From assembly GCA_038851565.1 (NCBI GenBank), contig JAWCKV010000009.1, positions 1-25,844 on the forward strand: a stretch of DNA of 25,844 bases, written 5' to 3'. Every line of letters starts with the position of its first letter. Position 1 is the first letter of the stretch. Position numbers and translations under genes: made by a program. The notes under the pieces were generated by a model that was given only the letters and a program-made list of their open reading frames with translations, did no database searches and had not been told where the DNA came from. This DNA comes from Candidatus Hadarchaeales archaeon. GTDB lineage: Archaea > Hadarchaeota > Hadarchaeia > Hadarchaeales > Hadarchaeaceae. Positions 1-25,844 of the stretch are shown here, in pieces.

Positions 1-1
1 G

Positions 2-307
2 GCTGCCTCAATACTCGCGGAAAGGGGATTCGACCATCTTCCGATCGTTGACGACGAGGGAAGGCTCGTGGGAATAGTGACCTCCTGGGACATTGCCATT
101 GCCGTTGGAAAGGGCAGGAGGAGACTGTCCGAGGTCATGACCTCAAAGGTGATCACGGCCAGGGAGGACGAGCCGATAGACGCCGTTGCCAGGAGGCTGG
201 AGACACACAACATATCAGGCGTGCCGGTTGTGGACACTAAAGAGAGGCTGAAGGGCATCCTCACCACAGACGACATATCGAAGCTATTCGGGAGGAGGGG
301 AAGATGA
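2..307 (+). CDS. CBS-pair C-terminus of an MJ0100/MA1821-type (DUF39-CBS) L-aspartate semialdehyde sulfurtransferase (homocysteine synthesis); 5'-truncated by the window edge
   Basis: Frame is open from nt 2: AASILAERGFDHLPIVDDEGRLVGIVTSWDIA...HNISGVPVVD...GILTTDDISKLFG, closely resembling the MJ0100 CBS pair. Stop overlaps the NIL-ferredoxin start (ATGA), the known partner gene. The DUF39 domain lies outside the window and is inferred. Confidence 0.8.
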   Translation, partial: AASILAERGFDHLPIVDDEGRLVGIVTSWDIAIAVGKGRRRLSEVMTSKVITAREDEPIDAVARRLETHNISGVPVVDTKERLKGILTTDDISKLFGRRGR

Positions 308-705
308 CGAGGAAGTTCCTGCTCAGGTATTCAACGCAGAAGGTCTCGGAACCGATCATCGCCTCGGTCATAAAGGAGACCAACGTCCTCCCGAACATAC
401 TGTACGCCGAGCTGGGACCCGCAGGGGGGGAGATACTCATAGCCATAGATGCTCCTGAGCACGAAACCGAGAGAGCGGCGGCGATGTTCAGGGAAAAAGG
501 TGTGGAAATAAGGGAGATAAGGAGGGCGATAGAGCTGGACAGGGACCTGTGCCTTGACTGCGGGGCATGCCTTTCGCTCTGCCCAACAGGAGCGCTCAGG
601 ATGGCACCTGACGGGACGGTGGAGCTCGATGATTCCAAATGTGTGTACTGTGAGCTGTGCGTGCCCTCATGCCCGGTGCGCGCGCTGAAGCTCTCGAGGT
701 TCTAG
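304..705 (+). CDS. NIL-domain + 2x[4Fe-4S] ferredoxin (MA1822-type iron-sulfur subunit of aspartate semialdehyde sulfurtransferase)
   Basis: N-terminal NIL domain (PIIASVIKETNVLPNILYA), then CLDCGACLSLCP and CVYCELCVPSCP motifs; context next to the CBS gene. Confidence 0.9.
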   Translation: MTRKFLLRYSTQKVSEPIIASVIKETNVLPNILYAELGPAGGEILIAIDAPEHETERAAAMFREKGVEIREIRRAIELDRDLCLDCGACLSLCPTGALRMAPDGTVELDDSKCVYCELCVPSCPVRALKLSRF

Positions 706-714
706 GTGATCACC

Positions 715-1497
715 ATGCACTTCCAGAGCTGGACATACAGGGAGACGAGGCTGAACATCAAGTGCGACGAGGAGCGCGCGATAGACGCTGCCATCCATGC
801 CGGAATTCTGGCCAGGGCAGAGGTGGAGAGGTACGTGGGGCTTCATCCGGAGTTCAGGTGGTCCCTCGAGCCAATCGACCTTCCGGGAAGGCACCCTAGG
901 GTGATAGAGCTCATGCTGCGCGCGGGAAAGACCGCAGGAGTTGGACCGTTTGCCGCGGTTGCAGGAGCCATAGCTCAAGTTGCAGCGGAGGCGGCAATAG
1001 AAGCGGGCGCCAGAAATGTGATAGTGGAGAACGGTGGAGATATAGCGATAATGGGCAACAGGGACTTCAGGATAGCCGTCTTTCCTGGACCTTCCATGGA
1101 CGAGAAGAGGATCCCTCTCGGGTTCCACATCAACGCGGGAGATCTGCCCATGGGGATATGCACGAGCTCAGGCACCGTAGGCCATTCAATAAGCTTCGGC
1201 GATGCCGATGCGGTGGTGGTGTTTGCGCGCGAGGCTGCAACCGCAGATGGGGCGGCGACCTCAATCGCCAACGAAGTAAAGGGGAGCTCCAGGGAGGGGC
1301 TGGAGAGGGGACTTCAAAAGGCCGGCGCGATAGGCGGGATCCTGGGGTGCCTCATAATCTACGGCGGAGATGTTGGAAAATGGGGCAGCGTCCCGGAACT
1401 CGTAGAGGTCAGCCCCTCTTCGCAAGAACTCACGAGGAGATGGCACGAGTACAGCACAAGCTATCTTGGAGCAGGCCCTTTTATCACCAGGCGCTGA
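715..1497 (+). CDS. UPF0280 / MA1715-type ApbE-like sulfide assimilation protein
   Basis: GVGPFAAVAGAIA, VIVENGGDIA, GICTSSGTVGHSISFGDADAV motifs. ATG at 715 chosen because GGTGA (705-709) sits 5 nt upstream; alternative GTG at 706. Confidence 0.9.
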   Translation: MHFQSWTYRETRLNIKCDEERAIDAAIHAGILARAEVERYVGLHPEFRWSLEPIDLPGRHPRVIELMLRAGKTAGVGPFAAVAGAIAQVAAEAAIEAGARNVIVENGGDIAIMGNRDFRIAVFPGPSMDEKRIPLGFHINAGDLPMGICTSSGTVGHSISFGDADAVVVFAREAATADGAATSIANEVKGSSREGLERGLQKAGAIGGILGCLIIYGGDVGKWGSVPELVEVSPSSQELTRRWHEYSTSYLGAGPFITRR

Positions 1498-1511
1498 TTA
1501 AAATTGAAACC

Positions 1512-1793
1512 ATGGCGGTCAGGGTGAGATTCTTCGCCAGCGTCAGGGAGGCCGCGGGGAAGCCGGAGGAAAACCTCAGCGGGGTAGTCAGCCTTGCGTC
1601 CCTGCTTGAAGAGCTCGTATCCAGATTTGGGGAAAGGATGGAGGCCGAGCTGTACCAACCCGGAAAAAAGGAGCTCAGGCCTACCATCAACATCCTGCTC
1701 AACGGTAAGGCGCTGAAGCTTCCGGATGACCTGGGCATAAGGATAGATGATGGGGACGAACTGGCGATATTTCCGCCGGTAGCAGGTGGATGA
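1512..1793 (+). CDS. Ubiquitin-like small archaeal modifier protein (SAMP1/MoaD family), 93 aa
   Basis: MAVRVRFFASVREAAG...INILLNG...DGDELAIFPPVAGG-stop; intact C-terminal Gly-Gly. True start is ATG 1512, not 1158. Confidence 0.93.
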   Translation: MAVRVRFFASVREAAGKPEENLSGVVSLASLLEELVSRFGERMEAELYQPGKKELRPTINILLNGKALKLPDDLGIRIDDGDELAIFPPVAGG

Positions 1794-2514
1794 GTTGGAG
1801 AGGTATCTCAGGCAAATCGGGATAAAGGGCTTCGGGAAAGGGGCCCAGAGAAGGCTTGAGAGGTCAGCGGTCCTCGTGGCAGGAGCTGGAGGGCTGGGCA
1901 CCTCCGCTTCAGTTTATCTGGCAGCCGCGGGGGTGGGGAAGCTGACCCTGGTCGACAGCGGAAAAGTTGAGCCCAGCAACCTCAACAGGCAGATACTCCA
2001 CTGGGAGAGCGACATCGGGGCACCGAAGGTCAGGTCGGCCGCCCGGAAGCTGAGGTGCCTAAACCCATCGGTCGAGGTCGAGGGCGTTGAGCGCGGGATC
2101 TCTGAGGAAAACGTGGAAGGGCTGGTTAAGAAAGCTGATGTGGTGGTCGACGGCCTGGACAACTACCGCACGAGATTCATCCTCAACGAGGCATGCGTGA
2201 GGTTTGGGGTCCCTATGGTTCACGGCGCGGTGGAGGGGCTTGATGGCCAGGTCACCACGATACTTCCCGGAAAGGGCCCGTGTTTGAGGTGTATAATTCC
2301 TAAAGAGCCGGGTCAAAAGGGAGAGATCCCGGTCCTGGGGCCAGTGCCCGGAATGATAGGCTGCGCCCAGGCCATGGAGGCAATAAAGCTCATCACAGGC
2401 CTGGGGGTGCCCCTGGTGGGCAGAATGCTCATATTGTCTGGAAGGGAGATGAATTTCGAGGAGATCGAGGTGAGGCGGGATCCAGGGTGCGCGGTCTGCG
2501 GGGGGAAACGGTGA
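1786..2514 (+). CDS. ThiF/MoeB/UbaA family E1-like adenylyltransferase
   Basis: RYLRQI, GAGGLG, SNLNRQIL, DGLDNYRTR, zinc pairs CLRC and CAVC; GTG start overlaps the SAMP 3' end by 8 nt. Confidence 0.93.
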   Translation: MDELERYLRQIGIKGFGKGAQRRLERSAVLVAGAGGLGTSASVYLAAAGVGKLTLVDSGKVEPSNLNRQILHWESDIGAPKVRSAARKLRCLNPSVEVEGVERGISEENVEGLVKKADVVVDGLDNYRTRFILNEACVRFGVPMVHGAVEGLDGQVTTILPGKGPCLRCIIPKEPGQKGEIPVLGPVPGMIGCAQAMEAIKLITGLGVPLVGRMLILSGREMNFEEIEVRRDPGCAVCGGKR

Positions 2515-3722
2515 TGCCAGGGATACCCAAAGAGAGGCTGGAGAAGTACGTCGGGATGAAGAGGGAGGTGAGCGAGGAGAAATACATAAATCTTAACCCC
2601 ATTCAGAGGGGCGGCGTCCTCACCGAGGAGGCAAGGAGGGTCATCGCGGAGTTCGGGGACGGGTATTCAACCTGCGACTGGTGCCCTCCAAAGTCCCCAA
2701 GGCTGGACTCGATCGAACGCCCCCCGATCGCCCAGTTCATGCAGGACCTCGCGGAGTTTCTGGGAATGGACGTCGCAAGGGTCACCACAAGATGCAGGGA
2801 GGCGATATTCATGGCGTTTGCAACCCTTGCGGAGCCAGGCGAGCACATCATAGTCGACAGCCTTGCCCACTACTCCACCTACCTCGCCGCGGAGCTTGCC
2901 AGGGTCAGGGTGAAGGAGGTTCCACACGGCGGATATCCTGAGTTCAGGGTCCAGGTGGACTCCTACGCCCAGAAGATAGAGGAGGTGAAAAGGGAGACCG
3001 GCAGGCTCCCCGCAGCGGCCCTGCTCACCCACGTAGACTACCTCTACGGAAACCTGAACGATGCCGCGATGGTCGGGAAGGTGTGCAGGGAGTACGGCGT
3101 GCCCTTCATACTGAATGCCGCGTACACGGCCGGCGTGATGCCTGTGGATGGAAGGAGGATGAACGTTGATGTTCTCGTCTCAAGCGGCCACAAATCATGG
3201 GCGGCGAGCGCGCCCACTGGAATAATCGCGGTGACGGAGGAGCTGGCAGAACGCGTTCTGGCGCGGTCGAGAATTTCAGGCGACTGGAGCGGGCGAAGGT
3301 TTGAGATGAAGGAATATCCGCTTCTGGGGTGCACGGTGATGGGCGCCCCCCTCATCACCCTCATGGCCTCTTTCCCAGAGGTGGTGAGGAGGGTGGAGAG
3401 GTGGGATGAGGAGGTAGAAAACGCAAGGTATCTCGTGGAGGAGCTGGAGCGGATAGAGGGAACAAAACAGCTCGGCGTGAGGCCAAAGGAACACACGCTG
3501 ATCCACATTGAGTCCGATGGGTTCTTCAGGGCATCACAGGGGCACAGAAGGAAGGGTTACTTCCTGTACGATGAACTGAAGGAGAGGGGGATAGTGGGCA
3601 TACAGCCCGGGCTCACTAAACACTTCAAGCTCAACACGTACGGTCTCGGCAGGGAGAGGGTAAAGAGGGTTGCGGACGCGTTCCTCGATATCGCAGGGAA
3701 AGTCGGTCTCTCGGTGAGCTGA
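2514..3722 (+). CDS. pscS: O-phosphoseryl-tRNA:Cys-tRNA synthase (SepCysS)
   Basis: INLNPIQRGG, GDGYSTCDWC (CxxC), AHYSTY, SGHKSWAAS (PLP lysine), LLGCT, KGYFLYDELKERGIVGIQPGLTKHFKLNTYGL; start ATG 2514 (or GTG 2511) overlaps the E1 stop. Confidence 0.95.
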   Translation: MPGIPKERLEKYVGMKREVSEEKYINLNPIQRGGVLTEEARRVIAEFGDGYSTCDWCPPKSPRLDSIERPPIAQFMQDLAEFLGMDVARVTTRCREAIFMAFATLAEPGEHIIVDSLAHYSTYLAAELARVRVKEVPHGGYPEFRVQVDSYAQKIEEVKRETGRLPAAALLTHVDYLYGNLNDAAMVGKVCREYGVPFILNAAYTAGVMPVDGRRMNVDVLVSSGHKSWAASAPTGIIAVTEELAERVLARSRISGDWSGRRFEMKEYPLLGCTVMGAPLITLMASFPEVVRRVERWDEEVENARYLVEELERIEGTKQLGVRPKEHTLIHIESDGFFRASQGHRRKGYFLYDELKERGIVGIQPGLTKHFKLNTYGLGRERVKRVADAFLDIAGKVGLSVS

Positions 3723-3726
3723 GCCA

Positions 3727-4287
3727 TCAGGCCGCGATTGCCGAGGAGAGCAGGTAGTACAGCCCGGTCACAAAAGATGGGAGGTATATGTAGAGGAGGA
3801 ACCTCTTCCTGAATAGAACCGCGCACGACGCGATGATCGCGGAAACGTTGAACAGGAGCGCGGCAGTGGATCTCAACTCGGAAATGCTGTCGAAAAGGGA
3901 CGTTTGGGACATCGCGTTTTCATATGCATCGGAGTAAAGCACGGCCCTGCCCTCGGCGTTTTCCGCTATCTCGGTGTAGAAGTTTGAGAGCTGAATTGAC
4001 TGATACCACAGGTTCTCAAGGTAGGCCTTGACCTCCAGATTTTCCTCCTTTTCAGAGTAGGCGAGATACATCCCGGCCTGGGTCAGGTAGGACTGCGCCT
4101 GCACCCTGGAGCTTGATGCCTCTGTGACGCACTCCAACCTCAGCATCATGAAACCAAGCGCAGACATCCTGGAGGAGCTCGCCTCACTTCCGGCACCGCC
4201 GGAGGATATCCAGCTTATCGCGGCAAACAGCGATGCGATAGTCACCAGAATCGCTGCCACGTTCGTTATGTCATCTCTTGCCGGCAT
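3727..4287 (-). CDS. Hypothetical membrane protein (N-terminal TM helix, helical loop, two C-terminal TM helices; DUF4337-like architecture)
   Basis: Hydrophobic segments VAAILVTIASLFAAISWI, AALLFNVSAIIASCAVLF and FLLYIYLPSFVTGLYYLL; fills the gap between pscS and engB. Confidence 0.65.
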   Translation of the reverse strand: MPARDDITNVAAILVTIASLFAAISWISSGGAGSEASSSRMSALGFMMLRLECVTEASSSRVQAQSYLTQAGMYLAYSEKEENLEVKAYLENLWYQSIQLSNFYTEIAENAEGRAVLYSDAYENAMSQTSLFDSISELRSTAALLFNVSAIIASCAVLFRKRFLLYIYLPSFVTGLYYLLSSAIAA

Positions 4288-4325
4288 TCCATGCCCACTC
4301 TTACTGCCACAGGGGAGTTAAAATC

Positions 4326-4904
4326 CTATTTGGCCCTTCTGCCCTTCACCCTCTCCATGATGAGAGACCTCAGGTAGCTGACTCCCTCACCGGTCTTTGC
4401 GGAGACCGGGACAATCGTGTCGATCCACTGTCTCCACGGCGGAAGCAGCCCGAGCTTGTCAGCGATCATGTCCAGAAAGATGTCACGGTCCTCCCTGTGG
4501 ATCAGGTCGATCTTGTTTGCCGCCACGATTGGATCAAGATCCAGCTCGTTGAGGAACTGAAACATCTCCACGTCCACCGGGACCTGGCCCCTTTTCTCCC
4601 ACCTTTCGGCAATTTCGAGAAATGCCTTGGCGTCCAGCACCTCGACCGAAGCGGAGATCCTCCTCCGGTTTTTCTCAAGGTACCTCACTATCTGCGTCTT
4701 TATCCTCTCCTGGAGCGCCTCGGGCACACCGGACATGAATCCGAAGCCGGGCATGTCCACCACCTCCACCCTACCCCACTGATATCTCGCAATCCTACGC
4801 GTCACGCCCGGCCTCCTTCCCACCCTCACCCTCTTTCCCGTGAGCGCCCTTATCAGGCTTGACTTCCCCACGTTTGAGCGTCCAACGAAAACCAGCTCCG
4901 CCAC
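4326..4904 (-). CDS. engB: GTP-binding protein EngB (YihA family)
   Basis: G1 GRSNVGKSS, G2 PGVT, G3 DMPGFG, G4 NKID, G5 VSAK. Confidence 0.93.
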   Translation of the reverse strand: MAELVFVGRSNVGKSSLIRALTGKRVRVGRRPGVTRRIARYQWGRVEVVDMPGFGFMSGVPEALQERIKTQIVRYLEKNRRRISASVEVLDAKAFLEIAERWEKRGQVPVDVEMFQFLNELDLDPIVAANKIDLIHREDRDIFLDMIADKLGLLPPWRQWIDTIVPVSAKTGEGVSYLRSLIMERVKGRRAK

Positions 4905-4983
4905 CTTTCACCATGCCCCATAGTCGTTATGCCGGATATGTATTCCCACCGAAACGCTTATGTGTTGCTGTAAATGAGGGAAG

Positions 4984-5541
4984 ATGATGACGACTTACTT
5001 CGAAAAGGCTGGAGATCACACCGAGGAGGTCCTGGAGCTCGCCAAGAAAAGGGCGGAGGAACTGGGCATCAGGGACATAGTGGTGGCGAGCACCACCGGC
5101 AGAACCGGCGCGAGGGCGTCCGAGGTCTTTAGAGGATACAACCTTGTCGTGGTCACGCATCAGTTTGGATACAAGGATCCCGGAACCAATGAACTCCTAG
5201 AGGAGCACAGAAAGGAAATAGAAAAAAACGGGGGACGCATACTCACGTGCACCCATGCGTTTCTGGGGGTGGAGAGGGCCATAAGGAAGTCAATGAACAC
5301 GGCCTATCCCGTTGAGGTGATGGCTCAGGCGCTCAGGATGTTCGGGCAGGGCACGAAGGTGGCCGTGGAGATAGCAGCCATGGCCGCGGACGCTGGCATG
5401 ATACCACACGACAGGGATGTTATATGCATAGCGGGCACGGGAAAGGGCGTCGACACGGCGCTGGTAATCAGGCCGGAGAACTCACTCAGGATATTTGACC
5501 TATTCGTCAGGGAGATAATAGCCAAACCCAGGGACAAGTAG
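4984..5541 (+). CDS. MTH1675-like pyruvate kinase C-terminal (alpha/beta) domain protein
   Basis: YFEKAG..TEEVL, IVVASTTGRTG, VVVTH, LRMFGQGTKVAVEIAAMAADAG, AGTGKGVDTA, VREIIAKPR. Confidence 0.85.
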   Translation: MMTTYFEKAGDHTEEVLELAKKRAEELGIRDIVVASTTGRTGARASEVFRGYNLVVVTHQFGYKDPGTNELLEEHRKEIEKNGGRILTCTHAFLGVERAIRKSMNTAYPVEVMAQALRMFGQGTKVAVEIAAMAADAGMIPHDRDVICIAGTGKGVDTALVIRPENSLRIFDLFVREIIAKPRDK

Positions 5542-5544
5542 AGA

Positions 5545-5868
5545 TCAAGTTGTGGGCTGGCTGGAGCCCTGGGCCTCCTCGGGAGGAGCCAGCGTCACCT
5601 CGTCCTTGTGCTTGAGCTTTGTGTGTATGCCCCTTATCTGCTGGATCCTCCTCCCGTTCAGCATTATATTGCAGTTATCCCTCAGATCCCCGGTGGTGGG
5701 ATCCAGCACGTCCTCCACCACCTTGGGATACCTCCTGCTCAGCTTCAGAAGGAGCGTGTCCACGGTTTCGTCCTCGGAGATCTTCACCCTTATCGATTCG
5801 GTTCCAGCGCGCTCCTTGAATGACCCATACAGCTTTACCGTTATCTCCATTCCACCACTATCTCTCAT
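5545..5868 (-). CDS. MoaD/ThiS-family ubiquitin-like protein lacking the C-terminal Gly-Gly
   Basis: ITVKLYGSFKERAG...NIMLNGRRI...TKLKHKDEVTLAPP beta-grasp pattern, ending PPEEAQGSSQPTT; alternative start ATG 5850. Confidence 0.82.
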   Translation of the reverse strand: MRDSGGMEITVKLYGSFKERAGTESIRVKISEDETVDTLLLKLSRRYPKVVEDVLDPTTGDLRDNCNIMLNGRRIQQIRGIHTKLKHKDEVTLAPPEEAQGSSQPTT

Positions 5869-5910
5869 TTATCCGCTGTCATCACCCACATCTATACACC
5901 ATATATGAGC

Positions 5911-5928
5911 ACTTAAAAAAAGTTTTCC
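5911..5928 (-). promoter_or_regulatory. Putative BRE/TATA promoter of the GG-less MoaD-like gene
   Basis: Minus strand reads GGAAAACTTTTTTTAAGT about 45 nt upstream of ATG 5868 in an AT-rich divergent spacer. Confidence 0.45.
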
Positions 5929-5983
5929 GCTCCGATTTCCCTCACATTTATTTATCCGGATGATGATGGCAAATGGTGGGCTG

Positions 5984-7159
5984 TTGAAGGTAGTCCTGGC
6001 GTTCAGCGGAGGACTCGACACCCTTGTGGCGATAAAGCTCCTCCAGGAGAAATACGGAGCTGACGTCATCACCCTCTCGGTCGATGTTGGACAGCCTCCT
6101 GAGAGGATGAAGGCGGCTGAAAAGAAGGCCAAGCAGGTTGGGGTGGTGAAGCACGTCAACGTGGATGCCAAGAGGGATTTCGTGGAGAGGTACATCTTCC
6201 CCAGCATACGCGCCAACGGATCATATGAAGGCTATCCTCTCTCCACGGCGCTGGCGAGGTATCCAATAGCAGAAAAGCTTGTTGAGGTCGCCAAGAAGGA
6301 GGGAGCGGAGGCCGTGGCCCATGGCTGCACGGGCAAGGGAAATGACCAGTTCAGATTCGACATCACGGTGAGCACCCTCGCCCCAGATCTCAGGATAATC
6401 GCCCCGATAAGGGAGCTGAATCTCGATAGGACCTGGGAGCGAAAATACGCCAAGGAGAAGGGAATACCACTAGATCCCTGGGGCAAATACAGCATAGATG
6501 AAAACCTGTGGGGACGCTCGATAGAGGGCTCGGACCTTGAGGATCCCCTCCGCCCTCCTTCCGAGGAGATATACAGCTGGACTCGCCCTCCCGAGAGAGC
6601 AATACCTGGCGGCAGGCGCCTGAGGATCTCATTCAAGGAGGGAATACCCGTGGCGCTGGATGGGAGGAACATGGACGGAGTGAGGCTCATCACGACGCTT
6701 AACAGGATTGCGGGGGAAAACGGGGTGGGAAGGATAGAGATGATAGAGGACAGGATACTCGGGATGAAGGCGAGGGAGAACTATGAGGCTCCCGCGGCAA
6801 CCGTCCTCCTCGCTGCGCACCAAGGGCTCGAGCAGCTTGTGCTGACCAAGGACGAGCTGAGCTTCAAAAGGTTTGTGGACAACAGATGGTCGGAGCTCGT
6901 ATATGCCGGGCTGTGGTTCGACCCCCTCAGGGAGGATCTCGATGCCTTTATCTCGGCAACTCAGAGGAGAGTCACGGGCGAGGTGCTCGTTGAACTCTGC
7001 CGCGGCCACTGCCGGGTACTGGCCAGAAAATCCCAGTACTCAATATACGAGAGGAAACTGGCCACGTTTGAGGAATCGGAGTTGGACCAGAGGGAAACCG
7101 TGGGAGTGCTGAAGCTTCACGGGCTCCAGGGCAAAATAGCAAGGAGGAGGATGGTTTGA
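5984..7159 (+). CDS. argG: Argininosuccinate synthase (canonical copy)
   Basis: VVLAFSGGLDT, YPLSTALAR, HGCTGKGNDQFRF, YSIDENLWGRSIEG, IEDRILGMKARENYEAP. TTG 5984 has GGTGG upstream; alternative ATG starts at 5960-5966. Confidence 0.95.
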   Translation: MKVVLAFSGGLDTLVAIKLLQEKYGADVITLSVDVGQPPERMKAAEKKAKQVGVVKHVNVDAKRDFVERYIFPSIRANGSYEGYPLSTALARYPIAEKLVEVAKKEGAEAVAHGCTGKGNDQFRFDITVSTLAPDLRIIAPIRELNLDRTWERKYAKEKGIPLDPWGKYSIDENLWGRSIEGSDLEDPLRPPSEEIYSWTRPPERAIPGGRRLRISFKEGIPVALDGRNMDGVRLITTLNRIAGENGVGRIEMIEDRILGMKARENYEAPAATVLLAAHQGLEQLVLTKDELSFKRFVDNRWSELVYAGLWFDPLREDLDAFISATQRRVTGEVLVELCRGHCRVLARKSQYSIYERKLATFEESELDQRETVGVLKLHGLQGKIARRRMV

Positions 7160-8178
7160 TAAGGGTATCGGTGGTTGGGGCCTCCGGCTACACGGCGGCT
7201 GAGCTGTTCAGAATCCTCTTGACCCACAAGGAAGCAAGGCTTGCGGGAGCATACGCGCTGAAAAACGCGGGAAGGATGGTGAGCGAGGTTCACCCGAGCC
7301 TGAGGGGCATAGTGGACATGAGGATAGAGGATGCTGACTATGACCGCATAGCGGGGGAATCAGATCTGGTCTTTGCGGCCGTGCCACACAAGGTTCCAAT
7401 GAGCTTTGTGCCCCGCCTGCTCAAACACGGCGTGCGCGTGGTGGACCTGAGCGCAGACTACAGGTTTGAGGATGTCTCGGTCTATGAGAGGTACTATGTC
7501 AAACACGAAAGCCCGGACGTAAAGGGCGTCTATGGCCTGCCTGAGCTCCACAGGGAAAAAATAAGAAAGGCCCAGCTGGTGGCCAATCCCGGCTGTTTCC
7601 CCACGGCGGCTGTCCTCTCGCTTGCACCTCTGGTCAAGAAGGGCATCATGGACCTTGACCATATAGTTGTGGACGCAAAGACCGGCACCTCAGGAGCGGG
7701 CGCCACGCCAACCGAGGCCACACACCATCCCACGATAGGCGCGAGCGTGAGGGCATATTCCGCGCTTAGCCACCGGCATGCTCCGGAGATCGATCAGGAG
7801 CTGTCCAAGCTTGCGGGAAGGCCTGTGAAGGTCTCCTTCGTCCCCCACCTGGTACCCATCGTGAGGGGAATACTCTCAACCGCGCACGTGTTCCTCAACA
7901 AAAACCTGGAGAGAGAGGACCTTCTAGAGGAGTACAGAAAGTTCTATGGGGCAGAGCCCTTCGTCAGGGTGGTGGAGGGACTGCCCGAGATCAACTACGT
8001 TCTCGGCTCAAACTACTGCGACATAGGCGTTGCGGTCGACGGCGAGGGCAGGGCAGCTGTGGTAGCTGCAATAGACAACCTTGTCAAGGGGGCTTCGGGC
8101 CAGGCCGTGCAGAACATGAACATAATGTTTGGAATCGATGAAACCGAGGGGCTGAAGGCCGCGCCCCTGCGTCCATGA
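7156..8178 (+). CDS. argC: N-acetyl-gamma-glutamyl-phosphate reductase
   Basis: GASGYTA, DLSADYR, YGLPEL, VANPGCFPT, GTSGAG, IDNLVKGASGQAVQNMN; TTGA overlap with argG. Confidence 0.96.
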   Translation: MIRVSVVGASGYTAAELFRILLTHKEARLAGAYALKNAGRMVSEVHPSLRGIVDMRIEDADYDRIAGESDLVFAAVPHKVPMSFVPRLLKHGVRVVDLSADYRFEDVSVYERYYVKHESPDVKGVYGLPELHREKIRKAQLVANPGCFPTAAVLSLAPLVKKGIMDLDHIVVDAKTGTSGAGATPTEATHHPTIGASVRAYSALSHRHAPEIDQELSKLAGRPVKVSFVPHLVPIVRGILSTAHVFLNKNLEREDLLEEYRKFYGAEPFVRVVEGLPEINYVLGSNYCDIGVAVDGEGRAAVVAAIDNLVKGASGQAVQNMNIMFGIDETEGLKAAPLRP

Positions 8179-8205
8179 AATGCCGATGAGGGAAGTCGAT
8201 CTCAC

Positions 8206-9438
8206 ATGATCACCGTGCTCGAAGGTGGGATAACACTGGTGCCCGGCTTTCTTGCCTCGGGAGTCAGGGCAGGCATAAAAAAGAGGGGCCTGGACCTCAT
8301 GCTCATAGCATGCGAGGATGGACCTGTTGCCGCAGCGGGCGCGTTCACGGGGAACCTCGTGAAGGGCGCACCGGTGGTTGTGACTAGGGGCCACGTGAAA
8401 AATGGATCAATAGGGGCGATAGTTGCAAATTCCGGCATTTCCAACGCGTACACTGGAAAGAGGGGATTGAAGGACGCGCGGAGGATGTGCGCCCTCACAG
8501 CCGAGCTCATGGGTCTCAAACCTGCGCAGGTTGCGGTTGCATCCACCGGGATAATTGGGGTCTATCTGCCGATGAAGAAGATAGAGAAGGGAATAAGGGC
8601 GGCTGCCAAGGAGCTCTCAAATTCAAGAGAGGCCGCGCTGAACGCGGCCAGGGCCATAATGACCACTGACACGTTTCCGAAGGAAGTCGCCATCAGGGTG
8701 GATCTTGAGGACGGAAAATCCGCCACCATAGCTGGCATAGCAAAGGGAGCTGGGATGATAAAGCCGGACCTGAAGACGGCCACCATGCTGAGCTTCGTGG
8801 TCACCGACGTCAACATATCGCCAGACGCGCTCAGGGCGGCGCTTGGCGAGGCGGTCGATCAGAGCTTCAACATGCTCAACATCGACAATGACATGAGCAC
8901 CAGCGACATGGTCATTGTGCTTGCAAACGGCAGGGCTGGCAACCAAAGGATCACACCAGATCGCCCGGACAGGCAGTTCCAGGCCGGCCTCAATTACGTG
9001 CTGCGCGAGCTAGCCTGGATGATAGCCAAGGACGGGGAGGGAGCAACGCACCTGATAGAGGTCAAAGTGAAGGGTGCAAGGAGCGAGGGGGATGCGAGGA
9101 AGGCTGCCAGGGCCGTGGTCGGTTCGAACCTGGTAAAGGCAGCGGTGTTTGGAAAGGATCCAAACTGGGGAAGGGTGATCTCCGCCCTCGGTAGCTCAGG
9201 CGCCTCCTTCAAGCCGGAGAAGATCAGCCTCGAGCTGGCGAGCGAGAGGGGAAGGGTTGATCTGGTCAGGAGAGGGAAGCCGGCTGGCAGGAATGCTCTC
9301 CAAAAGGCCAGGGACATAATGAGGAGCAAGGAGATAGAGATACACGTGGACCTGGGAGCTGGAAAACACAGCGCGACGGCGTGGGGGTGCGACCTCACAT
9401 ATGACTACGTGAGGATCAACTCCCGGTACACAACCTGA
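8206..9438 (+). CDS. argJ: Ornithine acetyltransferase / glutamate N-acetyltransferase
   Basis: VASTGIIG, AIMTTDTFPK, AKGAGMI.P, ATML autocleavage site, KDGEGAT, DPNWGR, WGCDLTYDYVRINSRYTT. Confidence 0.96.
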   Translation: MITVLEGGITLVPGFLASGVRAGIKKRGLDLMLIACEDGPVAAAGAFTGNLVKGAPVVVTRGHVKNGSIGAIVANSGISNAYTGKRGLKDARRMCALTAELMGLKPAQVAVASTGIIGVYLPMKKIEKGIRAAAKELSNSREAALNAARAIMTTDTFPKEVAIRVDLEDGKSATIAGIAKGAGMIKPDLKTATMLSFVVTDVNISPDALRAALGEAVDQSFNMLNIDNDMSTSDMVIVLANGRAGNQRITPDRPDRQFQAGLNYVLRELAWMIAKDGEGATHLIEVKVKGARSEGDARKAARAVVGSNLVKAAVFGKDPNWGRVISALGSSGASFKPEKISLELASERGRVDLVRRGKPAGRNALQKARDIMRSKEIEIHVDLGAGKHSATAWGCDLTYDYVRINSRYTT

Positions 9439-9454
9439 TTGAAACCGAACTCAA

Positions 9455-9470
9455 CCAAATGTTTTTAATC
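9455..9470 (+). promoter_or_regulatory. Possible internal promoter for argB-D-F (or T-run terminator of argG-C-J)
   Basis: CCAAATGTTTTTAATC in the 73-nt argJ-argB gap; GGAGG SD before ATG 9512. Confidence 0.4.
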
Positions 9471-9511
9471 GGCACCCACCACTTTAGCGTTGAGAGGAAG
9501 GAGGCCGCGGG

Positions 9512-10402
9512 ATGGAAGAACGTGCAAAGGTGATGCTCGAGGCCCTGCCGTATCTCCAGGAATTCCACGGAAGGACCATAGTGATAAAGATAGGGGGAAG
9601 CGTCCTCGGCAACGAGGAAATGCTCGATTCCCTGCTGAGGGACGTGGTCCTCCTCAACCTCTTCGGCATGAGGGTGGTCCTCGTTCACGGCGGAGGTCCG
9701 GAGATAAGCGAGGAGATGAAGAAGATGAACATCAAGCCGAAGTTCGTCGAGGGGCTCAGGGTAACCGACGAGAGGACCATAGAGATAATTCACGAGCAGC
9801 TTGCAGGAAAGATAAACAAGCAGCTGGTGCTCGGCATAAACCAGCAGGGCGGGAAGGCCTTCGGGGTCTCAGGCGTGGACGGCAACCTGATAAGGGCGAG
9901 GAAGCTCATCTACAGGACCACCACCAGCAAGGGAAAGGAGATAGAGGTCGACCTGGGGTTCGTGGGCGAGGTTGAGAAGGTGGACCCCACCATCCTGAAC
10001 AACCTGATAAAGAGCGGATGCATTCCAGTTGTCGCCCCCATAGGAGTCGACGGGGAGGGACACAGCCTGAACATAAACGCAGACACCGCAGCGGCGGAGA
10101 TTGCCATAGCCATGAAGGCTAAGAAGCTCATCCTTCTTACCGATGTTTCCGGAGTTCTGAGGGATCCCACAAACGAGTCCACCCTGATATCATCGCTCAC
10201 AGTTGAGGAGGCGCAGAAGCTCATTCAGGAAGGGGTGATAAAGAAGGGCATGATACCCAAGGTGGAAGCCTGCCTCAGGGCAATTCAGGGGGGAGTGGAG
10301 AAGGCCCACATCCTCAAGGGAACCCAGCCCCACGTGCTGCTCCTGGAAATACTCACGAAGACCGGCGTTGGCACGATGATAGAGAAGACGCCGCCCTCCT
10401 GA
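9512..10402 (+). CDS. argB: Acetylglutamate kinase
   Basis: EALPYL, VIKIGG, VHGGGPEI, GLRVTD, NINADTAA, GMIPKV. Confidence 0.96.
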   Translation: MEERAKVMLEALPYLQEFHGRTIVIKIGGSVLGNEEMLDSLLRDVVLLNLFGMRVVLVHGGGPEISEEMKKMNIKPKFVEGLRVTDERTIEIIHEQLAGKINKQLVLGINQQGGKAFGVSGVDGNLIRARKLIYRTTTSKGKEIEVDLGFVGEVEKVDPTILNNLIKSGCIPVVAPIGVDGEGHSLNINADTAAAEIAIAMKAKKLILLTDVSGVLRDPTNESTLISSLTVEEAQKLIQEGVIKKGMIPKVEACLRAIQGGVEKAHILKGTQPHVLLLEILTKTGVGTMIEKTPPS

Positions 10403-10413
10403 GGTGCCATCGC

Positions 10414-11601
10414 TTGAGCAGCGGAACCGTGGAGATGGCCGATCGCTACCTGGCGAACACTTACGGGCGCCAGCGGATAGTTCCGGTGCGCGGCCGCGGC
10501 ATGTTCCTCTGGGATGAAGACGGCAGACGATACATCGACTTTGTGGGTGGGATAGCCGTATGCGTTCTCGGGCATTGCCATCCGGATGTCGCCCGGGCCA
10601 TATCAGCCCAGGCCAGAAAGCTCGTGCACGTGTCAAACCTCTACTACATACCCCAGCAGGCAGAGCTGGCAAGGCTCCTGTCTACCATCTGCCCGAGGCC
10701 TATCTCAAAATTCTTCTTCTGCAACTCAGGAACCGAGGCCATAGAGGGCTCCTTCAAGCTTGCCTTCAAACACAGCAAGAGGAAACGGGTGGTCGCGATG
10801 GAGGGCTCTTTTCACGGGAGAACTTCAGCGGCGGTGGGTGCCACGTGGACCCCAAAATACAGGGAACCCTTCGGCGATCTCATACCCAAGATCTTCACAT
10901 TTGTCCCCTACGATGATCTGGACGCCGCAAGGCAAGCTGTGGATGAGAACACGTCCGCCGTGATCGTGGAGCCCGTGCAGGGGGAAGGGGGAGTGAATGT
11001 TCCATCGGAGGATTACCTCCAGGGATTGCGGGAGATATGCGATGAGAAGGGCGCCCTGCTGATATGCGATGAGGTCCAGAGCGGAATGGGGAGAACCGGA
11101 AGGTGGTTCGCCTGCCAGCACTGGGGCGTGCAGCCGGACATTATCGCCATGGCGAAAGGACTGGGGGGAGGATTTCCAATCGGGTGCTTCGGCTCCACTC
11201 CAGAGATCATGAATTCGTTCTCTCCTGGAGATCATGCATCGACATTCGGCGGAAACCCGCTCGCCTGCGCCGCGGCGATAGCCACCGTTAAAGCCATGAA
11301 AAGGCTGAATATCCCGGGGAGGGCAAATAGGATGGGAAAGTATTTCAGGGGGAGGCTGGAGGAACTAAGAAGGCATGCATCGGTGAGGGATGTGAGGGGG
11401 CTTGGCCTGCTGCTCGGGATGGAGATGAAAAACGGGAAAATCGCGAGGAAGGTCGTGGAGAGGGCGGCGGAGGGGGGCTTTCTCATCAACTGCACGGCCG
11501 AGAAGGTTCTCAGATTCGTGCCGCCACTGATAGTCGAGAAAAAACAAATAGACCAACTGGTTGAGGCGCTTGACGGGATACTAATGAGGGTGGGAGCCTG
11601 A
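10414..11601 (+). CDS. argD: Acetylornithine aminotransferase
   Basis: DFVGGIAV..LGHCHP, NSGTEAIE, FHGRT, EPVQGEGG, DEVQSGMGRTG, AKGLGGG, STFGGNPLA; TTG start with GAGGTG SD. Confidence 0.95.
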   Translation: MSSGTVEMADRYLANTYGRQRIVPVRGRGMFLWDEDGRRYIDFVGGIAVCVLGHCHPDVARAISAQARKLVHVSNLYYIPQQAELARLLSTICPRPISKFFFCNSGTEAIEGSFKLAFKHSKRKRVVAMEGSFHGRTSAAVGATWTPKYREPFGDLIPKIFTFVPYDDLDAARQAVDENTSAVIVEPVQGEGGVNVPSEDYLQGLREICDEKGALLICDEVQSGMGRTGRWFACQHWGVQPDIIAMAKGLGGGFPIGCFGSTPEIMNSFSPGDHASTFGGNPLACAAAIATVKAMKRLNIPGRANRMGKYFRGRLEELRRHASVRDVRGLGLLLGMEMKNGKIARKVVERAAEGGFLINCTAEKVLRFVPPLIVEKKQIDQLVEALDGILMRVGA

Positions 11602-12533
11602 AGCATGTACTTACGATTCAAGACCTGATGGGAGAGGAGATAAATGCCCTCATAAGGAGGGCGAGATCGCTCAAGAGGGAGCTGAAGGCGGGCAGAACAA
11701 GAAATGACCTTAAGGGAAGAACCCTCGCAATGATATTCTCCAAGCCCTCCACGCGCACAAGGGTGAGCTTCGAGGTTGCGATGACTCAGCTGGGAGGACA
11801 CGCAATATACTTGGGGTGGAATGATCTCCAGCTGGGGAGGGGGGAAACAATAGCCGATACGGCCAGGACCCTTTCCAGATACGTTGACTGTGTGGCAGCC
11901 AGGCTCTTCAAACACCGGGAGATTGAGGAGCTGGCTGAGCACTCAACGGTTCCGGTGATAAACGCATTGACGGATCTTCATCACCCATGCCAGACGCTTG
12001 CAGACCTCATGACCATAGAAGAGCACAAGGGGAAACTCAAGGATGTCAAGGTGGCGTGGGTGGGGGATGGAAACAACGTTTGCAACTCCATTCTCCTCGG
12101 CTGCACACTTGTGGGCTCGGACATATCAGTTGCCTGTCCAAAGGGATATGAACCGCCCTCACACATCGTCTCGACCGCCATGGATAACTCTAAGAGGAGC
12201 GGAAGCAGCGTGAAGATAACGAACGAACCCCTCGTTGCGGTAAGGGACGCGGATGTAGTCTACACCGACGTCTTCGTCTCCATGGGCATGGAGGCTGAGA
12301 GGGAGAGGAGGATGCAGGACTTTAGGGGATTTCAGGTGACCCCGGAGCTCATGAATGCCGCAGAGGAGGACGCGATATTCATGCACTGCCTGCCGGCCAG
12401 GCGGGGCGAGGAGGTGAGCGCTGAGGTCATCGACGGTCGCTGGTCGGTCGTCTGGGATCAGGCTGAGAACAGACTCCACGCCCAGAAGGCGCTCCTGCTG
12501 AAGCTAATTGGGAGAGCCACTAAAGCCGCTTGA
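11598..12533 (+). CDS. argF: Ornithine carbamoyltransferase
   Basis: STRTRVSFE, HPCQ, GDGNNV, VSMG, HCLPA. Homology extends upstream of ATG 11628 to a CTG at 11598 (KHVLTIQDL), taken here as the probable start. Confidence 0.95.
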   Translation: MKHVLTIQDLMGEEINALIRRARSLKRELKAGRTRNDLKGRTLAMIFSKPSTRTRVSFEVAMTQLGGHAIYLGWNDLQLGRGETIADTARTLSRYVDCVAARLFKHREIEELAEHSTVPVINALTDLHHPCQTLADLMTIEEHKGKLKDVKVAWVGDGNNVCNSILLGCTLVGSDISVACPKGYEPPSHIVSTAMDNSKRSGSSVKITNEPLVAVRDADVVYTDVFVSMGMEAERERRMQDFRGFQVTPELMNAAEEDAIFMHCLPARRGEEVSAEVIDGRWSVVWDQAENRLHAQKALLLKLIGRATKAA

Positions 12534-13872
12534 GCCTTTCAAAGACCGCAACGAGGCGTCTCTCCTCCGCCAGCAGGGATTTCTTCTCGGAGGAGATCTG
12601 CTTCATCAGCTCCTCTATGCGCAGGTTACCCGGCGCCCCAACATGTTTCTTTGACATTATGTTCTTCACCGGATCTTCCATCTCCAGCCTGTCGAGCTCC
12701 GAGGCCACCTTCCTGTAGGCGTCCCTGAACGGCATCTTCTCTTCCACAACAAGCCTGAGCGCCCGGTCTGCCGCGAAGAGCTCCGGGGTGAATGACCGAA
12801 TGAGGGTCTCCCGGTTCACCTTCAGCTTTTCGAATATCATCCTCATCACCTTCATGCAGTCCTCGGTCACCCTCAGCGCCTCCATCAGCGGCCTCTTTGT
12901 CTCCTGAAAGTCCCTGTTGTAGCCGGAGGGCAGGTTTCTTATGATGAGCAGCAGATGCAGGAGTCTGGCGATGTTCCCTGCCGATCTCGCCCTCACGAGC
13001 TCAAGGGGACAGGGATTCAGCTTCTGGGGCATTATGCTCGATCCGGGGCAGTACTCCCTCGGAAGGGAGAAATATCCGAGCTCAGGTATGCTGAAGAATA
13101 TGAGATCATTGGCCAGCTTTGACAGGTCCTCCGTGATCTGCACGAGCGCGAAAACTATCATCGCCTCGATCTTGCCCCTGCTGTTGTTCGCATAGAGGAC
13201 GTTGTTCTGCACCTTCTCGAATCCCAGGAGGTCGCTCACCATCTGCCTGTCTATGGGCAGGGGGACACCGTAGCTGGCAGCGGATCCGAGCGGGCACTGG
13301 TTGTTCAGGGAGTAAACGGCCTTTATGAGCCTCAGATCATCCATCAGTGACTCAGCAAACGCCCCGGCCCAGAGTCCCACGGAGGAGGGCATGGCGCGCT
13401 GCGTGTGCGTCCTTCCCGGCATGGGGACATCCCTGTTCTCCGAGGCGAACTTCGCGAGCGTCCCGGCCAGCTCCAGCAGCTCGCGCCATATGACAAGCAA
13501 CTCTTTCCTGGAATAGATCCTGATGTCAAGCAGAACCTGATCGTTTCTGGATCTGGCCGTGTGTATCTTTTTTCCCAGACCACCCAGCTTCTTCGTGAGG
13601 TGATTCTCGATGGCGGTGTGCACATCCTCATCCTCCCTCCTTATCTCAAATTTCCCCCTTTCGGCGCCAGACAGTATCTCCAGGAGAGCCCTCTTGAGCC
13701 TCAAGAACTCCTCCCTGCCCAGCACGCCTATCTTGAAGAGCATGCGGGCATGGGCTATGCTTCCGTATACGTCGGCTTCAATGAGTTCACGGTCAAGGAT
13801 GTGGTCATCGCCTACCGTGAACTCCTCCATGAACTCATCAAGATTGTATCCCTTCTCCCAGAGCTTTGGCAT
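12520..13872 (-). CDS. argH: Argininosuccinate lyase
   Basis: EDVH, HTARSRNDQV, MPGRTHTQRA, GSSIMPQKLNP, LPSGYNRDFQETK, PFRDAY. Confidence 0.93.
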   Translation of the reverse strand: MPKLWEKGYNLDEFMEEFTVGDDHILDRELIEADVYGSIAHARMLFKIGVLGREEFLRLKRALLEILSGAERGKFEIRREDEDVHTAIENHLTKKLGGLGKKIHTARSRNDQVLLDIRIYSRKELLVIWRELLELAGTLAKFASENRDVPMPGRTHTQRAMPSSVGLWAGAFAESLMDDLRLIKAVYSLNNQCPLGSAASYGVPLPIDRQMVSDLLGFEKVQNNVLYANNSRGKIEAMIVFALVQITEDLSKLANDLIFFSIPELGYFSLPREYCPGSSIMPQKLNPCPLELVRARSAGNIARLLHLLLIIRNLPSGYNRDFQETKRPLMEALRVTEDCMKVMRMIFEKLKVNRETLIRSFTPELFAADRALRLVVEEKMPFRDAYRKVASELDRLEMEDPVKNIMSKKHVGAPGNLRIEELMKQISSEKKSLLAEERRLVAVFERLKRL

Positions 13873-13873
13873 C

Positions 13874-15106
13874 TCACTTCACTCGTTTTCTCATTGCGAG
13901 TACCTGATAAATAAGACCACCTATGTGGGCAGCCCCCCTTGACATGCGCTGATCGAATCCCTTTGCCTTTATCGACCTGAGCTCGGGAGCGAAAAGCCCG
14001 GTGTTTGACCTTCTCCTCATTATCTCTATCGTTCCCTTGTACAGCTTTACCCTGTACTCCCCCTCCACATGCCTCTGTGATTCGTTTATGAAGGCCTCCA
14101 GCTCGTACCTCAGCGGGTGAAACGCCTGTCCGTGATACATCATGTAGGCCCACTTCTGGTCAACCATCTTCTTGAACATCAGCTCGTCCTTGGTGAGGCA
14201 GAACTGCTCGAGGTCCCTGTGAAGGGCCAGTATCACGTGCGCTGCTGGCGCCTCATAGATTTCCCTTGATTTCAGGTTCATTATTCCGTCCTCGAACATG
14301 TCTATCCTGCCGATGCCGTTCTCCCCTGCGATGTAGTTCAGGCGGTAGACTATGTCGAAGAGGGGAAGCCTTTCGCCGTTCAACTTAACCGGTACGCCCT
14401 CCTTGAATTCAATCTCCACCACGGTGGGCTCGTCCTTCGCCTTCTCCGGTGGCTTGAGCCACATCCATATGTCATCAGGCAGCTCCTGATCCAGGTCCAC
14501 GGCCCCGCTGGCTATAGATCTGCACCACAGCGTCTTGTCGTCCCCGCCGGTTATCGTCTGGACCATGGGCACGCCCCATGCCCTGCAGAGCTCCTCTTCC
14601 TCCCTCCTCGTGAGGTCGAAATCCCTCACAGGGACCAGTATCTCAAGGCCGGGCGCGAACATCGTGAAGACGTTGTGCATCCTGAACTGGTCATTGCCCT
14701 TTCCACTGCTCCCCTCCAGAAGCGCGTCGCATCCAAGCTCGACCGCCTTCTCCGCGACCTTCCTGGCTATCAGCTGCCTCGTCATAGATGTGGACACCGG
14801 ATAGCCCTCGTAGTCTGAGTTTGCCTTTATTGCCATCGCTATCCACTCATTCGCAAACTCCTCCCTCGCATCGATGAAGATGGGCTTTACCCCGAGCGCC
14901 TCCCCGTGCCTCCGCGCCACCTCGAGCTCCTGTTCGCCCTGCCCCACATCCACTGTTATGGGAACTATCTCCTCAGCCCTGTACTTGCGCTTCAGGAGCT
15001 CTATCCCCAGGCTGGAGTCGACCCCTCCTGAAAACGCACATGCGACCTTCCTGACCTTCGGCACAGGCGCGCTCTCGATTTTTCTTATGATTTCCTCGAC
15101 GCTCAT
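13874..15106 (-). CDS. argG: Argininosuccinate synthase paralog (divergent second copy)
   Basis: AFSGGVDSS, YPVSTS, GSSGKGNDQFR, KSREIYEAPAA; stop lies 1 nt before the argH ATG. Confidence 0.88.
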   Translation of the reverse strand: MSVEEIIRKIESAPVPKVRKVACAFSGGVDSSLGIELLKRKYRAEEIVPITVDVGQGEQELEVARRHGEALGVKPIFIDAREEFANEWIAMAIKANSDYEGYPVSTSMTRQLIARKVAEKAVELGCDALLEGSSGKGNDQFRMHNVFTMFAPGLEILVPVRDFDLTRREEEELCRAWGVPMVQTITGGDDKTLWCRSIASGAVDLDQELPDDIWMWLKPPEKAKDEPTVVEIEFKEGVPVKLNGERLPLFDIVYRLNYIAGENGIGRIDMFEDGIMNLKSREIYEAPAAHVILALHRDLEQFCLTKDELMFKKMVDQKWAYMMYHGQAFHPLRYELEAFINESQRHVEGEYRVKLYKGTIEIMRRRSNTGLFAPELRSIKAKGFDQRMSRGAAHIGGLIYQVLAMRKRVK

Positions 15107-15129
15107 CAGGCTCCCAACCTACAACGCAC

Positions 15130-15155
15130 GGTCATTTAAAAAGTTTTTTGGTCAT
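15130..15155. promoter_or_regulatory. Shared divergent promoter of argG2-argH and the regulator gene
   Basis: TTTAAAAAGTTTTT core (minus strand AAAAACTTTTTAAA = BRE+TATA-like), flanked by direct repeats GGTCAT at 15130-15135 and 15150-15155. Confidence 0.5.
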
Positions 15156-15180
15156 GAAGTTGATGAAATATGGTGATGGT

Positions 15181-15741
15181 TTGGCGCGCAGGGGACCTCT
15201 TCCACGTTTTGGCGACTTTCACGTCAGCAGGGCCCTGGAGCTCATTTCGCTCAACGGCAGGGTAAGCAGGGGGGAACTCTCCAGAAGACTGGGCATCGGA
15301 GAGGGCAGCATCAGGACAATACTGAAGAGGCTCAAGGAGAGGGGCCTGGTGAGATCGACCAGAGCGGGTCACTTCCTGACTGAAAAGGGGAAGAGGGCCC
15401 TCGGAAGGCCGGAAAAAACGGTTGAGGTCTCGGTTCCCGGGCTCACGGTCGGCAAGGCGAACGTGGCAACTGTCGTCAGGGGGGCAGCCCGTTTTGTACA
15501 CAGGGGAATTGAGCAGAGGGACGAGGCGATAAAGGTCGGGGCAAAGGGAGCAACGGTTCTCGTATGCATAGGGGGGAGGTTGCATTTTCCCGATCGGTTC
15601 ATGGAGGTGGGGCGCGAAGCCGAAGGAGAGCTCATGGAGAAGCTGGATGTCAGAGAGGGAGATGCGATCATCATAGGCACGGCAGATGATCTGAGGCTTG
15701 CCGAAGAAGGAGCCCGGGCAGCAGCCAGAACCTTGCTCTGA
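15181..15741 (+). CDS. Winged-HTH transcriptional regulator (DUF4443/DUF2111-like)
   Basis: SRGELSRRLGIGEGSIRTILKRLKERGLV HTH, C-terminal GIEQRDEAIKVGAKGATVL. TTG 15181 has GGTGA upstream; alternative starts 15148-15163. Confidence 0.8.
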   Translation: MARRGPLPRFGDFHVSRALELISLNGRVSRGELSRRLGIGEGSIRTILKRLKERGLVRSTRAGHFLTEKGKRALGRPEKTVEVSVPGLTVGKANVATVVRGAARFVHRGIEQRDEAIKVGAKGATVLVCIGGRLHFPDRFMEVGREAEGELMEKLDVREGDAIIIGTADDLRLAEEGARAAARTLL

Positions 15742-16155
15742 TCACCAGGAGATGTACTTTATCACCACGTTGTCCCCATCGTGGAGCTGGCATTCGCTCA
15801 TTCCGACGTTGGGCGCCTCTCCGTTCACCTCGAAGACGTATCCCTCATTTGACTCAAGCTCATCGCCCGCTATGGAGACCACGACCGAGGAACCAAAGCT
15901 CTCCCAAAACTTGGTCCTCGTGTCAGCCACCCTCAGAAGGGCGTCGAAGGCCGTCATGCCGTCTCTGATCGTCACGTCTCTCTCGATGACTCCGCTGCTC
16001 TTCGTCTCCACCCTCAGATGTATTGTGATCTCCCGTGTGGTTGCGTAGACGTCGGGTCCACCCCCACTGGCATACAAGCCCGCCGCAAAGCAAAGCACGC
16101 CAGCAACGATGATCAACCCTACGACCTCCGCCCAGATTTTCCTCAGCTCAATCAC
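15742..16155 (-). CDS. Membrane-anchored DUF4430-like (transcobalamin C-terminal-like) protein
   Basis: N-terminal TM anchor, then GMTAFDALL...V.SI.G...YVFEVNGEAPNVGMSECQLHDGDNVVIKY. True start may be CTG 16146. Confidence 0.75.
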   Translation of the reverse strand: MIELRKIWAEVVGLIIVAGVLCFAAGLYASGGGPDVYATTREITIHLRVETKSSGVIERDVTIRDGMTAFDALLRVADTRTKFWESFGSSVVVSIAGDELESNEGYVFEVNGEAPNVGMSECQLHDGDNVVIKYISW

Positions 16156-16810
16156 CTCCTGTTTTTTGTTTTTGATGAGAGAAGATTGATGCAGAGGCCC
16201 GGACTGGAACCGGTATCCTTATCATGATTCTACCCAATCCCACGAGGGGCGGGACGAAAAACAGCGATGTGAGATGGCGAAGGGTGAAAGGTATCTGCCC
16301 CAGCAGTGAGATCCAGATGGATGTCCCGGTGACGAGCGAGTGGCCGATGAGGCCCGTCCACACGTCATATATTATTATGGCCACAGCTGCCGTCAGAGTG
16401 GTTCGAAGCAGAAGCCTCGGGAGCCTGTCAAAGATTGAAACCCTTGATCTCATGGAAAAAAACCATACAAGGAGAAATCCAGACCAGCAGAAGGCGTGGA
16501 TCGGCAGGACCCCGTATGTGACAAACCAGACTATTAACGCGCTCATGACGGCCAAGGCACCGAAGTATCTCGTCACGATCCTCCATGCGCGTGAGGAGCC
16601 GCAGTAAAGGGAGAAGGAGCCCGTCACCACGAGGACGGGTATTATCCACTCGGTGTTCGGGAGAAAGTCCATACCGGCGAAAAACCTGTAGAGCGCAAAC
16701 AAAGCTATGAGAATGGCGCCCGTGAGGACAAAGAGCCTGTACCTCTTGGACAGCGTTTCATCTGGCGAGCTCCCCTCCCAGAGATGCCCGATCAGACCCC
16801 TGAACATCAT
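16148..16810 (-). CDS. ECF transporter S-component-like membrane protein, probably for cobalamin/corrinoid
   Basis: About six hydrophobic helices; LPNTEWIIP, IIYDVWTG, GQIPFTLRHL motifs; coupled to the DUF4430-like gene. ATG 16810 lies about 25 nt downstream of a TATA box (leaderless); the track's TTG 16834 abuts the TATA. Confidence 0.65.
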   Translation of the reverse strand: MMFRGLIGHLWEGSSPDETLSKRYRLFVLTGAILIALFALYRFFAGMDFLPNTEWIIPVLVVTGSFSLYCGSSRAWRIVTRYFGALAVMSALIVWFVTYGVLPIHAFCWSGFLLVWFFSMRSRVSIFDRLPRLLLRTTLTAAVAIIIYDVWTGLIGHSLVTGTSIWISLLGQIPFTLRHLTSLFFVPPLVGLGRIMIRIPVPVRASASIFSHQKQKTGGD

Positions 16811-16813
16811 CTC

Positions 16814-16832
16814 GTTGGATATATTATCCAAC
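16814..16832. promoter_or_regulatory. Perfect 8-3-8 palindrome, candidate repressor operator
   Basis: GTTGGATA-TAT-TATCCAAC, positioned between the TATA box and the start codon. Confidence 0.7.
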
Positions 16833-16834
16833 AA

Positions 16835-16845
16835 CTTATAAATAT
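16835..16845 (-). promoter_or_regulatory. TATA box of the S-component/DUF4430 operon
   Basis: Minus strand ATATTTATAAG, about 25 nt upstream of ATG 16810. Confidence 0.65.
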
Positions 16846-16871
16846 TGTTGGGAGAAAGAGAGCATTCAGCG

Positions 16872-16985
16872 CTATATCTTCCTCTGCTTGATCCTACGCA
16901 TCTTCCTGCGCATTCTCTTCCTTACCCACTTCCAGCGCATCCTTCCCTTCTTCTTCCACTTCCTCGGCCTTTTTCCTATGAGCAT
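16872..16985 (-). CDS. rpl41e: Ribosomal protein eL41 (L41e, also called eS32), long archaeal form; absent from the ORF track
   Basis: Manual translation [41 protein letters not shown] (37 aa) carries the [15 protein letters not shown] signature of Thermococcales-type eL41. Confidence 0.92.
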
Positions 16986-17026
16986 TCCCCCTTTCTCCAA
17001 CGCCTCAAGAAGATTCTCCTCTCTCC

Positions 17027-17653
17027 TTATAACACATTTGGGCTCTCGCACCGAAACAGCATGAGTTCCTCAAAGGAGAATTTTTTCCTCGATATAACCC
17101 TCCACCTCAACCCGGATTTTTCTATGGCCTCAGCGGTATCGTGTTCCCCGGTGAGGGACGACTGAACGAACAGCGCCCTTCCACCCGGGTTCATGTGATC
17201 CGGGAGCTCCTTCAGAAATCTATCCAAGACGGAGCGTCCGGTTTTTCCTCCGTCCCACGCCAGCTCAAGCAAGTCTCCCGTCCTCTCATCGGGGGAAACT
17301 GGCAGGTACGGCGGGTTAAACAGCACCAGATCGAATCTCTCGTCCCCAACCGGCTCGAAAAGGTCTCCGAGCCTGAGGTCAACGCGATCGAGCACTCCCT
17401 GCGTGCGCGCGTTTTCCCTAGCGCAGGCGATCGCCAGCGGATTGACGTCGGTTGCAACCACCCTCCCGCCCATCCTGGCAGCGAGTATTGCCAAAAGCCC
17501 ACAACCCGTTCCGATGTCCAGAACCACTTCACCCGCGCAAACGCTGATGTTCTCAGCGATCATCAACGAGTCCTCGGCCGGCTCGTATACTCCCGGCCAT
17601 GCCTCCAGCTCAAGATCCCTGAAGTGAAACCTGTCCCCCACGCCCTTACCCAA
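17027..17653 (-). CDS. HemK2/PrmC-family N5-glutamine methyltransferase (release factor methylase)
   Basis: [41 protein letters not shown]; alternative GTG start at 17641. Confidence 0.92.
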
Positions 17654-17694
17654 TATTTATAGGTTATACGTCGATTTAACCAATGGGATAAAAA

Positions 17695-18045
17695 ATGGCA
17701 GGGGAGAAGCTTTCCCTAATAGGGCCAGCGGCCTTCTACGTGGGACTGATAATAGCAATAGTGACCATCTTCGTTGCTCCGTCCGGCTGGCTGTACCTGG
17801 GACTGGCAGTGCTTGGAGTGATAGTCGGGCTGGCAAACGTAACGGCGAAGGAAAGCGGCGCCTTTCTCCTTGCTACCATAGCATTCGTGGTAACATGCAC
17901 TGGCATGGCGACGCTCATAGCGCTAAACGGAGTGACAATACCGGCCGAACTTTTGAGGCTCGCTGCCAACATCACGGTCCTAGTTGGGGCCGGGGCCGTG
18001 GTTATCGCACTGAAGGCCATCTACGAGATGGCCAAAGAAAAGTAA
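17695..18045 (+). CDS. Hypothetical four-helix membrane protein
   Basis: 116 aa, almost entirely hydrophobic, GVIVGLANVTAKE loop; TTTATA at 17656-17661 upstream. Confidence 0.75.
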   Translation: MAGEKLSLIGPAAFYVGLIIAIVTIFVAPSGWLYLGLAVLGVIVGLANVTAKESGAFLLATIAFVVTCTGMATLIALNGVTIPAELLRLAANITVLVGAGAVVIALKAIYEMAKEK

Positions 18046-18067
18046 AGGGCCCCTTTTCATCTTTTTA
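18044..18067. terminator. Putative terminator between convergent genes
   Basis: AAAGGG-C-CCCTTT inverted repeat followed by T-runs (TTTTCATCTTTTT). Confidence 0.4.
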
Positions 18068-19199
18068 CAGGGCGTCCGCCTCTCATCACTATTCTATCAT
18101 CCACCAGAACTTCTCCGTTCCCCATGTCCTTTATCATGTCGAGGTGGCTTGAGGCCTTGTTTCTGCCGTGGTAGGCGCCCCGGTTGTTCCCTATCGCGAC
18201 GTGCACCGTGCCAAATATCTTCTCATCGATTATTATGCTACCTCCCGTGTACTTTGCTCCTGGATTCGTTCCAATTCCGAACTCCGCAATGCGATCCTTC
18301 TCACCCGTGTTCGCCCTCAAAAAGTTATCGAAGTTCCTTTCCCCGTCTTCAGCGGAGTATCTGCGTATCCTGCCATCCCTGAATGTCAGCTCCAGTCCCC
18401 TCACCTTGCCGAATCCCGGAATGGCTATCTCCTCGAAGGATATTGATCCATCCGCGCTCGTCTCTATTGGAGCCACGAACACCTCCCCTGCAGGAATGTT
18501 CACCCCGACATCCCCGCGTTTTAGGTCCTCATCAGATATCACCCCATCGTCGACAAGTATTGGCCTCCCGGTGATACGGAAGCTGAGGTCCGTGCCATCC
18601 TCGGCCATGATCCTCACAGTTCTCCCTCCCTCGAGCAGCGAGCGGTAAATTCTGCAGAGGCGGGCTACTTCCCCATAAAAGGTCCTCCTTATGCTGTCGA
18701 AAAATATGTCCCGAAACCTTCTGGTCCCACATCCGTAGGTCCTTGCTGCCCCCGGAACTGGCCACCCGAAATATGCCCACCTAACCTTTCTCCGGTCCAG
18801 TATGTCGTGCAGTTTTTCCCTTATCGGAGCCGTGAGCCTTATCCTTCCCTCAACGCCCTTCGCCCAGTTTGGATCGTCATCCTCGCCGATGAATATGCTC
18901 ACATCCGCCCGTTTTGCTATCGCTTCAGCAAAGGGGCTCATCTTTCTGAGAGAGCTCTCTGGCTTCAGAAGGTACCTCAGCCTTTCCCTTCCAGACGCAA
19001 AGCTGAGCAGGAGGGTGTGGGCTCCGGTCCTCCAGCACTCCTCCTCAACTGTAAACGCAAATCTCTCGCACGTGGGATCGGTACGGTTGTAGAGCATCCT
19101 CACAGCGTCGAAAGCCCCGCGCCTCAGCCCTATCCGCATGGACCTTCTCACGAAAGCCCTGGCGATCCTCCGCATCTCTCCCCGAGAGAGCTCCGCCAA
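18057..19199 (-). CDS. M29-family aminopeptidase (aminopeptidase T-like)
   Basis: NIPAGEVF, IAEFGIGTN, DEKIFGTVHVAIG, HLDMI metal-ligand motifs. Confidence 0.9.
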   Translation of the reverse strand: MAELSRGEMRRIARAFVRRSMRIGLRRGAFDAVRMLYNRTDPTCERFAFTVEEECWRTGAHTLLLSFASGRERLRYLLKPESSLRKMSPFAEAIAKRADVSIFIGEDDDPNWAKGVEGRIRLTAPIREKLHDILDRRKVRWAYFGWPVPGAARTYGCGTRRFRDIFFDSIRRTFYGEVARLCRIYRSLLEGGRTVRIMAEDGTDLSFRITGRPILVDDGVISDEDLKRGDVGVNIPAGEVFVAPIETSADGSISFEEIAIPGFGKVRGLELTFRDGRIRRYSAEDGERNFDNFLRANTGEKDRIAEFGIGTNPGAKYTGGSIIIDEKIFGTVHVAIGNNRGAYHGRNKASSHLDMIKDMGNGEVLVDDRIVMRGGRPVKR

Positions 19200-19209
19200 G
19201 GGACCACCG

Positions 19210-19938
19210 CTACCTTATGTACCCCGGTTCTTCCTCCGGCCCCGCACCAGGCGGAGGTATCAGCGCGCGGAGCCTGCCGACGTCAGAGTACTGGGTGAGC
19301 TCCTCCATGTCGAGCTCGAACCCAAGCATCTCACAGAGGGAGGTAAGCACTGCCCTTGAGGCCCTGATGTCCACTATTTCTCCCCTTGTGGCGCCAAGGA
19401 GACAGAACCCTCCCATCCCGTAAAGGGGAGCCATGGCCGGAAGAAGGCCATTCATTCCCACTATGGTTCCCCCATCGAGGAGCCTTATCCCGTGCGTCTC
19501 AAGCGTTTTTCTCCACTTGGAATCCGATGCCGCTCCCACGACGCCCGACCACCTCTCCCTCGGAGGCACCACATACGCCGCCATTGCACCTACGGTTTCT
19601 ATGCCAAACTTCCTCGCCATCTCAAGGATCTCCCCAGTCAGAACGTACTGTCCGACAGGGGCGCTCGCCTGAGCATCTGCAGTGAGCATCACCATGTCCA
19701 TGTCTGCGCCCGGAGGCCTTGCATGATAGAAGTTTATCTTCAGGCTCTTCAATCTCCCGTCCTCAAGAACAGTCCACTCCGGAAGATGCTCGGAGTACAT
19801 CTCTGCGAACAACTTTCCCTTCAGCTTGTAGATCAGATACTCCACCGAGACCTTTCCAATGTTCCCTATTCCCGGCAGGCCAACTACCATCAGGGAGTTC
19901 TTCAGCCTTGGCGTGGAAACTAGGTTTATTCTGGTCAT
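19210..19938 (-). CDS. PAC2-family proteasome assembly chaperone-like protein
   Basis: VVGLPGIGNIGK, ADAQ, GTIVGMNGLL, GFCLLGATRG..VD.RAS, C-terminal GYIR. Confidence 0.9.
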   Translation of the reverse strand: MTRINLVSTPRLKNSLMVVGLPGIGNIGKVSVEYLIYKLKGKLFAEMYSEHLPEWTVLEDGRLKSLKINFYHARPPGADMDMVMLTADAQASAPVGQYVLTGEILEMARKFGIETVGAMAAYVVPPRERWSGVVGAASDSKWRKTLETHGIRLLDGGTIVGMNGLLPAMAPLYGMGGFCLLGATRGEIVDIRASRAVLTSLCEMLGFELDMEELTQYSDVGRLRALIPPPGAGPEEEPGYIR

Positions 19939-20027
19939 CCTATATGAATTGGATGTCCGCCTTAAAAGCTATCTGAGGGCGCCTTCCTCTCCGATTTAAG
20001 CTCAGCGGGAGAATAAGTCTGGGGAGA

Positions 20028-21044
20028 ATGAAAAAGATCGCTGTGGGGGGCGGGGAGATCTCAGTAAGCCCCCTTGCCTTCGAAAGCCTTGGAGTCAGGG
20101 GGATGTCCACCCTCGTGGAAACGCGAGACATCAGCGTTCTGATAGATCCGGGCTCTGCGCTTGGCCCCAGGTTCAACCTCATGCCCCATGAAAGGGAATA
20201 TGCCGCGCTGTCAGAGTCCAGGGAGAGAATGCTCGAGGCGGCGGGGAGCGCTGACCTGATCACCGTGAGCCACTATCATTTTGACCACTATGTGCCAGGA
20301 TTTGAGGAGTGGACCTGGATATGGAGCTCCCCGGAAATCGCGGAGCGGATCTACCGCGGGAAGAGGATGCTCGTCAAGGACATACGCTCCGAGATAAACA
20401 TCAGCCAGAGAAAGAGGGGGTTCATGTTCCAAAAGTTCGTCACCAGTTTGGCGCAGGACATCGAGCCGGCCGACGGAAGGGAGTTCAGGTTCGGAGGCAC
20501 TCTCCTGCGTTTTTCGCCTCCAGCCTCCCACGGCCCGCCGGGAACCCAGCTGGGCCGGGTCCTCATGGTGAGCATAAGGTGTGGCGAAACGACCTTCCTG
20601 CACGCCTCGGACGTTCAGGGGCCCATTGACAGGGCGGCGCTTGACTTCATCCTGAGGGAAAAGCCAGACATGGCAGTAATAGGAGGACCCCCGCTATACC
20701 TCAGGGGATTCAGGGTGGGAGAGGAGGAGCTGGGATCCGCAATTGAGAACATGAAGGTCCTGGCCAGAACCATTCCGCTCATTGTTATAGACCACCACCT
20801 TCTCAGGACCGAAGAGTACGTTGACTACATGGGACCTGTGGTCAAAGAGGCCAGATCTCACGACCACACGATCACCACGGCCTCAGAGATGGTGGGAAAA
20901 AGGCCAGCGCTCCTTGAGGCGAACAGAAAGCAGCTTTACGCCAGGGAGCCGATGGAAAGCGGGAGCATGAAGCACATCAGGGAACTCATGATAAGGCTTG
21001 GCGCTACATCCTCTCAGGAGCGGGTATCCCCAGAAGGTCCATGA
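20028..21044 (+). CDS. UPF0282-family metallo-beta-lactamase fold hydrolase
   Basis: PLAFESLGVRGM, IDPGSALGPRF, SHYHFDH, HASDVQGP, GGPPLYL, IDHHLLR. Confidence 0.88.
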   Translation: MKKIAVGGGEISVSPLAFESLGVRGMSTLVETRDISVLIDPGSALGPRFNLMPHEREYAALSESRERMLEAAGSADLITVSHYHFDHYVPGFEEWTWIWSSPEIAERIYRGKRMLVKDIRSEINISQRKRGFMFQKFVTSLAQDIEPADGREFRFGGTLLRFSPPASHGPPGTQLGRVLMVSIRCGETTFLHASDVQGPIDRAALDFILREKPDMAVIGGPPLYLRGFRVGEEELGSAIENMKVLARTIPLIVIDHHLLRTEEYVDYMGPVVKEARSHDHTITTASEMVGKRPALLEANRKQLYAREPMESGSMKHIRELMIRLGATSSQERVSPEGP

Positions 21045-22863
21045 CGTTCCTCAACACCATCCTGGTGCAGCTGACCAGCCTGAGCCTGGTCTCCCTGAGC
21101 TCCCTGGTTTCGGCCGTAAGCACCGGCGCGGCCTCATAGAACCTGTTAAACGCAAATGCCAGGTCGGAGGCATATATCGCCAGAAGATGCGGTCCGAGCG
21201 TCCTTCCGGCCTCATCGATCACCTGGGGAAACCTCGCGAGGAGCTTTATGAGGGTCCTCTCCTCGGGCAGGTCGAGTTTCACCATTTTTGACATCCCGCT
21301 CCTCCCGGCCTTCCTGATTATGCTGCAAGCCCTGGCATATGAGTACTGGATTGCAGGGCCGCTGTTCCTCTCAAAGTTCAGGGCCTCCTCCCACCTGAAG
21401 GTTATCCTCTTCTCGGGTGAGGTGCTGAGGAGGGAGTACCTGACAGCCCCAACCCCTACCAGCTCGGCTATTTTCCGCTTGAAGCCCTCCGGGGCCTCGG
21501 GGCTGTGCTCCTCAACCGCAGCCCTTGCTCTCGCCACGGCCTCCTCGAGCGCATCGTCCACAGAGAACCCAACCCATGTACCCTTCCGGCCGGAGAACTT
21601 CCCGCTTGGAAGCCACACGTGCTCATATGCAAGGTGAAGGGAATTCCTCGATTCCTCCTCATATCCCAGAATTCTGAGGGCGGCGGAAACGACCTGCTGT
21701 GGAAAGCGCTGCTCGGCCCCAACCACATTTATCACCATCTTTGCTCCTCCGAACCTTTCTGAGGCCTTTCCGCGCGGGGAGGTGGTGAATGTCCTTCTGC
21801 CATCACCTCTGACCGAGTGGATCCTCATCCTGGGCGATGCCCTGGTTTTTCCGAACTTCCACATCTGGTAGGCGATGTCCCGCGCGGTGTAAACAGTGGT
21901 TCCGTCGGACCTGACCAGCACCTTGTCCTCCAGCCCAACGTCACCAAGCCTGAGGACCAGCGCGCCTGAGTTCTCCCCAGTTCCCTCAACCAGCCTCCCA
22001 GATCTCCTCAGCGATTCGATGACCTCCTCCACCGCTCCCGATCTCACCAGATCGCTTTCCCACACGAGGAGGTCGTAGACGACGCCCAGCCTCTCTGCGG
22101 TCTCCAGGTTCGCCCTCACGCATTTTTCCGCTATCCTCCTTGCCTCAATGCACCACCTCCCAATCCCGCTCTCCAGCCCCCTGAGTATCCCATCCACCTC
22201 CCCCTCCAGCTTGGGATCGCTGCCGAGCATCTGGTGCATCTGGGAGTAGAGCAGGCCGAGAACGTGATCGAACTTGGCTCTCGGTTTCCTCTTTATGCGC
22301 CTGAAGGCGAGCACTGTCTCGGCCATCTGCCTCCCCATGTCATCTATGTAGTTGTGAACCTCCACCGTGTGGCCGAGCGCCTTCATTATCCTCGCAACCG
22401 TGTCGCCTATCACCGCATTTCTTCCGTGCCCTATGTGAAGCGGCTTGGTGGGATTGACGCTCGTGTGCTCTATTATGACCTTGCCCTTTTTCTCCGTCCT
22501 TGCCCTCCCATAGGCCTCCCTCATCTTCTCCACGGCCGTCAGGGTTATCTCGCCAAGCGCGTGGAGATCCAAGAAAAAGTTCAGATAGCCGTTCACCGGC
22601 TCAACGCGCAATATGAGGCCGCCAGTGGCTATCCTCTCCGCCAACCTCTTCGCAATCTCTGCCGGAGGCATTTTCAGGTCCTTGGCCATCTCAAAGCAGA
22701 CTGTTGACGCGATGTCCCCGAGCCCCGGATCCGGCGGATCCTCAAGGGTTTCGATGACATCCCTGGGGGAACTCCACCCGATGCCCCGCAGCGCATCTGC
22801 AATGGCATCTGAAACTGCGCTCTTGACAGACCCCCAGGGATCTGGATCCACTTTCATCCTCAC
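21004..22863 (-). CDS. argS: Arginine--tRNA ligase
   Basis: EHTSVNPTKPLHIGHGRN (HIGH), RSDGTTVYTARDIAY, KFSGRKG, GPAIQYSYAR, C-terminal APERM; GTG start with GGTGA SD. Confidence 0.96.
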   Translation of the reverse strand: MRMKVDPDPWGSVKSAVSDAIADALRGIGWSSPRDVIETLEDPPDPGLGDIASTVCFEMAKDLKMPPAEIAKRLAERIATGGLILRVEPVNGYLNFFLDLHALGEITLTAVEKMREAYGRARTEKKGKVIIEHTSVNPTKPLHIGHGRNAVIGDTVARIMKALGHTVEVHNYIDDMGRQMAETVLAFRRIKRKPRAKFDHVLGLLYSQMHQMLGSDPKLEGEVDGILRGLESGIGRWCIEARRIAEKCVRANLETAERLGVVYDLLVWESDLVRSGAVEEVIESLRRSGRLVEGTGENSGALVLRLGDVGLEDKVLVRSDGTTVYTARDIAYQMWKFGKTRASPRMRIHSVRGDGRRTFTTSPRGKASERFGGAKMVINVVGAEQRFPQQVVSAALRILGYEEESRNSLHLAYEHVWLPSGKFSGRKGTWVGFSVDDALEEAVARARAAVEEHSPEAPEGFKRKIAELVGVGAVRYSLLSTSPEKRITFRWEEALNFERNSGPAIQYSYARACSIIRKAGRSGMSKMVKLDLPEERTLIKLLARFPQVIDEAGRTLGPHLLAIYASDLAFAFNRFYEAAPVLTAETRELRETRLRLVSCTRMVLRNVMDLLGIPAPERM

Positions 22864-22993
22864 GCAATCACCAGACTGACATCACGGAAGATTTTTCTCT
22901 CTTCCATTAAGTTGTTTTCGGAGACAATTTTCAACTCGTTGTCTGTAAAATCCAGATACTTTTGCAGATGCGCTCGTGATCACTTGGCTCAGG

Positions 22994-23008
22994 CGATAAA
23001 GTTATATA
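22994..23008 (+). promoter_or_regulatory. BRE-TATA promoter of the histone gene
   Basis: CGATAAAG-TTATATA in an AT-rich spacer (second TTTTATAA at 23014-23021); GGAGG SD at 23056-23060. Confidence 0.6.
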
Positions 23009-23069
23009 CACGTTTTTATAAGAAAAATTAGTTAAAAAAATTCCTTAAAGAGGAAGGAGGGTAATATAA

Positions 23070-23276
23070 ATGGTGGAATTGCCGGTGGCAGCAATCGAGC
23101 GCATAATAAAAAAAGGTGGGGCCAAAAGAGTCGGTGAAAGCGCGGCCATAGCGCTTGCGGAGGTCCTTGAGGAGAAAGGAATAGAGATAGCCGCCGAGGC
23201 AGCAAAGCTGGCCGAGCATGCCGGGCGAAGGACGGTCAGGGACGTGGACATAAGGCTCGCTGCAAAGCGCGTATGA
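23070..23276 (+). CDS. Archaeal histone (HMf/HPh family)
   Basis: ELPVAAIERIIKKGGAKRV...LAEHAGRRTVRDVDIRLA, 68 aa. Confidence 0.96.
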   Translation: MVELPVAAIERIIKKGGAKRVGESAAIALAEVLEEKGIEIAAEAAKLAEHAGRRTVRDVDIRLAAKRV

Positions 23277-23312
23277 TTTTAAACTGGTCAGCTAATTCTG
23301 TTTGGTGACATT

Positions 23313-23624
23313 TTGGAGGAGGAGCCCTCAATCAGCGAGATGCCCAGGCTCTACGATGTGTTCGAGCAGGTGAAGGTGAAGTCCGTCCGTGCAGTGACGA
23401 AGATCAGGGTGCCGGTTGACCTCAAGGCGGTGGCCGACAGGCTGCCGAAGGTCAGGAGGATCAGGACATCGAACAAAAGCGTGATGAAGTTTCAGCTCAG
23501 GCGCGGGTGCTATCTGCTCCTTTTTCCAACCGGATATGTTGAAGTCCACGCGCCGGACGAGGGAAGCGTCAGGGAGGTGCTGATCGCCTTCAGGGACGAG
23601 ATGTACAAGGGCGGGCTCCTATGA
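23313..23624 (+). CDS. Hypothetical protein resembling a single TBP (TATA-binding protein) repeat
   Basis: TTG start with GGTGA SD (23304-23308); VKVKSVRAVTKIRVPVDLKAVADRL and LLLFPTGYVEV parallel the TBP repeat pattern; ATGA overlap with the next gene. Confidence 0.65.
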   Translation: MEEEPSISEMPRLYDVFEQVKVKSVRAVTKIRVPVDLKAVADRLPKVRRIRTSNKSVMKFQLRRGCYLLLFPTGYVEVHAPDEGSVREVLIAFRDEMYKGGLL

Positions 23625-24565
23625 ACGACCTCATGCCCACAGCGAGAAAAATTGTCAGAGAATGCATGGGGACGAGGAGGGGCGAGAGAGTCCTGGTCGT
23701 CACAGATCCTCCCCGGATGGAAATTGGAAGGGCGATTCAGAGGGCGGCGACGGAAATCCGGGCGAAGTGCACTCTTGTCTGCATGCCTGTGACGAGAAGG
23801 CATGGCGACGAGCCTCCGACCTTCGTCGCATATGCCATGAAGAAGTCCGATGTCGTGATAGCCCCGACCACATTTTCCATAACTCACACCAGGGCCAGAA
23901 GGGAGGCCACAAGGGCCGGGGCGAGGATCGCCACAATGCCATCAGTAACCAGGGAGATGATGGTGAGGGGAGCAATGCTCGCGGATTACACAGAGGTGAG
24001 CAGGATAACCAAAAGGCTCGCCAAAAAGATAGGGGGAAAGAAAACGGTCGAGGTGAAAACAAGAGCCGGGACCGATTTGACTTTCAGCATCGAGGGGCGC
24101 AGGGCATATCTTGACACGGGGATATACAGGAAGCCCGGAGATTTCGGCAACCTTCCTGCCGGAGAGGTGGCATTTGCTCCGCTTGAGGGGACTGGGGAGG
24201 GTCGGGCGGTAATAGACGGACCTATGGGCGATGGAAAATGGAGTGGAGTGGAGATAGAAATAGAGGGAGGCCTGGCGCGCGCCATCTCTGGGGACGCCGC
24301 CGAGAGGGTTATTAGCGCTCTGAAGGGTGCGGGGCCCAACTCAAGGAACCTGGCGGAGTTCGGCATGGGGACCAACCCAAAGGCCCGCCTGATCGGGAAC
24401 GTCCTGGAGGACGAAAAGGTGCTTGGCACATGTCATGTCGCCCTCGGTGACAACTCATCGTTCGGGGGCAGGGTAAGGGCGGGAATTCACATAGACGGGA
24501 TAATCAGGTCCCCGACTGTAAAAGTTGACGGAAAAACCGTGATAAGGGAAGGACGCATCCTCTGA
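23621..24565 (+). CDS. M29-family leucyl aminopeptidase (short form)
   Basis: ERVLVVTD, HGDEPP, SITHT, GNLPAGEV, LAEFGMGTNP, EDEKVLGTCHVALG, HIDGI. Confidence 0.88.
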   Translation: MNDLMPTARKIVRECMGTRRGERVLVVTDPPRMEIGRAIQRAATEIRAKCTLVCMPVTRRHGDEPPTFVAYAMKKSDVVIAPTTFSITHTRARREATRAGARIATMPSVTREMMVRGAMLADYTEVSRITKRLAKKIGGKKTVEVKTRAGTDLTFSIEGRRAYLDTGIYRKPGDFGNLPAGEVAFAPLEGTGEGRAVIDGPMGDGKWSGVEIEIEGGLARAISGDAAERVISALKGAGPNSRNLAEFGMGTNPKARLIGNVLEDEKVLGTCHVALGDNSSFGGRVRAGIHIDGIIRSPTVKVDGKTVIREGRIL

Positions 24566-24569
24566 GATC

Positions 24570-25844
24570 TCATATCACTGTAACCGACTTCGCGAGATGG
24601 CGTGGCTTGTCCGGATCCTGTCCCTTCTCCACGCATATGTAGTAGGCCAGAAGCTGGCAGGGCACTATGTACGTAAGCGGGCTCAACAGCTCGCCTGTTT
24701 TGGGTATCAGAATCATCTCGTCCACATGTTCCCGCAGGTCCTCGTCCCGATCTGCAACCGCTATTATGCTGCCGCCGCGTGCTTTGATCTCCTCTATGTT
24801 GCTGATCATGCGTACTCTCCCCTCCCCGGCGGGCAGGACTGCGATGACCGGTGTATCCCTCTCCATGAGCGCAAGGCTTCCGTGCTTGAGCTCTCCGGCA
24901 GGCATGGCCTCTGAGTGTATGTACGTTATCTCCTTCAGCTTCAGTGCGCCCTCCATCACTATGGGGTATCCTATGCCTCTCCCGATGAGGTATATGTGTC
25001 CAGCGCCGCAATACCTCCTGGAAACCTCCTTCACTCGATTTTTACATGACGCAAGGGTTTTTTCAACGATGAGATGCGCTCCCCTGAGCTCCCTCTCAAG
25101 GGCACCGGCCTCCCTGTTGAGTCCCCTTATCCTTGCAACCTCAGCTGAGAGCCGAAGCAAAAACGCCACCTGCGCGGAAAAGGTCTTGGTAGCGACCACG
25201 CTCACCTCAGGGCCAGCATGTGTGTAACACACGACGTCGCTCTCCCTCGTGATGGAGCTCCCGACAACGTTCGTGAGGCAGGATATCCTGGCCCCGTTTT
25301 CCCTTGCAAACCTCACCGCTCCCAGGGTGTCAGCAGTCTCCCCTGACTGCGTTATGGCGAGTATGAGGTCACCCCTTCTCACCCTGCAGCTCTCACGGAA
25401 CTCTGAGGATATGACCGGCTCCACCGAGACATCTGCCAGGTTTGCCAGGGCGTATTTTCCCACGAGCGCTGCGTGATATGAGGTGCCACAGGCGACAAAA
25501 TAGATCCTTCTTGCCCTCACTATCTCCCTCGCCAGCTTTTCCAAGTTCGTTGCCTCCCTAAGGGTCTCCCTTATCGCCTCCGGCTGCTCGTGTATCTCCT
25601 TCAGCGTGAAGTGCGGGTAACCCCCTTTCTCCGCCATCTCGGCCGTCCACGTCACGCTCATGGGCTTTCTTTCGATCCTCCTTCCGCTCCTCATCTGGAT
25701 GAGGCTCAGCCCATCCGCTGTCAGAACTGCCATCTCCCCATCCTCGAGGGGTATGAACTTCCTCGTGTGCCTCAGGAGGGCAGGAATGTCTGAGGCCAGG
25801 AACATCTCGCCCGCTCCAAGCCCCACCACCAGCGGGCTTTCCTT
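24570..25844 (-). CDS. glmS: Glutamine--fructose-6-phosphate aminotransferase (isomerizing); 5'-truncated by the window edge
   Basis: Frame is open to the edge (KESPLVVGLG); ACGTSYHA, TQSGETADT, EGALKLKEITYIHSE, ELKHG, DPDKPRHLAKSVT. Confidence 0.96.
   Translation of the reverse strand, partial: KESPLVVGLGAGEMFLASDIPALLRHTRKFIPLEDGEMAVLTADGLSLIQMRSGRRIERKPMSVTWTAEMAEKGGYPHFTLKEIHEQPEAIRETLREATNLEKLAREIVRARRIYFVACGTSYHAALVGKYALANLADVSVEPVISSEFRESCRVRRGDLILAITQSGETADTLGAVRFARENGARISCLTNVVGSSITRESDVVCYTHAGPEVSVVATKTFSAQVAFLLRLSAEVARIRGLNREAGALERELRGAHLIVEKTLASCKNRVKEVSRRYCGAGHIYLIGRGIGYPIVMEGALKLKEITYIHSEAMPAGELKHGSLALMERDTPVIAVLPAGEGRVRMISNIEEIKARGGSIIAVADRDEDLREHVDEMILIPKTGELLSPLTYIVPCQLLAYYICVEKGQDPDKPRHLAKSVTVI

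Follow-up and report, generated by a model that had tools for sequence, protein, structure and literature searches.

The SAMP and E1 genes lying immediately upstream of pscS in a Hadarchaeota operon may, with a probability that we put at about one half, represent the organism's general carrier system of the MoaD/SAMP1-UbaA kind, located within a sulfide-assimilation operon, and not a pair dedicated to the cysteine pathway; this general system is probably charged by the operon in which it is encoded. The operon occupies positions 2-3722 of the window, i.e. the whole 25,844-nucleotide stretch analysed (Candidatus Hadarchaeales archaeon, contig JAWCKV010000009.1), and comprises six plus-strand genes, each overlapping or abutting the next:

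2-307, +, CBS pair, the C-terminal part of a DUF39(HcyBio)-CBS gene of the MA1821/MJ0100 type (Pfam CBS, 92 bits)
304-705, +, NIL domain plus 2x[4Fe-4S] ferredoxin, MA1822 type (PF09383 NIL, 38.8 bits; Fer4, 54 bits)
706-1497, +, UPF0280/COG2122, MA1715 type, distant ApbE relative (NCBIfam PRK04334.1-4, E 1.8e-67)
1512-1793, +, SAMP of 93 aa, ThiS/MoaD fold, Gly-Gly end (PF02597, 56.2 bits)
1786-2514, +, E1 adenylyltransferase of 242 aa, ThiF/MoeB/UbaA type (PF00899, 242.7 bits)
2514-3722, +, SepCysS (pscS), Sep-tRNA:Cys-tRNA synthase (TIGR02539, 502.3 bits, cut-off 365.25)

Gene coupling and content of the operon

The NIL-ferredoxin start overlaps the CBS stop via ATGA, the UPF0280 GTG start lies immediately 3' of the NIL-ferredoxin TAG stop, and 14 nt separate UPF0280 from the SAMP gene. 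The E1 GTG start is located 8 nt inside the SAMP gene (alternatively, an in-frame TTG at 1795), and pscS begins with an ATG that overlaps the E1 stop by one base, GTG codons at 2511 and 2487 being alternative starts. The ORF coordinates therefore agree with the sequence-only reading, which had described six co-oriented genes with overlaps or gaps of at most 14 nt and direct SAMP/E1 and E1/pscS overlaps, and such translational overlaps indicate selection for co-expression. As the gene 3' of pscS (3727-4287) is on the opposite strand, the unit ends with pscS. The window begins at a contig end and the CBS gene is 5'-open; a Logan contig of run X1 reaches 914 nt further upstream. Gapless contigs of two studies, X1 record 2 (325-2634) and X4 record 21 (1604-2251), bridge the SAMP/E1 junction with no insertions or deletions listed, ruling out that the split junction is an indel artefact.

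The CBS fragment is 64-79% identical to the C-termini of relatives' 499-504-aa ORFs, which match PF01837 HcyBio at 493-500 bits, and so it was assigned as a DUF39-CBS tail; NIL-ferredoxin orthologues (47-85% identical) occupy the same position in relatives. The UPF0280 protein scores 227.6 bits, below the curated PRK04334.1-4 cut-off of 275, and only 16.6 bits against Pfam ApbE. Among 34 orthologues, Cys152 is present in 100% and Cys215 in 97%. At the level of families, the operon has its counterparts in MA1821/MA1822/MA1715/SepCysS of M. acetivorans and, for DUF39/NIL-Fer/COG2122, in Desulfovibrio. Rauch and Perona (2016) is cited here through Price et al. According to the available text of the latter, genetic work on Desulfovibrio vulgaris and M. 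acetivorans connects sulfide-dependent homocysteine synthesis with DUF39, NIL-Fer and COG2122, and COG2122 was proposed to aid persulfide formation on DUF39 and SepCysS (PMC5764234). Different from both, in the window all four families share one operon, into which a Ubl and an E1 are inserted between COG2122 and pscS, and the published model includes neither SAMP nor E1.

The six genes would then make up the 3' two-thirds of an operon for sulfide assimilation in Hadarchaeota, in which DUF39-CBS and NIL-ferredoxin would convert aspartate semialdehyde and sulfide to homocysteine, UPF0280/COG2122 would assist sulfide capture or relay, and SepCysS would convert Sep-tRNA(Cys) to Cys-tRNA(Cys). E1 would adenylate SAMP at its Gly-Gly end, with SAMP thiocarboxylation following, and the same E1 would likewise be the activating enzyme for SAMP2, whose gene adjoins that of NcsA (tRNA 2-thiolation); the most likely partner of the operon SAMP itself would be the molybdopterin/tungstopterin synthase MoaE, whose gene is on a different contig. 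We infer every sulfur-transfer step here, including the reason for the pair's location, namely that SAMP-AMP, like SepCysS and DUF39, would accept sulfide-derived sulfur. Since the E1 has no rhodanese domain, the neighbouring COG2122 (in relatives, a TusA or an IscS/SufS-like gene) is likely the shared sulfur supplier, and all of these genes would be co-expressed. No archaeal experiment is known to connect SAMP thiocarboxylation with COG2122, TusA or sulfide.

Orthology of the SAMP and partners of the single E1

The SAMP passes both the TIGR01687 moaD_arch (69.5, cut-off 49.5) and the NF041918 SAMP1 (63.5, cut-off 60) models and ends in ...FPPVAGG followed by the stop, the GG being invariant among 41 aligned sequences. 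Relatives' MoaE-adjacent MoaDs and the SAMPs of SAMP-E1-MoaE loci are recovered by the same HMM with E values of 1e-30 to 1e-40, and an AIFPPV(S/A)GG tail is common to pscS-operon and MoaE-linked SAMPs. In the SAMP tree, the pscS-operon SAMPs, that of the window included, intermix with those of SAMP-E1-MoaE loci (L119-L122, L094) and of MoaD-MoaE pairs (L128-L136). Four genomes (G023, G011, G018, G024) carry pscS with E1 and no SAMP there, their MoaD-type SAMP adjoining MoaE. Judged by sequence, the operon SAMP is thus the lineage's MoaD/SAMP1 orthologue and belongs to the same orthogroup as the MoaE-linked SAMPs. The sequence-only reading had named clustering with molybdopterin/tungsten SAMPs in advance as counting against itself; that clustering is what the tree returned.

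The E1 falls below the cut-off of all NCBIfam equivalogs (MoeB PRK08762, 279.3 against 449; UbaA, 247.8 against 450), with Cys166/169/235/238 invariant in 42 sequences. No ThiF match in the genome (G000) other than this E1 exceeds the cut-off; at 86.7% completeness, the assembly could lack another E1 or a MoaD linked to MoaE. As the sole E1, it must also serve MoaE and the NcsA-linked SAMP2, contradicting the earlier claim that nothing else explains the pair. That claim had rested on the lack of MoaE and ThiI/NcsA genes, which holds for the window and misleads for the genome: MoaE and a ThiI-like gene lie on contig C23, where no SAMP was seen beside MoaE, and SAMP2 (74 aa, ...VVTGG end) lies on contig C29, its gene overlapping an NcsA-like gene. 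The genome has three ThiS-family genes, the third being a GG-less paralogue at 5545-5868(-) of the window. The host is a hot-spring archaeon, represented by a small-genome Hadarchaeota MAG.

SepCysS also matches PRK09331 (556.9 bits), and its Cys54, Cys57, Cys273 and SGHKS lysine are invariant in 64 sequences. A SepRS gene was located on contig C3 and no CysRS match over cut-off was obtained in the 86.7%-complete genome; SepCysS is apparently the cell's only route to Cys-tRNA(Cys). These cysteines bear on a tentative alternative, to which we give clearly less weight, that sulfide, perhaps via COG2122, would convert E1-adenylated SAMP to SAMP-COSH, from which the three-cysteine/Fe-S site of SepCysS, DUF39 or both would receive sulfur, by analogy with TtuB/SAMP2 donating to the Fe-S cluster of TtuA/NcsA and CysO to CysM; the SAMP may additionally serve MoaE. 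Consistent with this, SepCysS has been reported with an Fe-S cluster and persulfide-forming cysteines (PMC5424206, available text), and these residues are invariant here. Against it stands the SAMP itself, a MoaD orthologue whose SAMP/E1 module switches within one genus, its neighbour being pscS in G019 and MoaE in G012. No statement of direct SAMP-to-SepCysS sulfur donation was found in the literature searched.

Linkage of E1 and pscS across archaea

Among order-level relatives with both genes, E1 lies <500 bp from pscS in 18 of 34 and <5 kb in 23 of 34, compared with <500 bp from MoaE in 9 of 34. In the best 80 of 354 SepCysS matches, where other-phylum proteins are 54-71% identical to that of the window, E1 lies <500 bp from pscS at 34 loci in at least six archaeal lineages (Hadarchaeota, Methanomethylicia, Hydrothermarchaeota, Thermoprotei, Bathyarchaeia and Sifarchaeum), including 9 of 10 Methanomethylicia-like loci. 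The linkage therefore extends beyond one genome, as the sequence-only reading had supposed, and takes about ten architectures, among them COG2122-SAMP-E1-pscS, COG2122-E1-pscS, pscS-E1-TusA, E1-TusA-pscS-DUF169-thioredoxin, E1 divergent from pscS, PP-loop-E1-IscS divergent from pscS-ThiI, and a ThiF-like paralogue between NIL-Fer and pscS. Sulfur-relay genes recur as neighbours: TusA (L053, L092 and others), IscS-like (L073), SufS-like (L010), ThiI and PP-loop ATPases. A second E1 type accompanies a second pscS paralogue, with a ThrC-like enzyme, TusA and JAMM as neighbours, and at L097 and L101 shares one operon with DUF39-NIL-COG2122. Of five other-phylum genomes checked, four have no E1 besides the one adjoining pscS, and SAMPs and MoaE lie away from the pscS-adjacent E1 except for a short SAMP beside it in G045. 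MoaE was not found in G004 (87% complete) and G040 (82% complete), both with E1 beside pscS, and Moco thus cannot be the reason for the E1 placement there.

Against a purely general pair, the sole E1 has pscS as its neighbour more often than it has MoaE or any Ubl, across about ten gene orders and several phyla, the pattern expected from a direct functional link to SepCysS. This linkage, kept yet repeatedly rearranged, the second E1 type with its pscS paralogue and the other-phylum genomes all favour thiocarboxylate donation to SepCysS, with which they are compatible without proving it. On the other side, many E1-pscS pairs have no adjacent SAMP, so the linkage does not depend on the SAMP; E1 lies <4 kb from pscS at only 1 of 14 Bathyarchaeia and 0 of 4 Nezhaarchaeales loci (best 80 of 354 matches, many with short flanks); and pscS is kept with no E1 detected in G010 (95% complete) and G022 (92% complete). 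SepCysS is also functional in three species, M. jannaschii, M. kandleri and M. aeolicus, that have no Ubl proteins or arCOG1676 E1 according to the available text of Makarova and Koonin (PMC2948915). Of the donor role for Cys synthesis first proposed, the conserved linkage of E1 to pscS and to DUF39/COG2122 stands, whereas a MoaE-type SAMP and a sole E1 serving elsewhere speak against it.

The E1-pscS block could instead be a hitch-hiking unit of horizontal pscS transfer, its operon membership accidental and devoid of functional meaning, since the SepCysS proteins surveyed (best 80 of 354) may represent one clade. We consider this very doubtful, because gene order, orientation and intervening genes vary from lineage to lineage, the E1s are of two different types, the neighbour is the sole and presumably native E1 in most of the other-phylum genomes checked, and the translational overlaps in the window indicate co-expression selection. 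In the available text of Mukai et al. (2017, mBio; PMC5424206), Fig. S2 carries 'thiF' labels at SepCysS clade VII loci, in a panel including Hadesarchaea DG-33-1 and an MSBL1 archaeon; the figure was machine-read with a jumbled layout, making the locus assignment of the label uncertain. Neither a sulfur-donor claim nor any of the terms 'ThiF', 'MoaD', 'ubiquitin' and 'sulfur carrier' appears in the main text, as available.

It is highly unlikely that SAMP/E1 would, by analogy with Haloferax SAMP1, sampylate SepCysS, DUF39 or COG2122 and so tune sulfur assimilation. The GG end of the SAMP is free; in relatives, a JAMM gene lies beside pscS at 6 of 8 loci with a SAMP-E1 fusion and 0 of 7 unfused ones, placing Ubl processing machinery within the cluster; and HvJAMM1/SAMP1 regulation of MPT synthase is published, SAMP1 conjugation inhibiting the Haloferax enzyme (PMC4443979, available text). 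A simpler explanation of the JAMM correlation, however, is that a SAMP fused to E1 has to have its GG end released; tblastn with two Hadarchaeota JAMM queries found no homologue in the genome, and nothing indicates specific targets.

Comparison with known carrier systems

A general carrier role conforms to Haloferax volcanii SAMP1/UbaA/MoaE and Thermococcus kodakarensis UblA/UblB, where likewise one rhodanese-less E1 serves several GG-ended beta-grasp carriers that act in molybdopterin/tungstopterin synthesis and tRNA thiolation; the window SAMP passes the SAMP1 and moaD_arch models. The T. kodakarensis Ubls redundantly serve the tungsten cofactor and tRNA thiolation (PMC11323500, available text). 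Unlike the window organism, neither species has SepCysS, and the window E1 differs from theirs in scoring below the UbaA cut-off and in having pscS as its conserved neighbour.

Protein-thiocarboxylate sulfur routes to amino acids reportedly include Wolinella HcyS and Streptomyces MetM/MetO. In the CysO-CysM-Mec+-MoeZR system of M. tuberculosis, a Ubl thiocarboxylate gives sulfur to an amino-acid-forming PLP enzyme. The one mycobacterial E1, MoeZR, serves Moco and CysO-dependent cysteine synthesis alike (PMC3227635, available text). The window operon has no CysM/ThrC-type partner, and its PLP enzyme, SepCysS, is fold-type-I and tRNA-dependent and, unlike CysM, only a candidate thiocarboxylate acceptor. 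The type-B clusters of relatives (ThrC-like enzyme, SAMP-E1, TusA, JAMM) resemble such protein-thiocarboxylate systems.

Gene content of the pscS operon

The own assembly (823 kb, 50 contigs, 86.7% complete), of which the window is contig C9, has its nearest kin among Hadarchaeota (Hadesarchaea) MAGs, and DNA of the window was detected in eight DNA sequencing runs (hot-spring metagenomes of two studies) and in no RNA runs. The six co-oriented plus-strand genes at 2-3722 that had been proposed from the sequence alone were borne out by gene calls and family matches, and they are translationally coupled:

2-307 (+): CBS pair, 5′-open at the contig end
304-705 (+): NIL plus 2x[4Fe-4S] ferredoxin (NIL-Fer), ATGA overlap with the CBS gene
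706-1497 (+): UPF0280/COG2122 protein, start abutting the preceding stop codon
1512-1793 (+): SAMP, a ubiquitin-like carrier (Ubl) of 93 aa, C-terminus ...FPPVAGG, 14-nt gap upstream
1786-2514 (+): ThiF-type E1, 242 aa, GTG start 8 nt within the SAMP gene
2514-3722 (+): SepCysS (pscS), ATG overlapping the E1 stop by one base

The families predicted for the CBS, NIL-Fer, ThiS/MoaD, ThiF and SepCysS products are solid assignments. SepCysS passed the equivalog test (TIGR02539, 502.3 bits versus a cut-off of 365.25; PRK09331, 556.9 versus 301), and C54, C57 and C273 as well as S224-G-H-K227-S, with the PLP lysine, were invariant in 64 aligned sequences; according to the available text of Mukai et al. 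2017 (PMC5424206), the three conserved cysteines are implicated in persulfide/Fe-S chemistry. The SepRS partner was found on contig C3 (TIGR00470, 557.7 bits; cut-off 380.65), and since no CysRS match in the own genome reached its cut-off (top match 34 bits versus 340), SepCysS looks like the sole route to Cys-tRNA(Cys). SAMP passed the beta-grasp HMMs PF02597 (56.2; cut-off 22.5), TIGR01687 (69.5; 49.5) and NF041918 (63.5; 60), and its C-terminal Gly-Gly, invariant in 41 sequences, stands immediately before the stop codon (...FPPVAGG-TGA). The E1 comprises a ThiF-family domain (PF00899, 242.7 bits, residues 7-236) and no rhodanese domain, and its C166, C169, C235 and C238 (CxxC...CxxC), which we take from MoeB/ThiF structures to be a zinc site, were invariant in 42 sequences. 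It fell under each equivalog cut-off, i.e. MoeB PRK08762 (279.3 versus 449), PRK05690 (248.3 versus 266), UbaA (247.8 versus 450) and ThiF TIGR02356 (217 versus 275), and is therefore named at the family level only. The UPF0280 protein (263 aa), with two conserved Cys in the orthologue alignment, gave a strong match to PRK04334.1-4 over residues 7-242 (E 1.8e-67) whose 227.6 bits are under the curated 275, and is a putative MA1715-like protein.

Only the CBS tail of the first gene lies within the window, and its PF01837 part would fall upstream of the contig end; a tblastn search of the own assembly found no DUF39 part elsewhere. Full-length DUF39-CBS ORFs of relatives (504 aa; PF01837, 493-500 bits) have tails 64-79% identical to the window, and by sequence the CBS fragment is the predicted tail of a DUF39(HcyBio)-CBS gene. 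A frameshift error splitting a fused SAMP-E1 gene was ruled out: contigs of two independent studies span the junction without an indel, and thus the separate SAMP and E1 genes are real. The closest relatives, locus L037 and genome G001 (SAMP open frame of 97 aa), likewise have a stop codon after GG.

Linkage of E1 to pscS

The E1-pscS adjacency is not confined to this genome, and a gene-neighbourhood survey found E1 near pscS in many relatives and in other phyla. Among 41 same-order genomes, pscS was detected in 39 and E1 in 34, and the two genes lay within 500 bp in 18, 5 kb in 23 and 10 kb in 26 of the 34 genomes that carry pscS as well as E1, counts that are descriptive, kin not being independent; E1 and MoaE lay within 500 bp in 9 of 34. 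By our own arithmetic, the chance of an E1 falling within 5 kb of pscS is ∼1% for a ∼1-Mb genome. A pscS survey with one genome per species, covering the best 80 of 354 relatives (methanogens, Archaeoglobi and bacteria are among the other 274), yielded E1 within 500 bp of pscS in 34 and within 4 kb in 42 of the 80 loci, only 49 of which have at least 2 kb of flank on both sides.

E1 within 4 kb of pscS, by lineage (best 80 of 354 relatives)
Hadarchaeota: 28 of 42 loci
Methanomethylicia-like: 9 of 10 loci
Hydrothermarchaeota: 1 of 1 locus
Sifarchaeum: 1 of 1 locus
Thermoprotei: 1 of 1 locus
Bathyarchaeia: 1 of 14 loci
Nezhaarchaeales: 0 of 4 loci
Hecatellales: 0 of 3 loci

The own genome holds exactly one ThiF-family E1 above cut-off, that of the operon. 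In four of five other-phylum genomes the pscS-adjacent E1 is likewise the only one, which rules out a dedicated extra paralogue there; the MoaE and SAMPs of these genomes lie on other contigs, save a short SAMP adjoining E1 in G045. The sole E1 adjoins pscS more consistently than any accepted E1 client. Hitch-hiking of E1 with pscS we hold to be very improbable.

Gene orders around pscS were diverse, as listed below, and DUF169 adjoins pscS in relatives.

Gene orders around pscS
COG2122-SAMP-E1-pscS: the window's architecture
COG2122-E1-pscS: relatives
pscS-E1: relatives
pscS-E1-TusA with JAMM: locus L053, Ca. Hadarchaeum yellowstonense
E1-TusA-pscS-DUF169-thioredoxin: L092
E1 divergent from pscS: Methanomethylicia, Sifarchaeum
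PP-loop-E1-IscS divergent from HTH/CBS-pscS-ThiI: L073
PP-loop-E1-SAMP-ThrC-like divergent from pscS: L081
ThrC-like-[SAMP-E1]-TusA, oriented divergently to a second pscS paralogue that has DUF169: L088 and further loci
NIL-Fer and pscS flanking a divergent ThiF-like gene of PRK08223 type: L007/L105

A second sulfur cluster occurs in Hadarchaeota (L088:3100-10200; also L090, L093, L095, L097 and L101), in which a SAMP-E1 fusion and TusA accompany a PLP enzyme resembling threonine synthase (PRK08197, 310 bits), with JAMM nearby. It is oriented divergently to a second pscS paralogue (∼55% identical), itself followed by DUF169. In L097 and L101, this SAMP-E1-TusA module is followed by co-oriented DUF39-CBS, NIL-Fer and COG2122. 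The cluster resembles a protein-thiocarboxylate pathway to homocysteine or cysteine.

At L007:618-1475, the same sequence as L105:6872-7795, a divergent ThiF-like protein (best model PRK08223, 120 bits; no CxxC pairs seen by eye) replaces COG2122-SAMP-E1; in this family of Hadarchaeota, MoaE was found in 0 of 3 genomes and the canonical SAMP-E1 is encoded at another genomic site. In Methanomethylicia, an 86-aa ORF without family match abuts pscS at L109:7738-7998, and the pscS at L067:7869-9200 encodes 443 aa with an N-terminal extension; these may be the SepCysSn/SepCysSN helper described in the available text of Mukai et al. (PMC5424206).

Partners of the SAMP carrier

Searching with a SAMP HMM built from the pscS loci placed SAMPs ending in ...AIFPPV(S/A)GG in three contexts:

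Between COG2122 and E1-pscS
SAMP-E1-MoaE operons: genomes G003, G005, G007, G012; locus L094
MoaD-MoaE pairs: G002, G011, G018, G023, G024, G026, G027, G033, G036

In the SAMP tree the three contexts were intermixed, such that L120, from a MoaE operon of G012, grouped with L014/L055, from the pscS operon of G019 in the same genus, and the window SAMP was placed with L037 inside the MoaD/SAMP1 orthogroup. The sequence-only reading had made the SAMP a candidate sulfur donor for cysteine synthesis; a dedicated carrier was not borne out, the SAMP clustering with molybdopterin-type SAMPs, an outcome which that reading had itself counted against the proposal. Where pscS is accompanied by E1 without SAMP, the MoaD-type SAMP adjoins MoaE instead, and where the pscS operon includes SAMP (own genome, G001, G009 and G021), none lies by MoaE among the matches listed (150 of 168). 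This complementary placement indicates one MoaD/SAMP1-type carrier with a mobile gene.

The earlier argument that MoaE, ThiI/NcsA and AOR genes are missing as another explanation of the SAMP-E1 pair held within the window but failed genome-wide, as MoaE and a ThiI-like gene are on contig C23 and an NcsA-like gene and SAMP2 on C29. Three ThiS-family genes were found in the own genome:

1512-1793 (+): operon SAMP, ThiS family, GG end
5545-5868 (-), window: SAMP1-like paralogue without C-terminal GG, SAMP1 model 65.2 bits
Contig C29: SAMP2, 74 aa, ...VVTGG, overlapping an NcsA/TtuA-like PP-loop gene

The SAMP1/MoaD-like protein at 5545-5868 ends in ...LAPPEEAQGSSQPTT and, because it has no C-terminal Gly-Gly, cannot serve E1 as a substrate in its present form. 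In relatives, its orthologues (64-87% identity) are encoded a few kb away from pscS; most of them are likewise GG-less, and that at L039:10382-10666 ends in ...AGGV. The own-genome MoaE lies near the ThiI-like gene with no SAMP adjoining, and besides the operon SAMP no other GG-ended MoaD-type SAMP was found for it in the genome. By its orthologues in SAMP-E1-MoaE and MoaD-MoaE operons and the lack of another MoaD-type SAMP, the operon SAMP is the putative MoaE (MPT synthase) partner. With MoaE and the NcsA-linked SAMP2 in the own genome, E1 thus has two or more conventional clients that are encoded outside the operon. At the MoaE locus (L006; C23:11571-14903), the MoaE gene (139 aa) overlaps by 4 nt the next gene, which encodes a radical-SAM protein of 363 aa; TBP and the ThiI-like THUMP protein are encoded nearby, and no MoaD adjoins MoaE. 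By tblastn with relatives' proteins as queries, an IscS-like gene was located on C1 and a ThrC-like gene on C4, and TusA, JAMM and DUF169 were not found in the own genome.

SAMP and E1 were fused in one frame in 17 ORFs, with GG kept at the junction (...PPVSGG/KLTP.ELKRY..., the slash marking it), 13 being of the window's E1 type (L014, L023, L028, L045, L047, L050, L051, L054, L055, L077, L086, L094 and L103) and 4 of the second type (L088, L090, L093 and L095), although some of these loci stem from one genome represented twice. Of the 8 fused loci in the 80-locus set, 6 have a JAMM/MPN+ protease gene convergent to pscS, and one of the remaining two is truncated at that place; among unfused loci that share the window's type, JAMM lies beside pscS in 0 of 7. 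This suggests that JAMM frees the carrier in fused loci. The separate SAMP and E1 and the lack of a detectable JAMM in the own genome fit the view that the GG end must be free, and the fusion/JAMM pattern supports a true carrier role for SAMP. Regulatory sampylation appears very improbable.

Sulfur supply to SepCysS

We favour, at a probability of about 0.5, that SAMP-E1 is a general MoaD/SAMP1-UbaA system, which would be retained in the sulfide-assimilation operon because sulfide-derived sulfur would be accepted by SAMP-AMP, SepCysS and DUF39 alike; COG2122 would be the shared sulfur supplier, a part possibly taken elsewhere by TusA or an IscS/SufS-like gene. To our knowledge, no sulfur source is known for SAMP thiocarboxylation by rhodanese-less archaeal E1s.

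The earlier proposal that the SAMP thiocarboxylate (SAMP-COSH) itself gives sulfur to SepCysS and/or DUF39 gains from an E1-pscS linkage that is broad and plastic in gene order, but the SAMP is MoaD-orthologous and optional in that linkage, SepCysS works in methanogens reported in the available text of PMC2948915 to lack Ubls and this E1 family, and G010 (95% complete, 9 contigs) has pscS, yet no E1 or MoaE was detected in it; we regard such donation as rather unlikely. The sequence-only interpretation is partly supported: the conserved E1-pscS linkage stood, and the SAMP proved to be of general MoaD type and the E1 to have other clients. Directly upstream of the G010 pscS, L010:115-1320 is a SufS-family cysteine desulfurase-like gene, under its cut-off (442 bits versus 475). 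Only tentatively could it be put that in Hadarchaeota, Methanomethylicia, Hydrothermarchaeota and some other archaea the single E1 is the sulfur entry to tRNA-dependent cysteine synthesis, with a Ubl thiocarboxylate, made from sulfide with a COG2122/TusA helper, as physiological donor of SepCysS and perhaps of DUF39, the same carrier feeding molybdopterin synthase. A complex prediction for the SepCysS dimer with SAMP scored 0.00 versus a mark of 0.32 and, having no controls alongside, carries no weight either way.

In contrast to CysO/CysM-type cysteine synthesis, the window has no fold-type-II PLP synthase (CysM/ThrC-like) and no JAMM near Ubl and E1, whereas the relatives' second-type clusters do carry a ThrC-like enzyme and JAMM.

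Each component belongs to a known family, and a neighbourhood of thiF and pscS is already drawn in print, namely as 'thiF' labels near Hadesarchaea and MSBL1 loci in Fig. S2 of Mukai et al. 2017 (PMC5424206), which in its available text puts forward no donor role, the main text there being without ThiF, MoaD, ubiquitin or sulfur carrier, and describes the SepCysS mechanism as not fully elucidated. A full-text literature search, with subscription papers outside its scope, did not find the SAMP/E1 donor hypothesis for SepCysS stated, and the available text of PMC8762117 and PMC5688128 held nothing relevant on sulfur donor or persulfide. The linkage of a sole E1 to pscS across phyla, with a SAMP-E1 insertion between COG2122 and pscS, is an undescribed variant. 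It makes the old question of the in vivo sulfur supply of SepCysS testable, and knowing whether SAMP-COSH feeds SepCysS, or whether COG2122 or TusA charges SAMP-AMP, would close a gap in the picture of anaerobic sulfur assimilation. Should the pair be no more than the general MoaD/UbaA system, these small-genome archaea would still be seen to gather all their sulfide-accepting reactions in one transcription unit.

Past the operon, the gene after pscS is convergent, a 186-aa ORF at 3727-4287 (-) with no match in Pfam or NCBIfam, and at L008 an ORF 33% identical to it takes the same position after pscS-E1. An arginine-biosynthesis cluster spans 5960-15106 of the window, with argG, argC, argJ, argB, argD and argF on the plus strand, and an argH-like gene, then a second argininosuccinate synthase copy (13874-15106), on the minus strand; ArgRS is encoded at 21004-22863 (-).

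Follow-up and report, generated by a model that had tools for sequence, protein, structure and literature searches.

A divergent argininosuccinate synthase paralog coupled to argininosuccinate lyase suggests a possible new way to make arginine

Why would a genome with a canonical argininosuccinate synthase gene keep a second, divergent copy directly beside its only argininosuccinate lyase gene? The question arises from a 25,844-nt stretch of DNA of a Candidatus Hadarchaeales archaeon (contig JAWCKV010000009.1, assembly GCA_038851565.1; here called the window). An initial annotation had placed an ArgG paralog at positions 13874 to 15106, and an open reading frame of 410 codons, argG2, was found there on the minus strand, with Pfam and NCBIfam matches to the argininosuccinate synthase (ASS) family. 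The canonical gene, argG1 (5960 to 7159, plus strand), was identified by TIGR00032 (513 bits) and NF010392 (565 bits) and clusters with other Hadarchaeota ArgG proteins in a tree. Downstream of it lie argC-argJ-argB-argD-argF (7156 to 12533, plus strand; assigned by Pfam, NCBIfam, and synteny with the related genomes G032 and G056). argF converges on argH′ (12520 to 13872, minus strand), overlapping it by 14 nt. argH′, recognized by TIGR00838 and its motifs, is divergent and is the sole argininosuccinate lyase homologue of the genome. It lies downstream of argG2, with a gap of 1 nt at the junction (TGA-G-ATG). One metatranscriptome contig is identical to the window across 14419 to 14694, a weak hint of expression, as such libraries can contain DNA. 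The DNA of the window is also present in hot-spring metagenomes.

ArgG2 is a member of the ASS superfamily of N-type ATP pyrophosphatases. Its matches to Arginosuc_synth (PF00764; 148.4 bits) and Arginosuc_syn_C (PF20979; 224 bits) lie far above the cut-offs of 27, and it passes TIGR00032 (355 bits; cut-off, 268) and NF001770 (350 bits; cut-off, 334). It falls below the cut-off of the archaeal equivalog NF010392 (400 versus 512 bits), where ArgG1 scores 565, and outside the curated exception model NF038212, "argininosuccinate synthase-related protein" (197.5 versus 425 bits). The two proteins of this genome are 41% identical across 383 residues. Public records name ArgG2 argininosuccinate synthase, and a protein-atlas look-up returned generic ASS clusters only. 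Canonical ArgG/ASS1 (EC 6.3.4.5; 1J1Z, 1KP3, 2NZ2, and 4U7J) has the fold, both Pfam domains, the PP-loop, and ligands in common with ArgG2. An AF2 model of ArgG2 (overall pLDDT, 83.6, falling below 50 at residues 186 to 190 and 197 to 201, the remodelled pocket segments) had ASS as its best Foldseek matches (E = 6e-29; TM-score, 0.81), with TM-scores of 0.77 to 0.81 against solved ASS structures. The PP-loop AFSGGVDSS (residues 24 to 32; 15011 to 15037, minus strand) satisfies the pattern SGGxD[ST][ST], and its S26, G27, G28, and D30 are conserved in both the ArgG2 and canonical clades.

The differences between the two copies were located by clade alignment, and every motif previously quoted for either one was found. 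In human ASS1 numbering, EGSSGKGND (residues 131 to 139; 14690 to 14716, minus strand) carries H116E and T119S and keeps K121, N123, and D124, opposite HGCTGKGND in ArgG1. The segment GGDDKTLWCRSIAS (residues 187 to 200; 14507 to 14548, minus strand) carries S180G, E183K, N184T, and E191A and keeps D182 and S189, opposite YSIDENLWGRSIEG, and FEDG (residues 271 to 274; 14285 to 14296, minus strand) keeps E270 and carries R272G, opposite IEDR. The replacement of S180, N184, E191, and R272 by G, T, A, and G was thus as first described, and so was the retention of the PP-loop, GKGNDQxR, and the Tyr/Ser/Glu/Tyr set at the amino-acid end. The last are Y102, S197, E272, and Y284 of ArgG2, which we take to be Y87, S189, E270, and Y282 of human ASS1 (human numbering, with offsets from the motifs). 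Across the clade, 29 positions set ArgG2 apart from canonical ArgG of the same genomes. Unlike canonical ASS, ArgG2 has S180G, N184T, E191A, R272G, and H116E in 100% of its clade, against 100% canonical residues in same-genome ArgG, and E183K is likewise fixed. The PP-loop and the equivalents of R95, G117, K121, N123, D124, R127, D182, S189, E270, and Y282 are conserved in both clades, and the aspartate ligands T119, N123, and D124 are S, N, and D in ArgG2. Among the best 120 ArgG2 relatives, the three motifs are nearly invariant. A candidate Fe-S cluster on the clade-specific C126, C174, and C195, as in LarE/TtuA, was dropped; conservation of these cysteines does not extend to the wider clade, and two of them look like buried Ala-to-Cys changes.

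Could such a protein still make argininosuccinate from citrulline? A mutational scan of ASS1 in yeast (PMC13289927, supplement S4) gives relative growth of 0.027 for S180G and 0.008 for E191A, both null. R272G (0.48) and T119S (0.26) are hypomorphic in that supplement, and N184T (0.97) and H116D/Q (0.87/1.0) are tolerated. Three residues needed by ASS1, S180, E191, and R272, are absent from the ArgG2 clade, being fixed as G, A, and G. The residue roles given in the initial annotation need some correction, N184T being harmless in ASS1. The same annotation had taken S180 for a citrulline ligand; the residue list in PMC13289927 instead puts S180, with D182, at the ATP site and gives E191 as an added citrulline ligand. 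Removal of the acidic E191 together with gain of a lysine at 183 would suit a substrate with an anionic group where citrulline has its ureido NH2. Loss of S180, as an ATP-site or α-phosphate residue, could instead mean that adenylation is weakened or lost. A plain isoenzyme, using citrulline through compensating changes and with other kinetics or regulation, would be in keeping with the TIGR00032 and NF001770 scores, the public name, and the best matches of the predicted structure, and effects of single residues in the human enzyme may not transfer. Two of its fixed substitutions are nevertheless null in ASS1, and the distribution of the gene, described next, makes this reading very unlikely.

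By alignment and tree, ArgG2 is a separate and strongly constrained clade. Its members, 56 to 92% identical, occur in Hadarchaeota, Chloroflexota, Planctomycetota, Latescibacterota, Poribacteria, and Dependentiae, and they lie on one side of a branch with 100% SH-aLRT, with short internal branches. Bacterial ArgG2 proteins are 56 to 77% identical to the archaeal protein, and canonical ArgG proteins of the same genomes are 39 to 51% identical to ArgG1. Carriers numbered 51 genomes, mostly MAGs, and related genomes among them are not independent. Completeness of at least 90% was required in one genome selection, the source of the controls G112 to G165, which are counted as non-carriers by their numbering in that selection; it is unstated for genomes reached through loci. 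Common service as the only argG had been named as evidence against a separate function. Canonical ArgG was found beside ArgG2 in 50 of the 51 carriers, so that no more than one genome, the fragmented MAG G021, has ArgG2 as its only ArgG. Isoenzymes kept side by side in one operon, and in genomes of 0.8 to 1.0 Mb, are also unlikely. These data suggest that ArgG2 is most likely a neofunctionalized ASS-family ligase that uses ATP and aspartate and is not interchangeable with ArgG1. At one locus, L008, the ArgG2 reading frame continues into a glycogen-debranching enzyme; this was treated as a chimera or read-through and not as evidence.

The lyase partner is distinctive as well. argH′ scores 324 bits with TIGR00838 (cut-off, 279.5), with the alignment confined to model positions 11 to 392; ASL_C2 has no Pfam match in it, and the C-terminal domain is about 32 residues shorter. 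The N-terminal motif is altered (S28-S29 to D-D), and the catalytic motifs SRND, TH, and GSSxMPQK are kept. A single ArgH is present in 49 of 51 carriers and adjoins argG2 in 43. Among 66 Hadarchaeota, ArgG2 (at least 80% identity) occurs in six genomes and ArgH′ in exactly those six; the remaining genomes carry an ArgH of a different type next to ArgG. Relatives have either nothing or a carbamate kinase gene at the site of the argG2-argH′ cassette, and by synteny the native argH slot is empty in the carriers. In Hadarchaeota, the cassette has taken the place of native argH. Native ArgH was lost in this way, native ArgG1 never, a further point against an isoenzyme. An ordinary ArgH of full length is found in six carriers (G013, G107, G216, G264, G328, and G422); this speaks for argininosuccinate, or something very near it, as the product of ArgG2. 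Gene order and co-occurrence suggest that ArgG2 and the single ArgH of each genome most likely form a two-gene module.

The coupling might instead be structural, with ArgG2 noncatalytic or regulatory and bound to ArgG1 or ArgH as part of a heteromer, a channelling scaffold, or a sensor. Chloroflexota, Ktedonobacteria types among them, have the order argG2-argH-argG1, and a 1.0-Mb Dependentiae genome has argR-SBP-argG1-argG2-argH′-permease-ATPase, so that all three genes share one operon in both groups. ArgG2 is very highly conserved while residues essential in ASS1 are replaced, natural canonical ArgG-ArgH fusions exist, and, as described in PMC13289927, a loop from the adjacent subunit completes the active site of ASS. 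Against this, the Hadarchaeota gained argG2 and argH′ from bacteria-like donors and kept a native ArgG1 only 41% identical to ArgG2, which makes an ArgG1-ArgG2 heteromer unlikely, and the PP-loop and the aspartate and ATP ligands are invariant, as in an enzyme. Nor was any ArgG2-specific fusion found among 29 longer proteins, all at most 40% identical to ArgG2 and all canonical ArgG-ArgH fusions; P0393, considered as a fused form, is an assembly duplication. A structure prediction for an ArgG2-ArgH′ complex scored 0.00 and speaks neither for nor against binding. A purely regulatory role is on balance improbable.

If ArgG2 is a ligase with its own substrate, does that substrate belong to arginine synthesis? 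The initial annotation had proposed an aspartate-dependent ligase for a different substrate, with ArgH freeing fumarate, and had suggested homocitrulline or an amide among the candidates. The comparative genomics agrees with its general scheme, and the specific substrate can be approached by inference. Small residues at 180, 191, and 272 would widen the pocket beside the amino-acid end, which could admit homocitrulline, N-acyl-citrulline, or an amide or amidine precursor while ArgH moonlights. ASS-like enzymes of other chemistry exist, such as the nitrile synthetase ArtA (PDB 9LEH/9LEI, by entry titles; also a reference listed in PMC13060819). ArtA belongs to a natural-product pathway with no ArgH link; it combines the ASS fold with a changed substrate, as proposed for ArgG2, at 24% identity in the fold alignment. 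The conserved neighbours of argG2, however, are only argH and argG1 or other arg genes, and the minimal Dependentiae genome keeps it with only argG1, argH′, argR, and an amino-acid transporter. The nearest solved relatives of the Dependentiae binding protein bind Arg, Gln, or Lys-Arg-Orn and cannot separate ornithine from citrulline. Neighbours of bacterial argG2 encoding GFO/IDH/MocA, xylose-isomerase-like, GNAT, PEPCK, and NadB-like proteins are variable and were taken as noise, and a YrdC-family gene upstream of ArgG2 at one locus (L028) may be there by chance. A substrate outside arginine synthesis is therefore quite unlikely, and homocitrulline or an unrelated amidine is less favoured than a carboxylate or carbamate of ornithine.

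Ornithine carbamoyltransferase (OTC; ArgF/ArgI), which makes citrulline from ornithine and needs carbamoyl phosphate, has no sequence or mechanistic kinship with ArgG2. It was not found in 16 of 51 carriers. Fifteen of these have one carbamoyltransferase-fold gene each, an ATCase in 15/15, and the same 15 keep ArgC (15/15), ArgG1, and ArgH. Of 72 Chloroflexota that are not carriers, the 8 that have no OTC have no ArgG either; the same holds for G128, whose only OTC-family match is below the cut-off. ArgG without OTC thus occurs in 0/72 non-carrier Chloroflexota versus 8/27 carriers (Fisher P = 1.3e-5, with kin not independent). OTC is kept in 35 of 51 carriers, including the source genome; ArgG2 is therefore no straightforward replacement for it. 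In Hadarchaeota, it is the carbamoyl-phosphate supply that is missing: carbamoyl-phosphate synthase (CPS) is absent in 5/5 carriers tested and carbamate kinase in 6/6, and the source genome lacks both. Among non-carriers, CPS is present in G031 and G032, both of the same genus, and carbamate kinase in G056; this contrast rests on 5 to 6 carriers and 3 non-carriers of 75 to 95% completeness. Within the genus, carbamate kinase is present in none of 5 genomes, carrier or not, so that the contrast there is for CPS only. G087, a 95%-complete genome that encodes a relative of ArgG2 at 48% identity, is likewise without the CPS domain. In the Dependentiae carrier, the OTC/ATCase fold, ArgJ, ArgB, ArgC, CPS, and carbamate kinase are all missing, yet argG1, argG2, and argH′ are kept. 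Neither an isoenzyme, nor a regulatory partner, nor a substrate outside arginine synthesis explains these losses.

OTC would also be bypassed if ArgG2 used its substrates in swapped roles. It would adenylate N-carbamoyl-aspartate, made by ATCase, on the ureido oxygen, and the ornithine δ-amine would attack. The product would be argininosuccinate, cleavable by any ArgH, which explains both the single ArgH and the occurrence of divergent and ordinary types beside ArgG2. The aspartate, ATP, and amino-acid-end ligands are kept, and the ArgG2-like gene has an ATCase gene immediately upstream in G013 and one at a distance of about 3 kb in G017. However, ArgG1 would then be superfluous, yet 15/15 OTC-less carriers keep it. 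Carbamoyl phosphate would still be required, whereas CPS and carbamate kinase are absent in 5/5 Hadarchaeota carriers tested, and the Dependentiae carrier is without any ATCase. Since the ureido NH2 remains in this scheme, loss of E191 is left unexplained. We consider swapped substrates unlikely.

The position of argG2 within arginine metabolism, together with its tracking of OTC or CPS loss, favours a carboxylate- or carbamate-type substrate on ornithine. From the gene patterns, it is somewhat probable that the ArgG2-ArgH module gets around the OTC/carbamoyl-phosphate step by one means or another. The best explanation overall, to which we give about an even chance, is that the module furnishes the ureido group of citrulline without OTC or carbamoyl phosphate. 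The exact chemistry, ornithine carbamate plus aspartate and ATP followed by fumarate release, is put forward tentatively. The δ-amino group of ornithine would take up CO2 as a carbamate, which ArgG2 would adenylate, in parallel with the action of ArgG1 on the ureido oxygen. Attack by aspartate would give a urea-bridged ornithine-CO-aspartate, from which ArgH would remove fumarate and leave citrulline. Arginine would then follow through ArgG1 and the same ArgH. Both the carbamate substrate and the double role of ArgH are inferred. Stated in full, and as a rather doubtful proposal, ArgG2 and ArgH would be a "citrulline synthase" that needs no carbamoyl phosphate (ornithine + CO2 + aspartate + ATP → citrulline + fumarate + AMP + PPi), with both terminal guanidino nitrogens of arginine from aspartate and ArgH acting twice. 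In genomes without CPS or carbamate kinase, including the source genome, reversed OTC could yield carbamoyl phosphate for pyrimidines, and in such Hadarchaeota the cycle would be its sole source. The route would require ArgH to cleave a ureido-succinate, which counts against it, and its support is correlation across genomes, mostly MAGs.

Each half of this scheme has a precedent in another fold. PurC ligates aspartate to a carboxyl group with ATP, and PurB releases fumarate to leave an amide, serving two steps of purine synthesis. The proposed ArgG2-ArgH logic is the same, although the fold of PurC differs and a second substrate of ArgH is only proposed. TsaC/Sua5 of the YrdC family, the threonylcarbamoyl-AMP synthase, adenylates a carbamate formed by CO2 on the amine of an amino acid; its fold is unrelated to that of ArgG2, and its carbamoyl group goes to tRNA. 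Unlike canonical ASS, ArgG2 is accompanied by a canonical ArgG in 50 of 51 carriers, is linked with argH, and goes with a lack of OTC or of CPS and carbamate kinase. Our literature searches, with bioRxiv supplements and subscription journals outside their scope, found no paper on the ArgG2 clade or an OTC-independent route, and the sections seen of PMC8129789 and PMC7311316 hold nothing bearing on either.

To our knowledge, the conversion of ornithine to citrulline has had one solution so far, a carbamoyltransferase fed by carbamoyl phosphate. A conserved two-gene module in at least six phyla fits genomes without the OTC step or without a source of carbamoyl phosphate. Were the proposal false, the strict pattern of ArgG1, ArgG2, and a single ArgH would still want explanation. 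If it is true, a gap that recurs when auxotrophy is predicted from genomes would be closed, a third aspartate-to-fumarate nitrogen transfer sharing a lyase would be added, and thousands of database "argininosuccinate synthase" entries would be mislabelled. Heat-labile carbamoyl phosphate would also be avoided, in organisms whose DNA, as for the window, occurs in hot-spring metagenomes. On the comparative evidence, ArgG2 suggests a way to arginine that has not been described.

In the window, argG1 (5960-7159, plus strand) is the first gene of an arg run that continues on the same strand with argC, argJ, argB, argD, and argF, ending at 12533. Two minus-strand genes converge on argF: argG2 (13874-15106) and argH′ (12520-13872), separated by 1 base (junction TGA-G-ATG). 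A search of the whole genome (G000) detected a single ArgH homologue for the two ArgG genes. Window DNA has matches in hot-spring metagenomes, and a 276-base stretch of argG2 is matched exactly by one metatranscriptome contig. Upstream of argG2 on its strand lie three small ORFs (15136-16834) encoding proteins of 149 aa (no family), 137 aa (DUF4430), and 228 aa (no family), a neighborhood that is not kept in a sister genome (L013). Genes for a CBS-domain protein, a NIL-ferredoxin, ThiS-like and ThiF-like proteins, and a SepSecS/SepCysS-family PLP enzyme are clustered at 2-3722 (plus strand), a set that looks like archaeal sulfur transfer or homocysteine/cysteine synthesis; an HcyBio and NIL-ferredoxin pair also adjoins argG2-argH′ in a Planctomycetota locus (L021). 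Within a few kb of the arg genes are two M29-family aminopeptidase genes (18057-19199, minus; 23621-24565, plus) and an arginyl-tRNA synthetase gene (21004-22863, minus).

ArgG1 and ArgG2 are 41% identical, and every motif that the initial annotation cited to tell them apart was found in their translations. In ArgG2, the PP-loop and the GKGNDQxR loop are retained, as are residues equivalent to human ASS1 Y87, R95, N123, D124, R127, D182, S189, E270, and Y282. S180, E183, N184, E191, R272, and H116 are replaced by G, K, T, A, G, and E, respectively; human residue numbers are placed by motif offsets. In a published deep mutational scan of ASS1, relative growth was 0.027 for S180G and 0.008 for E191A (both null), 0.48 for R272G, 0.26 for T119S, 0.97 for N184T, and 0.87 and 1.0 for H116D and H116Q (PMC13289927). 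That paper assigns S180 and D182 to the ATP site and E191 to citrulline binding. By the growth values, two changes fixed in ArgG2 would each be lethal to a canonical enzyme. An AF2 model of ArgG2 (pLDDT 83.6) has the ASS fold, but its unreliable parts are precisely residues 186-190, 197-201, and 272-285. Cysteines at ArgG2 residues 126, 174, and 195 (Ala, Ala, and Gly in canonical ArgG) are fixed in the narrow ArgG2 clade and not conserved in the wider one.

The best 120 of 7,893 relatives were 66 to 92% identical to ArgG2, and all had the same three motifs. By genome records, clade members with 56 to 87% identity occur in Hadarchaeota, Latescibacterota, Planctomycetota (including Brocadiia), Poribacteria, Dependentiae, Armatimonadota (Zipacnadia), and Chloroflexota. 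In an 80-sequence tree, a branch with 100% SH-aLRT support set the clade and three more distant members apart from the rest; internal branches of the clade were short, with archaeal members nested within bacterial ones. Clade members are told apart from the canonical ArgG encoded in the same genomes by 29 positions. The distant members have G180, G/A191, and G272 in common with ArgG2, and the other changes are absent. They include the second ArgG of Hadarchaeota families f4 and f5 (48 to 50% identity to ArgG2), which resembles an older or intermediate representative of the same superclade. This gene directly follows the f4/f5 argH, as at L105 (G087:C3:240000-247000, ORF 4069-5250), where the protein has G191 and keeps H116 and N184. 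A third ArgG type, with 31 to 35% identity to ArgG2 and some 40% identity to ArgG1, is the only ArgG of about 20 Hadarchaeota (e.g., G032:C25:435-1451). In one bacterial MAG (L008:54-3242), no stop codon separates the ArgG2 frame from that of a glycogen-debranching enzyme (GDE_N/GDE_C; 1,062 aa in all); a chimeric sequence or loss of the stop codon is the probable cause. A 759-aa "double ArgG" (P0393) was rejected as an assembly artifact, being an exact internal duplication of canonical ArgG.

One point raised in the initial annotation was whether the ArgG2 clade ever provides the sole argG. A canonical copy was present as well in 50/51 carriers: 24 of 25 in the first set (at least 423 bits; the exception, G021, is fragmented), all 25 further Chloroflexota carriers, and G000. 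Exactly one ArgH match was found in 23/25 first-set carriers, 25/25 Chloroflexota carriers, and G000, and by coordinates ArgH adjoins argG2 in 43/51 carriers. Chloroflexota carriers have an argG2-argH-argG1 operon, and the 1.0-Mb Dependentiae genome has the row argR, binding protein, argG1, argG2, argH′, permease, and ATPase. Most carrier ArgH proteins are the divergent ArgH′ (about 300 to 370 bits on TIGR00838), which has an altered N-terminal motif and lacks approximately 32 residues of the C-terminal domain through a deletion; six carriers have an ordinary ArgH instead (516 to 591 bits). ArgH′ forms its own widespread clade (57 to 80% identity in Latescibacterota, Planctomycetota, Methanofastidiosa, Woesearchaeota, and others), marked by N-terminal KLWxKGY and FTVGxDxxLD and by AMPSS replacing AQP.

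Among 66 Hadarchaeota genomes, ArgG2 (at least 80% identity) was found in six, of genera g1 and g2, and ArgH′ (at least 70% identity) in exactly the same six. Other Hadarchaeota have a single ArgH (31 to 40% identity), mostly encoded just downstream of their own ArgG. The non-carrier G032, of the same genus, has argG-argH-argC-J-B-D-F and, beside argF, a homologue of the window's 228-aa ORF (16148-16834); in the non-carrier G056, argF is followed by carbamate kinase. Relative to both, the native argH slot is vacant in the window and argG2-argH′ lie after argF. ArgH′ could thus take the place of ArgH, but ArgG2 did not take that of ArgG1.

OTC, called with TIGR00658 at an E value of 1e-60 or better, was present in 34/49 carriers and absent from 15; adding G000, which has it, and the Dependentiae genome, which does not, gives 16/51 carriers without OTC. 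The 15 OTC-less carriers have one carbamoyltransferase-fold gene each, an ATCase in 15/15 (TIGR00670, 279 to 375 bits; cutoff, 237), and all keep ArgC, canonical ArgG, and an ArgH. In two OTC-less carriers (L023 of G013, and G017:C63), this sole carbamoyltransferase gene adjoins the ArgG2-ArgH pair or lies about 3 kb off; the G013 ATCase carries a fused PyrI-like domain. A 401-genome sample (at least 90% completeness requested) yielded 27 Chloroflexota carriers, which include eight of the 15 OTC-less ones. As controls, 72 non-carriers of that sample were picked by handle number (one, G116, is flagged unpublished). OTC was present in 64/72, and the eight without it, plus G128 (a 254-bit match only), have no ArgG. 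ArgG without OTC was found in 8/27 carriers versus 0/72 non-carriers (Fisher P = 1.3e-5, an overstatement because related genomes are not independent).

In Hadarchaeota, OTC matched in 65/66 genomes, carriers among them. No CPS domain was found in the carriers G000, G072, G033, G028, and G030, and no carbamate kinase in these five or G029. Searching G000 by tblastn with the G032 CPS and G056 carbamate kinase returned just an unrelated amidotransferase domain and ArgB. Neither source was found in the G000 assembly (823 kb, 50 contigs, 86.7% complete), although OTC (contig C9, the window) and an ATCase-like gene (C36) are present. The non-carriers tested each had a source: CPS in G031 and G032 (same genus) and carbamate kinase in G056. 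CPS was present in the OTC-less bacterial carriers G216, G328, and G005. In the Dependentiae genome, OTC, ATCase, ArgJ, ArgB, ArgC, CPS, and carbamate kinase were all not found; this minimal genome keeps only argG1, argG2, and argH.

Any explanation has to cover four patterns: ArgG1 is always retained, one ArgH is shared, OTC is dispensable where CPS is present, and CPS and carbamate kinase are dispensable where OTC is present. We infer that ArgG2 and ArgH making citrulline from ornithine without carbamoyl phosphate would explain them jointly. ArgG2 would adenylate ornithine carbamate, aspartate would attack the adenylated carbamate, and fumarate would then be released, with citrulline as the product. 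TsaC/Sua5 and PurC/PurB are precedents for such chemistry, which fits the loss of the acidic E191 and the gain of lysine at 183. Against this route stand the retention of OTC in most carriers, the ordinary ArgH beside ArgG2 in six genomes, and the loss of S180. If the substrates were instead swapped, with ArgG2 using carbamoyl-aspartate and ornithine, the single ArgH would be better explained, but the retained ArgG1 and the genomes without carbamoyl phosphate would not. It is also possible that ArgG2 is a partner or regulator, or a plain isoenzyme; either role explains less than citrulline formation from ornithine does.

The initial annotation had read ArgG2 as a possible aspartate-dependent ligase with a changed substrate, ArgH freeing fumarate. 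The sequence observation is confirmed; the interpretation is partly supported and is sharpened here. No description of ArgG2 was found in the literature searched. ArgG2 probably represents a new functional variant of the ASS family and fills a gap in arginine and carbamoyl metabolism.
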